From Mytilus trossulus (lineage: Eukaryota), in NCBI RefSeq assembly GCF_036588685.1, contig NC_086379.1, positions 21,576,001-21,640,000 on the forward strand: a DNA stretch of 64,000 nucleotides, given 5' to 3'. The notes under the pieces were generated by a model. The model had not been told where the DNA came from. It ran no database searches and worked only from the letters and a program-made list of their open reading frames with translations. This document shows, piece by piece, positions 1 to 64,000 of this stretch. How positions within the stretch are numbered: the stretch's first letter is position 1; every line of letters begins with the position of its first letter. The translations under genes and the position numbers were made by a program.

Positions 1-509
1 ATCGAGATAATTTTCGTTTATGAATGTTCGCAAGCAAAGTATCATCATCCAGAAGAAGGTATTACAGACTCACATATTACAAAACGTTTGATTTAATACA
101 GATTATTCTGAAGTGTAGACTCTTTTATAAAAGTAGCAGGTTATAATATTAATTCGTTTTTTATTTCTTTTTCTTTTGGCAATTTTTCAAGTGTGCATGT
201 TTTATACATGTTCCAAAGGAAGAAGCTATAGGCCATGTGACTGTCCATGCTTCGCAAACAATGATTTGATCATTCACCAGTCCATATCGTCTTTGCATGT
301 AATTTTTAACATTGGCAAATGAACTTTCTCCCTGCAAATGTGTGTATATGACAGTTAGATAGTTTTTTTATAACAGAAAATAGATTGAAGTGTTTCTCAA
401 TCTTTGTAAGTGAAGCATGGACATATAATCTGTATTTTATCTGATGTGATTAGTTATTTATGTATAACAAATATATGCTGATATTTCTTTTAACTATAAT
501 ATATGCTGT

Positions 510-575
510 TGGTTTTTTTATTTGGTCGGGTTGTTGTCTCTTTGACACATTCCCCATTTCCATTCTCAATTTTAT
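510..575 (-). repeat. Abundant interspersed repeat (AAAATTGAGAATGGAAATGGGGAATGTGTCAAAGAGACAACAACCCGACC family), partial copy
   Basis: The same sequence recurs at ~18600-18840(-), 28483-28680(+), 34180-34330(+), 52282-52370(+), 53192-53455(+) and 59600-59665(+). Confidence 0.8.
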
Positions 576-3500
576 TTTTATAATATATTTGTAAATTTAT
601 AATACATACGATACAGTGATCCCGTATTTTACATTTTGATATTTTTTTCCATATAAACAATTTTTTACATGATGAAATCAAATATGTAATAAAAAATATA
701 CATTCATGTGCTCCTTTTCTAGTAAAATGAGGTCGAAATTTTGTATATTCGAAAGAAATACATTAATTGTTTTGTTTGTTATATTTCTTTTAATTTCTGT
801 ATTTTATAAGTTTCCTAAAAATTTTATTTTTTTTCCCAGAAATAACTTTAATTAATCAACATGATAAAATTATCATGAATTTAAAAAAAAATGGCACACA
901 TAATCTTCGCGTGTAATCAAACAAAATGGCATTTTAAAAAAGAGGTCCATAAACTCGTTTTCAAGTTAAATAAGTTGAATTATAAAAATCAGTCGAACAC
1001 AGAATCTTTTCCCGATAAGTCATCGTTAAAATAACAATTTATTTTAGCAATGTCATTACCTCCCCTGTAACTGTATCGCATGCCCTTAAAATATACAAGG
1101 AACTCATTACAACATTTGATGATCCAAACTTATTTACACCAGGAAGCACATGACATGATAACAATTTTTCTAAAAACATTAACGAATAATTATATGGATT
1201 AGGCAGAAAAGGAAATACAGATGTATTTAATGTCAGAATGTAATCTCCGCAGATATTTTTATATGTCCGTCTAAAGTCAGGAATCTTGTCAGTGGTTATT
1301 GGATGTCTGATAAGGAAAGGATCTGATTCAGTTCATTCCGGAAATAAGCTTAAAATGATCAATGGGAAAAAGTAAATATATATATGCACCGAGTGCATTA
1401 TTTAAAATTTTTAAAAGTATGCAATAAATAAAGATTAGAGCGTAAATCGATATTTCCCACAAAATTACTGATAAGTTTCACTATAAGATACATTGTAAAA
1501 TTATAAACATAGACATACGTTCATCCCAAACTACTTTTATCAAATTAACACTAATGCAAACTGGCTTAGAAAGCACTACATTTTCTTCCTATTTTGACGG
1601 TAATAATTTCATTGTAAAACTATGTAAAGTGAAAGTGACAGGCAGAGTTCAAAATGTCACTTATAGTGAAAACTTTGATTTGCGTAGATACAAATCTTAA
1701 TCCAAAATACTATCTCATGTCCATGTCTATGTGTTTCAATATTTTTTAGCAGCATTCTTTATGTATACAAAACATAGATGAAACTCATGGAAAGCATTTA
1801 AATCTTTTATAAATTAAAACTAAATAGAAAATATCAATCATATTCGTTTTGATCAGTTATTAAACATAGGCTTCAAGCATAAAGGCATTAACGGTCGAAA
1901 TACAAAACTGATGCAGTAAAATTGGTAACATAAATATTATTTTGCAAAACTTTACAGTTTATTTTACAAACATCCACATGAGAAACACACGTTTGCCTCT
2001 AATTCAATCCACCTTCATCTTAGGTCAGGAACATGGCAGTTGATGTCATTAGTTCGTTTCTATATATGTTGCATTGGTGTTTGGTTTTTGTTGGACATCA
2101 GTGATTCTGTTGGTCCGTTGTTTTCCTCTGGTGCCTGATGTGTTTTCTTGTGTTTTAGTTTGTGACCCGGATTTGTTTTCTATCAATCGATTTATCAATT
2201 TTGAACAGCATCATACTATTGTAGCTTTTATTTACAAATAAATATCTGGAGTAATTTCCAAAGAAAATAGGGTTTATTTCTGTTTCAAGGTACGCAATAG
2301 CTTTTTTAGAACAATAAAGTCAGAAGAAAATAACAGAAGGATGACTAAAATTATGTTCGATCAATTTAAATAAATGTTGTTTTATAACAAATTTAGAATA
2401 TAACCACACGGATCTTTTTTTTATCTTTATATTAAAATTAAATCCTGATAAGTAGTCAAACAGTAGTTATCTTTTACTACCGAGAACTGGAGAAGTCGTT
2501 TCGGCGTGATAAATGAATTAATATTCTATTTTATGGACATTGTCCTATTATATAGTCTTTGTATGTATATTGATTGGAGCTTTGCCAGTTGTTTTTTTCT
2601 TTCAACACTTGATTCCAATTTACACAATTAATTATAAGTAACAGTTATTTATGCCAAAATGTAAAAAGGTTATGAAGAAACATTGCCTTCAACGACCTTG
2701 TATAATAAACCTAATTGACAAGTCGCTTTTCCCAAATGACGGAAATAAATGTTTTGTCCGCATCTATTTGTCATGTCCTCTATCGACCAATGTCTAAACG
2801 TCGCAATGGTGTTGGGACAGAGGATGTAAAACATTATTGGAAGAAAAGATGTATTGAGAGCATAATAAAAATGTCCTAACCTATATGTGCAAAAAACTAT
2901 TTGCATTCTTTTTTTTCTGAAATAAATTTTTTTAAATTCTTCAATATTAATTTGGTACTAGTAATTTTATTGCACAACATCTTCTTGATTGCATTGTTTA
3001 GTTCATTCTATTTTTATCTTTCCAATTGCTCAAATTCTCATTTTGAATTCAGTAAAAAAGCTACACGTTGATATTTTTGTTGACCCAATTTTAAAGCTTG
3101 ATTTGCAGGTTGGTTTTTTTCTATTTACAGTCTCTTTTTGTCTGTTTTGTTCCAAGTCAACAAAAGGGTAAACAATCGTCCTATAAAAGGTCATCTGACA
3201 TTTAACTAGGGTGCTAAAATATTACAAAAAAATATTAAAAATTAGTACATGTATCCTTAATGAAGGGCAATAATTATTGCAAGGATTCAATGACCATTTC
3301 AATCTAACTGTCAAATTATTTTTATAAAGTGTGTTGTCGTTGGTTTTTATTTTATATATTATGTATTTCCTCTAGCTATCTTCTAAAATGGTAAAAAATA
3401 TCACTTAATGTCATGCATTCCAAAAAATAAGTGTACTAATAATATCGGCCATTTTCCTATTGAGTATGGTTCATTTCAATGTGTCTCTTCACATTTTGAA

Positions 3501-4088
3501 TTTTTATATTGTCTCGAAATATAGCGATATTTAAACTGATAGACAATATTTGCGTTGTACAGCCATGTTCTATGTTCACTATGCAAGTCGGTCGTTGTAC
3601 AGGAAGGATAAAACAATAGGTAAATATGTTATACGACTTTTTGTAATGATCCTCTAGTACATGGTTTTCAAGCAAACAATATATTGTTTTTGAATAGCAA
3701 TTAGTGTGGTGGTCAAGAGGGAGATTTATGTTCCTGACAATTACGGACAAAAAAAGAGGGATAGATGATTACTGTAAGGTTAATGAAATTACTACAGTGG
3801 CTGTCACAATCAGTCGGAACTTCGGGAGAAAAAGTAAAGTGATAAACAATTTGTAACTGGAATATGATGGAATAACTTTAAACTTGAAGGCAACAGCTGT
3901 GTGACCAAGTTTTTTGTTCTAATAACATCATTCTAAAGTTCCGTAATTATGATGTTATTTTCAAACACTTCTTACACATATTATAAGTATTTCTGTTTAC
4001 TACTTGAAGGCCTAGTATAACATATGTGATTTTGTATATTTTTTTTGGTTTCCTAGTTAAAATCAATTCTAATCTTATATATACAAAA

Positions 4089-4670
4089 AGGAGTATGTTC
4101 GGTAAGGGCCATATTTGGCCCCAATTATAAAGTTGATAGTTTCAAGACAATACATGTTTTAAGTTGCCTTAAAGACATGAGAACAAGTTGAACAGAACTT
4201 TTTTTTGACAAATTTTAATTCTAACACTTTGATTTTTTCATCCCAAAAAGGTAAAGATAAGAGATTTTGGTGAAATTTGACAAAATTAGCAAGATTTCAA
4301 CCAAATAAAGGACCAAGAAACATAGAGCGCAGGCGTGGACAAGCTAAATATTCAAATGAGAGATATGAAATGGCTCCACAAACATTCTTTTAAAAGATCT
4401 TTGTTGTCGACGTTTGCGCTCTATGTTTCCTGTCCAATAATGTATGGAAATTTACCCATTTTCATTGACTTTTTCGTGAAAAATCAATTTGAGTACAACT
4501 TGTGACGTCAAAATGAAACGCAGAAACGTAATTTTTTTTAACAAAATGGCTTATATCCTATCTAGTCAATATATTAGCTATAAGATATCGTGACTTTGGT
4601 CAATAAATCCGAATTTGAAATTTACGCTAAAAAAAGGGGGCCGTTTTAGGACCTTATCGAACATACTCCT
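4089..4670. mobile_element. MITE with ~22-bp TIRs
   Basis: AGGAGTATGTTCGGTAAGGGCC at 4089 is inverted to GGACCTTATCGAACATACTCCT ending at 4670. There is also an internal inverted pair GAAACATAGAGCGCA / TGCGCTCTATGTTTC. Confidence 0.8.
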
Positions 4671-6099
4671 ATATATAAGAGTTAAATAGTAATGCTACAC
4701 TTAGAGGTTATGATGTCATGCTATCTTTAATCAGATCTCTGTATATTGGCATGCTGATAATTTAATTGCGAAAATGTATCCTAACACTGTTTGTATATAA
4801 CCAAATCATGTTCACAAAATATAAGATAAAAACAGTATCTAGTACTGTGTACTTCGCAGTTATTCTTTACTCATTTTCTTATGATTCTGATCAGATTTTT
4901 AACAGTCTTTTTAACTGTTTATATGTGAAAATATTTAAATAACATGATTTTAAACTCCCCTCATACAAAAAATGAACTTAAACATGTTTAACTGGAATTT
5001 ACGATACTTTTTATGGTAATATAGTCTGGATGTGGTCCTATATGTTGTCCTATTAGGTTTTATCAGATCTGTGTTGTATCAATTTCGTCGAACAGGGCGC
5101 GATGGTGCATCAAATGCAGAAATTTTGGTACCTTCATGTTATAACTCCAAACTTTTTTTATATATTTGTACAACATTTCCAAAAACAACTTCCGGAGGTG
5201 TTCCTAGTGCAGGTAAATTAAATACCGAATCAAGGAAAACAATGTCATTTTTTTAATGTTATACATGTTAAACCTCGGTTTGCTGCTACTTGATTTTAGC
5301 TATTACCATATAAATATTGGTAGAAGTGTACCAAACAAACCCAGATCAAAATGTTATGTTGCCCTTTGCTAGAATTTTGAAATCACAGTAATGTTCATAA
5401 TATGTAACAAGTGATTTAGGATTCCTTTAGTTATCAATTCAATATTAAAGTGACGAAAAAGAAAAGATTGCATCGGTTTGCTGTAATTCATCATTTTGTA
5501 TATTCACGCTCTTTTAACCTACTTAATGCATTGAATCATGATGATTGTAAAACAACGGTGAAATATAGGTTAATCTATATACATACTAAACTTACCAACA
5601 GTTTCTAACTGTTATGTCTGTATAGTTACTCTACTTTATATTTCAAACAATATCTGCTTACCCTTCATAACCATCTGCGACTACCCACTGTTGTTGGTGG
5701 GCTTCGTGTTAAATATTCTTTAGTTTTCTATTTTGTATTTTTTGTTCTTTTGTGAGTCTGTTTGTCGTCTTTTTTCACCATGGAGTTGTCAGTTTATTTC
5801 TGACTAAGAGTTTGCATGTACCTCTTTAGTGGACGTTTTGTAGTTTTGTTTGTAGTGCGACATCTGTTTTAACTTTCTGAACTCGTTTACACAAACCTTC
5901 TTAACATAATGACCTGTCAATTTATGTTTGCATAAATTCAGGAGTGCATATAGTAAACTTAAGAATCTACTGTGTGAGTTTTCAGATATGTTTGATTTTA
6001 TTTCCAATTTTTTTAATTTCCAACAAATTATACTTTCAGAAATATATGTTCAATATTGCTTTATTTTCCTAAAGTTCATTGTATATTATACGATAATTA

Positions 6100-6300
6100 A
6101 ATGTTAAAAGTAGATTAAGATGTTCAAAGTACAATAAAATGTGAAAAGCACAGTAAAATGTTAAAAGTACAATAAAATGTTAAAATCAAAATAAAATGCA
6201 AAAAGCACAGTCAAATTTTAAAAGTACAAAATATGTTCAAAGAACAATAAAATGTTAGAAGCACAATCAAATGTTAAAAGTACAATTCAATCTTAAAAAT
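6100..6300. repeat. Degenerate ~20-bp minisatellite (AAATGTTAAAAGTACAATA-like)
   Basis: About 9 diverged tandem copies visible. Confidence 0.7.
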
Positions 6301-7873
6301 TGATGATGATTTTAACATGTCATCAATATCATATGAGCATCCTCTAAATCTTCCTTTTCTGACTAATGACAGAGACTTTATACCTATCAAGCATGCATAT
6401 AATGCATTTGAAATAAATCCTTAACAAATTAGCTTTCGAGTTGATCTATAACCTGTATTTAGGTTCAAACAATGTCAAACACAACCATTGAATCATTTAA
6501 TCCAAATTCCTGAATAGCGTGTAAAAACGATTGTAAATGATTAGTTTAAGATTTAACGATTATAAGGGAAAACCAAACATAAAAAACTTTTTACGGGATA
6601 TTGAAGAAAAATCTATTAATTTTTCTGGGTTAAATGCCAACATGGAAATTACTGGCATTACTGTTAAATAATACTTTAAGGCAAACAAGAAAAGCGACTA
6701 AATGACAAACAAGAATACAAAATTCAGCAACATAGAAAAACTAAAGGATAAACAAAAACTAACCACACAAAAACTTTCGGGTGATCTCAGGTGCTGCAGA
6801 AGATTAACAATATCTGCTTTACATGTGACAACCGTCGTCGTGCTTATGTAATCACAAATCAGTTTTGTTTTGCATGTCACATTTGTGGGGAAAAAAGAAG
6901 GTGATTCTGAGTATAACAATTGAACCTTATCTGTTGTCGTCATCATTGGTTTTTTTTTTCTAAAATGTTAGAAATCCCTTTTTAACACAATATATAGTAA
7001 AAATAAGAATATTTCAAAACTTGATAACATATCTCTTTTTGTTTTGCTAATAGGAAATGAAGATTAAAACAGTTTGATAATAATTTGTCAATTATTAGAG
7101 GCTTTGGATATAAACGGGAATACAATATTAAATAAGATATCTCTATATACAGTTATAGAATGATATGTATGATCATTTATGCATTTATCTTCTTTATTTT
7201 TATTTTACATTTAATAATTGATAAGTATACGTAGTTTATGCGTTGTGCTGTCCAAATAATAGACGATCGGTTATATTATATAAAAAAAAATATTACAAAT
7301 TTCTTACTTTATTTACTTATATTTGAGATTAATCAATTAAAACAAAATCAACCATAGTATGTACTTTGTTTAACCTGTTATTATAATGTTATATTGATAT
7401 TGACGAAATTGTACAAATGGAAAAACTTTTGTTACACTGTACTTATATCCCTTCAATACACTTTACAATTTTCGTTTGATCATTTGTCAAAACAGAAGCT
7501 TAAATAATGTAAATCCAAGGCAAACAAGGTAAATAACGATTAAAAATAATATGTTAAATGCAACGAGTTAAAGTTGGGAATTTGAAAAGACAGTTATACA
7601 TGGGGAGCGAGGGAAAGCAAACCATGATGTTTATTTCCCATCATACATGTCATATACAAATATCTTTTGAAAAGAAAATATACAAAATTTGTTATTGGAA
7701 CTGATTTGTGTATTTTAGTGACATTTATAATATTTCGAATAAAAAGAGTTTATGAATTGTTCTGATTGGAAACACATATATGTAAGTTCCTGGTAAAATA
7801 TTAAGACTAAAGGTAGTTTCTATAAAAAAAAATGTACAAATGAACTTGGAGTGTATTTCTTAATTTACACATT

Positions 7874-8183
7874 CAGTTAACGCGAAAAGTAAACGTGAGT
7901 TTACTTTCAAGTGCACGTACAAATACACTTGTAAAATCTGTAGAAAACGCCCGTTTACTTTTGAGTACACATAAAAAAAAATGAAAAATTCTGAGGTAAA
8001 GTAAATGCCCGTTTACTAATGACTAAACGGACACATAATAAACGCCCGGTTACTCGATCGGGTAGACAAAACATCCATGTTGACCTCTTTACGTAATTAT
8101 AGTAAACGCGCGTTTACTAGTAAACGGGAAATTTGAACTTAACTAATGAAATATGTGCACGCGACGTTAACTTTCGTTTACTG
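7874..8183. mobile_element. Probable MITE with internal palindromic AGTAAACG...CGTTTACT motifs
   Basis: CAGT...ACTG ends and repeated AGTAAAC / GTTTACT inverted motifs. Confidence 0.45.
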
Positions 8184-11029
8184 TATGTTATGCTTGGTCT
8201 GCACCCGACTGTATGTTTGAAAATTATATTGTAATTGTTCTGCCCATGTTTGGCGCCATGAAGGGAAAATAAAATACTTGTTTACTTGTTTTTGTTTGTT
8301 ATTTCATAACAGTATAAAACAAACTCATGATGACGCCTTTAAATTTCTTAACAGATCAATTTATCTTCTCTACTAAGATACCCTGGTTCGATATCTTTTC
8401 TGTTAGCAGTAATCTACTAACACAATATAAAATCGTAATGGGAAATGAAATCTCTGGAGAATGGTATCAACTAACAGATTCATTTTCCCTGTGCAGGTGT
8501 TGCTGGAATGATAATTCATAGAAATGAAATAAAGGCTGAAATCATTGTGTTTGTTGGCTCTAGATGTCTGACTTATCATAAGACTGTAAAACAGTTTGTT
8601 TTGATTTTATAACTAATAAATATACTGTAGTGTTTAATAATAGTATCATCGTTATAAAGCTAAGATAGACATGTATACGGTCTTAAATGAGATGTTTAAA
8701 ATCTTTTTTTTTTTTTTATTAATTCACTTTATGGTTTGTTTGATGTGTTTGGTCCTGTGCGTTGACTTAAAGGTTGCTTCAAAAATTGTTAGTTATATCT
8801 TCTTTTTTTATAGAAAAGTTGATGTCAATATCAGTCATGTATACAGTAGGTAGAACAATCAAAACACAAATTCAAATATAATATAAGTGTTAAGACAAAC
8901 CACGATAAACTACAAGTATTGTTTTAAATATTAAAGATTTTCTACTCATGAATAGATGACCTTAGCTGTATATGAAATAGAAATAATCTTTGCAGGGTCA
9001 TCATTGCTCTTCGTCTTCCTACTGTGTTAGGTTTTTCATGCAAATTCATCAAACTCTCGAAGCTTTACTCACATCAGGATTTTGTTTCAAGAATTAACCA
9101 GTACAATGAACAACTAATTATTACTCGAATAGTGTTTCAAGAACAAATAAAATAACAGCGGGTTGATGATGGTCACAAAGTACATATCAACCTCATTTTT
9201 CTGATCTTAGATTCTAGTTTTCTCAAAAATAATCTTAATTAAAGAGTATTATATTACATACCAAATAGCCCAACAACTGATGTATTGAAGCTATCAAAAA
9301 TCATTGCAGAACATATTTGATTGATTGTTCCCTAGAGACAAATATAAATTAATCAGTAATCAAGTTTCTGTCGTAGCAATTCTTCGTGGTTGGAAATAAA
9401 ATAATTTAACAAGTAATACTAAAAATGTGTGCATATATTTTGATTGACACTTTTTGCTGCGAGTTAATTTGAAAAGCGGATATGAGACGCTTGCCTTGTT
9501 GAGTCACCCTGACTATCTTCATTTGGATTTCATACTATTCCCCATATTCTATGTTTCATTGTGTTATTGTGCTATAGTGATTTTTTGTATCATTGTCTTT
9601 TTTGCTTGTGTAAATTGTATATTTGCCTTTTTGTGCTTCTTTGTTTCATTTTTTCAAAGTGACTAAAAATTGTAATACAATGATGAGCTCTGTACCCTAG
9701 TTTTGACATTTTTATCTTTTATTTCTGTTTGTTTTGTTTATACATCGTTGTAAATATAATGGAATTTTATACGACTGCAATACAAGTGAGAGGTTAAGCT
9801 ACCTATAAAACCAGGATTTATCCACCAATTTATACATCAGATGCCTGTACCAAATCAAGATTCTCTTCGTATGATGTGTTTGGGTTTTCGATTTTTGCCA
9901 ATTGGTTTAAGACTTTTCCGTTTTAAAGTTTCCTCATAGTATATTATTTTTTGTGATTTCAATTTTTACCTTGATTTGTCTCTTTCTTACCGATTTACAA
10001 TTATAAGTAAATTTTTAATTTAATCCTATTTGATATATATCAACATTCAATTACGACACTATTTTAGCATGTTATTTTGACTCTTCTATATCTAAATAAA
10101 ATGAAACATTCATGTAATGTTGAACAAAATAATAATGATGCGTTATGCAATTTGTGTCATAATAAAGTGTGTACACTTAAGAAACAAAGCGTTATTCTTG
10201 TTTTTCGAATCTATCTTGATATTCAAGTATAAAAGAACTTAAAAAATAACCCTATTATAACTGCAATCTTTCTATTAGTATTAAGGATCAAACAGACTGA
10301 TATTTCCTTAAGAAGCAAATTGTTAATTAGATATCTAATTTCTTTTTCACAGCATCCATTAGTTATATTTCTGTGATGAAATTACTTTTTCAAAATAGTT
10401 TGTACAGGAAACGGGTTCATTAAAAATAAAATGGCGACAAATACTTTATGCTATTTTTTAATTCTATAAGTGTTATCTCGACAATATTCGTATTATTTGT
10501 GAAACTCATTTGATCTATCAAAAAAAAACCTAGACTAACTATAATAATTAGATGTGGTATGATTGTCAATAAGGCAACTCTCCATCGGTGACCAAATGAC
10601 TTAGAGGTTAACAAAATTATGTCATTTAACATCCTTCAACAATGACAACCGTAAAATAATTAAACAACACAATAAAACACAATAAAAACGAGACTATCCA
10701 TGTTGCATTCTTTATGTGCCTGTCCCAGGTCAAGAGCCTTTAGCTTAATGGTTCTCAATGTTGACGTTGGTGCATGCCTGTAAAACTTGTTTTTCGTTAT
10801 TCGTTGTAGGCCGTACATTCATATCGGTTAAAGCATTGTAGTTTAAACGTTTTGAAGAATTATATAATGATTGACGACTGAAAAGGAGCAATACAAACCT
10901 AATCAAAGTATTGGATCAGTGTATGTTTAGTACAACAACGATTTGAAAAAAATTAATCAAGAACACTTCACATAAGGGAGAATTGTTAAAGGTTGGTTAA
11001 ATTTAGTCAAGTAGTTTCAGAGGAGGAAA

Positions 11030-11367
11030 GGGGTAGGTCCAGTAAGACCCCTTTTTGGACCCAAGATATAGCAGGTTTACAAAATTGTTAAATGTAAACT
11101 TTTAATTATTTATATAGATTGCGGATGACCACGAATGCGGCCACTTTCATTTTTGACAAAAGCCATCTGACATTTTTTGGCATATTTGGTACATTTTTCA
11201 TATTTTAGCTTGAATCAGTTCGTTTTTAATGACTTGATCAGTTGAAATCTTTCACATAAACTAATTTATTCAAATGAAATAGACACTTAGATGATTAAAA
11301 ATTGGTGAAAATCTTTTGTCAGATGAACCTGAAATCTGAGGCCAAAATCGGTTCTTAATGGACCTAC
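11030..11367. mobile_element. MITE related in end structure to 4089-4670
   Basis: GTAGGTCCAGTAAGACC is inverted to GGTTCTTAATGGACCTAC. Confidence 0.6.
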
Positions 11368-14300
11368 ATTTTTACTCCATTGTGTAAAAGCGAAAGGATT
11401 CTTCTCCTCAATAATATGGGTGTTTATAAAACTGCATTACGAGTAACAAGTTAAACAAAGTATAAGTACAACAAATTACTTTTTCGTTAACAAAACGACA
11501 ATGATATATTAACAATAAATTATTCGCAACTATATTACAAATTTTGAAAAATAGAAACTGCATTGGGCATCTAAGTTTTAAAAACGAGGAAAAAAACGTA
11601 TGCACAAAATATGACAAGACTACAAACATTGGCATGTTTTTATAATTACGTGTTCTTGAAGAAATGGGAACAACCTTTAGTAAACAATTATCATTTATAT
11701 CCGTATGACGTCCAAAGTATCGTTCCACACATAGGGTACATTTTTTGCGGTATTTTAGTGTTTCAATTCAAACAGGGTAACTGATTGTTCAAGGAGATAT
11801 TAAAGAGATAATAAAACCCATAAGTTGAAATTGATATGGACAATATACCCTTTTATATCTGCTATCGTATAGTTCTACATATTTTAGTTTTGATAAACAG
11901 AACCAGTGATATTGGCGTAGAACTTTAAATTCTTACGCTGTCTGTAAGACACAAGTGTTGAAACCTCCTGACCATAGAAAATATAATAACACTTTGAATG
12001 ATTATGTAACTTTAGGCGGAGGTAGCATGACAAACAACGATTACCAACTAATACCAAGAAAATTACTAAGTCAAACTTCCTGTCATCTTTTGAATATTGG
12101 AAAAAAAGACAAAATCATGTGGCCATGCACATCTCAAAGACAATGCATTATAAGGTTTTTCCCTAAAACTGTAGGTTAAAATAGGCGGACAATCATTGTA
12201 TCCTAATTCGAACGAACGGATGGACAACGGACACACAAACAAATGGATGGTGGAACGAAAAGGGGTAACTTAATATGCTCCTCTACAATTTGTCACAAGG
12301 GCATAAAATGCCATGGCACGACTGATGACTTATTTATAAGTCGGTCAAACAGACCACTTTGAATCGTACACGAACCTACCAGCGCTTGGTGTCTTTCGCC
12401 TCTTTTTTTTTAAAGAATTCAAATGAGAAAAACTAACGGCCTGACCTCAGTAAAACTAGTACTAATACTTAATGAATCGATGTAATAGTCTTATATTTTA
12501 TTATGTGTTTTAATAGCGATTAATGTTCAAGTGTAATCAATTTTGATAGAGCCATATCCAGTATCAGAACTATGATGGTTTTGAAACAGGAGCAAAACGT
12601 GAAAGCATCTTAATTAAATTGCTATGGTTTGGACTGTTCATAGTACGCTAGCACTTATTATTTATCAGAATATAAATCAAAATGACGTCTGTCTTTCATT
12701 ATACTTATTCTAAGATAACATACATTATTTCCGTATATAATGATATTTATGTGACCAAAAACACTGATTAAACGGTTATAAATCAGATAGTAAAATAGGA
12801 AAATGAAGCTATTTGGAAAGATTACAGAGACAAAAAGATGTAACACCTTACCACCCACCTCTTCAATAAGAATTAAATTTTGAACATACACAAAATTCAT
12901 TTGTACTTCAAACGTACTGGAATATATTCCTTTTTTTGGTGAGGCGTACTGGTGAGAATTATAAACTACAAGAGATACTCAATTTGATTTAAAGAGCTAA
13001 ATGAAAGTCGTTAGAATTGATTTTTTAAATGAATGCACACAACGTACACAATGAAAACAATTTAAATCGTTTTAAACATTAAGGATATTTATCCGTGGAA
13101 ATATTTATTACATAAACTAACTGTCTTTAAAATACTATTCATCTATCACAAAAAAAAAGTTAAATGTATTTTAATGTCAATTTAGCACTGATCGCAATGA
13201 ATACTAAACACTTTAAGTTTCGCAATAGATATCCACTAACACAGTCAGAAAAGTTTTACTGTGATCATGACCTTGCTGTTATTAAAACAGCAGAACAACC
13301 ATCAAAGAGGATTTTTTTGTCGTCTACATTAATCATCATACCCAAAGTCAACAGGATCTTTGTCAATCATTTTAATTTCCGGATGATAAAACAAATACCT
13401 AATATCAGATTGCAATCATTGAATATATGATTATTTCTTAATAATGAGAAGTTGAAATCCTTTTTAATGCCATGGTCAATGTCTTAGGCCAAGGTTAAAG
13501 TTGATATAAATAGACTTAACATTTGTGCAAGAAAATTTGTTTTAAGATGCGATTTAAGTGATGTGTTCAATCTAAGTCATAGATAATATACTTGAAATTG
13601 ACTGAAATAAGTCAATATTTAATATGGGATTGAAATTAGAGACTTTGTATGATTAAACATATAGTCATATACAACAATGTACAACGAGATATACACCACT
13701 TTGTTTTTAATTTTGAGATCACACTTATGTGGTATTTTTGTCATTTAGACAACTATCCACTTACATGACCAAGATTCAAATGAAGTGGATGTCAACAATA
13801 AAAGGACACCGTAAGGTATTCAGCAATAAAAACCTTTACCGTATTGTCGGATTTGAAAAGCCCCAACAATACGAAAAACCAATATGACGAGCATGAACTA
13901 ACGACAACTACTGAGCTAGAGGCTCCCGACTTGAAACATTCAATACGAGGTCATCAAAGAGCCATCTTTGATTGTTCATCAGAATTTCTCTTTAGGGTGT
14001 ATATAAAAAAACAGTCGAAAAAGAAATGTTATATAGTACAAATGTTGCAAAAACAAGATGGTCAGCAATTATACTGAATTTGAACAAGTCTTATTTCAAG
14101 AAAGATGAATAGCATCTAAATTGTTAGAATTATATTGAGTTTCCTTTGAGATCGGTGTGGTTTTTGAAATGACAACTCGGTATGATTCCATAGTCTAATA
14201 GTTGGTGATATAAACAATTCTTCAGTAATATGGCTATTTCACTGAGCACAAGTAAATTGTCAATGATATCCTAATTGTGTATGTCCGAAGGAGTCTCTTT

Positions 14301-14579
14301 ACCGCGATAATCGTCAATTACGTCTAAATTGAAACAGGTCGGAAGTTTCTTTAAATAGAAAACTGAGCAAATTGCTGTCAAGGCAATGCATACCCTGGCT
14401 AGAAAATAATTTGTATTTGAATAAACGGGAATACATAAACATCTTTAAAACAATAAATTAACAGAAAACAATATATCAACAACATTTCATTCAACCTTTT
14501 TCAGTTGGCAACTAAACAATGGTCGGGTTGCTGTCGCTTTGACACATTCCCCACTTTCAATCTCAATATGATTGATGCA

Positions 14580-17260
14580 TCCGGAGACGAAACGTCCGCC
14601 ATGCAGCAGTGTTAGGGTATAGAATATCTGCTAAATCCTGTTCAGCAACCAACAATCAATCGCGTTCACAAAGTTAAGAATAACAGGTGTTCTCTTTCAA
14701 TGCAATTGCATCATGCATCTTTTCCAAATTCATTTTAAAACATTTGGGGACATATCAAGTTTTTTTTTCAATAGAGAACATATGTATCGGTGTTTTGAAA
14801 AGGTCTCTTCTGTTTTACAGAAATTATTTAAAAAAAAAGTTATATTAATCCAAGGCACTTCCTGATCAGGCAACATGGCCATAGGTTAATGAACTATAAT
14901 CAATTTAAATGATTAAAATACTCTTAAAAAAGTTACGGAAGATAGACGAGACCGGATTATGGTAATATCTGTTCGTAATATCTATTGATGATTGCATCTG
15001 CATCTTCAATGAATCAGTTGATGTGGTTGATGTCTGCATTTTGTGACAAAATAAGATATTTGAAAAAATGGCTTTTCGAAAGATCACTTTATTTATTTAT
15101 TCCATTGGGAACAAGATGATGTAAAACATTCTTAATAAGGGTTCAATTCATACTTCTAATGCAATTTGGATTGAACAATGTGTTTTGTTGGCTAAAAGTT
15201 GCCGTCAAATCCACAGTTGACAAGGTGTAACTAAGGAGGGACCCGCCATTTTGGATTGATTGAATCAACAAATGTTCGATTACTATTATATAATCAAAAA
15301 TAAAACAACACTTACCTCGAATTCGCCGTTTTAATGTTATTTTATCCAAATTTGAAGCATACAGGTAAAGTAATAACCTCCAGTTTGTAAGTTGTCATTT
15401 GTATGACATCACGTTCAACCAAAATCATCCATGAAGTTTCGCGGATTTTTTTCTATTTGTCAAATTTAAACATTTTTTCAAGTTTTATCGTATTTTTTTT
15501 CTTTTGTATACATTAGAATCGGAATAACTGTACTGTAGTGGAAGAGTTGCCACCGTCAAATCTACAATTGACGGTGGCAACTCATCAACTACAGTACTGT
15601 TATTCCTTAAATGGATACCACGGATTTTCCTATTACTAATTTGACTTGACTTGATTTTCGCTTTCTTTTTTATTTGCTTTTTTTCATATGCGGGTGATCT
15701 TTTGTATTGCCTTCATAATGAATACGCTTATCATAAATATCGAAATTTAATTTTTTGAACGCCTGATTATAAACATGTTCATGTTCTAACTTAAAAACTA
15801 ATGGAATTAAATTATCTGATAAAACAAAACTTTGTATAAGGAATTAAAACAAAAGACAGCCACACAATTCGATGTCATGTTCTGTTATACATGTAATGTA
15901 ATCTTGATAAGCAAATCAAAGATGTTTGACCATGTTGTACACAACTATCCGATCGAGAATTTATTCAAACTTGGTTGTGACGACTTTTTATTGTTATACT
16001 CGTGTATAAGTTTTTAGTTAGCTATTTGGCTATTTACACTGTGAACGAAATGTCCGCCAGCTGTGTGGAGGCATTGGATAGCTGCTGAACCTGTTCAGCT
16101 ACCTGCAATGAATCACGTACACGTGTTTACAGATGTTTGCTGGTCATGTTTTGGAATTTTGTCAGATTTTTTAAATCGTTGCGCTTTATCCATTTGAATG
16201 TCTTAAAAAAAATTGCCCGATGACCCCCTTTTTACTTTATTTTATAAAACTTTTACGTGTATAATTATAAGCCCTATGTAAAGTGTTATTAAATTTATTT
16301 ATTTTGTAATAGTTTTTGGGAACTTGTCAATGATAAAGCTATGAAAAATCAAAAGAGAACATTTCCCCGCCAAAATTTCAATGGCTAAAAATTCGAAAAC
16401 AAGAACATTGACTGCTATATTTATTTTGCTCTTTTGATTCTTTGATTGATCCCCTATAAATATATACTAGTGTTATAGAAAGCTATTTATTTTGAAACTG
16501 TTGATGAAATTGCAATTTTCTGGCTGTATATTGAAAACATGTCTCTAGGGTTTTTTTGGTTTTTTTTAAAGTTCTCGTTGGCATTACAGGAATTTAAAAA
16601 AAAGTGAAATATTATTCCAATCACTTCCTGGTTTTGCAACAAAGCAATAGGTTAATGGACTATAAACGATTTGAATAATAATAGACTCGGAAGATAGACG
16701 AGACCAGATTATGGTAATATTTATTTCCAATATCTTTTAATGAGTGCAGCTGCATGTTTGGTAAATCCGTTAATGAGAGTTATGTTTGCACTCCATCACA
16801 CAAATTAGTTATATTGAAAAAAATTGTTTTTACGAAAGATCACTTAATTTATTAATTCCACTGGGAACAGCATGATGTAAACCTTTCTTAATAAGTATTC
16901 AATTTATAAATGGATATTAAAGATTTTTCTATAACTAATTTGCATTGACTTGAATTGTATTTTTTTTTTCATTTACTTTTTAACACATTTTGAAAATCTT
17001 AATAATTTATTCATTGCCATAATGATTTATACGTTCCTCGTGTTTACCGGGATAAAATATTGTTGAATGCCAGATTGTAGACCTGTTCACTTCCTAACTG
17101 TTCGTAATTTTTGAAAATAAATTATCTAAAGAAAAGAAACTGGAAAAAGGATATAAAAAAGCCCCACCATGCAATGTCATGTTTTGTAAATCAGATGATA
17201 AAATCTCAATAAATAATCAAAATTGTGTGATTATGTTGAAGCATCTTCCCGATCGAGCCT
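14580..17260. repeat. Old diverged tandem duplication (~14580-15960 vs ~16040-17260)
   Basis: Colinear shared blocks, e.g. CGAAA(C/T)GTCCGCCA, GGAAGATAGACGAGACC(G/A)GATTATGGTAATAT, GAAAGATCACTT and CCGATCGAG. Confidence 0.75.
15521..15606. repeat. Foldback hairpin (GGAATAAC...GTTATTCC)
   Basis: Near-perfect inverted repeat with ~39-bp arms. A partial copy lies at ~34528-34580. Confidence 0.8.
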
Positions 17261-17379
17261 TCATTTAGAGATGCTATAGATACAAGTGTCTGTCTTATAT
17301 CCTATAGATTATGAAACATGGGTTCTATATATCTAGCACTTATAAATTGACATTAAGGGTTCGTTGATAAAATGTCTAT

Positions 17380-17645
17380 GGATCAACTTTCTAGCAGCGT
17401 CAACATATGGAATATAGAGTTTCAAGTTGTTACGATATTTCATTTGCAGCTTACAAAAATATATCAAAATAAGATTGGTTAAGTTGAGTGCTCTGATACT
17501 ACCATTTTACGAATCATCAGTAGTAGGGTTAACAAATGACGACGGATAAGCTCAATTGTCGTAACGACAAATCCATAATGTGAACTACTGAAGTAGACTT
17601 AACAAAAACCTTTATTAGCACGCCGAATATGGAGCAGGATCGGCA
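17380..17645 (+). mobile_element. Highly decayed Penelope-like retroelement fragment (RT C-terminal region)
   Basis: Translation LAASTYGI*SFKLLRYFIC resembles the PLE motif PAAPAYGVYISQLIRYSRAC. It is followed by the GGAGCAGGATC motif of the associated repeat. Confidence 0.35.
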
Positions 17646-20079
17646 ATCTTATTTGATGTGCATTGTCCCTGATGTCTGCTTCCATTATGTTTCTAAGTGC
17701 ATGTTGATTTGTATAATTTGGAAACCGAAAATTCTGTAACAATTGTTTTGTGAATTCACATACTATTTATTAAGTGTGTGTATACTTTCTGAAAAATGTG
17801 ATGAAATTCATGTTGAATTATAAAGAAGTGCGAACACATAATGCGTATGAGAAAAAAAATTACGCTTTTCCTTATTAGTTTTAAACCTTTTCAGTATTGC
17901 ATATGTCTAAACATGTAGGTAAGCGTGATAAACAGTAATGCATTTACTAATTGCTATTTAATTTGATGTTAAATGATTATTTAGAAATGGTTTAAAGTGA
18001 ATGCAACACTGCACACTGCAGTCTGTTAAAAGTTAAAATTGGCGTGTCTGTTACATTTTGTTAGCTCTGAAACTTCATGTTATAAATAGGGATCTATGTT
18101 TTGTATAGTGTAAAACTATTGCTAGTACATGTACTTAAATATAAACTTAGATTCGTCTCCTTTTTAATATTGGTGACAACTTTATATCGTTACTTCACAT
18201 GGAATTTTTACCAATGGTTAATAATATGGCTTGGTCAAACCTGATAGAACCAGCAATGCATAAACCAATTGAAGATACACTCACTACATTTATCCAGACA
18301 AATTAGTCTACTTTCAAAAATCTTTTAGTCATACAGTCATTGCCCAAACTTTAAATAGTAATGATGCAAAACATAGGTGTGCGTATATGAAGACAACATC
18401 GCTAATCAAAAGTCAAAAATAAATTGAGAGAAATCAACTTCGGAATACAATGTAAACCCATGTTAAACACACCATCTTTGTGGGGACACAACTCCTGAGT
18501 ACAACCTAAACCCATGTTTAGCACTACATCTTTATAAGAAAAAAATGGAACAACAAAAACTCTGCAAAAATCAACGCCAATATATATGTTTATGCCCCAA
18601 TTCAGGAGCCTATGGCCTTTGTTAGTCTTCCATTATTGTAATTTTAGTTTATTGTGTACAATTTGGAAATAAGTATTCCATGAACTTGTATATATTTGTT
18701 TAGGGGCTAGCTGAATGACGCCTCCGGGTGCAGGAATTTCTCGCTACATTGAAGACCTGTTTGTGATATTCTGTTGTTGTTGTTTTTTCTCTATGGTTGG
18801 GTTGTTGTCATACGCCCCATTTCCACTCTCAATGTTATTATGTCATAGTGCACCATAATATTTTCTATGAACGGGCGACGAGATACATCTACTATAAAAT
18901 AATTCTTTTCTGATATATAGTTATATCAATACTAAAAAAATTATGCACACCCCTCATTAGTTGATGAATTATCAAAAACTGTATTTTTCTGATTTTATTT
19001 TTGTCCATCACTTCAATCTTTATTTTGATTCGTATTCCTAATATATTAAAATTTACAGAACTTGCAAAGGTACTGTATTTTTATTTCAGACGTCGATAAG
19101 CATAAATTAAAATCACAAAAATACTGAATTTAGAGGAATATCTAATCGGAAAGTCAATAATCACATGGCAAAATCAAATAACAAAACACATCAAAAACGA
19201 ATGGACAAGAATTGTCATATTTCTGACTTGAACAGGCATTTTCAAATAACGAAAATGGTGAATTAAACCTGGTTTTATAGCGCTAACTCTCTCAATTGGA
19301 AGACAGTTTTCAATCAAAGTCTGTACAAATCACATGTAGATTGTAAATGTGAAGAATTAATGGGCACGCTGATATGGAATGACTTCAGATATCGTTAACA
19401 TTATTCCAGACATAAGAGCTTTTCATTTTAAGCAAAATTTGGCAATTTAATATTTTTACCAATTTGTATTTATTAATATAACGTTATGATTTTATACATA
19501 TTATTATTGAATTATACATTAACATGTTAAACTTAGCATAAACTTTACATAGTTGCACCTGTTTCTTCTTGAAACATTAACCATATCATCCACACAATCT
19601 ATAGATTGTTGATCATGACAATTAATGAGTGTGTTGCGAGATTTCGTCAATTTCCAGGAATACTTGTTATTTGTTTATACATTTGTTAAAAATTTTACGC
19701 GTCTGATTACATAAGGGTCTCCCAAAATCTTTATAAAATCATCGATTTCATTCCAGATTTAGTAAAATATCGGTGTTATATTTTTGTTTAATTGTGCAAT
19801 AACCGTTTAAAGTTTAGTTGGTTTAGGTTTACTTTTAGAATATTATAATATGTTTATAGGTATTTCGTCTAATTTGTTTTGTTTTTTTGGCAGTGGAGGA
19901 TTGTATTGAATTCTCAGAATAAAAAGGATGATAATGATTTCTTAAGCAAAAACGAATGTAATCTTTGCTAAAATAATATATAGCATATATCCATTCATTT
20001 GGTTTCTTCGTTTATGAACAAAAAAACATATGCAAGAAAGTAAATGAATCAACAATAATCTGCACATTTAGTATACATA

Positions 20080-21612
20080 TGCTAGTGTATACACAAATGT
20101 CTAAACATCAACACAACACTCTTAGATCTATTCACATAGTAAAGGATCCTATAAATCAATGTAAGATACAGAAATCACAGAAATTATTATATTTATAAGT
20201 ACTTCTGAACAAGTCACAACTCTACAGATTTTTCGAGAACCATTATTGATGGTGATACATGGCTGTGTACATTCCGTAGATAGTAGATGTTTTTGTGTTC
20301 TGTTAAATTGTCTCTTATAAAATTGTTATACGATGATGACTGATGTACCCATATTTAAACCATTTTATTTATTGTGTTTGTTTATTTAACACATCAATGT
20401 AAATATAACGGAATTTTATGAGACTGTCATTAAAGTGAGAGGGTAAGCGCTATAGAACCAGGTTTAATCCACCATTTTCTACATTTGAAAATGCCTGTAC
20501 AAAGTCAGGAATATGACAGTTCTTTTTTGATGCGTTTTGATTTTGCCATTTGATTATGGACTTTCCGAATTGATTTTCCTCTAAGTTCAGTATTTTTGTG
20601 ATTTTACTTTTTTCTGTATATACAAATCGTCTAAACATCAACCCTACAAAGTTTTATCTGTAATTGTAACCGGCGCACTAGACCACACGATCACCTGGGC
20701 TTCATACAAATTATTTTTTTTCAGTAGCCGGGTGTTACCTTTCCGTGTCAGTTTCAATCTAGCGTCGTTCTACAGTATATGATTAATAAGGCATGAAGAT
20801 GTTATTTTTGAAGATCAGCTAAATTATCTTTAGTAAAGGATCCTACAAATTAAAGTAAGATACAGTTCTAGGAATATTTATATGTATAAGTTCGTCTAAA
20901 CCAGTGACAACTCTACAACTGATTTATCAATCGGATCACCAGCAGTGATGGTGATACATGGATGTGTACATTATGTATATACAACTCGTATAAACATCAA
21001 CCCAACAATGTTAGATCTGTAAATTTGCTTTCGTCGCCGGACTTCGAACCAATGCTACTGCGATATATATATACTAGTATATAAAACTCGTCTAAACATC
21101 AACCCAACAATGTTAGATCTGTAAATTTGCTTTCGCAAATTTTTGGTTCTTCCCTCGCCGGGATTCGAACCCATGCTACAGTGATATCGTGACACCAAAT
21201 CGCCTGCACTGCAGCCGTCCCGCTAGACCACACGACCACCTGGGCTCTCAAAAAAAGAGCTTTCGGTGGCCATATGTTACCTTTCCACGTCAGTTTTAAT
21301 CTAGCGGCGTACTACAGTACATGATATATAAGGCATGAAGATGTTATTGTTACAGATCAGCTAAATTATCTATAGTAAAGGATCCTACAAATAAATGTAA
21401 GATACAGTCACAGAAAATAATTATATTCATAAGTACGTCTGAGTCAGTGACAACCCTACAACAGATGTATCCATCGGATCGCCATCAATGATGGTGATAC
21501 ATGGCTGTGTACATAATGTATATAAAACTCGTCTAAACATCAACCCAACAATGTTAGATCTGTAAATTTGCTTTCGCAAATTTTTGGTTCTTCCCTCGGA
21601 TTCGAACCCAGT
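20080..21612 (-). repeat. 441-bp tandem repeat with tRNA-derived (Pol III) head; SINE-like satellite
   Basis: The unit start ATAAAACTCGTCTAAACATC occurs at 21081 and 21522. Older copies lie at 20080-20280 and 20615-21060, and an inverted relic at ~23110-23360. The minus-strand head 21245-21150 has A-box TGGTCGTGTGG and B-box GGTTCGAATCC. Confidence 0.75.
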
Positions 21613-22149
21613 AATACTAGTATATATATATATATAACAAGCCTAGAAGGGTACAACATAACCATAACATAACTATGTCAAATGAATCATGTCAATATAT
21701 TCAAATTGCGACACTATCAAAATCTTGAAAGTTTATACAATCTAGGCGAATATCGCAGACGCTGATACAATTTAAAATTTCCAAACAAGGCGCAAAGATT
21801 TAAAATCGTAATTTGCGATGTGAACTGGCACAACTCCAAATTTCCAAAGGTTGTGACAATTGTGTTGTTTTAACTGTATGGAGAGCAGTCCCCAAATAAA
21901 AAAAAACATAAATGCCTTAACCGATCCAAGTTGGTATAATATTTCAAATTTGACAACGGTAGTGCAGAAACTACATATTTAAATCTCCCAAACGAATAGC
22001 AGTTTAATACATGTAATAATGATTAGAAAAATAAGTTTTATTTAATAAAGTGAAATAATTAAACGTGGCTTCACAAATGAATGGAGTCCTGTAATCTAAA
22101 CTGGTATTTTAAAAAAAATCTTCAAACTGTAAAGCCAGTACGGAAGCTG

Positions 22150-22750
22150 GAGTTACTGGAAACCAATGATGACAGAAACTGTCCTTAACTTTCGTATCCA
22201 AAATCTCTATCTACCTTCAACCAATCCTCATTGTGGTCTAAGATTGTGATGGATGGTAAGGTTTTTGAGATCAGCTTGGGCTTACAAGTGTAGGCACTTC
22301 GATTACCATTCATGCATGCGTTTGTTGAATGGCTGCTCTGTCTCGCCAATAGACTGCATGCTACATCAACACTGAAGGAGGTATACAACATTTTGGGTTT
22401 TGCAAGTTATATAGCAAAATATAGTGTACACAGACCCAGTCGAGTGGCAAGTAACTGTTTGAGTATTTAGTATTTGTTGACAAGTCAGACATCGTCTGTT
22501 ACCACATGACTTGCATCATCTTGCAGTTAAACAGCTTTTATTTGAGGAGACGTCAGCTCTTACAAATAAGTCTTTCAGATTTGCTGATCTCCGAAAAGCT
22601 AAGACAGGAGGATTCGGAAAGATCTCGGATCATTAAGGGTGTTTGGCAATAATTTGCCTATTGGCACGGATCAAACGTGAACGGTTAGTAAAGGCTGTAT
22701 TGTATTTTAAAACAAAAGGGACTATTGTGCTGCGCCTCTTACGTTTGTAC
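22150..22750 (-). mobile_element. Penelope-like element fragment, GIY-YIG endonuclease region (pseudogenised)
   Basis: Minus-strand translation across stops and frameshifts gives IFPNPPVLAFRRSANLKDLFVRA, CKTQNVVYLLQC*CSMQSIGETEQPFNKRM and RFWIRKLRT, which match PLE linker and GIY-YIG motifs. Confidence 0.75.
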
Positions 22751-22751
22751 T

Positions 22752-22990
22752 TTAACAGAAAAAAGTAAAAACACAAAAAAATTGAACTCCGAGAAAAATT
22801 CAAAAAGGAAAGTCCAAAATCAAAAGGCAAAATCAAAAGTCTAAATGCATCAAACGAATGGAGAACAACTGTCATATTCCTGACTTGGAACAGGCATTTT
22901 CTAATGTAGAAAATAGTGGATTGAACCTGGTTTTATAGCTAGCTAAAACTCTCACTGGTATGACAGTCGCATCAAATTCCATTACATTTT
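22752..22990 (-). repeat. Interspersed repeat (TTTAATCCACCATTTTCTACATTTGAAAATGCCTGTAC family)
   Basis: Other copies at ~9670-9960(+), 19110-19300(-), 20290-20615(+) and 26260-26440(+). Confidence 0.7.
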
Positions 22991-23615
22991 CATTGCCTTT
23001 ATCTTTGTCAAATTTCTTATAACCTTGTTTGGTCAAAACAGTTCCTGTAACCGATTTGTGATAGGCTCCTCAGAGGAGCAAATTCGCTTTACTCTTTACG
23101 CTTAACTAGTATATATATGTATACAGAATGTATTGTCAGCCTTGAAATACAATCACTGCTGGTGATTTTATGAATCAAATCTGTTGCAGAATCGTCACTG
23201 ATTCAGACGTACTTATAACATAATTATTTTAGTGACAGCATCTTGCATTTATTTGTAGGGTCCTAAAATTTACAAAGAATAATTCAGCTGATCTGCAATA
23301 ATTCCATCTGCATACCTGAGATATCATGTTTTGTATTACGACGCTAGATTAAAACTGACGACAATAAACTGACAACACCGTAAAAACAAAAGTAAAATGA
23401 ACAACAGTCAAAAATACATAAAACACAACAAAAAGACTAAAAAAACGAAAGGGTTTCAATATATGTCATGCGTATACAAGCAAACTGATGTTAGTTAAAA
23501 AATATTACTTCTAAACTTGCTGCCATTTCACTTGCAAATGTTTTGATCAACTTTCATGTGCTAAATCCCTAAAACATAGTATAAACAAAAATAGATATAT
23601 TATTAAGTTTTATAA

Positions 23616-24294
23616 GCCAGAGAGGCACATAAAAATGTGTAAGGGTTCCGCGGAACCCAGTGTCTCGCCTACTTTTGCTGTAAATCGCAGGCTCAACAAA
23701 AATATTCCTCTTGATACTATTTTATGATTGTAAGAAGCTTCTGTCCAAGTTTGGTAAAAATCTAGGATAGTTAATGAATCTAATAAATGTTTTGAAAACT
23801 TTAACTGCAGAGTGTATGTAATGCTAACTGGAAAAAAATCTAAGTCCATTTAAAAGTAAAATACAGAAAAAATGGAGTTATCTTTTTACAAAATTTACTT
23901 CTTGATACTATCTTATGATCGTAAATAAGCTTCTGTCTAAGTTTGGTACAAACTCAGGATAGTTTAAGAAAGTTATTAAAATTTTACAAACTTTAACCAC
24001 AGAGTGAATGTAATGTTTCCCCGCAGAAAATCAAAGTCCATTTAAAAGTATAATACGGAAAAAATGGATTAATTTTTTTACAAAATTTTCTTCTGGATAC
24101 TATCTTATAATCATAAACAAGCTTCTGTCAAAGTTTGGTAGAAATCCAGTGTAGTTTAAGAAAGTTATTAAATTTCAAAAACTTTAACCACAGAGTGAAT
24201 ATTTGTGGACGCCGCCGCCGCCGCCGACGACGACGGAATGTAGGATCGATTAGTCTTGTTTCTTCGACTAAAGTCGAAGGCTCCACAATAAAAG
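23616..24294 (-). mobile_element. Non-autonomous Helentron/HINE-type element with ~191-bp central repeats
   Basis: (GCC)n(GAC)n microsatellite, terminal hairpin TTCGACTAAAGTCGAA, and central units starting near 23710, 23901 and 24093. Confidence 0.65.
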
Positions 24295-25231
24295 GAGATT
24301 CAATTTTAATAGTAGAAAACAAACTTACAATGCCACGACAAAAATTGAAAAAAACAAAGAAATGACAAAACATTGAAACATTATACAAAACATTGATAAT
24401 TAACGCCTGCACAATACGAACCCCTCAAAAAAATCAAGGGATGATCGCAGGTGCTTAAGAATGATATGCAGAGTTTTATGAAGACCAAACACACGTTCGG
24501 GGTTTTGAATTATAAGCCTTGTACCTTCGAAACTATCAAATAGCTAGTTTACCTATATATCTCCCCCCTTTCGTTTACGTCATCGTGGTTAAGTAACTAA
24601 ATTATCTATGCATAAATATATAAGAAGATGAGGTATGAGTGTCAATGAGACAACTCTCCATTCAAGTCACAATTTATTTAGGTTAACCATTAATGGTCAA
24701 AGTGTGATCCCTAACACGGAGTCTTGACTCACACTAAACAGCAAGCTATTAAGGGCTCCAAAAAATTACTAGACTAAGTGTAAAACCATTCAAATGAGAA
24801 AGCTAACCATATAATCTATAAAAAAAAACCGAGAAACGAGAAACACTTTTGAACCACAGCAACAAGCGACAACTACTGAATACAGATTCCTGACTTAGGA
24901 CAGGTGCAAACAATTATAGCGAAACTTTAAATGGTACCGAACTTTCATCCGTATCTGAACCAATAGTGTAACATCACAACATAGAAAGACACATTATAAA
25001 ATATCAACTTAAATGGTTTAACTCCATAAAAAGACGTAGTAACACTAATGGACTTCTCTTTGACACATTCCCTATTTTCATTCTCCATTTCATACACAGA
25101 ACGAATAAATTTGATATATGATACAATAAAAATACAGATTTAATAATAAAGGAATTTATAATAAATGATCATGGTTCAATAACTTGATTACCTGTACATA
25201 TGTCCCCGTCGTGATAAAATTTAACTGTTTG

Positions 25232-25436
25232 CAAAACGAGTTTTTCATCCCATTCATAGATTTCATTAGACGTATTTGGCAATATTTTTTTTGAATTTTG
25301 GATCGTCAATGCTCTTCAACTGTATAATTGTTTGGTTTACTAACTTTTTTGATCTGAGTGTTATTGACGAGCCTTATGAATTCGTAACGCGCGTCTGACG
25401 TATCAAATTATAAGCCTGGTAAATTTGATCACTATT
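25232..25436 (+). mobile_element. Decayed hammerhead-ribozyme retrozyme-like repeat
   Basis: GATCTGAGTGTTATTGACGAGCCTTATGAATTCGTAACGCGCGTCTGACGTAT is a mutated form of a hammerhead core (CTGATGAG...CGAAACGCGCGTC), recognised from memory of the mussel repeat. Related relics lie at ~24470-24540 and ~8925-9040. Confidence 0.55.
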
Positions 25437-25508
25437 AAATAACTGAATTACCTATGTATTTCTACCTTCATCTGGTCATGGTTTATTATACATAAATTAC
25501 TAAATTAC

Positions 25509-25631
25509 CTATACATATCTCCCCTTCGTCTGAATGATCAATACAATTAGGTTTGCCATTGCAAAATAAGTTTTTACTTATACATTGCATATCGTCTGCA
25601 CATTTCTTTCTCTTGTCCATGCACTTGTATT
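25509..25631 (-). CDS. LDLa exon (EYKCMDKRKKCADDMQCISKNLFCNGKPNCIDHSDEGEICI)
   Basis: 6 Cys plus DHSDE, canonical splice sites, 123 nt. Confidence 0.85.
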
Positions 25632-28600
25632 CTGAAAACATAAAAAAAGACTATAAAGCCGTACAGTAACCTTCACAATTTACTTGTATACAGTTCATAG
25701 TTACTATATTTATCATCTAAGATACAGTCTAAAAATAAGCATTATACTAAAACACATGATTCACCTTTTACGTTTGACAGATATAGCACCTCTTATTCGG
25801 GTCCACTCAAAAGAAGAACAAAAGGAAAGTAGTAAAAATATAACCAAATAGTTTCACCTGTATCAAACAAAATTAGAATAGGTGGACCTGTTTATCATTT
25901 TGCTCAGATCGGATGAACCTGTTTATATACCACCAGCTGTCCGGATCCTTTGAACTAAGTAATTGATATGCTAAATTGTTAAGAACACGTCTAGAAAAGG
26001 TACTTGTTGCAACCTGAGGATCCTCTTAACATATCAATGGAGCAAGTGTATTTATAGAACTTTAATTTTAATTATTCTAAGCTGAATCAACGACCTCATA
26101 GTCTACTTTCATTTAGTAAGAGTCTCTACGTCTTCTTTTTTGGAGTTCAACCGGTTGCCTCGCCCTGGCATATTTCTTGACTGAATTATCGGTAATTACG
26201 AAGAGTTTACAAACGTCTTTTGTTAAAGGGTAACATTTAATTATGCGTGTTTTTTTTGCTCACATATTAAGTGTTGTCATTTAACGAAATACGGTGCGAC
26301 TATCATAAAAGTGACAGGTTTAGCTTTATATCAAACACGTTTAATCCACTATTTTCTGCACAAGAAAATGCATGTTTTTCACTTGTGTGATGTTTATATG
26401 CTTTGATGATATCATTTGATGACAGAATTTCCGTTCTTAATCTTCCTTTGAGTTCGTTTTTTTGTTTTGTTGTCTTTTTTTAATTTTTTTATGCATACAT
26501 GACATAATTTCAATCATTGATAAATTGTTGTTAGTAGGTTGCATATAATGACGATGACATTGAATGCGCCTTCCAGTAGTTGTTGAGTTGGAAATATATA
26601 ACACATTCATTGAGCGATCTAAAAGACTAGATATATTACCTTTACCATCAATTCTGTTATTCAATTCAATTAAACTATAAGATGTCGCAATTCTCGAATG
26701 CAGTTTTTTTTGTGTACAGAGATGTGTTGTTAGGTGAGAATATTTTGTGCTGCGCTGCATATTTTCTATGATGCGAACTTACATAAAATTATTGAATGAC
26801 CAACCTTATCAAAATGCTAGTATATAATGTTAATCACATTGTGGTTATTGTCTGGTCTATAGCCGCACAAAAATTATTAAGCATTTATTTCGCTTCACCG
26901 ACATATAATAAGCCGTAAAGGTTGCAATATGACTCAGTTGTGTTGATTATTGATAAAAAAAATAATTGTAGCTTCTGGTATAGGATTTTCTAGGTAAATT
27001 GCTAAAAAATTGAGCACCTGGCTGTGTACAGTTATGAAAGAAGCAAACGTCTTGTATCATAACAGTCAATGGCCTCTTCGTTACAATTAACGAACGCTGG
27101 TGTATTAACGACGTCACACGTTACATAAAAGAAGATTTTCCATGTAATTGATGAAAACATGGAAATTGTTATTGTTTTTTTTTGGAAATTGATAACATAG
27201 AGCGCATGCGTCGAGACAAAAACTTTTAACAATCTGTTTGATAAATTTAACAACTAACATAATCTGACTTCTTACTTTGTCGAAGCCTGCGCTGTGTACT
27301 CCCTATGCATGGATTTTTTTTTAGATTTGTTTTATTTTTGGAATGTTTCATTTTCTTTGAAATATCAATTTTATCAGAAACCTTACCCATATTTAGCTCA
27401 ATTTTGATATCTTATCTGTCTTTTATCGTTTACCGTTCTTAATCTACACACATTCGAACTTAATAATCGTGGTCCAACATGACACTAACAAAATTTACTC
27501 CTTTGTAGTAGCATATGACAAGTAAGGGACCTCGGTACCATATTTTACTGAATAATTTATCACTTTATTTCAGACATTCAGAGATTCGGCTTCATATTAA
27601 AAGTTCCCATCTAAAACGGGATATCCCTTCTTAATGTTCACTTTAGTGATGTTAATAAAGCACGATTATCTAAATAAGATATGTGTAAATTTGTCTTAAA
27701 CTTATGTGTACGTTTTATCGGTATGATCATTGCTTATGATTACATATATATTGCTTTTTATTGATGCAAGATACAGATTCTTCATCATGTCGATCGTATG
27801 CACTGTTTTGGAAGTAACGTAATTGGCTTCATAGGAAAAAAATCTCGAAATCCTATCAGTAAATATATCATTATACATTTTTTGCACACAATTAATGGTT
27901 AACATGCAACCAAACACATCACAAGAGGGACGAAAGATACCAGAGGGACAGACAAACTCATAAATCGAAAATAAACTGACAACGTCATGGTTAAAGATGG
28001 ACAAACAGACAAACAATAGTACACATGACACAACATAAAAAAATAAAGAATAAACAACACGAACCCCACCAAAAACTAGGGGTGATCTCAGATGGTCAGG
28101 AAGGGTAAACAGAGCATGCTCCGCATGTGGCACCCGTCGTGCTGCTCATGAGATAACAAGTCCGGTAACTAGTATATTTAAGTAGGTCATCATTGTACAT
28201 TCAATTGTCTTTGTTAGCAACATGTTTTGAATCAGATTGCATACACATTTGAACGTTTCGCACTATGATTTTGTTATTTTAAATATGTCCTTGTCTTAAA
28301 AAAAAACATGTTTTTTTCGTTAAACGTTATAATTCTCACAAATAAAAACAATCGCCTTTAACTTTCCAACAATTCATCTTGTTTTACAAAAGAAAATATC
28401 GAATCATTTACAACTATTTTTAACGTCTCAATTCAAACGTATTTCTATTTTCTTGCCCAACAAACGGACTTGTTTATTTTATAAAATTGAGAATGGAAAT
28501 GGGGAATGTATCAATGAGACAATAACCCGACTATAGAAAAAACAACAGCAGAAGGTCACCAACAGGTCTTCAATGTAACGAGAAATTCCCGCACTTGGAG

Positions 28601-31600
28601 GTGTCCTTCAGCTGGCCCCTAAACAAATATATACTAGTTCAGTGATAATGAACGCCATACTAATTTCCAAATTGACATAAGAAATACTTATATGATGTAT
28701 AGTTCAAAGTCTCCCATTTCCTAACAGTATAATTCAAACATTTATCATGTTTATATTTCAGTAAGATATATTTCAAACACACAGATGTCCTTAATTTGTG
28801 TGGCTCAGTCTTTAATGTTCAATGTTGTATTTTCATAAACCGTTGTTTGCTTGTCTTGTCATCGTTTTAGTCGTTGTTTTTTTTGTGGTTATTTTTTAAA
28901 TAATAAGGAGTTATTTCAACCAACACGATATTGTACGACTGTATTAATCTACAACATGCCATTATGGTCGAAACGTTAGTTAAGTATGACGCAGAAAGAT
29001 AACTGAACAGTCTTCACATAAGACAGAAAAGATCGTTTTTTTAGTAAAGGGAAATAGTCAGTATCGAATACTTCCGAACAATCAACCTATATAAATATAT
29101 CTATACCGAATATAAACACTTGCTCAAGAGGTGTATGGAAAGAAGTGTCATACATATACGGAATTCAGATTCAAATAGGTAAGAACATCAAAACTGACAA
29201 ATAAAATCAATCAACGGAACAAGTTAGAACAACTGCAATATATCGGACTTGGATCATGCATTATCTGACAAACATGGTGGATTTAACTTGTTTTAATAGC
29301 TAGATAAACCTCCTTCTTATATAACAGCTGTTATGTTACAGATCTGATATATCGACGACTTTGAATGAACGGAAACTGCATCTAGATTCAAAATCAATGA
29401 GAGCTCGATACATTTTTTGGTTTTTTACATGACAACAAGTATTTGCCTAACATATAATTAAGAGTAACATACCCAGACACATATCTTTAGCTTCATCTGA
29501 GCCGTCCCTGCAGTGAACTTTTCCATCACATTTATCATATGATGCGATATATTGTTTACCATCGTTACATCTTAAATAACCCTTAGCACAAGCTTTCTCT
29601 GCAACAACAAGTACATGTCATCATTTAATTAAATGATTCTTATTTAGTTTTTGTCTCTTCCTGATTTATATTGCCCTTCGATAATATCGAATTAATGGAT
29701 ATACAAAAATCTACTTTTACTTAATTAGCCACAACACTGATGTCCAGTCTATATAAAATAACATATTGGTGAAGTTTTATCGGTTGCTAAAAACGCAAGT
29801 AACAATATAGTTTTGTTCACAAGTGTCCGAATGAAGGAAATGAACATTGATTTTCAATACAACAATTTATTTATTTTTCGAATTCATCTAGACATCAACA
29901 CTGCATCAAAAATTGTCTTTCGATGTGACTAAAAGATAAAGGAAAGGCCCTCTTTCGATTACCTTATATCAAATTTTGTTCACATTTTAAAAAAAATCAA
30001 AAGTTACAAAAGGTAGACATTTTGTATATCTTTTGGTGATTCAAAAGGCAGTTGAAATGGCCCACTTTTTTTTTGTCAAAAGGTGTATAAAAGGGCAACT
30101 TTTAGTATTCAAAAAGGAAGACAATAGTTATATCAAAGATGGACTTTATTTTGTCAGAAGGTGTATAAAATGGCAACTTTTAGTTTTTAAAAAGGAAGAC
30201 AATAGTTATATCAAAGATGGACTTTTTTGTCATAAGGTGTATAAAAGGGAAACTTTTAGTATTTAAAAAGGAAGACAATAGTTACATCAAAGATGGACTT
30301 TTAGTTATTCCAAATGTATCCATATCAAAACAGAAGTTGGACTTTTGATTAAATTTGGTCCTCAAAAGAGTACCTTTTGTTATAAAAAAATCAACAATTT
30401 TATACCTTTTAGAAACAAAATATTGATAAAATATGAACAAAAGAAATGCATGGTAGGCAAGATTTCCATATGCATGGCACCTCTTTTTTGTTGATGAAAT
30501 ATGCAGAGCAAAACTATGTTTGGGTATCGAAGTAAGTTCAAAGTAACTCTTGAGATAAAAGAGACTTTAATTTTTAGCTACCTCGAGTATTAAATATACA
30601 GATGGTCACCAGAATTCGGCCGTTTTGTACTTCTGCACGTCTGTCTTAAGGGGTCAAGTCATATCACAAACGCAAACCTATAGCTAATATCTTAGTCAAA
30701 TAATAATGTTCCCTGCTCCAATATTCTCACACAGGCACTTGTCTCAACAACAAAAATTTCCTTTATACCTTAATATTAAGGTATAAAGGAACTTTTTTTT
30801 TGAGACAAGTGCCTGTGTATCCTCACCAATGGTTTGTCCTGTAGTTAAATGTGTGTACTGTTTTTGTTATCTGTTATATTGAGTCTAGGGTTTGCTACCC
30901 TTTTGCATAATCACCTGTCCAATGGCAAGCTTTTAATATATTGTTGCATCAGAATAGACTTAACTGGGGTCTCCTTGTATATGGTGATTCATTTTACTTT
31001 AAACACCTTGTATATAAAAACGAAGATGTAATTTGTTCAACGTGTTAAAGGCCTTTTATAGCTGAGTATGTGCTAGGGTCTTTGCTAATTGTTGAAGACA
31101 GTACAGTGACCTGTAGTTGTTTACTTCTACATGTAGTAAACTGGTTTCTTATGAAGAGTTGTCTCATTGGCATTTATACCATACCTTCTTTTCTATATTA
31201 ATGTAACTTAATAGTTCATCTATAAATGGTCATTTCATATTTGTAAATTTGTTTTCTGCACTTGAATGGCACCAAAATTGCAACAAAATGAAAACATTTT
31301 ATTTGATTTGTTTTTTAATTATCTTTTATCATCCACTTTAATGTAACCCCAACATCTGGGGTGTCTTTAATGTTCACATCCCCTATTACACGGCTCTGTA
31401 ATAGTCGCCTGCTCTTGGTGGAGCATATATCTAAATATGCCCCATCCAATTTTGCCTTGTACTCCTTAAATTTTGAAGACTGCCAAGATGGTTGATGGGT
31501 TATAAAACCCTCTTGGCCTTCTTCATCAGACGACATGTAAGTTGGTTTTAAAGCCTCTGTTATCTTTGCCTTTTTGTCTGCACCTATGTCATACTTCTCA

Positions 31601-34600
31601 AGAGCTATGAGTCTTCTTTTTGCTTTCTTAAAAGAAAAAAAAGATTGAACATATGAAATTGTAACTTTTAAAAGATTCATTTGGTCAATACAATTTTCTG
31701 AAAGCATTAAAAATAAAGTGAGGTTTGTTTAAATACAGTACTGAAACAAAGAATCATGTTTGTTTGTTGATAATTTTAATACTTCAGCAGTTGTCATTAT
31801 CCTTTTAAAAAAAGACAGTTTTTTTGCTCTTGTTTTTTTTTAGAACACTGTGTATCTGTAAGCTCTTTTTTTAAATGAAGATGTTGGCCCCACATGAATA
31901 CTGAACAAGTCAATCTAATAACAAAACCTGACGACAACTAAGCTGATGTTGAAAGAACAATGGTCACTGTACCTTATAGCTTGGTAAAAGTGGCACATGA
32001 TTTTACATATAAAATATAATTATAACAAAAGACTTTAAGAGTCATTTCACATTCATGGAACAAATATTTTTCTTTATCAAAGTCTTTCTGTGTATTCTAT
32101 AATGTCCTATAATTGTACAAGTAGTTTTATCTATGAGTCTTTCATAAAGATATTTATTTTAAATGTTTATCATCATTATTCACAAATAACTTTTCTGGCA
32201 ATTATATGATAAACACCTTTTCTCAGAATGAATGTTGATGCTTGTGATATCCCCAACATTTATGACTGATGAGAGAGTAACAATATAAATTATCTGTCAA
32301 TTAGTGTTATTTTCATATAAATGAATGATTTTAAAAGATTTACTTTACCTGCCTACATTTATCCTGTATAATTAAGCTGTAAGGTATACTGTAATACATA
32401 CAGATATGTATGTATTTATTTTCGCGATAATAAACCAACTGTGAAATTCGTGAATATAAATGCAAAAATAAGTACAATTAGAGTATATTTAACAAGAGAT
32501 AGGCCTATGTCTGGCCACTTTTTGTGACAGCAAATTGCAAATAATGATGCATACCTCCTTTTTCCTTTCATATAGAGCTCTTTTTCTCTTTTCACCCTCA
32601 TACTTGTTTTTGCTTATAGCAGATTGCTGCTGCTTCTTTGTTAAAAAATATCTTGCCATGGCACCTACAAAAATCAGTAGCACAATCAAACCTGTGACTA
32701 TATATTTTATAACAAAAAATCATGATGTTTAAATATATATATACTGCAGCTGTGCTATGCGAGCAGTCAAATTGCATTGACCGTATATTCATATGTGATA
32801 TACAGTCACTGACCCTATATCACCTTGTTTATGCCGTTGACAATTTGTTTCTGTAGAGTAAATAAAACATACAGGTTCATGGAAATTTAATGTCGTCCGC
32901 TTCAAATTAAGAAATGATATTTTTTACCCAAAATACTTCATTTAGAACAGTTTTAAGAGTTGCAGTACATGAAGAATAACCATACATTGTCTCGAAATAT
33001 CAATGTTATTTTTACTTGGCTCGAAACAGGTAGAAATGCTAGGCGCAGCCTCGTTTTCTACCTGTTTCGAAGCCTTGTACAAATAACATTGATATTTCGA
33101 GACAATGTATGGTTATTCTATATATATATATATGTGAATTCTTTATAGCTAATACCACTTGTATCAAAAATCTAGGGATCAAACTTGGGTGTAGAAACTA
33201 GATTGTCAAATCTTTCTAAAAGTGTCGGTGCATTTTGTAGAGGTGTATTAACAATCAATGTGAAATGAGAAAACATGTTTACCTACAGTGTGATTGAAAT
33301 CAAAGTGCATCAGGGACATATCAGAAAATAGGAGCGCCAAGAGGTTTGATTTTAATCAGACTGTGTTCCTAAGTTATTGCATGCATTCATTTTATTATTT
33401 ATTAAGAAATTATTATCTTCAAATCATACAGTAATTGTAGATTTTAAATAATTACTTATAATATTTTATTTGTATCATAGAGAGACAACTCTTCTCTTCA
33501 GCAGAATGATCAGACTGTAAATTATATTTCCTAATTTTACAATTTAAAGAAGTATAGGGGAAAAGTAAAGAGTCACTGTAAGCTTTTGAAATTTATATCC
33601 ACTTACAATTCAATACGGTGATGTCATTGTATGCTGGATTCCAGCCTTTAACAAAGGTAACGATATGCGACGTCATATCTTTGTTTACTGCATCACTAAC
33701 TCTGAAATGAAAAACATACACATGTACATTCTTGCTAATGTATATACTGAGTATATAGCATATGCATACCTTTCATATTAATGCATATATCAAGATTTTT
33801 GATAACTACATGTACATATATTGTAACATTTGAATAGTAACTTTCAAAATACTAATAAATAAAACCATGCCTTGAAAAATTGACCAATCGACACTATGAA
33901 CTGCAATGCATTGGGAGTTACTACAAGTTTACTTGGCATCACATAAAACATATAGAATCATACGTTAAAAACTATGAAATCATATAGTGTATAAGACTCA
34001 AATTCAACATTGTTTTTTATTAGACAACATATGAATTGTAAAATATTTAACAATACTTTGCATGCCCAGGTTAAAAAATTATTCTGGTGGCTGAAACAAC
34101 CAACATCAACATTTTGCCCTTCTTGTCAATACAGTAGAACAGGTTTAGACCATTAGATTTTCTTAAGCTTTGTACACAATAAAATTGAGAATGGAAATGG
34201 GGAATGTGTCAAAGAGACAACAACCTGACCGTAGAAAAAAACAACAGCAAAAGGTCACCAACAGGTCTTCAATGTAGCGAAAAATTCCCGCACCCAGAGG
34301 ATTCCTTCAGCTGGCCCCTTAACAAATATATCGTAATGGCATTCATTATGTGAAAACAAAATTTTAGGTGCTGATCAAATATTGTAAAAACACCTTTTTC
34401 CTTCAAATCTCCAGCTGAGACCTTTTTCTTCTCCATCTTTGTACCCTTGTTTCACAGCATTCTGCAACATAAAAGGTAGTTTTGGAAACATTTTAAAGGT
34501 TTATTTTTTTGCCAATTGAATTATTAAAATAACTGTACTGTAAATGAAGAGTTGCCAACGTCAATTGTCTATTTGACAGTAAAAAAATACAGTCTTACTA

Positions 34601-37600
34601 TGGAGGCATAGTAATAACAAAAAGAAATGATAAGTGAGAGCTTGAAAAAATGTATAAATTTTAGTTAAAATTCATAGGGCCTTGTTTCAGGGTGGTATAA
34701 ATGGGGTAACTTCATGACGAATAACGGTAAAATTTCTTGCCAAATGATATTTACGTTTTTTTTGTGTGCATGACAATAAAATATGCACTTTCTTTTAGAC
34801 GAGAAAAAAATTGAATGACTTTGATGAATCATGTTAATTCTTTTCCAAAAATAACTGTGATAATAATTATTTGAGACCTCTGACATATCACCATACAGAT
34901 ATTTTGATGAATCACGCTAAAATCTTTATCAATTTGAGGCTAACAGTAGCCTTAAATGGCCTTTTTACACCTGACAGTAAAGGGCATTGCTACTCTCTTG
35001 TATATAAATACTGGTTGGTCTTTTAATAAATATTTTACCGCAAGCAAGGGTACAATACAAGCATTCACTTTCATTTCAAGTCCCCTTTTCCTATTATTAA
35101 GGAAAAATGGTGACATTGATTACTGTTATTCCTTTTGTTTGTTGCCATTTTTGTGCTGTTAAGTTGTATTTTAAGTTAACAAAATTCAGAATGTGCAAGT
35201 TAACAAGTAGTTTCTGAGTTGAAAATGTAAGCTTTCCATTGGTTTTTGTCATAAAAAGTCATCAAGTCAAAAAAAATATATATAGATATATAGACAAATT
35301 TTAAAACAGAGTGAAACTCTTGAAAGCTGTGCATGTGGAAATGGATTGACATGGGGCAAAAAAAAAGCCATTAAGTGATCCTCACTGATATTGGTTTTAC
35401 CTTAACTCCTATTGGAACTACTAAATTTTCTTTAGATTTAGCAGAGCTGCTTTCATGTCCTGTCTGTGCTCTCAGTCGCTGTAATATTTCCCCCTGCCTC
35501 TCAAATATTCTTATCAATAATTCTCTTTGACCTGTGCAGATGAAGAAAAGATTATAAATGGATAATTGGACTACTGTAAATTCAGAAATTGTTGTGTGCA
35601 TTTATTATTGCGATTTTGTCATCTTAGACTAATATGCGATTTTGTGAAAAATCCTGTGTAATTCATATAAAATATTTCAAAATGCAAGTTTCAATTAATG
35701 CGTTTACAACTTGGTCTCATTTTCGCAATAATAAAAACCTCCCATTAATTTCTGAATTTACAGTAATTCAATTTAAATTCAGAAACAAAATACACAATTC
35801 TAAATACCTTGTTTTATGATTAAAAGCTTGTCCTGCACCTTAAAAGCAGCCATACCCTATATTAATTTTTACACCCTCATATCTAACTATATTTAATCTC
35901 TAAGTTTTTTAAATGGATCATAATAAAAAGTCTATTAAGATTTGCCAGGATATCATTTCTATGCTTAATAAGTGGTTTTAAACTGGTCTATGAGTGTGAA
36001 TAATTTTTATGCAACAACCACCTGTTCTATGACATGGACCTGTTGTTCAGTGGTGATTGTTTGTTGGTTTTATTCAAATGAGTTAATCGTTTATTATTTA
36101 CGGTAGTGTTTTTTATATAGATTAGACCAATGGTTTTTCTGTTTGAATTGTGAAAAATACTCATTTTGAGGCTCTTTAAAGCATGCTGTTTGTTGTGATC
36201 CAAGGCTCTGTGTTACAAGTCATACTTTTGTCAACTTTTTATTCATTCTGACTAGCATGACTAGGATATATGAAGGTTGTCTCATTAGCACTCATACTAC
36301 ATCTTCTTATTTATATAATATTATACATGCATGACCTTCATTATATTTGTGAACAGAAAGCAAAAAAACTATTTCTAATGAAAAATCAGTAGATTGTCTC
36401 AAAGAAAAAAATCTTTTAACTTACACATTAATAACAAATAGACCAAATTTGATAAAAAAAAATCACAATTTCATGCACTTTTGTTAATCTTGTGATATAG
36501 AACCCCCTACATTGTACTATATGACACATCTTCAAATAAATTGTCCAGTGGCGGATCCAAGGGGGGTTCTGGGTGTTGGAACCCCCCTTTCTTTTAGGCA
36601 ATCAATACATTTGAATGGGAGCATATACTTGAAAACCCCCCTTTTTACTCTGGGTTGGGACCTCCCTCCCCCCAATTTTTAAAAAGGCTGGATAGTCCAT
36701 ATGCAAATTAAATGTAAGATCCGCCTGATCAGTTGAAATGATAATATGTGTCATATGTGTAATATGTATAAATCTTACCAAGACTGTGAATATCATTGGA
36801 ACTGGTATGCATGGGTCTTGCATTTGGTGTACTGGACTCTCTACAAGGACCACTGCTACCAGCGCTGCCAACACCACTTGTCCTTGGTGTATTAATACCA
36901 CTTGTCCGGCTTGGTGTATTAATACTACTAGTGCTTGGTGTATTAATACAACAAGTGCTTGGTGTATTTATTCTACTAGTGCTTGGTGTATTAATACTAC
37001 TAGTGCTTGGTGTATTAATACTACTAGTGCTTGGTGTATTCATCCTGTTCCGGACTGGTGTTTGATTTATCTGTAAAGATATTTTCATTTCTTAGGTGTT
37101 AAGCAATTTCGTACAAAAAGCGTGTATTTGAGTACTTGCATGTCTTATGTGGAGACATGGAACACAGTACTTAGTTATAGGGAGCTACCATTTGATTTTT
37201 ATGGGGAGGGGGGGGGGGGGCTAGGATGAAAAATTGTGTCTTGCATTTTTTTTTAGTTGTAATCTCTGTCCTGCCTTTTTATTTTTCACTCTAGACTCTA
37301 TCGTGTCTATCTGGTCCTGGTTTTTTTGTAGTTTATCCTGACTTTTTTAAAAATAAAATTGTCATCCTGCCTTTTTTTCTCAAACTCCTGTCCGAGCCCT
37401 ATTTTTTTCAAATTTCATCCTAGCCCTAACCCCCCCTCCCCCCCCCCCCCCTCAATAAAAATCAAATGGTAGCTCCCTTATCACTATGCAAAAATGAAAC
37501 ATAGAAAAACAGTCATATCCATTTTATGGTCAGACTATATGATTTATACGGATAAGATTATCTAAGATTCATGGTTATATGCACAGGCACTTGTTTCTAT

Positions 37601-40600
37601 CCATTGGAAGAACCACTATCAACGTATATTCGTAAATATACGTTGATAGTGGTTCTTCCAATGGATAGAAACAAGTGCCTGTGGTTATATGAATGATGTA
37701 TAATTTTCTGACAGTCTGTCCTATGCTAAATTTAGACATTGGGGTTTTCCATCTGATTTTCGTTGATGTAAGCGGTTAGGAGGATTTCGTTATAAAATTG
37801 TTGCAAAGTGCGTGTTTAATATGTCTAATATCACCAGTTTAATGACTAATAAAATAAAAACGGAGCTTCTTTGTCTACTGAGATTTTTTCTGTAATAGAA
37901 AAGCCGACATTGACACAGCCTATGCCCCTTAGATCATCATAACAACATGACAGTAATATGTTTTTGAAGTGAGATGGTTATCTAGATCTTGTAAAAAGGC
38001 TGATGAAATTTGCGTTTAAAACATGTATACACACTTACTTGTCTTGATGTGGATGAATTCTGATGAAGGATATCAGGACTTGCTGCCAGGAATTCATCCG
38101 TACTTCCATCATCCTCGCTTTGACAGTCTTCGTGCTCGCTGTCTTGTATCAAATCTCTTAAATGACGTGCTTCTCTCTGTCGAACACGACTCCTTTGAAT
38201 AACAGCAAGAGGTGTTTCGTCTAAAGTTTCATCATCAGAAATATCGTTATAAGACATGTTTGATACTAGATTTACAGTGATGACAATATTCGTGTTTGAA
38301 TAGGCGCCGAAATCGCAAGAACCGTGTCTGCGGCTGTGTAAAAGAGATAAGGATGGCATGCCAAGATGCTGATTGGCTAAGTGTTAAAGACATTTCCATA
38401 TACAGATTGGAAAATAACCAAAACTTCAACCGCATGGGAATGAAACTTCAGCGCCATTATTGAACCTGAGAGTTTTATCAGCTTAGATTTGTTTTGATAA
38501 ATGGTGTAAGTACAAAATGCATATCATTTAAAAAACAGAAGAAAAAAAACATGGATATTGTGGTATATATGTGCCCTTCTCCAAAAGGTTCAATAGCCTG
38601 CTGCTGCAGCACCAGCACCACTGGGTGTTTCATGAAGAAACTCAGTTAGAGAAATTCTCATTGACACTTACAAAAACCTGCATGGTTTTAAAATACATGA
38701 TCCATTGTACATGTATGTATCTTGTTTTTATCTGAGGGGGAGGACAGGGGTCCATTCGCCCTTATTCACGTTCGCCATACTACGTTTTTGCCCTGATACC
38801 TGTTCGCCCAGGGTCCATTCGCCCATATTTTTATTATTTTCTGTTTGTTGTCCAGTCGCATAATTTTAAGTATTTGAACAAAATATACTAAAGTTTGTTA
38901 ACAAATTGACAGAGTATTTATATTGCCGCAATAATTTTTATCATTTTCTCTTTGATTTACAGAGTAGAATTGGTAACCATATACAATGTATTTCTCTTTA
39001 TTGATATTTGTTAACAAAATGATTGTATTCAGCTGTCAATCATGAATGTATGCAGTATAACTGAGAATAGCACTGTCTCCGAGTATAATAATGAACTTGT
39101 AAATCCGTTTCATGATTAACAGTTCGTACATCATTGTGAATATATACCATAAAAATATCTGAATAAGTTTATCAACTTCAATGCCCTGAATATCAATATT
39201 TTTTAGTAGGGCGAACGAACTCAGGGCGAACGTACCCAGGGCGAACATGTTATTAGGGCGAACGATCCCGATACCCTCCCACCCCTGTTCTCCTTTCTCC
39301 TACCCCTCTTCTCCTTATTTTTTTTTTAATTTACCGAAAAAAAAGAGAGATATTTTATTTTTTCATATTTTATTTTTTCTCCAACTTTTTCTCCTTTCTC
39401 CCAGCCTTCCTCTCCTTTCTCCTACCCCCTTTCTCCTTTCTCCTACCCTCTTTCTCCCTGTCTCCCTTACCCCTGTCCTCCCCCTCTTATCTTATACCAA
39501 AAAATTAAAAATAGAAATTGAAAAATATAACTTTAATGTTGTACATGTACATTTACATATATATGCATTTCTGACAGCCATTTGTGTAAAAAAAAAGAAA
39601 GTAATATGAAATTAAAAAATATAACTTTAATCCTAAACAATATATTGTTTTAAACCAGGCATATGCACCAGAAAGTCATCATCAGCAATAAATGTTTTTT
39701 ATATATAGAGGGGGATACATGTATGACCTTTATCTGGACTCCAGAATCAGGTGTTTTTTTTGAAAATTTTTTAGTCATACATTGGTATCACTTTGTAGTC
39801 TTCTTCGTCCGAATACTTTTGGTTTTCACACTGTTACTTTAGTATAAATCAATAGAAATCTATGAAATTTAAACGCAAGATTTATGACCACTAAAGGAAG
39901 GTTGGGATTGATTTTTAGATTTTGGTTTCAACAGTTAAGGAATTAGGGGCCAAAAAAGGGCCCAAATAAGCATTGTTCTTGGTTTTCGCACAATAACTTT
40001 AGTATACATGTAAGTAAATAGAAATCAATGAACATAAGGTCTATGACCACAAAAGGAAGGTTGGGATTGATTTTGGGAGTTGAAGTCCCTACAGTTTAGG
40101 AATTTGGGGCCAAAAAGGGTCCAAATAAGCATTTCTCTTGGTTTTCACACCATAACATTAGTATAGGTAAATAGAAATCTATTATAATATATAGATAGAG
40201 ATAAACTTTAAACAGCAAGAATGTACAGTTAATTATAAGTAGACCTAAAAAAAAGTCAACATGACCAAAATGGTCAATTGACCCACTAAGGAGTTATTGT
40301 CCTTTATAGTCAATTTTTAACAGTTTTCTTAAAATTTGTAAATTTTTACTAACATTTTCCATTAAACTACTGGGCAAAATTCATTATAGATAGAGATAAT
40401 TGTAAGTAGCAAGAATGTTCAGTACAAACACATCACCATCACCAAAACACAATTTTGTCATGAATCCATCTGCGTTTAATTTTCACATAGACCAAGGTGA
40501 GCGACACAGGCTCTTTAGAACCTTTAGTTATTTATACCTGTATTAACCTGTATCATACGTAGTTACCTGTAATATTGACTTAAATGAAAGGTTTTATTGT

Positions 40601-43600
40601 TGACTCAAATGAAATATATAGTTTGTGGCGCAAATGAAAGATTTTTCAGCGCAAATGAAATGCCTATTGGTGCAAAAGCTAAGCACTGAACTGATTCAAC
40701 CTTTCTGCTAGGATTTGGACAAACCAATTTAGTTTTTTTCAAGTGTGGCCTAGTTCCAATGCTAACTTGTACATTTTGTACCAATATAAAAAAAGAGGAT
40801 GTGGTATGATTGCAATAAAGACAAGTCTATCAACAAGATACAGTAATTAACAACTATAGGTCACCATACCACCTTCAGCAATGAGCAATTAATTTGAGAT
40901 AATTGAAGAAAAAATTATCACTATTAAAGAAATGTATATTTCCAGATTTCAAAAGGTCACCAAATTGACAGGTGATCCACAAATTCTTTCAGAGTCTAGT
41001 TTGGTGACCTTTTTTTTTATATAAAAATTAAATATCTTTATTTCAGAATGCTTTATGGAGAGATTATAGTGATAAAGAGAAGTGGTGTAGATGGAGCACA
41101 TTTTCTTTTAACTGTTAAAGACTGTTTGTTAGGAAGGTAATTATAATTAAAATACTTATATACAATGTAAAAGAAAATGATTATCTGTGGAAATTAACAT
41201 TAAAAGGGGAGTTAACTCTGCAAAAATGACTCTTTTTTGTCAGTTTTTGGTTGATTTTCTTTAAATTTGTGTATGATACTTTGATGGGGTTATAAGTTTG
41301 TGTATGATTATATTATATAATTTTCTTCTCATGAAATGTACAAAATTATATTCTGGGTTATGGATATTTAATATATACTAAAAATTAAATCTTAAAAATC
41401 TTCTGTTGCTATAACGATGAGGTTAGGGTCAAATTTATGCTAGATTAATAGATTGACTGGACAATAATGCATTCTGGATAGTATCCAAGCTGATCTGTGT
41501 CCACACTTGTTTTTAATGTAAATAAAGGGCTACAATGTAGTTGTAGATGAGATTGTTCTGAAATCATAAGAACTAGTTAGTTTCCCCGCTCGCTGTTAAG
41601 GATTATCATTAAGAATGTAGCTTAAGTTTGACCCAAAAGTCAAACCATTATCATGATTATAGTATAAACCATATGTAGATTTGTGCTGGGTTTTTTTTCA
41701 GGGGCAAAGATTGTGATATTATAATTAAGCTTCCAAATGTTTCTGCAGAACATTGTAGAATTCATGTATCAGACAATAAACAGGTAAATTGTATTTATAA
41801 ACAGGTGAATTGTATTTTAAAGATCTTTGTTCACTTAAACTAGTACCAAACCATGAAAAAAACAGTACTGATGATCATGCTGATATATCCAGTGGTGGAT
41901 CCAGGGGAGGGAGGGGTTTGGGGGTTGGACTCCCCCTTTTTTTTGCTGATCAATGCATTTCATCCCCCCCCTTTTTTTAAATGTCAGGATTCGCTCCTGT
42001 ATATTTGGTTAAAAAAAGTTGTTTATGTTTTCTTACCCTGATGTTTATGACCATAGTTATTGTATCAAACACTATCATTAAATTAAAGTGTAGATTATCT
42101 TCCTATTATGTCCTTATTTTTTTTATGCCACACCTGTTAAATTATGGATGATAAATAAAAAATGGGAAATGATAGGAGGAGTAGGACATCTTTGTACTGA
42201 GGAAACATTTTCTTTTTCATGCCAAAGTTTATTCAATTGTATATACAACAAAGTTTAATTTGATTGGTAAAATTAACAACTATAAGATAAGATAATTTTA
42301 TTAACCAATCAAGGTGCCCAAAATTTGAGCTATACAATCAAATGAATGAATTACAAAATAAAGCACAGAAAATGATTAAAGTACATAACATTTAGACAAA
42401 AAAAAACACACATAAAAACACATTTACACTTATTAACCTGATATAAACCAAGTTATTGACAACACATAGTTGTTATGGGTGCCACTGTGATCTGGAGAAA
42501 TTACATAATTCTTTATAGTACTAGGTCAATGGGAGACAACTCCTGATCAATTTTATTCGTTATATATATCTACATTTTTCTTCTATTTTTTTTTAGAACA
42601 ACAATATTGTCTATACTTTTCTTTTGTTCTTCAGAAAGAGAGTGCAATAAATTAGATAAGTTTGAAGTAACAAACAAATCTTCAGATGAAAGAATCTAAA
42701 CAAATTTCTATAAGTCACTAAACAATATGTCTAATTATAAATCATTCTTTTGTCCAAAAATGTTTTATTTTGAAAAAAAACCCGACTGTATGAAAGACAT
42801 GAAATATGTACTGTTCATTTCTTTTGTAGGTTTTTTTGACAAACTTGAGTATAGATAATCCCGTCGTGGTCAACTCTTCATATTTTGACAAACCAGTAAA
42901 ATTGAATCATGGAGATGTATTCACCATCATAGACCGATCTTTTCGCTTTGATGAAACAGAGGAATCAATGCAGAGCAAGTTAAGAAATCCAGATAAAGAT
43001 TTGAATTTGAACAGACCATTAATCAGGATAGATGATGCATCAAAGGTAATTTGTATTTTTAGTTCCATACTGACAAAGTTGAAGTAGACTCTAGGTTTGC
43101 ACTCTGTCCGTTTGTTGATCTGTTCATTTGCATGTCTGGCAAATCATTTTTCTTCACTTTTTCTTCTTGCTTGAAGATATTGATTTGATTTTATCATGGC
43201 AAGTTACAGATCAAGTTCAAGATTTGTGTCAGTCTAATGATTTTGTGCAGAGTTATGGTCCTTGGAAAATTTACCTAAATAATCAGTGTTCCATACTTTT
43301 TAGTCCACTACTGATGAAATTGAAGGGGACTTTAGGTTTGCACTCTGTCTGTTAATCCATTCTTCAGGGCGGCAAATCAGTTTTCCATTTTTAGCTCACC
43401 TGGCATGAAGGGCCAAGTGAGCTTTTCTCAACACTTGGCGTCAGTCGTTGTGGTCGTTAACTTTTTACATTTTTAACCTCTTCTAGAGAACCACTGTAGG
43501 GAATGACACCAAACATGGCACAAATGTTCCTTATGAGGTGCTAACCAAGTGTTGTTACTTTGTAGCCAATCCATCATCCAAGATGGCCACCAGCGGGGGA

Positions 43601-46600
43601 CTTAGTTTAAAATAGGACTCTATGGGAAATGCATACAAATGACTTCTTTTAAAGAAACACTGAATGGAATGAAACCAAATATGGCATGAATGTTCCTTAT
43701 GAGGTGCTGACCAAGTGTTGTTACTTTGTAGCTGATCCATTATCCAAGATGGCCTCCAGCGTAGGACTTAGTTTAACATAGGACCCTAAGGAAAATATAT
43801 ACAAATGTCTTCTTTTAGAAAACCACTGAATGGAATGAAACCAAACATGGCATGAATTTTCCTTATGAGGTGCTGACCAAGTGTTGTTACTCTGTAGCGG
43901 ATCCATCATCCAAGATGGCTGTCAGTGGGGGACTTTTGAATGAAATCAAACCTAGCCTGAATAGATATAGGAAGATGTGGTGTGAGTGCCAATGAGACAA
44001 CTCTCCATCCAAATAACAATTTAAAAATTAAACCATTATAGGTTAAAGTACGGCCTTCAACACGGAGCGCCTTCAACACGGAGCCTTGGCTCACACCGAA
44101 CAACAAGCTATAAAGGGCCCCAAAATTACTAGTGTAAAACCATTCAAACGGGAAAACCAACGGTCTAATCTGTATAAAGAATGTTCCTTTCCTTATAAGG
44201 TTGTGTTGTTACTTATAGCCAAATTTTATATTTATTTATATGATTTCAAAAACCCAAGTAGAATCAGGTGAGCGATACAGGCTCTTTGGAGCCTCTAGTT
44301 TTCTTTGTTCTTGAAGATATTGATTTGATATTTGGTATATAGTTTTATCATGACAAGTTCATATAAATCATGGAAGAAATTTGTTTCAGTCTTATTATTT
44401 TGTTATGGTCCATATCTAATATTAGAGTTCTATATATGTTAAACCATATTTCTGTACAAAGGGAGATACATGTAACTCATTTTTAATAGACATTCCTTGG
44501 TAAATTGTTTGAAATTTCTTTGCTTTTTCAAACTAATTTTCTGAATGCTATATATATAATTTTTCTTTATGATGCAAAATCCTTTGATTAGATGATAATC
44601 TATTTTCATTATGTTATATATCTTAATACATTACATTGTGTAGATAAAAGTTGTTGACAGTTTATAGATAGATATTTAACAAATTTTAATTAGTTTGTGA
44701 CACATAAAAGATAAAATATTTGGAATTATTAATTATATTTGATTATAATCTAAAAATAGATATATATATTGTATTACATCGTATCTTTTGTCTTGTTAGT
44801 TTTTTCAAATTTCTTTCATTATGCTTGAAAATATTGATTGATAATATTTATACGTACAAACACATTAATGCTACTTATACTTCCTTTTAGTCTTTGAAAA
44901 GTAAAAGTCAAAAGAAGTCAAAAGAAGAAGTGAAGTCTAGAAGCAAAAGACGTCGTATGCTGAAGAAACAAAAGTAAGAATCATAATTTAACATGTTTAT
45001 ACTTGCTTCCTCAAAAATAATTGTTATATTGTGGCTTATGAAATATTACTTTATTGAATTAATATTGAATCTGATTCCTAATACTTATGAATAAAAACAA
45101 AAATAAACTTTCACACTATCCTGAATACAATATAGTTGTTCATGATCATCTATCACTGTCTGGAAAAAAATCATTGGAAATGCAAGACATAGGGAATTTG
45201 CAACTCAGTTACTATTAGCATCAAGCTTTATATTGAAGAAGATGTTGCATGAGTGCCAATGAGACAACTCTCCACCCAAGTCACAATTTATAAAAATTAA
45301 CCATTTATATATAGGCCAAAGAACAGTCAAGATTCACCACTAAGCTTTGACTAACACTGATCAGTTAGCTAAAAAGGTCCCCAAAATGTTCTAGTGTAAA
45401 TCCCATCTTGGAGAAACCAAGGGTCTTATCTATATAAAAACGAGAAAAACTAATGAACCACATCAACAAACTACAACTACTAAACATCAGATTTATGCCT
45501 TAGGACAGGTGCTAACAATAACAGGGGGTTTAAATCTTTACCCTTATCTGAAACAATAGTGTAACATCACAACATAGAAAGACACCTTATAAAATATCAA
45601 TTGAAATTGCTTAACTAAATCAAAAGACATATTAACACAAGAGAACATACACTGAACGAAGAAATTTGATCTATGATATAAAAAAAGATGTGGTATGATT
45701 GCCCCTGAGACAACTCTCAACAAGAGACCAAAATGACACAGAAATAAATAACAACTATGGGAAACCGTGCAGTCTCATGAATAACAAATCTGTATCACTT
45801 AAAAAAAAACGACAACCACTGAATTACATGATACAATGTAAACAATTAAATAAACCAATTTAGTAAGGCCGTTAGTTTCAGGTTAAGATGATCATGAATT
45901 TCAATCAACTTGAACTTTGTGACTTCAACTTGAAACTCAGTATTTATATTCACCGTGATATGATCTATCTTATTTGAATGAAACTACCAATAAGAAAGGG
46001 ATCAAGAAACTGCTGTAGGAGACTTGTTGTCTCAAGGATTTCAAGAAAAAAATGTTTCTGCCTAATTGGTCAGCTTGTTACATGTATTAAACAAACAACC
46101 CAAACTGATTCTGACATGCCCAAAAATTCAGTTATTGTTACTACATGTATTATAAAGATGCCGTTTTTATTCTTTTTACTGTAGAGTTGTAAAGGCAAAT
46201 GTTAACCATTCACTTTTATTTCAGATATTGGAAACGAAGAGAAAAAGAATGGGAAAATGACAATATAGATGAAGTAGTTGAAAATGAGAATAGACAAATA
46301 GGAGAAACAAAAGGAAAAAATAGTGTAGATAGCTTTTATGTGGACATGTTTAAAGATCCACTATTTTCGAAAATGGTCACATACCAAAAGGCTAAGAGAT
46401 TATCCTTAGCTTTGAAAGAAAACGGACAGAAAAATAATGATATTTTAGAATAGATTTGGATTTATATATAGTTTTATATAGCAAATGTTTAAAATTTGTT
46501 CATTTTATATATATTAGCTCATAATCAAAATCTGCATTTAATAGTCAAGTGGATTATGAATAGGAATTATTCAATTTCATGTTTAAACAACAAATTTTAT

Positions 46601-47536
46601 GTAAATTTTGAGATAACATTTCTGTCCTTATCTTTGGTTCAAAAGATATGAATAAGATTTTAGAGAGCATGCACATTGACTACTAGTGAAGCAGCTACTT
46701 GTATTCAAGAAAGCTTGCACATTGGTTTATTATACAGTGAAGCAGCTACTAGAATACTTAATTCATAATTTTGAATCAGAGCTTTATTACATTTTTCATG
46801 GCAGAAAAAGCAAAGCGTCCAAGAAAATCTTGCCCTAAATGTTATACAGTTTTTTCAGACAGACATGCTCGTAGACATCTACTTGAATGTAATGTTCAGT
46901 TTTGTGAAAGTGAAGTATCTCAATCTGATAATGAAAATATACCCCTGTCAAGTGTGGGAAATAACACATCAAATTATCAAAATAATATCAGTGATGATGA
47001 AAATGAAATAAATTATGATTGTATGAATAAATTCAGAAATTTATCAAATATATCCCGTAATAATTTAGAAGATGAGGATATTGAAAGCTACTTTGATAGA
47101 TGTGAAGATAATCTGACTGATTCATATAGTTCTGATAATTACTCAGATGTAGAGTTTGATATTGAATGTCATGAAAGTATTGGTGTAGATCAAGAACATA
47201 ATTCAGAGTCAGATATATCTCAAATTACTTACTGGTTTTGTAAACTTTTATTATTATGGCAATGTATTTATTATATATCAGATGCAGCTATTTGTTTTCT
47301 TTTGAACATTTTAGCTACATTTTTTAAATTGTTGTCAGTGAATTCAGATGTTTGTTCTAAAGTACAAAATGTTTTTCCCAAAAACATGTACCAGTTGTCT
47401 AAACTTTTGAAAAGTGATATGTTAGATTTTAAACAATATGTTGTTTGTACCAACTGCTATTCATTGTATGAATTCGAAGATTGTTATACGACCGCAAATT
47501 TTGAAAAAATTTTCGTCGTATATTGCTATCACGTTG

Positions 47537-47568
<32 letters not shown>

Positions 47569-50500
47569 CGAATACTTTTAGTTTTCACACTCTAACTTTA
47601 GTAAAAGTGAATAGAAATCTATGAAATTTTAACACAAGGTTTATGACCATAAAAGGAAGGCTGGTATTGATTTTGGGAGTTTTGGTCCCAACATTTTAGG
47701 AATTAGGGGCCAAAAAGGGCCCAAATAAGCATTTTCTTGGTTTTCGCACTATAACTTTAGTTTAAGTTAATAGAAATCTATGAAAATTTGACACAAGGTT
47801 TATAACCACAAAATAAAGGTTGGGATTGATTTTGGGAGTTTCGGTCCCAACAGTTTAGGAATTAGGGGCCAAAAAGGGACCCAAATAAGCATTTTTCTTG
47901 GTTTTCGCACCATAGCGTTAGTATAAGTAAATAGAAATCTATGAAATTTAAACACAAGGTTTATGACAATAAAAGGAAGGTTGGTATTGATTTTGGAAGT
48001 TTTGGTCCCAACAGTTAAGGAAAGAGGGGCCCCAAAGGGTCCAAAATTAAACTTTGTTTGATTTCATCAAAATTGAATAATTGGGGTTCTTTAATATGCC
48101 GAATCTAACTGTGTATGTAGATTCTTAATTTTTGGTCCCGTTTTCAAATTGGTCTACATTAAGGTCCAAAGGGTCCAAAATTAAACTTAGTTTGATTTTA
48201 ACAAAAATTGAAACCTTGGGGTTCTTTGATATGCTGAATCTAAAAATGTACTTAGATTTTTGATTATTGGCCCAGTTTTCAAGTTGGCCCAAATCGGGGT
48301 CCAAAATTAAACATTGTTTGATTTCATCAAAAATTGAATAATTGGGGTTCTTTGATATGCCAAATCTAACTGTGTATGTAGATTCTTAATTTTTGGTCCA
48401 GTTTTAAAATTGGTCTGAATTAAAGTGCAAAGGGTCCAAAATTAAACTAAGTTTGATTTTAACAAAAATTAAATTCTTGGGCCTCTTTGATATGCTGAAT
48501 CTAAACATGTACTTAGATTTTTGATTATGGGCCCAGTTTTCAAGTTGGTCCAAATCAGGATCTAAAATTATTATATTAAGTATTGTGCAATAGCAAGTCT
48601 TTTCAATTGCACAGTATTGTGCAATGGCAAGAAATATCTAATTTCACAATATTGTGAAATAGCAAATTTTATTTTCAATTAAGAGTTATCTTTCTTTGTC
48701 CAGTATAGTAAGCAAGAAATATCTGCAAGAATTTTTTTTAATTGGAGTTATCTTTCTTTGTCCAGAATCAACTTAAATCTTTGTTATATACAATATACAA
48801 TGTATATTCACTTTTTACTACCAACTGATAAATTTAAATAATCTTTACCATTCAGTGATAACAAGCAGTTTTTTTACATCATGTATTTAAATGAGTAGTA
48901 ATTGTTGCAAACTCCATTATAATATTTTAATTGAAATTAGTTTTGGAATAAGGGAAAGGGGGATGTGAATAAAAAATTGGGTTAAATTTTTCTCATTTGA
49001 AATTTCATAAATAGAAAGAAAATTTCTTCAAACATTTTTTTGAGAGGATTAATATTCAACAGCAAAGTGAATTGCTCTAAGAGAAAACAAAAATTTTAAG
49101 TTCATTTGAATACATTCATTCTGTGTCAGAAACCTATGCTGTGTCAACTATTTAATCACAATCCAAATTTAGAGCGGAATCCAGCTTGAATGTTGTGTCC
49201 ATACTTGCCCCAACCGTTCAGGGTTCAACCTCTGCGGTCGTATAAAGCTACGCCCTGCGGAGCATCTGGTTATCATATTGTTGAAGGTTCAAAAGTCTCT
49301 AAAAAGTGCTCTTTTATAGAGTTTCCTAATCATAGACTTCCTTATTTGAGAAAAAGATGTAATCAGCCTCTTTTAATGGAAATTAAAAGTGAACCTTCAA
49401 AAATATTAGCCCCTTTCAAAATATACTGTTACAAATCTATTGAGTCCAGCTTAAGTTATTTTGTTAAAAGACAACATTTTGAAGACTTATGTGAACAATG
49501 GCGATTGAGAGAAACAAGGGAAGATATTATGTATGACATTTATGATGGAAAATTATGGGATGATTTTAATGGGAAAAAATATATTTTTTTTACAAAAGAG
49601 GATAATTATGGTTGCATTTTAAATGTTGATTGGTTTCAACCATACAAACATACTCATTGTTCTATAGGTGTCATGTACATAGCATTTTTTAACCTTCCAC
49701 GAGATCAAAGATTTAGAAGAGAAAATGTTTTACTAGTTGGTGTTATTCCGGATATGAAAACAGAGCCTAAGACAAACACCTTTGTTACTCCTCTTGTTCA
49801 AGAACTAAAGAAGTCTTGGTCAGAAGGTTTTCAAATGTTTTCAAATAAGTCACCTTTGATATTGAAATGCTTTAAACTTGCACTCATATGTGTTGGATGT
49901 GACATTCCTGCTAGTAGAAAGTTGTGTGGTTTCCTTGGACATGCAGCAACCTCAGGTTGCAACAAGTGTAAAAAGAAATTCCCAGGAACAGTAGGTGAAA
50001 AAAATTATGGTGGTTTTGATAGATTAGAATGGCTGTCCAGAGACAACGAAAGTCATCGTCAAGAATGTGGTTTGATACACAATTCTACTAGCAAGGGAGA
50101 CAAAGAGAACCTTGAACGTCAGTTTGGTACAAGATATTCGGCATTGCTTGACCTTGACTACTTTGATCCAGTAAGAATGACAGCAATTGATCCAATGCAT
50201 AACTTATTTTTAGGAACAGCAAAACACATGCTTTCTGTATGGAAGACAAAGAAATTATTATGTGATGATGACTTTAAAAAAATTCAGACAAAACTGGATC
50301 CGTTTGAATGTCCTTCAGATGTAGGGAGACTACCCAAGAAATTTGCTTCATCCTATGGGTCATTTAATGCAGATCAGTACAAAAATTGGACCCTATTGTT
50401 TTCTATATATGCTTTAACTGATTTATTGCCAAAGGAACACCTTGATTGCTGGAGAAAGTTTGTGTTAGCATGTAGAAGATTGTGTTCAATGTATATTAGT

Positions 50501-53500
50501 GTTGGTAATGCAAAAGTTGCAGATAGATTGCTAGTTGACTTTTGTAAAAAATTTGAACAATTGTATGGGCAAGATTTTGTCACACCGAATATGCACCTTC
50601 ATGGGCATTTATATGATTGTATAATAGATTTTGGACCAGTATATTCTTTCTGGCTTTTTAGTTTTGAAAGAGAAAATGGTATATTAGGCTCTTACAAAAC
50701 TAATAAAAAAAACATAGAGGCTCAGTTAATGAGGAGATTTTTAAGAGTCTTTTGCAAGGGAAAAAGAATCCCAAATGGATGAAAGATTTATGTCTTTATT
50801 CAATGATATGTCAAACACTACAAGGGAGAGGGGTACATTAAATGATGTTTCTGTTTCTTTGAAACCTAGCATTCTCGATATGTCATCACAATTTGTACCT
50901 ATAAAAGAAGTATGTTGGTATTTATCAGATAACATTTTTGTTCCAAAAATGAAGGATGCTGTTCTGAGTGATTGTGAAATAAGACTGTTAAGCCAAATGT
51001 ATTCAACACTGTATCAGTATGATTTTATTGTTTGTCCCTCTGTCAAAGTGTGCAAAACCTTGTATTTAAATGGAACATTGCTTGGTTCCAAAATGAGCAG
51101 AAGTGTAAGATCATCCTATATTACAGCTTATTGGTGTAATAACGAAGGGACAATTGACACTGACAATTTCGATTTATCTCCTCATCCAGGACAAATTGTA
51201 CAAATGTATAAGCATAGTATTATTGTAAATGGAGAAACAAAGACACATTTTTTAGCAAAAGTCAATTGGTACAAGAATTTACCTGCTTCTGTACAGCACT
51301 ATTATGGCAAACCGATTGAAATATGGTCTTCAGAATTATTTGTTCAAGAAGGACCTGCATTATTTATACCAGTACACAGAATTAAATGTAGGTTTGTTCA
51401 TGCGAAAGCAAAATTTAACAGCAGAAATGTAATTATTGTTGCACCAAGAGAGCGTCATATTTTATGAATATGGATCCACTTATAATGATACAATTTATAA
51501 TCATATTGTTTTACTTTGTACAAAAAAATACAACTATTTAAGAAATTGATTATTTGACAATGTCAAAATTACAATATTTTCTTGTCATGATTCTATTATT
51601 TAATTTTATGAATGTGTCATAACTTTTTATATATTTTTTCAAAGAAAGTACTTTCTATGGAGTGTATTTGATTATTGTAGATATTTATGATGTTATGAGT
51701 ATTCCTTTTGTATTGGATATTTAGATGTGTTTTGATGTAGTGTGTGTTATACTAATCTTACATGCCAGTACTTGCTTTGAAACAGTTATATGTAAATAAA
51801 TTAAACATAAAGTTTATTATTAAATAAACAATTTTGTTACAATTATTGTAGTTATTTATATACCACTATTATTTATGTTTGCTTAACAAATAGCAAAAAA
51901 GGTTGAGTTCATGCATGGTTCTAATACCCAGGTGTTATACATGTATCATTGAATCATACAAAATTCTTATAAACTATTTCATTTACCGGTAATACTTAGG
52001 GAAAATCTTTCAAATGTATAAAGATGTGTAAATTTTATCATATAACAAAGTATTGGAGAAAGGTCAAATGTTTCCTCAACAGTTTAAGTCAGTGAAGTAG
52101 ATATGTACTCTTTCAGCGAAACATCCTGTAGACAATAGTAGTAGTTAGTTTGCTGAGAATGGTTTATAGACACGACTATTAACATAAGGTTTTACATTCA
52201 GTCATTAATTTGGGGGGGGGGGGGGGGGGGGAGTCATAAATAGTTTACCTATACCTTTTGACGTGCATTAAATGTCACAGATAAAATTTAGAATGGAAAT
52301 GGGGAATGTGTCAAAGAGACAACAACCCGACCAAATAAAAAACAACAGCAGAAGGTCACCAACAGGTCTGTCATAAACATTTTACATACAAAAAATGTCG
52401 AAGGTTGTCTGTTCTCTACCTTCTGACACGCACACAATGTCAAAGGTTGTCTGTCCTATCCCTTTTGACATGCATAAATGTCACAGAAAGTCTTTCCTAT
52501 ACATTTTGACATACCACAAAATGTCAAAGGTTGTCTGTTCTATACCTTTTGATATGCATAAAATGTCAAAGGTTGTCTGCTCTATAACTTTTGATATGCA
52601 TAAAATGTCAAAGGTTGTCTGTTCTATACCTTTTGATATGCACAAAATGTCAAAGGTTGTCTGTTCTATACCTTTTGATATGCACAAAATGTCAAAGGTT
52701 GTCTGTTCTATACCTTTTGATATGCATAAAATGTCAAAGGTTGTCTGTTCTATACCTTTTGATATGCACAAAATGTCAAAGGTTGTCTGTCGATTACATT
52801 TCAAGGTTCACAAAATGTCAAAGATGGTCTTTTATATACATTTCAACATACCAAAATGTCAAAGGTGGTATTTTGTCAATAAAAAGGCGACAAAATATTA
52901 TCTGTAGAAGAAGGTAATCTTTTGATTGTATTTTATTATACCCAAAAGTTATCAAAAGATGATTTTTCATGCAGTGCAATCATTGTTAATTAACCTCTTA
53001 AGTAAAACGAACAACCAATATCATGAATATAGACATCAACAGTCAAGATTTCTTAATCGAAAATAGGACATTATACATACGAAGTCGGTATATATATATA
53101 CGAATGTAACAACTTTGCTGGTATCTAAAGTTCTCAGATCTTAATCACCAAGTCATATAGTTAGTAATAGTCGGCTTTCAGTATTCCGGGTAAAATTGAG
53201 AATGGAAATAGGGAATGTCTCAAAGAGACAACAACCCGACCAAATAAAAAAACAACAGCAGAAGGTCACCAACAGGTCTTCAATGTAGCGAGAAATTCCT
53301 GGACCCGGAGGCGTCCTTCAGCTGGCCCCTAAACAAATATATTGATAATGAACGCCATACTAATTTCCAAATTGTACACACGAAACTAAAATTCAAATAA
53401 TACAAGACTAACAAAGGCCAGAGGCTCCTGACTTGGTACAGGCGCAAAAATGCGGATGAAGGTAAATCCCGGAAAAAGCTTCGAACGCATGACATTTAAT

Positions 53501-56500
53501 CGTGCTGTTTACATTTTTAGTGGATTGATATGTTTACATTTGTCATTTCGAGGTATTGTATAGCTGAATATGCGATATAGGCATTGCTCTTTGTCGAAGG
53601 ACGAGTGGTGACCTATATCTGTTTATTTGGTCTCTTCTGGAGAGTAATCTCATTGGCAACCATACCACATCTTCTTTTTTATATGTATCGGTCAAATTTT
53701 CGAGATGATACTCGTTACGCTTTTGGAAAAAAAGTTATGATTATTACTTTTATCAATGTACATGTATTTGTGTAACTTATATTTGCTTTACTCGAAAATT
53801 CATGGTTCAGCAAGTCAAAATATTATATTACTAAACTTTATTACTTTTTTCTTTGTTTGAAAATGATATTACCTTTTACATATCTGTCTCAATACAACAT
53901 ATCAAAACTGTTTGGTTTTGTGGAACAGGTCTTTGTTTGTAATAGTTTTGGGCCAGAGTATCTCACAGATTTTCCTCAAGCAACGGTTATTGAATGAGGA
54001 AAACTTTTTCATGTCTGGTTGGATAATTCTCCAGCATTCTGCCCCATATAGACGGACTTCACATTGCTGGTGATTATTCTGATCTTTCTTTTTGATGGCG
54101 TTAAATTGGCCAGGTATTAAGAAAATGAGGATGTCACCAAGATATCTTTGCGATGAACACCTGGTGGTAGACGAAAAGGAGGGAGGTCAAAAGAGACCTG
54201 CCACAGAATGATAGAATCAGAGATGAAAGACCTTTGGAAAATCTGGAAGGGGATTGAGAAGAAGGCAGAAGACAGGCAAATTTGGCGAGTACTGGGTGAG
54301 GCTGTATGTGCTGACAGTAACGAAGAGGATGAGTGGATGAGTGAGATTACCTTTACAGAAATCTAAGTCCTCGTCCGATTTATCTTTACAGTCATATAAC
54401 CATTTTCTCTTTGGCTTGAATGGCTTTGAATCACAGAAACGTCTTTCAGCTACACACTGTATATTATCTTTACATTTAGTTAGTCCAGGTCCACAATTAT
54501 AATCTACAAAATATACACTAACAGTATAAATACTTCGTTTTCATTCAATATAATCTGAACAGGTCCATATATAACGTATTAATCTTGTGTCCGAACAGAT
54601 AGTTAATAAAACAGTGTTACGCCAAGGAACGGAAGTTATAGACATTAGTTACTGCTGTTTTTTATCATGTAAGTTACGTGTTATAGTGTTATTTTATTTG
54701 TCTTTATAAATCATATAACTTTTACTGTTAAATACATGTTTTGTAATACCGTTTCATCCTGCTCGATACTTATCCCGCTAGGGTATTGCGGTGGTCATAA
54801 TTTGTATTCGTGTCTTTCCTATTCGTTTATGTGCTTTGTTGATATATGTTTTCTTTAAAAACATAATTGTTTATTTTTATAGTGAATAAGATACTTTTTG
54901 TTTTTATGCTTTGTGACACAGTTATTATTCAATGCCTGGGCAGTATTTGTTATCATTATGTATGATACAGGTGAACACTTTCTGTAATCGTGAGTTTTGT
55001 ACAAGTTACTTCTCATTAAAAATTGATAACAACATTATAAGATAAAGATTGCCATTCAAAAATCACTGTTATAAATATTCAAATACATCGGTTATATAGC
55101 TGTTATAATCTTAGAATTGGGATGTTTATGTTTATATGTACATCATACTAATTCTTTAAATTTATGTGATATAATTTCAATATTGTACTAGTAATTCATG
55201 AAACAATAATGGTAAGCTATAAACATATTATACATGAGGTTGTTAAATTTGATAAAATAATACCTTGACAATATTTTCTTTGAAGGGGCAAGTTGGATTC
55301 AACGCTACATATTCTATAATGAGCGAGACTGCACAAAGCCCACATGGGTATACATCTAAAAGTATCCAAACATTTAACTTGTCCCTCTGGACATGGTTTC
55401 ACTGTAAATAATGCATGTTTATAAACATTAATGAATTTTACTGCTTGTTAATGTTTGAATGACTTTTCAATTTATCTTAACATTTTGGTCATTACGTGCA
55501 TTTGACAATAACTTTGAAAACAAACATATTTTCAAGACTTGGTTCAAAAGAATTTGTACCTTTAGCAATGGTTTTCTACTAAAATATTTAATTTTGTCAA
55601 TCCAGTAAAATTATAACTTCCATCATTGTAGGGTCGGTGTCGTATATATACCACATTACTATTTTGATATTTGCTGAAAATTGTAATTATAAATAAGTTG
55701 TAGTATGAGTACCAATAAGTTCATGTTTGTATATTTTGTAGTCTCTACAACAATGGCATAACTGTTAAAAAAAATATCCGTAGTTTTTATATGACAAACA
55801 AAAAGGGTTCTGTGTGTACATTATCATTCATGTTGTTCGTAGAATATAATGAACAAACAATGGTTTGTTTATCATGTTTATAGAGAAAATAAAGTTTCAC
55901 TTCCCTAAGGCGAATGTGACCGTACATTGATTTGGCTATTGTTGTTAGGATCTTCGATCTCATACATTTATATCTGTTTATAGAATATTTTGTTTTTATA
56001 TATCCTTGGTTATCAAATATTCGACTTTGAGCGTTTCTGATGAAGGTACATCCAGCAAACCTGTATATAAACAAAGGCGATGCAGTTTATTTTATAATAT
56101 AAGCATTGCAGGTTGTAACGTAATATTACCCTGGCATACTTCTAATTCCTCATCTGAATTGTCATAGCAATGTTTTCTACCATCACACACGTGCTTCATG
56201 CTCAAGCATAACTTAAAATAAACGGATCTAGAGTAATGATTTATTGTCCAGTCTTTGCAACGGAACTCATCATCTTTACATTGAAAATTTGTTTCTAAAA
56301 TAAAATGCTGAAAGTTATAACAACATACCACATTTCAGATGTTCAAAAAACCTTAAAACGATCAATTCGATTTGAAAAAAAATGCACTTGTGTTGATCCC
56401 CACTTTTTGTAATGATCAGTGTTTTAGTTTATCTTATTCTAACTCGATTTTTCGTGTTTCTATCCTGTTGATTATTTTTATTTAATCGACGTGTGGTTTG

Positions 56501-59500
56501 CATGATCTCAGTTCCTTATTTTGTCAAAATTAATGACGGGGTAAAAATGTTCTTGTTTTCCTAAAAATTCCTTTTGTGACGTCACGTAACAAGGACACAT
56601 ATTTTTTATTGTCGTTCGAAAAGGAGAATTAAGATTGTCTGCATATCGTTCACAAAACACAATAAAGAAACATATTCCACCATCAAAACTCTTGCACTAC
56701 GATGTTTATCCACTCTTGGTAGTTTTAAATTTGAGAATTTAATAGTCTCCAGTGGATTATTATAGTTCCACACTCGATGCAGTGGTAGAATTTGTATATA
56801 AAACGTATGGATTTAATTATAAACTGAAGGGCTAATAAGTCATGATATTATCATTATTTTATGTGTACCAGTTTGAAGACATACAGTGGAGATCATTTCT
56901 AACCTCTCATTAAATCTGTCAGAATCTGTCAGGAGAACTGTTCTAGGACAGAACGTAGAACTGTCAGCCTGACACCTTTTAGTCAGTTCTAGGTAAGAAC
57001 TGTTCTAGCTAGAACTGATTTGGTCAGTTCTACCTAGAACTGATTTGGACAGTTCTACCTAGAACTGATCCTGACAGTTCTACCCTAGAACTGTTTTAGA
57101 CAGTTCTACCTAGAACTGACCAAATCGTTGGTCAGTTCTACTTCTAGAACAGTTCTGCTGTTAGAATTGATTACAAATTCTACGGCTATAATTGATTTAT
57201 AAATTTCTACGGGTAGAATTGATTTATAAATACTACGGCTAAAATTGATTTATAAATTCTACGGGTAGAATTGATTTATAAGTTTTAAGAACTCTTTGCC
57301 TAAATATAAAGGCTTCGCTAAAATAGCGATTAATATTATAAAGAGTTTTGCTATTTTGCCGGTTTTATTTCAAATTTTTCGTCGGCAAGAGAACATGTTT
57401 AACCCCGCCATATTCTGCATGTATGTGACTGTTCCATGTATTGTCAGGAGTCTGTTATTCAGTGATTTTCTTGTGTTGATGTGTTACATAAATTATTTGT
57501 TTTTCTTTCATTTTTTGAACATAAATTAGGCCATTAATCATGTTAATATTTGGAGGGGGGGGGGGGTAATTATTTCAATTGTTTTACATTTGTCATTCCG
57601 GGAGACAGGATGGCTCGTTTTACATAACAAAACTATCTGACCTTTATGTAAAACATTGTTCCGGCCAAAACCACCAGGTGCGGATCCAGCAGTTTTAAAA
57701 AGAGGGGTTCCCAACCAAGGAAAAGGGGGGGGGGGCTCAACTATATGTCCTCATTCAAATGGCTTGATCGTCCAACAAAAGGATGTTTAACTATATGTCC
57801 TCATTCAAATGCATTGATCGTCCAAAAAAAGGGGGGTCCAACCCCAACCCCCCTTCTGGATCTGCCATAGATCCAGTATAAACTTAAACTGACCATATTT
57901 GATTTCATCATAAAAATCTATAAATTGAGCTGCACACTGCAGGAATCCAGTTTATTTTTAGACAATGATACCTATTATATTGAAAAACATTAATGATTTC
58001 AAAATTTTATTTGCACTCAATTTATAGTACTAGCATGTCCTCTTTTTATTTAAAATATTGAATTGTAAACAAATGTGATATCTGTTTACCAGTAGCTTTC
58101 ATACCTCGGACGGACCGGTTATACAAAAATCTGTTGACCGCATCATTCTAAACTGAATATATAGCAGCACAGTAATTCAGTTATAATTTTAGGTCAAGAG
58201 GGACTGTAATATACAAGTTACAGCAATATTTGAAAACAAGGACCTCAAAATTTTGTTCGCATGAATTTATAGTATGTATAGGGCCAGCATGTCTTCTTTT
58301 TATTCAAAAAATTTAATCGTAAAGAAATATCAGTAGTTTTCATACTTCAGACTAAGTCGTGTAATAAAATATTTTGTCCGCATCTATCTAAACTGACCTT
58401 ATTTGCTCTTTCTTTCTGCAAATCTATATAGCTTCACAGTAATTCAGTTATAATTTAAGGTCAAGAGGGACTGTAATATACAACTTACAGCAACATTGGA
58501 AAACAATGACCTCAAAATTTGTTCGCATGAATTTATAGTATGTATAGGGCCAGCATGTCTTCTTTTTATTCAAAAAATTTAATCGTAAAGAAATATCAGT
58601 AGTTTTCATACTTCAGACTGAGTCGTGTAATAAAATCTTTTGACGGCATCTATCTAAACTGACCTTATTTGCTCTTTCTTTCTGCAAATCTATATAGCTG
58701 CACAGTAATTCGGTTATAATTTTAGCATTGTTTAGGTCAACAGGGACTGTAATATACAAATTACAGCAATATTTGAAAACAATGACCTCAAAATTTTGTT
58801 CGCAATAATTCATAGTGCTAGCATATCCTCTTTTCATTTAAAGTATTGAATCTTAAACAAATATCAGTGGTTTTCATACTTTACACTGAGTCGTGTAATA
58901 AAGTCTTTTGACCGCATCAACCAAAACTGACCATATTTGCTTTTTTTTTATGCAAATCTATATAGCTGCACAGTACATTTGTACTTCAGCTACAATTTTA
59001 GATCAAGAGGGACTGTAGTATATAAATAACTGCAATATTGGAAATTATCGACCACAAAAAAAAAATCGCATCGATTGAGAGTGCCAGCATTTCCTACTTT
59101 CATGACTTTTATTCAAAATATCCCATCAGAAACAATCATCAGTAGTTTTCATACCTCAGACTGACTCATATGTAACATGTGTAACAAAATCATTTGTCTG
59201 CATCAATCAAAACTGACCATATTTGACAGCATCAAACAAAACTGACCATATATGACTGCATCAGCCAAAACTGACCATATTTGCTCTTTTTTATGTCACT
59301 TTTATAGTCGCATAGCAAATCTGTAATATTGTTATGTAAGGATGGATTTTATAATACAAATGATCGAAATATTGGAACACAATGCTACCTAATTTCTTTT
59401 GCATCAATTTAGAGTGTCAGCGTGTCCTCTTTTTAATCAAATATTGCATCATAAACAAATATCAGTAGTTTTCATGTCTAAGACTGACTGGTATAACAAA

Positions 59501-62500
59501 ATTATTTGTCTGCATCAACCAAAACTGACCATATTTACACTTTATTCTGTAAATCTTAATATATAGATAATTATATAGCTGCATAGTAAATAACTTATAC
59601 AATTGAAAAAGGAAATGGCGAATGTGTCAAAGCGACAACAACCCGACCATAGAGCAGACAACAACCAATCACAATGGATTGTATACAATTTAATTCAAAT
59701 GCCAGCATGTCCTCTTTATATTCAAGATATTGAATTGTTAACAAATTCAGTAGTTTTGATATATCAGACTGAGTTGTTTCATTAACATCATTATAAGACC
59801 GCATCAACCAAAACTGATCATATATATACTTTATCATGTAAATACATATGGCCTCATTGTAAAACCAATAATATTTCTATGTCAGGACAGATATTGTATG
59901 ATAAAGAGGACACCAAATTTTGTCCACATCAATTTAGAGCGCCATTATTTCCTCTCTGTATCGATAATATTATTATTTGAGGAATGACTGTAATATTTTT
60001 TCTGTCTATGAAGAAATAATGTTAACATAAAAAATTTGGTGCACACTAAAAAATGCACCTGGCTGGTTTATTAACAGTGTGCACCACATTTTTTATGTTA
60101 TTTCGAATAGATAGAAAAAAATATTACAGTCATTTCTTATAATTTAATTCTAAATTCCATTTTAACAAAATGTTTAAACCTTGGCAAACCATGAAAAAAC
60201 GTTAATGATGTTACAGTCAAATGACCAACTTATATATATGGGCGCTGATAACAAAATAACGTCAGACTTAGACCCGTTACATCCAAACTTAAATTATTAG
60301 ATAATGAACCGTCACAAAAGTGACTTTTTAAGTCAGTAGATCATGATGGTTTTTTTTTAAACTAAACTGTTTAACGAAACTGTTTAACGGCATCATCCAA
60401 CACTCACATGACTGATTCATATACTTTATTTTAAAATGAAAAGTACATGTATGAGAAGTTCTCTTCTTGGAATAGTTTACTGACTATACTGTTAATATAG
60501 TTTGAAGAAGGACAATGATTGGTTTTGTTTGTAGCCTAACGTCAAGTGGCAAATATTTTATTCATGTTCAGATCGAGTATATTTTTCTGACGTTCCAGAC
60601 TCCCAGATATTATTCTACTAATCGGTTATGGATAAGTTTGGCAACGAGATAATGCAAATGTACATAGTTATTTTTTACGTTTAACAATACTGTTTTCATT
60701 AATCCCATATAATTCATCCACTGTACAATTTTCGTTTGAACATTTGTCAAAACAGAATCTTAAATCACGAATGTAAATCCAAGGCAAACAAGGTAAATTA
60801 AGATTAAAGTTATATTTACGAAGAGACTGTTAAAAACGGGGAACGAAGTAACGTAAACAAAGATGTTTCTTTTGCAATCTTATAAAAATATTTCTCCGAT
60901 GAGTTGGATAACCTCCTATCCACTTCGATAATTGTACATTTAACTTTAGATCAGTAAAACATATAGAAAAATCTGCTATTATCACTGTTTATATATAGTA
61001 AAGTAATTGGAACTGATTTTTTCTTCTAAATTATAAAGTGCCCTTTCTGCAGTGACGTCATTTAGAACTGTTCTTCAGTCCTGACTGCTTTGGTCAATTC
61101 TGCTGACAGTTCTACGGTTAGAACTGATTTGGTCAGTTTCACCTAGAACAGTTTAAGACAGTTCTACCATAGAACTGATCCTGACAGTTCTACCTAGAAC
61201 AGTTCTAGGATAGAACTGTTCTAGCTAGAACTGTTCTAGGACAGGTTAGAACAGTTCTATGACAGATTATTCTGACAGTTCTAATGAGAGGTTAGAAATG
61301 ATCTCCACTGTATATGATTTAGTTCTACACGAACATGATTGTTTTTTCATACTTTTCATCTTAGGTATATATAATGAAAATCTAAACTGATTTTCTAGAT
61401 GATCTCAATATAGTCCAATTAAACACATCCAAATTTATATTGAACTCGCTTTATCATATCATTACTATTTAATTTCAAATTCTTATATTCAAATAAACAT
61501 GATATACATGATCATATAATAAAATTATATTGCGATATGTATATCGGAATGAATAAAGGATTTGGATCCTTATATATCTTTGTATAACCCATATCTTTCA
61601 ATAGGTCATACTTCAAAGTAAACATAAAATTCTAATTGTGAAGTTTTTTGAAGATATCATATCAAATTATTTCTGTCTGCATAACGTAGCATATGCTGTT
61701 TCTACTGAAGATTTAAATTGGTGAAATTTCTCTTTTAATTCATGATGAAAATTATACATTTTGGACTTCGGTTATTAACATACCATCACACAAAAACGCA
61801 TGCTCATCTGATCCGTCTAAACAGTCTTGTTTGCCATCGCAGAATTCTATTGCATAAATACATCGTACTCCATCTGCACATTTACGCATTTCTTTTGGAC
61901 AAGGTAGGGCTGTGAAGGTAAACATGATAAACATGTTCTGTTACAAAAATTCGAAAAGGGTAATATATTTAAAAGATGGTTTTATTTGTCTTAATGAAAA
62001 AAATATTTGTTATTAATATATTCAGTTCAACATGAGAAATGATATATAAATTCAATTTTAATAAATTTATTGTTGTGAGACCTTGTATGCCCGTGATTAT
62101 CAATGTATCATATCTGTTGACATTTATTGTAAATTATCGACTGTTTAAATTAGCTAAGCTTATGAACACACATTTCAAATGAATGACTATTTGGGATGCC
62201 ATTCTATAGTAGGGTGATTTTACATTTGTTGATATGGTAATGAAAGGTTCAATGTAAAGTTCGAAGGAAACAATGATTTCTTAATCACGTGTCTAAAATA
62301 TAATATTTGAACATTAATATGTGATTAATGAAAATAATGTAAAAAAGATCATGTATTTTAGATAATGATAATTTTACCATCAGTAATAAATGAACACAAT
62401 AAAATGTAAACCACCAAGCGCAAACAAATAACATTATCATTGATGGTTTTCCTATAAGAAACTTATTTTCCAACTAATATAGGGACGAAAAATACCAGAG

Positions 62501-62817
62501 GGTACAGTCAAATGCATAAATCGGGAAAAAATGAAACCACTATGGCTTAAAATGAAAATGACAAACAGACAAACAGTACTTCATCCATGAAATAATCTAC
62601 ATACAAGTCATATGATTTGTGGAGTGTTAGTGATTGTCATGCATACCTTTACATCGTTCGGGATCCTCATCCGAACCATCATTACAATGTTTGTATCCAT
62701 CACAAAAGTAACGTCTATTAACACATTCTAAATCATCCAGACATCGAAATTCTTCATCATAATTTATACAAGTACAGACTTCAGGCGAATAAGACCTATA
62801 TCTACATTTGCCACAAT
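25509..62817 (-). CDS. Host gene: LDL-receptor class A repeat-containing (LRP-like) protein, partial, at least 7 exons
   Basis: Exons 62817-62647, 61909-61784, 56294-56130, 55401-55264, 54503-54351, 29598-29473 and 25631-25509. All are AG/GT-bounded, phase 1-1, multiples of 3, and each encodes one Cys-rich LDLa module. Confidence 0.85.
27920..28175 (-). repeat. Interspersed repeat (CACGACGGGTGCCACATG...GAGATCACCCC family)
   Basis: Related copies at ~5650-5830, 6670-6850 and 62480-62580. It explains the spurious ORF 27702-28133. Confidence 0.65.
29473..29598 (-). CDS. LDLa exon (EKACAKGYLRCNDGKQYIASYDKCDGKVHCRDGSDEAKDMCL)
   Basis: CDG..HC.DGSDE motif, canonical splice sites, 126 nt. The third Cys is replaced by Tyr. 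Confidence 0.85.
30070..30310. repeat. Left subterminal tandem repeat of the CACTA element (~76-79 bp x3)
   Basis: AAGGTGTATAAAA recurs at ~30080, 30159 and 30234. Units contain TCAAA(A)G(G/A)T motifs. Confidence 0.85.
30730..30817. mobile_element. Palindromic mini-MITE, CACAGGCACTTGT ends, 8-bp TSD (P-element-like)
   Basis: Almost fully self-complementary. Flanks are TATTCTCA / TATCCTCA. Confidence 0.75.
31315..38257 (-). CDS. Transposon accessory protein, 7 exons, 408 aa: acidic N-terminus, Thr-Pro repeats, C14orf93/DUF4616-like C-terminus
   Basis: Exons 38257-38039, 37070-36779, 35531-35401, 34461-34394, 33701-33607, 32664-32555 and 31626-31315 join GT-AG with consistent phases (0,1,0,2,1,0) and no stops. 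The C-terminus has YMSSDEE...QPSWQS..F....LD. AATAAA lies ~12 nt after the stop. Family assignment is by motif recall. Confidence 0.8.
32973..33119. repeat. Foldback hairpin (AGAATAAC...GTTATTCT)
   Basis: Inverted repeat with ~70-bp arms in intron 5 of the accessory gene. Confidence 0.8.
35574..35763. mobile_element. Tc1/mariner-type MITE
   Basis: TA|CTGTAAATTCAGAAATT ... AATTTCTGAATTTACAG|TA. Confidence 0.8.
36546..36727. mobile_element. MITE (CAGTGGCGGATCCA...GATCCGCCTG family)
   Basis: Related copies at 41890-41999 and ~57675-57870. Confidence 0.65.
36880..37045 (-). repeat. 24-bp coding minisatellite encoding (NTPSTSSI)n
   Basis: GTGCTTGGTGTATTAATACTACTA units, about 7 copies, lying inside exon 2 of the accessory gene. 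Confidence 0.85.
37179..37478. mobile_element. MITE with 24-bp TIRs and 3-bp TSD (PIF/Harbinger-like)
   Basis: AGGGAGCTACCATTTGATTTTTAT ... ATAAAAATCAAATGGTAGCTCCCT, flanked by TAT on both sides. Confidence 0.8.
37582..37683. mobile_element. Perfectly palindromic mini-MITE, CACAGGCACTTGT ends, 8-bp TSD GTTATATG
   Basis: 49-bp perfect arms with a 4-nt loop. GTTATATG occurs at 37574-81 and 37684-91. Confidence 0.85.
38290..38460. promoter_or_regulatory. Putative bidirectional promoter of the two cargo genes
   Basis: Lies between divergent starts (38257 minus; 38501/41048 plus). Contains TTTGAA at 38295, GGCGCCGAAA at 38303, ATTGG at 38372 and 38406, and GCGCCATT at 38451. Confidence 0.5.
38734..39486. 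mobile_element. Nested MITEs
   Basis: Outer TIR GAGGGGGAGGACAGGGGT / ACCCCTGTCCTCCCCCTC. The inner element (~38748-39275) has inverted TTCGCCC / GGGCGAA subterminal repeats. Confidence 0.7.
39775..40530 (+). mobile_element. Degenerate or chimeric HINE-type element
   Basis: The 5' part matches the central repeats of 47485-49270. The 3' end GGTGAGCGACACAGGCTC...CTTTAGTT matches the end of 43388-44300. Confidence 0.65.
41048..46453 (+). CDS. MKI67-like: Ki-67-type FHA domain protein (~232 aa), transposon-borne
   Basis: Exons 41048-41136, 41702-41783, 42830-43045, 44891-44973 and 46225-46453 are GT-AG with phases 2,0,0,2 and an open frame. A possible extra first exon ATGGT at 38501-38505 is in frame. 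The N-terminus MLYGEIIVIKRSGVDGAHFLLTVKDCLLGRGKDCDIIIKLPNVSAEHCRIH...NPVVVNSSYFDKPVKLNHGDVFTIIDRSFRFD aligns with the human Ki-67 FHA (IKRSGVDG..CLFGRG..CDI..VSKQHC..LKHGDVITIIDRSFR). Confidence 0.88.
43388..44300 (+). mobile_element. HINE/Helentron-type non-autonomous element with ~166-bp central repeats and a nested repeat (~43960-44175)
   Basis: Subterminal inverted repeat GCTCACCTG / CAGGTGAGC, 5' hairpin, 3' hairpin GGCTC...GAGCC, T-rich ends. Confidence 0.75.
46798..51467 (+). pseudogene. CACTA/EnSpm (CMC; Transposase_21/tnp2-like) transposase, ~960 aa when repaired, disrupted by an insertion and a frameshift
   Basis: Motifs LNVDWFQP (D), GCDIPASRK (D), GCNKC, DPMHNLFLG, PNMHLHGH and FSFERENG (E), plus an N-terminal CxxC...H..C finger. 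Removing 47485-49270 restores ...FEDCYHIVEGSK... in frame. A frameshift near 50745 joins ORF 49190-50782 to 50775-51467. Confidence 0.9.
47485..49270 (+). mobile_element. HINE/Helentron-type element inserted in the transposase ORF
   Basis: Perfect subterminal inverted repeat TTATACGACCGCA (47484) / TGCGGTCGTATAA (49233), (GTC)n microsatellite, ~159-bp and ~130-bp central repeats, 3' hairpin, insertion at TT. Confidence 0.85.
52391..52870. repeat. Right subterminal 42-bp tandem repeat of the CACTA element (~11 copies)
   Basis: Unit AAAATGTCAAAGGTTGTCTGTTCTATACCTTTTGATATGCAC. Confidence 0.9.
53881..54345 (+). mobile_element. 5'-truncated RTE-clade LINE with 5' inversion
   Basis: Plus strand 54095-54330 encodes WR*IGQVLRK...TPGGRRKGGRSKET...AEDRQIWRVL..AVC. 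The inverted part 53881-54090 encodes SNVKSV..YGAECW...FNNRCLRKI...WPKTITN. TGAG-repeat tail; TSD ATTACCTTT(T)ACA. Confidence 0.8.
54351..54503 (-). CDS. LDLa exon (DYNCGPGLTKCKDNIQCVAERRFCDSKPFKPKRKWLYDCKDKSDEDLDFCK)
   Basis: 6 Cys plus DKSDE, canonical splice sites, 153 nt. Confidence 0.85.
55264..55401 (-). CDS. Divergent LDLa-like exon (VKPCPEGQVKCLDTFRCIPMWALCSLAHYRICSVESNLPLQRKYCQ)
   Basis: 6 Cys, phase 1-1, 138 nt. Lacks the acidic DxSDE motif. Confidence 0.75.
56130..56294 (-). CDS. LDLa exon (ETNFQCKDDEFRCKDW...CLSMKHVCDGRKHCYDNSDEELEVCQ)
   Basis: CDG..HC.DNSDE motif, canonical splice sites, 165 nt. Confidence 0.88.
57880..59960. repeat. ~267-bp tandem satellite, 7-8 diverged copies
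   Basis: CAGTAGTTTTCATA-like motif recurs at ~58090, 58331, 58597, 58865, 59139, 59463 and 59748. Confidence 0.85.
59980..60137. repeat. Foldback hairpin (AGGAATGAC...GTCATTTCT)
   Basis: Long imperfect inverted repeat. Confidence 0.75.
61784..61909 (-). CDS. LDLa exon (ALPCPKEMRKCADGVRCIYAIEFCDGKQDCLDGSDEHAFLCD)
   Basis: Canonical LDLa, AG/GT-bounded, 126 nt. Confidence 0.9.
62647..62817 (-). CDS. LDLa exon (DCGKCRYRSYSPEVCTCINYDEEFRCLDDLECVNRRYFCDGYKHCNDGSDEDPERCK)
   Basis: CDG..HC.DGSDE motif, AG/GT-bounded, 171 nt. Confidence 0.88.
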
Positions 62818-64000
62818 CTAAAAAATACGAACTGATATATACTATTAAACATTAAGAGAAAACAATTTGATTGGCTTATATAAACATTATCAGGACAGAA
62901 AATGTAAAAAGGTATTCTAAAATTTGTGTCTGCAAAGCTTGAACATCCATTGTAGGATTTGTATTCTAATAAGGGTGAAAACATATCATTATAAAACTTA
63001 GGAATAAACTTTTTGGTTTGATTGTCAATGTAATAATTATCAATTGCAGACCAATTGTAGATGATGTAAGCAACAATATACATCCATGTGACCTTCAAAA
63101 GCGAAAAATGTCGTACAATTGGTTGTTAAAGGTAACGAAACAAACAATCATTATATAATATATAATACAAACCAGAAAGTTAATGGCCAGCTTATACTTA
63201 ACGAAAACCTTATATATAAGACCACTACTTAAATTGAGATTGGAAACTGGAAATGAATAAAGGCGACTACAACCCAACCAAATAGTAAAATACAGTCCAA
63301 GGCTATCAATTGGTCTTCAGCAGAACTGAATATTTCTTGAAACAGATCGGATGGTGATAGTTACAAACAATAAGTTATTTTTAATTGCCTTTACTCAAAA
63401 CAGGTGGTAAAAAAAGACCAGATTCAAATAGTTCACATTAGAGTACTCACAATTACTGACAGAGGAACCAGTTCATTACAACTAATTAACAAAATGTGTG
63501 CTCCAAATACTAAAAAAAATAATATGTATAAATTCACTGTATAGAAACGTAATAATAGTTGGTTGACCGTTATAAAATATCCGTTTGACAGATGTTATCG
63601 GATATGTTCTTTATGTCGTAACTATAATGCTGTTCTACGTTCACGAATGTGACCTACCGAATTAAAACGCTACACTTACATGATAACTGGATTAGATGTG
63701 CAACTAAAACTCTCACAAAAATAGCTGATGCAAACACCATAGTCGGTGATAACTGACTAATCTGGAAAAAGAACACAATCAAACTTGAAATTGCAAACAT
63801 GTAATTATAAATAATTGAAATTGTAAACAATGAAAGGCAAAAGCTAAAGTCTTGCAAGGTCAATTTGAAGAAGTTGAAATATTGACTTAAAATGATTTAC
63901 TAATGAAAAGACGTCATTTTCAAACACAAAAAACACACTGATGGGATTGAGTTATTGGTTTGTTTAACCTGACAGTGTCTTAATTACTAATTCAGATTTT

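Follow-up and report, generated by a model that had tools for sequence, protein, structure and literature searches.

The window analysed here, a stretch of 64,000 nucleotides from Mytilus trossulus, holds exons of a host gene encoding LDLa repeats, on the minus strand at ∼29512 and ∼54390, with further ones at 56169, 61823 and 62686. The first two of these flank the interval 29899–52976, and the element that occupies it therefore lies within one intron. Its left end reads CACTGCATC... at 29899 and its right end ...GCAGTG at 52976; between them lie two multi-exon genes and a transposase (Table 1). A degenerate 26-mer of the terminal inverted repeat (TIR), allowing up to three mismatches, matches the window twice, at both ends of the element and in inverted orientation, with no match expected (100 shuffles). 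The pair of target-site duplications (TSDs) is fully readable at the window copy only (CAA/CAA). Exons were searched singly, and the full-length products of genes 1 and 2 were represented by their public orthologues P0121 and P0214.

Table 1. Features of the element and of its insertion site in the window.
Feature	Position	Strand	Basis or remark
Left TSD, CAA	29896–29898		Identical to the 3 bp at 52977–52979
Left TIR, CACTG first	29899–29924	+	22/26 identity with right end
Left subterminal array, 78-bp unit ×3.1, with ATATCAAA motif	30068–30302		Repeat and motif search
Gene 1 (accessory gene), 7 exons, 408 aa, intact	31315–38257	-	Exon-by-exon mapping to M. coruscus protein P0121
Gene 1, exons 1–4	38257–38039, 37070–36779, 35531–35401, 34461–34394	-	
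Gene 1, exons 5–7	33701–33607, 32664–32555, 31626–31315	-	
24-bp in-frame tandem repeat in gene 1 exon 2	36876–37040	-	NTPSTSSI-type Thr-Pro repeats
Gene 2, Ki-67-type FHA mini-gene	41048–46453	+	90–97% per exon to M. coruscus FHA protein P0214
Gene 2, exons 1–3	41048–41136, 41702–41783, 42830–43045	+	
Gene 2 end, form A	44891–44977, stop	+	157 aa
Gene 2 end, form B	44891–44973 plus 46225–46453	+	232 aa
216-bp nested repeat in gene 2 intron	43963–44178		Missing from C5 copy
Transposase, N-terminal part	46798–47486	+	Residues 1 to ∼230
1.78-kb nested satellite-bearing insertion	47487–49272		GTTAT direct repeat flanks; splits transposase ORF
Transposase core with Transposase_21 domain	49273–50745	+	
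Transposase, C-terminal part	50745–51467	+	Out of frame
Right subterminal array, 42-bp unit ×11.3, ATATCAAA inverted	52392–52866		Repeat and motif search
Right TIR, CAGTG last	52951–52976	-	Terminus comparison, degenerate 26-mer scan
Right TSD, CAA	52977–52979		Identical to left flank

The ATATCAAA motif is enriched at both ends of the element, its orientation being inverted between them: four and six occurrences fall in the two terminal kilobases as against six in the 21 kb of the interior, both strands counted. Traits of EnSpm/CACTA elements are found together at this locus, namely 5′-CACT(A/G) termini within a short TIR (CACTG at both window ends), repeated subterminal motifs at both ends and a Transposase_21 (tnp2) domain. 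The preliminary description of this DNA had reported CACTG/CAGTG termini with a 22/26 TIR, a 3-bp TSD, arrays of subterminal repeats, a CMC transposase and placement inside a single LDLa-gene intron, and each of these is borne out. The interval 29899–52976 is a genuine 23-kb TIR-bounded cut-and-paste DNA transposon of the EnSpm/CACTA type (CMC superfamily). The empty site (GACATCAA joined to TCATTG) was sought in the assembly, and no paralogous or haplotig version was found since both flanks (29300–29898 and 52977–53190) are single-copy there.

Further TIR-bounded copies had been predicted and do exist. Those on C5, C13, C14 and C8 begin or end exactly at CACTGCATGAAAA within unrelated flanks, and the boundaries of the element are therefore real; the start of the left TIR of the window recurs in the C14, C8 and C5 copies. 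In the C14 copy (21.9 kb; outer parts read), gene 1 adjoins the left terminus, and ∼2.4 kb separate the transposase from the right one. The C5 copy (read in part) is 96–98% identical to the window; FHA gene, transposase and right end follow one another there in the window order, and its homology stops exactly at the terminus. C13 holds an internally deleted derivative of ∼3 kb in which the left subterminal region is joined directly to the right 2 kb, and C2 a 2.85-kb inverted pair of termini around the last exon of gene 1. The expectation that copies would share the same gene order holds for the parts that the C14 and C5 copies retain but not for the complete set: no complete three-gene copy was seen besides the one in the window, because the C5 copy is without the left terminus and the last exon of gene 1. 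About 15 CACTG termini of the family are present in the whole 1.3-Gb genome, and in this assembly it is close to extinction.

A single complete copy with both ends, together with C14 flanks whose outer 3 bp are unequal (TTC and AAT), is what would be expected if two unrelated solo termini had come to surround host genes and a dead transposase by chance, without ever forming a 23-kb mobile unit. Such a composite is highly improbable, as the CAA duplications match and the TIR is limited to two sites in the window, the C14 copy repeats the order of left end, gene 1, transposase and right end, the C13 derivative links the left subterminal region to the right 2 kb, and the C5 copy shares the FHA gene, the transposase and a right end at which homology ceases.

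The transposase is identified by ORF 49190–50782, which matches Pfam Transposase_21 (PF02992) with an E value of 1.6e-11 and 44.2 bits against a cut-off of 28.6, alongside a weak match to DUF4218; its homologues (n = 1904) carry PF02992. The transposase of the lineage measures ∼970 aa and is intronless in relatives. Its C-terminal part in the window is out of frame because of a frameshifting 2-bp deletion near 50743. The 1.78-kb insertion that splits the ORF is missing from the C5 copy, whose ORF is not split. The split ORF and the 2-bp deletion had gone unmentioned in the preliminary description. The transposase is broken in both of these near-identical copies, between which it has accumulated 24 nonsynonymous and 9 synonymous changes. 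The window copy is dead and would no longer be able to move by itself.

Both multi-exon genes had been described as intact cargo. Their intactness stands, with GT-AG at every predicted junction and open frames throughout, whereas the status of gene 1 as cargo does not. Gene 1 is multi-copy and linked to a transposase at every locus: its last exon lies 10–27 kb upstream of a divergent Transposase_21 gene at 13 of 13 loci, which include 10 of the 11 best transposase matches. Its exons are conserved in the C14 copy, and comparison with a 72%-diverged copy gives a dN/dS of 0.13 over 223 codons. Given this pairing and this constraint, gene 1 is, as judged from sequence, a conserved second gene of the transposon lineage and not captured cargo. 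The gene sets of five Mytilus species, of oysters and of a sea cucumber include annotated orthologues, and amphioxus gives weaker matches.

The gene 1 protein combines a disordered acidic, Thr-Pro-containing N-terminal half with a conserved basic helical C-terminal half. The predicted structure of P0121 has a mean pLDDT of 57.8, rising to 70–94 in the C-terminal half. A Foldseek search of this model against the PDB gave no match at E ≤ 0.001, and the best VIA-align hit was a small helical bundle with a Z of 6.6, under the stated noise level for helical models. Among 14 members of the family, no transposase-associated Pfam family was matched at E up to 1, and this search detected no homology to plant TnpA. 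Assignment of gene 1 to DUF4616/C14orf93 was considered and rejected: PF15394 is not matched in the 14 members at E up to 1 and is absent from all 23 profile matches, and the sole support is a language-model look-alike cluster (0.92), a level that 4–10% of shuffled proteins reach as well. It is an improbable reading, separate from the phosphorylation-dependent module discussed below, that the accessory-gene family could be the distant source of the DUF4616/C14orf93 genes.

Gene 2 has a different history. P0214 matches the Pfam FHA profile with an E value of 4.4e-14 (window exons 2 and 3 give 1.9e-4 and 0.046, respectively), and it aligns over residues 6–104 to the Ki-67 FHA domain (PDB 2AFF) with an E value of 4.4e-33. 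The GR, S-x-x-H and N-P motifs are retained and are also encoded by the exons in the window, so that the profile match is accompanied by the phosphothreonine-binding residues. Only three matches to gene 2 occur in the genome: the window, the C5 copy and a Ki-67-like host gene on C4, with which it has two comparable intron positions in common and whose own FHA exons are 67% identical to those of gene 2. On these sequence comparisons, gene 2 derives by capture from the part of the host's Ki-67-like gene that encodes the FHA domain. Outside the subfamily formed by the window and C5 copies, it is known only as a protein annotated in M. coruscus; it is the sole host-derived cargo and is limited to that one low-copy subfamily. 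The proposal of a three-gene animal CACTA lineage is accordingly narrowed: the element is an animal CACTA, whose lineage comprises two genes because gene 1 is conserved with the transposase and the FHA gene is confined to one subfamily, as a variant.

For selection on the cargo, the preliminary description had relied on nested insertions that spare the cargo exons, an argument that proves weak: these exons make up ∼11% of 29899–46800, and ∼10 insertions would therefore avoid them ∼30% of the time by chance. One nested insertion does interrupt the transposase ORF. In the comparison with the host gene, an intact frame and splice sites at a dS of ∼1, with a dN/dS of 0.21, suggest long-term constraint. 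Frames and splice sites of FHA exons 1–3 and 5 are kept in both the window and C5 copies. Differences between these two copies were also considered as a measure of selection and set aside, the changes looking neutral, those in the transposase included: in the FHA exons, 5 changes are nonsynonymous and none synonymous, a rate of 1.3% that is about the noncoding one (1.9%), hence no sign of current constraint.

These data also bear on whether the locus is a domesticated, immobile relic in which gene 1, the FHA mini-gene or both have been kept for a host function. Domestication would account for small genes that stay intact (gene 1 in the window, FHA exons 1–3 and 5) while the transposase decays in both copies, for the intact orthologues annotated in M. 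coruscus, M. trossulus and M. californianus and for the low dN/dS against the host gene. It is nonetheless unlikely, considering that the FHA exons have been diverging in neutral fashion between the window and C5, that gene 1 exists in several copies, each with a transposase linked to it, and that in M. coruscus separate contigs encode the gene 1 protein and the FHA protein. Moreover, chance could have preserved the small genes, which present a coding target 3–7 times smaller than the transposase does.

The locus is very probably a defective low-copy EnSpm/CACTA-type element in an intron of a mussel LDLa gene, with two genes of its own and an FHA capture. The lineage has an intronless transposase near the right end and a divergent 7-exon gene (∼400 aa) near the left end. 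One subfamily has also acquired the FHA exons of a Ki-67-like host gene at the DNA level, introns included, and these exons make up an intact mini-gene that lies between the lineage's own two genes. The transposase may cut at the CACTG ends and leave 3-bp duplications, the accessory protein may, like TnpA, bind subterminal ATATCAAA-type repeats and join the ends, and the FHA protein may read phosphothreonine on a protein of the element or of the host. A bolder and improbable extension is that the FHA protein and the Thr-Pro accessory protein constitute a phosphorylation-dependent module tying assembly of the transposition complex to the cell cycle, in which the FHA domain carried by the element would recognize the NTPSTSSI repeats, or a host protein, after CDK-type phosphorylation. 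The transposon would then be using a cell-cycle reader taken from its host to regulate itself. The predicted complex of P0121 with P0214 scored 0.00, which is uninformative on binding either way.

Animal EnSpm/CACTA elements are usually annotated by their transposase alone. The 13 loci of this one genome tie to them a strongly constrained, so far unnamed second gene family, which offers a definite candidate for an animal equivalent of plant TnpA. Gene 2 provides an uncommon animal case in which a DNA transposon has taken host exons with their introns and an intact domain-encoding gene, here a phosphothreonine reader, is kept across mussel species. Several Mytilus proteins annotated as ‘uncharacterized’ or ‘FHA domain-containing’ are transposon genes. 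A literature search for a conserved accessory gene family of CMC/EnSpm elements, or for FHA capture, found neither described.

Plant CACTA elements have 3-bp TSDs, subterminal repeats and a second gene (TnpA), and they capture host sequence. The mussel element resembles plant En/Spm in its CACT(A/G) termini, subterminal repeat arrays, Transposase_21-type transposase, second element-encoded protein, internally deleted derivatives and host gene capture; a 3-bp TSD of the plant kind is seen at the window copy, but the 3 bp outside the two C14 ends are unequal. It differs in its animal host, in a second gene that is a separate divergent unit and not an alternative splice form, in a second protein without detectable similarity to TnpA (no Pfam match), in a transposase that is intronless among relatives, and in a captured gene that is an intact domain-encoding mini-gene and not a fragment. 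The plant Spm genes are summarized in PMC1636069. With animal CMC/EnSpm elements (RepeatMasker class DNA/CMC-EnSpm; SmTRC1 of Schistosoma, PMC1636069) it shares a Transposase_21 transposase in Metazoa, but SmTRC1-type elements end in CCC and have a 2-bp TSD, in place of CACTG and, at the window copy, 3 bp. CMC elements have been reported from across the molluscs (PMC10294476), and in oysters CMC-EnSpm insertions are reported to be polymorphic (bioRxiv 10.64898/2026.02.10.705023). As for the captured gene, its predicted product keeps the domain and key motifs of the Ki-67 FHA (PDB 2AFF, 1R21); unlike Ki-67, a very large nuclear protein, it would be a free-standing protein, 157 or 232 aa long and ending in a basic tail, carried by a transposon.

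The transposon of the preliminary description is recovered in the window in every feature attributed to it: ends, TIR, TSD, arrays, transposase, genes and a location in an intron of an LDLa gene. The left terminus begins CACTGCATCAAAAATTGTC at 29899 and the right terminus closes with GCAGTG at 52976; in inward reading the ends share 22 of 26 bases. A degenerate 26-mer of the two ends (up to 3 mismatches) matches the 64-kb window only twice, at the two ends and in inverted orientation, while 100 shuffles give an expectation of zero matches. The 3 bp immediately outside each end are CAA, and a tandem array lies directly inside either terminus. The terminal kilobases contain the octamer ATATCAAA, oriented inward from the respective end, 4 and 6 times, against 6 times for both strands of the 21-kb interior. 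Since LDLa-repeat exons of the host gene are found on either side, the element lies within a single host intron. The 11-mer TAGACATCAAC, located across the left insertion junction (29889-29899), reappears at 53030-53040, 54 bp past the right end, probably by chance.

Features of the element and its host intron (window coordinates), with related loci on contigs of the same assembly
Feature	Position	Strand	Remark
LDLa-repeat exons, host gene	~62686, 61823, 56169, 54390, 29512	minus	
Left subterminal tandem array	30068-30302		78-bp unit x3.1
Right subterminal tandem array	52392-52866		42-bp unit x11.3
Gene 1 exons 1-4	38257-38039, 37070-36779, 35531-35401, 34461-34394	minus	
Gene 1 exons 5-7	33701-33607, 32664-32555, 31626-31315	minus	
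Foldbacks, gene 1 intron 1	37179-37478, 37569-37696		
Gene 2 exons 1-3	41048-41136, 41702-41783, 42830-43045	plus	complete FHA domain encoded
Transposase residues 1 to ~230	46798-47486		
Transposase core	49273-50745		frame other than N-terminal piece
Transposase C-terminal part	50745-51467		third frame
Nested repeats, introns/spacers	34175-34331, 39822-40134, 40779-40868, 43963-44178, 45236-45758		
Nested repeat, transposase ORF	47487-49272		
Nested repeat near right end	52280-52372		outside genes
Short interspersed repeat	34175-34331, 52280-52372, 53191-53380		90-200 bp
Satellite-like arrays	47581-48570, 39819-40182		units ~160 bp and ~135 bp
Further paired loci (Mb)	C8:63.32, C4:51.70, C2:70.21, C9:43.87, C7:35.02, C7:36.57, C48:0.60, C1:4.69, C13:23.63, C13:49.72, C8:63.60		

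The assembly (1.3 Gb, 14 large contigs, the window being C7:21576001-21640000) was searched for further copies with the ends and genes of the element, whose closest matches among public proteins belong to Mytilus species. The copy on contig C5 (~53.61-53.65 Mb) is 96-98% identical and repeats the window's order of FHA gene, transposase and right end; its homology breaks precisely at the terminal CAGTG, beyond which the flank is unrelated to that of the window. On C13, a derivative of ~3 kb with a missing left terminus joins window 30068-31159 directly to 51042-52976 and is a typical internally deleted form. On C14, a relative with CACTG ends 21.9 kb apart has a terminus of ~72% and a transposase of 74% identity. 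One further left end each, followed by the last exon of gene 1, occurs on C8 and C5 (37.1 Mb), and on C2 this exon lies between an inverted pair of termini 2.85 kb apart. Copies ending precisely at the terminus in unrelated flanks, together with deletion derivatives, substantiate the claim of a mobile element. A 24-nt terminus consensus (2 mismatches) matches only 15 sites in the whole genome, and its reversed control 1; this is a genuine family with very few members. The case is weaker on target sites: a complete TSD pair is read only in the window copy, the 3 bp outside the ends of the C14 copy being unequal (TTC versus AAT), and the assembly has no empty insertion site, because both window flanks are single-copy.

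In the C5 copy, the right end occurs twice, at C5:53610149 and C5:53615431, 5.3 kb apart and with an identical outer flank, the product of a local duplication that followed insertion. At C5:53658131 there is a first exon resembling that of gene 1, with only 73% identity. Elsewhere, eleven further pairs of a gene 1-like exon and a transposase are found, 10-27 kb apart, with transposases ~50% identical to that of the window. Seven of these eleven transposases are uninterrupted ORFs of ~790 to 1,020 aa and perhaps active, and other cargo could lie in the long spacers.

The ORF at 49190-50782 matches Pfam Transposase_21 (E 1.6e-11), and a database search at E <= 1e-10 gives 1904 relatives, among them a Mytilus californianus protein (97% identity) and an abalone protein (53%). 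Relatives within the assembly are single ORFs of ~790 to 1,020 aa, and mapping of full-length homologues defines three pieces in the window. A 1.78-kb block, built of tandem units of 161 and 135 bp and bounded by a GTTAT direct repeat, follows the N-terminal piece; the C5 copy lacks it and has a continuous reading frame there, so the block is a nested insertion in the transposase coding sequence. When the C5 and C14 copies are aligned with the window, a 2-bp deletion near 50743 proves specific to the window copy, while the C5 transposase has other lesions (1 bp inserted, 35 bp deleted and three stops). Judged from these lesions, the window and C5 copies are both dead and their decay independent. 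Related satellite-like arrays are observed in this nested insertion and in another one.

The predicted model of gene 1 has GT-AG at all junctions, consistent phases and a 408-aa product, and maps exon by exon to its annotated M. coruscus orthologue P0121, with 80-100% identity outside the repeat exon. Its last exon has 27 matches in the assembly, 13 of them within 10-27 kb of a Transposase_21 match; at all 13 loci gene 1 lies upstream, on the strand opposite to the transposase, and a gene 1 partner is found for 10 of the 11 best transposase matches. The C14 copy keeps four gene 1 exons in order beside the left terminus, with unalignable introns, and comparison with the window gives 60% amino-acid identity and a dN/dS of 0.13 over 223 codons, synonymous sites being saturated. 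Initially described as cargo, gene 1 is instead, by its pairing with the transposase and its low dN/dS, the element's own gene. Two foldbacks in its first intron, one with 41-nt arms containing long G/C runs and 218 bp apart, the other a 62-nt near-perfect palindrome, are probably small nested inverted-repeat elements.

Searches used single exons, and P0121 and P0214 (the M. coruscus orthologue of gene 2) stood in where family, structure or complex was searched. With the last exon of gene 1 as query, an exhaustive HMMER search yields only 76 cluster representatives; the ten whose names were looked up come from Mytilus species, Saccostrea and Crassostrea oysters, sea cucumber and amphioxus; a profile search of the family added M. 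trossulus and M. californianus. The family has no match in Pfam. In the AlphaFold model of P0121, the N-terminal 185 residues are disordered and the C-terminal half is helical and confident, with no significant match in the PDB. A C14orf93-like C-terminus is unsupported by HMMER, and a language-model look-alike search returns a DUF4616 cluster at 0.92, by the tool's figures a lead only.

Gene 2, in contrast to gene 1, remains genuine cargo, with a counterpart in a host gene. Its predicted exon 4 starts at 44891 and either ends at a TAA stop at 44975-44977 (157 aa) or is spliced from a donor at 44973 to an exon at 46225-46453 (232 aa); both predicted forms are in frame with canonical splice sites. 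P0214 (142 aa, annotated) matches the four exons at 85-97%, Pfam FHA at 4.4e-14 and the human Ki-67 FHA structures 2AFF and 1R21 at ~5e-33. Exon 3, the exon searched, is present at only three genomic places, namely the window, the C5 copy and C4:68.93 Mb, the last running on into long Ser/Pro/Lys-rich exons, as expected for a Ki-67-like host gene. At exons 2 and 3, gene 2 and the C4 gene have their acceptors and donors in common positions, and therefore genomic DNA was captured, introns included. The exon 3 search gave no FHA match in the C14 copy or any other family member, so the capture is specific to one subfamily. Over 69 codons, gene 2 and the host exons show 67% identity, with a dS of ~1.05 and a dN/dS of 0.21 to which the host branch also contributes; this ratio, and a frame and splice sites that are all intact in the window and C5 copies wherever readable, argue for long-term constraint on the element-borne FHA gene. 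One idea is that the FHA protein would read the Thr-Pro repeats of the gene 1 product in their phosphorylated state.

The proposal that nested insertions confined to cargo introns reflect long selection is not borne out. Cargo exons occupy ~11% of the left 17 kb of the element, and the chance that ~10 insertions spare them is ~3/10. Substitutions between the window and C5 copies are equally common in exons (1.2-2.3%) and noncoding DNA (1.9%) and are mostly nonsynonymous (5 nonsynonymous and 0 synonymous in FHA exons 1-3, 24 and 9 in the transposase); there is no sign of selection after the two copies separated. An abundant short interspersed repeat, present twice within the element and once right beside it, has at least 20 matches among a few dozen unrelated loci.

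The demonstrated parts of the system are the ends, subterminal repeats, Transposase_21 gene and constrained partner gene, along with deletion derivatives and precise homology breaks at the termini. By analogy with En/Spm (PMC1636069), the transposase would cut and paste at the CACTG ends, and the accessory protein encoded by gene 1 would bind the subterminal ATATCAAA-type repeats. The literature search found no paper on the gene 1 accessory family or on a transposon-borne FHA gene. CMC elements are recorded across molluscs (PMC10294476), oysters carry polymorphic CMC-EnSpm insertions (bioRxiv 10.64898/2026.02.10.705023), and a Takifugu preprint (10.1101/2021.11.16.468883) states that a full CACTA element encodes, besides the transposase, another protein whose function is unknown. 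In Metazoa, the record of Transposase_21 elements goes back to SmTRC1, whose ends are CCC and whose TSD is 2 bp (PMC1636069), whereas the mussel element has CACTG ends and CAA flanks.

Follow-up and report, generated by a model that had tools for sequence, protein, structure and literature searches.

Transposons of the CACTA/EnSpm group are defined by their ends and by C(2)C and H(3)H motifs, as given in sections of PMC4158355 and PMC12730594. According to portions of PMC12730594 and PMC6719617, TET/JBP has been captured by transposons, EnSpm among them, and passed between lineages; the transposon accessory genes described in those portions act on silencing. For the FHA domain of Ki-67, excerpts of PMC8354752 name NIFK and Hklp2 as its partners, and show it followed in Ki-67 by a PP1-binding motif, a repeat region and an LR domain. 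An excerpt of PMC4037201 has this domain binding only an extended, 44-residue ligand, and names Ser+1 and Asn-1 as the pThr-recognition positions. In the NIFK ligand Thr238 and then Thr234 is phosphorylated, the pThr-Pro sites being set by CDK1 and GSK3 (PMC4811767, in extract).

The window analysed here, a stretch of 64,000 nucleotides from Mytilus trossulus (contig NC_086379.1), contains a CACTA/EnSpm DNA transposon of 23,078 bp (29899-52976), with CACTG ends and a CAA target-site duplication on both sides. Its left terminal inverted repeat (29899..29924, plus strand) begins with CACTG immediately after one CAA, and its right one (52951..52976, minus strand) terminates in CAGTG immediately before the other; the two repeats are identical at 22 of 26 nucleotides. 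All CACT[AG] pairs in the window were enumerated (86 x 82 sites). The 29899/52976 pair ranked top, and was the sole pair in that enumeration to combine a 3-bp duplication with an identity of at least 18/26. The CAC..GTG inverted termini and the 3-bp target-site duplication of CACTA/EnSpm elements are both present. Subterminal tandem repeats, to which no strand is assigned, are found on the left at 30068..30302 (78-bp period) and on the right at 52392..52866 (42-bp period, 11 copies), and the word CAAAAGGT/CAAAGGT is common to both arrays. A stretch resembling the left subterminal repeat (77% over 84 nt) also lies downstream of the relative in L001, which is family B DNA. The element is near-identical in several mussel data sets and is transcribed. 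A metagenome scan matched a single 3-kb locus, too short to show neighbouring genes, and two scans of viral sequences gave no match.

Two other features of the window deserve a brief mention. Two CACAGG hairpins, near 30727 and near 37583, were considered as possible element ends and rejected, being short and self-contained, with one of them absent in X1 and X19. They belong to short hairpin elements (37572-37684 and approximately 30727-30817) that have CACAGGCACTTG at their ends and what look like 8-bp duplications; the copy in intron 1 of the accessory gene is missing from the X1 and X19 contigs and is therefore polymorphic. To the right of the transposon, Cys-rich exons on the minus strand (54220-56334) are likely to be part of a host gene, and presumably encode repeats of the LDL-receptor class A type.

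Three genes lie within the element, namely a divergently transcribed accessory gene (hereafter the partner), a Ki-67-type FHA gene and a transposase. The partner and FHA genes are arranged head to head, with 243 bp between their start codons. The transposase (46798..51467, plus strand) scores above the Pfam cut-off for Transposase_21 (E 1.6e-11), and the motifs of EnSpm-type transposases could all be located (a DDE triad along with C(2)C and H(3-4)H). The window copy is broken, by a 1.8-kb repeat insertion at about 47488-49273 and by a frame change near 50750. The insertion that splits the gene (47488-49273) is itself a composite repeat. RNA contigs from other runs match up to 47487 and then run on for 2.2-2.6 kb, as expected if the transposase copies in those runs do not have the insertion. 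One X19 RNA contig contains the FHA exon 42828-43043 together with 46225-47487, so that the FHA frame shares a contig with the beginning of the transposase frame, although this does not prove a single transcript. The FHA stop and the transposase start are separated by 344 nt containing six ATGs.

The partner gene occupies 31315..38257 on the minus strand. It has seven exons (38257-38039, 37070-36779, 35531-35401, 34461-34394, 33701-33607, 32664-32555 and 31626-31315) and an unbroken frame of 408 aa, identical to the Mytilus trossulus protein P0001 over residues 35-442 of that record. No Pfam family was matched at E 0.1, and its neighbours in the ESM Atlas fall into clusters that are either unnamed or DUF4616, so that it is described as ORF2-like and any homology to plant ORF2 is putative. 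A fold search with the partner model returned generic helical hairpins only (Z <=6.6). The predicted structure consists of a disordered front rich in Thr-Pro (TP), a long helix and a basic helical core. Transcript evidence comes from runs treated as RNA; they are presumed to be RNA, and their contigs are spliced. An X20 contig joins 37070 to 38039, which is the splice between exons 1 and 2. Contigs of X17 and X20 span the 3' portion of exon 2, stop fitting at 36777 and also cover the last exon, and the lengths between would match exons 3-6. In addition, an X19 contig splices from intron 1 (near 37550; 37550-37724) into exon 2, giving an alternative 5' exon of the partner. An RNA contig spliced to the FHA exons extends back to 38138, on the strand opposite partner exon 1; this stretch (38138-38505) reflects either overlapping 5' ends of the two genes or an assembly join.

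Exon 2 of the partner (37070-36779, minus strand, 292 nt) has AG/GT ends and continuous phase. It is Ser/Thr-rich and predicted to be disordered, with a pLDDT below 50, and is supported by RNA contigs. The first-pass annotation had counted nine TP dipeptides in this exon, seven of them within tandem repeats, and that count was borne out by the gene model and by TRF. The repeats form a coding minisatellite (36873..37043, minus strand) of seven 24-bp units, one of which is 27 bp, with INTPSTSS as the typical unit. Units of the form [MI]NTP begin at 37043, 37019, 36995, 36971, 36947, 36923 and 36896; TRF reports a period of 24 with 6.8 copies and an 88% match over 36876-37040. The same annotation had drawn attention to T-S-S-I within the units and to a Ser four residues before TP. 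Both are present, with T-S-S-I occurring three times (T-x-x-I six times) and Ser at -4 in five of the nine TP, but T-x-x-I and TP never share their Thr, and Ile is found at +3 of none of the ten TP in the partner N-terminal region. A Ser at -4 is to be expected often because 40 of the 97 residues of exon 2 (41%) are Ser or Thr.

The array varies in length. There are seven units in the window, six in an X19 contig (where the 30 intervening letters are identical to window 37041-37070) and three in both M. californianus P0019 and M. coruscus P0003; three looser units are found in each of M. coruscus P0035 and P0038, and one unit in P0013. The array is thus an unstable but ordinary coding minisatellite of variable copy number. 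None of its unit sequence, its 8-residue spacing or its T-x-x-I motif is kept in families B and C. One rival view is that both the array and the TP excess are neutral low-complexity sequence, slippage having multiplied a chance Thr-Pro unit in a tolerant linker. That neutral explanation draws on the difference in unit number within and between species, and on the fact that eight of the ten changed codons among the seven window units are non-synonymous. It is further consistent with the poor conservation of exon 2, in which 20 of 74 aligned residues are shared with family B compared to 128 of 194 in the core, and with the lack of a TP excess in an oyster relative. We nevertheless consider it quite unlikely as an account of the whole Thr-Pro content, as the counts given below survive removal of the array and recur in other families with other sequence.

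The regularity of the array also permits a reading in which a GSK3 relay and recognition of the Fbw7/Cdc4 type would limit the lifetime of the accessory protein. The Fbw7/Cdc4-type consensus is hydrophobic-x-pThr-Pro with Ser or Thr at +4. In six of the seven units Ser or Thr is found at +4 and position -2 is Ile or Met; with a period of eight, the Thr, the Ser at +4 and the Thr of the following unit form a ladder with steps of four residues. In an exon that is 41% Ser/Thr such a pattern is cheap, however, and Ser or Thr is present at +4 of only one of the five TP in family B and of none of the four in family C, making a phosphodegron very unlikely.

The Thr-Pro content was compared with an expectation from 20,000 shuffles of the N-terminal region, and the array was also collapsed to one unit. 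The window partner has 10 TP where 1.6 are expected; with the array collapsed there are still 4 against an expectation of 0.52 (p 0.00025). The partners of M. coruscus (6 against 0.8) and M. californianus (5 against 0.67) behave similarly. The distant family B, represented by P0009, has 5 against 0.74 (p 0.0002), and family C a milder 4 against 1.3-1.4 (p 0.02-0.04). No excess was seen in the family C fragment P0044 (1 against 1.2) or in the oyster relative P0040 (1 against 0.74). The latter nevertheless has three full S/T-P-x-K/R sites, ie CDK-type sites are present in the oyster protein without the TP excess, which suggests that proline-directed sites outlive any single repeat unit. In family B the region contains no T-x-x-I at all and has its own loose unit, RTP repeated three times, an arrangement reached by 0.03% of shuffles. 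SP was enriched in none of the partners tested, even though families A and B have more Ser than Thr, and this too argues against the neutral explanation. To judge from these sequence comparisons, the best explanation is that the array would have enlarged an older Thr-Pro cluster in the front half of the partner.

The partner has clustered S/T-P sites within a region predicted to be disordered, the pattern looked for in a CDK/MAPK substrate. Our preferred reading, held tentatively and at a little under an even chance, is that host proline-directed kinases of the CDK1/MAPK type act on the TP cluster at multiple sites and would in this way regulate the accessory protein. Kinases of this type would phosphorylate the cluster in dividing cells, and phosphorylation might then release the basic helical core of the partner from DNA or promote turnover of the protein; the tandem array would be a product of slippage added on to the older cluster. 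In the host control, the tails of long Ki-67-like proteins, TP is 2.9x and SP 1.8x over expectation, and since these tails favour TP over SP the Thr bias needs no FHA reader within the element. Some observations count against the host-kinase reading. The TP enrichment in families A and B exceeds that of most host windows, as 5.8% of 585 such windows reach four of seven prolines after Thr (the level of the collapsed window partner) and 1% reach five of seven (the family B level). In addition, full CDK sites account for only two of the ten TP in the window partner and for none in family B.

The Ki-67-type FHA gene lies at 38501..46453 on the plus strand, with its start in 38501-38505 and later exons at 41047-41136, 41702-41783, 42830-43045, 44891-44973 and 46225-46453, and is supported by RNA contigs. 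Its product of 234 aa is identical to P0032 and is laid out as FHA domain, basic stretch and conserved C-terminal motif. The domain is matched by Pfam FHA with E 8.7e-14, and among solved structures those of the human Ki-67 FHA come nearest to it (E 2e-30). The full set of Ki-67 features, namely the PP1-binding motif, the repeat region and the LR domain, is absent from this 234-aa protein. Its tail is short and was found solely in element copies among the 205 proteins compared. Within it, the motif at P0032 residues 196-222 is kept in families A and B and in no other protein of the set; it is a candidate binding helix for the transposase or the partner. The protein giving the second-best FHA match, P0046, was considered as a further element and rejected, as it is Ki-67 from a fish, with the FHA present twice.

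For comparison of individual positions, 147 non-element rows were used, after 7 element sequences, 5 scallop sequences, 3 partial models and 6 isoform duplicates had been set aside. In human numbering, the window FHA retains Gly30, Arg31, Ser45, His48, Asn67 and Asn72, and by its sequence it is a member of the Ki-67-type family with the core residues in place. Other positions that are conserved in the subfamily have changed. Position 38 is Ile in all element FHAs and Arg in 143 of the 147 other rows, and position 46 is Ala, Gly or Asn in the elements and Lys in 120. Position 66 is Asp in the elements and in one other row; position 69 is Val or Leu in the elements and Thr in 132. The window copy (Ile38, Ala46, Asp66, Val69) thus has none of Arg38, Lys46, Thr69 or a non-acidic residue at 66. 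The family B FHA has Tyr67 in place of Asn67, the isoform found not extending over position 31, and His48 is replaced by Arg in one M. galloprovincialis element FHA. Departures at 45, 46 or 66 are also seen in gastropod host Ki-67 models (Lottia, Bulinus and Candidula), and such changes, whether of Ser45, Lys46 or Thr66, therefore need not abolish function. Three gastropod host Ki-67 models (P0138, P0122 and P0167) do not have the conserved Ser45, from which pThr binding may be lost in that lineage too.

A quick tree built from 99 columns, in which the branches are long, places both mussel families in one group with a scallop SET-FHA protein (SH-aLRT 90), separate from host Ki-67. The grouping suggests, though not firmly, an old capture of the FHA domain. 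No Mytilus host Ki-67 was identified among 20 named proteins. The Argopecten irradians proteins P0170 and P0204, which are on short contigs and fall with the mussel element FHAs in the quick tree, have a SET domain and acidic repeats in addition to a Ki-67-type FHA without Ser45 and Asn67; possibly they represent a further mobile element with an FHA of this lineage.

It had been proposed that the element encodes both a phospho-reader and its substrate, with the repeats acting as a built-in ligand. FHA domains are specific for pThr, and both the TP enrichment and the RTP unit of family B would fit an FHA reader. What stands of the proposal is that both genes are inside one CACTA element and that the repeat lies in a region predicted to be disordered; on the other side, residues on the pocket side of the FHA have changed. 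The suggested pT-x-x-I ligand is not supported, as no TP in ten proteins is followed by Ile at +3, the family B region contains no T-x-x-I, and this is not the binding mode of Ki-67. Likewise, +4 priming by GSK3 is a weak analogy here, because the residue four before TP is Ser in the mussel units compared to Thr in the Thr234/Thr238 pair of NIFK. Two Thr spaced four apart, as in NIFK, occur at one of the ten TP, in exon 1, and the five such sites of exon 2 have Ser. The tandem repeat is likely not a dedicated ligand for the element FHA.

A weaker form of the proposal is that the element FHA binds the phosphorylated cluster by avidity, and not through pT-x-x-I, linking partner and transposase in mitosis. 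The arrangement of the two genes would suit it, as would the preference for Thr over Ser before Pro in families A and B, with a different TP unit amplified in each. The ligand of the human Ki-67 FHA is itself a pThr-Pro pair, T234/T238 (parts of PMC4037201 and PMC4811767), and the window FHA still has Arg31, Ser45, His48 and Asn67. Against this, Arg38 and Lys46 are lost and Asp66 gained in both families, Asn67 has become Tyr in family B and His48 has become Arg in the M. galloprovincialis copy. Moreover, short phosphopeptides are not bound tightly by the Ki-67 FHA, as reported in a portion of PMC4037201. We regard such a reader/substrate pair as unlikely. On our preferred reading, in which host kinases act on the cluster, the FHA protein might instead make its contacts outside the canonical pThr pocket and serve as a Ki-67-like adaptor or decoy.

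Whether the TP-rich partner and the FHA gene go together bears directly on the avidity model. Adjacency in other species was inferred from accession or gene numbers and from equally long contigs. The M. californianus partner P0019 and FHA protein P0016 are on equally long contigs, with accessions 35 apart. In M. galloprovincialis, the FHA-plus-tail protein P0195 (LOC143049762) is numbered next to the family B partner P0020 (LOC143049761), again with equally long contigs; its FHA is 59% identical over 68 columns and is accompanied by the same basic stretch and C-terminal motif. A second family B pair, P0084 and P0024, is on one chromosome but the gene numbers are not neighbouring. The expected co-occurrence of TP repeats with the FHA gene thus holds to the extent that TP-rich partners accompany it in M. 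californianus and family B, ie in two families, with a different repeat unit in family B. This recurrence favours a reader and its substrate. Four M. coruscus family A partners, which are on contigs other than that of the single FHA gene found in that species, count against it, though these assemblies are fragmented. So does family C, where the TP excess is milder and no FHA gene was found; none was found for the oyster either, in an incomplete search of fragmented assemblies. Co-occurrence would therefore be taken from two positive families, with no clean negative control in the form of an FHA-less element.

The most far-reaching interpretation is that a Ki-67 FHA was captured early by a bivalve CACTA lineage, had its pocket re-tuned and evolved jointly with the element's own TP cluster, amplified separately in two families, as a phospho-switch tying transposition to mitosis. 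This we consider unlikely. If it were true, a cut-and-paste element would be able to sense proliferation by carrying a cell-cycle domain, expressing it on the RNA of its transposase and pairing it with an accessory protein rich in TP. A more practical implication is that a short Mytilus gene annotated as 'Ki-67-like' can be cargo of a transposon and not the host marker.

A search of the literature, supplements and Repbase excepted (the element may be catalogued there), found no description of a CACTA/EnSpm element bearing an FHA or Ki-67 domain, and no paper on animal CACTA accessory proteins was found that describes the arrangement seen in the mussel element. Compared to CACTA/EnSpm elements with an ORF2 of the TnpA type, the mussel element has the same CAC...GTG ends, 3-bp duplication, Transposase_21, subterminal repeats and second gene, but it adds a third gene, the Ki-67-type FHA, and its partner is divergently transcribed. 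Compared to the human Ki-67 FHA/phospho-NIFK complex (PDB 2AFF), the element FHA belongs to the same subfamily (E 2e-30), and the NIFK ligand is likewise built on pThr-Pro. That ligand, however, is 44 residues long, contributes an added strand and uses Thr at each of its two sites, whereas the mussel unit has Ser four before TP; the element FHA differs from human Ki-67 at 38, 46, 66 and 69 and is without the remainder of Ki-67. The closest parallels for the cargo are TET/JBP in fungal EnSpm and other elements and VANC of VANDAL, which are also host-type domains inside complete transposons. TET/JBP and VANC act on DNA methylation, whereas the cargo of the mussel element is a cell-cycle signalling domain of predicted function. 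Extra genes in CACTA elements and the capture of domains by EnSpm are already known, and what is new is the gene set of the mussel element, not the tandem repeat.

What the first reader, a model, noticed from the sequence alone, without database searches (positions are those of the whole stretch)
41048..46453. Ki-67 FHA domain captured as a stand-alone mini-gene inside the transposon
Seen: five phase-consistent exons encode ~232 aa, namely a Ki-67-like FHA retaining the phosphothreonine-binding G-R, S-x-x-H and N residues, then a Lys/Arg-rich NLS-like segment (KSRSKRRRMLKKQKYWKRR) and a short tail. Established: true Ki-67 is very large and has a PP1-binding motif and repeats, and its FHA binds phosphorylated NIFK and KIF15/Hklp2 in mitosis; those parts are absent here. 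From memory, the first two coding introns fall where human MKI67 has introns, which implies DNA-level capture. Inference: the element co-opted a mitotic phospho-reader, either as a tether to mitotic chromosomes or nucleoli or as a decoy. I know of no such transposon cargo being described.
Basis: partly seen in the sequence, partly recalled or inferred. Interest (0 to 1): 0.92.

Follow-up and report, generated by a model that had tools for sequence, protein, structure and literature searches.

The report
Mussel transposon carrying Ki-67 FHA gene
A 23-kb cut-and-paste transposon in a mussel genome carries a spliced 234-residue gene whose front half is the phospho-threonine-reading FHA domain copied, introns included, from the host's own Ki-67 gene and fused to the transposon's small basic protein; this appears undescribed, and its function is untested.

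Summary
Window 41048-46453 (+) has five GT-AG exons, plus a sixth upstream exon (ATG at 38501). Together they equal the 234-aa RefSeq protein XP_063444097.1, "proliferation marker protein Ki-67-like" of Mytilus trossulus, annotated on a contig the same length as the window's. Residues 8-109 match the human Ki-67 FHA structure at E 2e-30. No PP1 motif or repeats follow.

The gene lies inside a 23,078-bp CACTA/EnSpm-type element (29899-52976). The element has CACTGCAT terminal inverted repeats, a 3-bp CAA target duplication, subterminal repeats, an accessory gene and a now-broken Tnp2 transposase.

The host's real full-length Ki-67 gene is on another chromosome. It has identical exon boundaries and phases in the FHA region, so the capture was at the DNA level.

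One refinement: the gene is a chimera. Exons 4-5 belong to the element's own small basic protein, which a related element encodes, and expresses, without FHA.

Selection evidence is mixed. A second, decayed copy in this genome shows only neutral change. Across Mytilus species the ORF is intact, with FHA, basic helix and tail motif conserved. Against the host gene, dS is about 1.1 and omega about 0.26.

No expression reads could be obtained, and function (phospho-dependent tether or timer) is inferred only.

The parts
29896..29898 (.). Left target-site duplication CAA
   Evidence: CAA directly flanks both ends of the element.
29899..29913 (+). Left terminal inverted repeat CACTGCATCAAAAAT
   Evidence: 14 of 15 bases match the reverse complement of the right end; homology to the related C14 element starts exactly at 29899.
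30067..30302 (+). Left subterminal direct repeats (about 78-bp units containing TCAAAAGGTGTATAAAAG)
   Evidence: A similar core motif occurs in inverted orientation at the right end.
31315..38257 (-). Accessory gene of the element. Last exon ORF 31315-31707, Thr-Pro repeat exon about 36729-37088, first coding exon ending at ATG 38257.
   Evidence: ORFs. The last exon is 62% identical in protein to the same gene in the C14 element. No Pfam family. I did not verify the exon model; it is taken from note s1-823987.
38440..38505 (+). Upstream exon of the FHA gene: 5' UTR plus ATGGT, donor GTAAGT. It lies head-to-head with the accessory gene. The 5' limit is not determined.
   Evidence: the only ATGGT|GT site upstream. 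It explains the 'MV' start of the RefSeq models P0081 and P0084.
41047..41136 (+). FHA exon 1 (MLYGEIIVIKRSGVDGAHFLLTVKDCLLG + 2 nt)
   Evidence: Same acceptor (cag|aATG) and donor phase as host Ki-67 coding exon 1; 69% aa identity.
41702..41783 (+). FHA exon 2 (carries G-R and S-x-x-H)
   Evidence: Same borders as host exon 2; 63% aa identity.
42830..43045 (+). FHA exon 3 (NHGDVFTIIDRSFRF core plus linker)
   Evidence: Same acceptor as host exon 3; 72 codons against 75, both ending AAG|GTAA; 58% aa identity.
44891..44973 (+). Exon 4: Lys/Arg-rich segment, element-derived
   Evidence: The homologous exon in the C14 element starts with its own ATG and has the same donor phase.
46225..46453 (+). 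Exon 5: variable acidic stretch, conserved tail motif FYVDMFKDPLFSKMVTYQKAKRLSLAL, stop codon
   Evidence: Homologous exon with the same acceptor just upstream of the C14 transposase. The motif is kept in P0005, P0084 and P0098.
46798..47486 (+). Transposase, N-terminal part (starts MAEKAKRPRK...)
   Evidence: 41% identical to the C14 transposase N-terminus.
47487..49268 (.). Secondary insertion of a 1.78-kb high-copy repeat that splits the transposase ORF
   Evidence: at least 40 genomic copies at 95-99% identity; the C5 copy has the empty site.
49272..51467 (+). Transposase core and C-terminal part (Transposase_21/Tnp2, DUF4218), with a frameshift near 50780
   Evidence: PF02992 at E 1.6e-11 and 44 bits against a cutoff of 28.6; PF13960 is weak; two overlapping ORFs; intact relatives of about 1000 aa elsewhere in the genome.
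52366..52870 (-). Right subterminal 42-bp tandem repeats
52962..52976 (-). Right terminal inverted repeat (element ends ...ATTTTTCATGCAGTG)
   Evidence: Homology to both C5 right ends and to C13 stops exactly here.
52977..52979 (.). Right target-site duplication CAA

Best explanation
A CACTA/EnSpm-type (CMC) DNA transposon of Mytilus carries three genes: an accessory gene, a Tnp2 transposase and, between them, a chimeric gene.

The first three coding exons of the chimeric gene are a DNA-level copy, introns included, of coding exons 1-3 of the host Ki-67 gene. That covers the complete FHA phospho-threonine-binding domain. These exons are spliced onto the element's own two-exon small basic protein, which has a Lys/Arg-rich helix and a conserved DPLFSKMV.YQK tail.

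The gene is read from a promoter region shared head-to-head with the accessory gene.

Shown: the exon structure, the FHA identity, the transposon borders, the separate host parent gene, and the FHA-less form in a related element.

Inferred: the product is nuclear. Its FHA domain reads a CDK-type phospho-threonine mark; the known ligands of Ki-67 FHA are phosphorylated NIFK and KIF15. This would couple the element's small protein, probably a DNA-binding or transposase cofactor, to proliferating or mitotic cells, either as a tether or as a timer.

The window copy has an intact FHA gene, but its transposase is broken, so this copy is no longer autonomous.
For: Gene model and FHA identity.

Transposon borders: terminal repeats and the CAA duplication. 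Homology to the C5 copy, the C13 deletion derivative and the divergent C14 element ends exactly at the termini. The flanks next to the element are single-copy. The transposase matches Pfam Tnp2.

Host parent: C4 carries FHA exons with the same borders, then a 756-aa TP-repeat exon, a PP1_bind exon (E 1.7e-13) and a 501-aa Lys-rich exon.

Copy number: only three Ki-67-type FHA loci in 1.3 Gb, and both close copies sit in this element.

Chimera: the C14 element has e4- and e5-like exons at the same place and phase, with its own ATG and no FHA. Its spliced 103-aa product, P0098, lies on a 1.8-kb assembled contig.

Constraint: M. californianus has a 234-aa orthologue at 88% identity. The three conserved blocks show 11 of 165 residues changed, against 12 of 31 in the acidic linker (p about 1e-5, blocks chosen after seeing the alignment). 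A divergent FHA-plus-tail family, P0005/P0082, lies on two M. galloprovincialis chromosomes. Against the host FHA, dS is about 1.1, dN about 0.28 and omega about 0.26. The mini-gene FHAs form one clade beside Mytilus host Ki-67.
Against: The two copies in this genome differ by 9 nonsynonymous and 0 synonymous changes. Exon divergence (1.31%) is no lower than intron divergence (1.75%, p 0.52). The C5 copy has a 10-nt deletion that frameshifts exon 4.

The window copy has L where every other sequence, human included, has P in the HFPL motif.

Both transposase copies are dead.

Expression therefore rests on RefSeq models whose evidence I could not inspect.

The C14 element shows no matching 3-bp duplication.

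The omega of 0.26 mixes the host and transposon lineages.

No binding or localisation data exist.
Confidence: 0.72

Rival explanations
1. It is an inert transduplicate. The element picked up a 5' piece of Ki-67, as Pack-type and CACTA elements do in plants. The chimeric reading frame is transcribed at most as a by-product and has no function for the element or the host.
For: Within the genome the pattern is neutral: 9 nonsynonymous and 0 synonymous changes, with exons no more conserved than introns. The C5 copy is frameshifted. Both elements have dead transposases. The window copy has a unique P-to-L change in a conserved FHA strand.
Against: The capture is old (dS about 1.1 against the host), yet pN (0.235) is far below pS (0.577), and the frame, borders and pThr-binding residues are intact. 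M. californianus has a same-length ORF at 88% identity with strongly uneven conservation. A second, much more diverged lineage (P0005) still combines FHA with the same tail.
Confidence: 0.17
2. It is an ordinary host paralogue of Ki-67, or a domesticated gene, that only lies next to a transposon. The second copy arose by segmental duplication, not by transposition.
For: There are only two close copies. The C5 copy lacks the left 5 kb and has no left terminal repeat. RefSeq annotates it as a normal gene, and it is conserved in four Mytilus species.
Against: The gene lies between the accessory gene and the transposase, inside terminal repeats with a 3-bp duplication. The divergent C14 element has the homologous exons 4-5 at the same internal position. 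Homology to C5 and C13 stops exactly at the right terminus. P0005 and P0082 are near-identical on two chromosomes.
Confidence: 0.06
3. The fusion runs the other way in time. The FHA-fused form is ancestral in this transposon family, and the C14-type 103-aa gene is a secondary loss of the FHA exons. This changes the history, not the nature, of the finding.
For: In the FHA tree, P0005 groups with the other mini-genes (support 99/85). In the tail, the window gene is closer to C14 (55%) than to P0005 (44%). On its face this makes C14 nested within FHA-bearing lineages.
Against: P0005 sits on a very long branch (2.09), so the similarity ranking may reflect rate and not branching order. There is no root, and no transposase sequence for the P0005 elements.
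Confidence: 0.4

Closest known systems
Ki-67 (MKI67) and its FHA domain (PDB 2AFF, 1R21)
   Same: The N-terminal FHA domain is of the Ki-67 subtype (E 2e-30). It has the G-R, S-x-x-H and N pocket residues and the same exon borders as the mussel's own Ki-67 gene.
   Different: It has 234 aa instead of thousands. It has no PP1-binding motif, no repeat region and no C-terminal chromatin-binding region. Its C-terminal half comes from a transposon gene, and it is encoded inside a mobile element.
Gene-fragment capture (transduplication) by plant CACTA elements and Pack-MULEs
   Same: A cut-and-paste element carries host exons with their introns while the parent gene remains elsewhere in the genome. 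The superfamily hallmarks match: CACT terminus, 3-bp duplication, subterminal repeats. The comparison with plant cases is from my own knowledge.
   Different: The host is an animal (bivalve). The cargo sits in an autonomous-type element next to the transposase. It encodes a complete domain fused in frame to an element protein, and it has kept its frame over dS of about 1 and across species. Most plant transduplicates are fragmentary pseudogenes.
En/Spm TnpA-type second proteins of CACTA elements
   Same: A non-transposase protein is encoded beside the transposase in an element with subterminal repeats. The small basic protein could play the repeat-binding role.
   Different: There is no sequence similarity to TnpA, and no Pfam family for the tail or the accessory gene. 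DNA binding has not been tested.
Transposable-element proteins that tether to host chromatin factors (for example Ty5 integrase with Sir4, which depends on phosphorylation)
   Same: The element would use a host-interaction module to choose when or where it acts. This is an analogy from my own knowledge.
   Different: Here the reader domain itself was taken from a host gene. No tethering has been shown.

Membership tests
Ki-67-type FHA domain | Significant match to the FHA profile | tested here: met
   PF00498 at E 8.7e-14, 52.1 bits against a cutoff of 20.7, for P0081.
Ki-67-type FHA domain | Closest to Ki-67 FHA and not to other FHA subfamilies | tested here: met
   2AFF/1R21 at E 2e-30; next is CHFR at 7.5e-4. 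The library search returns Ki-67 proteins.
Ki-67-type FHA domain | Phospho-threonine pocket residues G-R, S-x-x-H and N | tested here: met
   LGR-G, VSAEHC and TNLS..NP are read in the translations and in alignment A1.
Ki-67-type FHA domain | Binds phosphorylated NIFK or KIF15 | not testable with these tools
   Needs a binding assay.
Ki-67 protein (MKI67 orthologue) | PP1-binding RVxF/KiR motif | tested here: not met
   No PP1_bind match in P0081. It is present in the C4 host gene (PF15276, E 1.7e-13).
Ki-67 protein (MKI67 orthologue) | Long disordered repeat region and a basic C-terminal chromatin-binding region | tested here: not met
   The gene ends at residue 234. The C4 gene has 756-aa, 399-aa and 501-aa exons of that kind.
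CACTA/EnSpm (CMC) DNA transposon | Terminal inverted repeats beginning CACT(A/G) | tested here: met
   CACTGCAT[C/G]AAAAAT at 29899 and 52976. The same termini occur in the C14 element.
CACTA/EnSpm (CMC) DNA transposon | 3-bp target-site duplication | tested here: met
   CAA on both sides of the window copy. Not seen for C14 (TTC against AAT).
CACTA/EnSpm (CMC) DNA transposon | Tnp2-type transposase (Transposase_21, DUF4218) | tested here: met
   PF02992 at 44.2 bits against a cutoff of 28.6. PF13960 at 19.5 bits is below its cutoff.
CACTA/EnSpm (CMC) DNA transposon | Subterminal repeats at both ends | tested here: met
   30067-30302 and 52366-52870, sharing the core TCAAAAGGT.TA in inverted orientation.
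CACTA/EnSpm (CMC) DNA transposon | Several copies whose homology ends at the termini | tested here: met
   C5, C13, C7:6.84 Mb and C14.
CACTA/EnSpm (CMC) DNA transposon | Present-day mobility | tested here: not met
   The window transposase is split by a 1.78-kb insertion and a frameshift. The C5 transposase has 3 stop codons.
Transduplicated host gene in a transposon | Host-derived exons with introns, and the parent gene elsewhere in the same genome | tested here: met
   Borders and phases of three exons are identical to the C4 gene.
Transduplicated host gene in a transposon | Transcribed and spliced | tested here: inconclusive
   RefSeq models in two species include the 5-nt upstream coding exon. 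The FHA-less relative has a spliced contig.

The most novel reading that the evidence does not exclude
The FHA-basic fusion is a working transposon protein. It uses a phospho-threonine reader taken from Ki-67 to recruit the element's DNA-binding or transposase complex to CDK-phosphorylated partners. Those partners could be NIFK at the nucleolus or the mitotic chromosome periphery, or the Thr-Pro repeats of the element's own accessory protein. Transposition would then be tied to dividing cells, germline cells included. This would be a transposon that acquired cell-cycle sensing by exon capture.
Probability: 0.27. Interest if true: 0.85.

Novelty: new variant of a known kind. Interest (0 to 1): 0.66.

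Why it matters
Capture of host gene pieces by cut-and-paste transposons is well documented in plants. There it mostly yields dead fragments. Here an animal transposon holds a complete signalling domain from a core cell-division protein, fused in frame to one of its own proteins. The fusion has stayed readable over a long time and in several mussel species.

If it is functional, it shows a route by which a transposon can gain cell-cycle or chromatin targeting. It would also provide a natural, minimal Ki-67 FHA module for studying what that domain binds outside vertebrates.

It also matters for annotation. Short genes labelled 'Ki-67-like' in mussel genomes are transposon genes, not proliferation markers.

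Tried and rejected

I could not see the surroundings of P0001, P0005 or P0084.

Searches ran exon by exon by reference, and later with P0081, the database protein that the tools returned.

Structure: an AlphaFold model from an 8-row alignment had mean pLDDT 51.7. I did not use it and ran no fold search.

Protein atlas: no usable hits for the tail or for P0098.

Tail profile search: it found only Mytilus-like fragments, so the origin of the tail outside this transposon family is unknown.

Empty-site search: both flanks are single-copy, so no paralogous empty site exists to confirm the duplication.

Left end at 34861: I first took this as a border because C5 homology starts there. I rejected it because it has no CACTG and because C14 and C13 share sequence further left.

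Possibility that downstream ORFs 46771-51467 are further Ki-67 exons: rejected, because they are a Tnp2 transposase.

Complex prediction: not run. Alignments are too shallow for a meaningful result, and I do not claim binding.

Literature: two searches found no report of a Ki-67 FHA in a transposon.


Full report
**1. What is there**

The window is chromosome piece C7:21576001-21640000 of a 1.3-Gb, 31% GC animal genome.

At 41048-46453 (+) I read five exons with canonical AG/GT borders and consistent phases. Their translations are:
- MLYGEIIVIKRSGVDGAHFLLTVKDCLLG
- (R)GKDCDIIIKLPNVSAEHCRIHVSDNKQ
- VFLTNLS...IRIDDASK
- SLKSKSQKKSKEEVKSRSKRRRMLKKQ
- (K)YWKRREKEW...KNNDILE*

A library search with exon 3 alone, followed by a cluster look-up, returned P0081. 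This is XP_063444097.1, 'proliferation marker protein Ki-67-like [Mytilus trossulus]', 234 aa. It equals these five exons preceded by 'MV'.

The contig recorded for that protein is 85,406,108 bp, which is the length of C7. The window is therefore almost certainly that locus in the M. trossulus assembly.

The 'MV' comes from a sixth, upstream exon. The only ATGGT|GT site between 38000 and 41047 is at 38501-38505, followed by GTAAGT. Exon 1 begins one base before its ATG, after a cag acceptor.

I did not type a joined model. All later whole-protein work used P0081 as the tools returned it.

**2. Identity of the domain**

- P0081 passes Pfam FHA at 52 bits against a cutoff of 20.7, and has no PP1_bind match.
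- Against solved structures, residues 8-109 match human Ki-67 FHA (2AFF, 1R21) at E 2e-30. The next family, CHFR, is at 7.5e-4.
- G-R, S-x-x-H and N are present.

**3. It is inside a transposon**

Downstream on the same strand lie ORFs 46771-47595, 49190-50782 and 50775-51467. They carry Transposase_21/Tnp2 at 44 bits (cutoff 28.6) and a weak DUF4218.

Homology to a second genomic copy ends at ...TTTTTCATGCAGTG, position 52976. The reverse complement of that end occurs once upstream, at 29899 (CACTGCATCAAAAAT, 14 of 15 bases). Both ends are flanked by CAA. Both ends are followed inward by subterminal repeats that share a TCAAAAGGT.TA core in inverted orientation.

Three independent comparisons confirm these borders:
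- A 21.9-kb relative on C14 (71104571-71126483, CACTGCATGAAAAC at both ends) becomes alignable to the window exactly at 29899.
- A deletion derivative on C13 joins window 30196-31159 directly to 51042-52976 at about 90% identity.
- The DNA immediately outside both ends is single-copy.

The element is therefore 29899-52976, 23,078 bp, of the CACTA/EnSpm (CMC) kind. In order it holds:
- an accessory gene on the minus strand (31315-38257);
- a head-to-head promoter region;
- the FHA gene;
- the transposase.

The transposase is dead in this copy. A 1.78-kb high-copy repeat (at least 40 copies at 95-99% identity) sits at 47487-49268. It is absent from the other copy. There is also a frameshift near 50780.

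**4. The host gene is elsewhere, and capture was at the DNA level**

The genome has only three Ki-67-type FHA loci: the window, C5:53.63 Mb (96% identical) and C4:68.93 Mb (58-69% identical).

The C4 locus is a long gene. After the FHA exons come:
- a 756-aa open exon of TPAKSP-type repeats;
- a 399-aa exon with KKKRISFGPSLSPEMFDKKLPPITPVRKG, which matches Pfam PP1_bind at E 1.7e-13;
- a 501-aa Lys-rich exon.

This fits the non-vertebrate Ki-67 homologues reported in molluscs (bioRxiv 10.64898/2026.06.18.733134, read).

The three FHA exons of the two genes have the same borders and phases:
- cag|aATG at the start;
- ...GGAAG|gtaa after codon 29 plus 2 nt;
- a 27-codon second exon;
- a third exon of 72 against 75 codons, ending AAG|gtaa in both.

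This refutes 'the genome's only MKI67 locus'. It also shows that genomic DNA was copied, not a processed transcript. I did not compare with human MKI67.

**5. It is a chimera**

The C14 element has no detectable FHA exons. It does have an exon at 71116545-71116616 that starts with its own ATG (MGKSKKNKAAVKARSKQRRIYKKQ). This is 62% identical to window exon 4 and has the same donor phase.

At 71120500 the C14 element has a last exon with the same acceptor as window exon 5, encoding ...DEFYKEMNDDPLFSKMVQYQKSKRFSAFL. It lies about 500 bp upstream of the C14 transposase.

A profile of the tail found P0098, 103 aa, on a 1,795-bp assembled contig. P0098 is the spliced join of those two exons, while the genomic intron is about 3.9 kb. 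The contig is therefore most simply a transcript.

So exons 4-5 of the window gene are the element's own small basic protein, and the Ki-67 exons are fused in front of it. Whether the fusion was gained in the window lineage or lost in the C14 lineage is open. In the FHA tree the divergent M. galloprovincialis protein P0005 groups with the other mini-genes (99/85), beside Mytilus host Ki-67 and an annelid sequence, and apart from vertebrates. P0005 sits on a very long branch, and the tree has no root within the family.

**6. Is it under selection?**

*Within this genome: no sign of it.* The C5 copy covers window 34861-52976 at 96-98% identity, with large secondary insertions and an inverted duplication. 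In the coding exons the two copies differ at 9 sites, all nonsynonymous. Exon divergence is 1.31% against 1.75% in introns (p 0.52). C5 exon 4 has a 10-nt deletion that shifts the frame. The C5 transposase has three stop codons. These two copies are decaying relics.

*Over longer times: the picture differs.*
- M. californianus has a 234-aa protein (P0084) at 88% identity with the same MVMLYG start. M. galloprovincialis and M. coruscus have 94-96% identical partial models.
- Between the trossulus and californianus proteins, changes are very uneven:

| Segment | Residues changed |
|---|---|
| FHA | 7 of 103 |
| Basic segment | 3 of 32 |
| Tail motif | 1 of 30 |
| Acidic linker | 12 of 31 |

  The heterogeneity test gives p about 1e-4. 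The blocks were drawn after seeing the alignment, but the FHA border is a priori, and the tail motif is independently conserved in P0005 and P0098.
- P0005 and P0082 (214 aa) are near-identical on two M. galloprovincialis chromosomes. They keep FHA plus basic segment plus the same tail at only 38% overall identity.
- Against the host FHA exons, dS is about 1.1, dN about 0.28 and omega about 0.26. This is too low for a copy that drifted freely for half that path. The donor lineage and the host's own omega are unknown, however.

**7. Mechanism**

Shown: a nuclear-type basic protein of a transposon carries a complete Ki-67-type phospho-threonine reader and is set up for divergent transcription with the accessory gene.

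Inferred from established knowledge: Ki-67 FHA binds CDK1/GSK3-phosphorylated NIFK and KIF15/Hklp2. From this, the fusion most likely couples the element's small protein to phospho-marks of dividing cells, as a tether (nucleolus or mitotic chromosome periphery) or as a timer.

A decoy role, or binding to the Thr-Pro repeats of the accessory protein (note s1-823664), is possible. None of these was tested.

**8. What is known, and verdict**

Gene-fragment capture by CACTA elements and Pack-MULEs is established in plants (my own knowledge). I found no report of a Ki-67 FHA in any transposon.

The gene itself is already in RefSeq as 'Ki-67-like', without its transposon context.

I rate it a new variant of a known kind. 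It is a real, well-bounded case with good evidence of long-term retention. Expression evidence is only indirect, and there is no functional evidence.

Noticed in passing
window 47487-49268: A 1.78-kb element with at least 40 genomic copies at 95-99% identity is inserted in the transposase ORF, with an approximately 4-bp GTTA duplication. The C5 copy has the empty site. It has internal tandem repeats and looks recently active.
   Followed up: partly
L028-L031 (C14:71104571-71126483): A related 21.9-kb CACTA-type element has CACTGCATGAAAAC termini. It has the same accessory last exon (62% aa) and a two-exon, 103-aa basic-protein gene without FHA. About six tandem 500-bp units lie in that gene's intron. 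No matching 3-bp duplication is present.
   Followed up: partly
L032-L034 (C13:27768727-27771762): An internally deleted, left-truncated derivative of the same family. It joins the left subterminal region directly to the last 1.9 kb of the element at about 90% identity.
   Followed up: partly
L006-L012, L018 (C5:53610149-53662254): The second FHA-bearing copy is heavily rearranged. It has insertions of about 10.8, 5.8 and 13.6 kb and an inverted duplication of the accessory-gene repeat region. It has two right ends about 5.1 kb apart, each followed by the same flank, which suggests a local tandem duplication or an assembly duplicate.
   Followed up: partly
window 36729-37088 (-): The accessory-gene exon encodes tandem INTPSTSS repeats (Thr-Pro sites). 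Note s1-823664 proposes them as a built-in FHA ligand. There is no Pfam match, and the idea was not tested.
   Followed up: no
window 504, 28481, 34179, 52281, 53191, 59597: A short MITE-like repeat of about 70-200 bp recurs six times in the window, twice near the right end of the element. It is very abundant in the genome.
   Followed up: no
L013-L015 (C4:68916657-68935167, -): The host full-length Ki-67 orthologue. It has FHA exons, a 756-aa TPAKSP-repeat exon, a PP1-binding exon and a 501-aa Lys-rich exon. It is a useful reference for mollusc Ki-67.
   Followed up: partly
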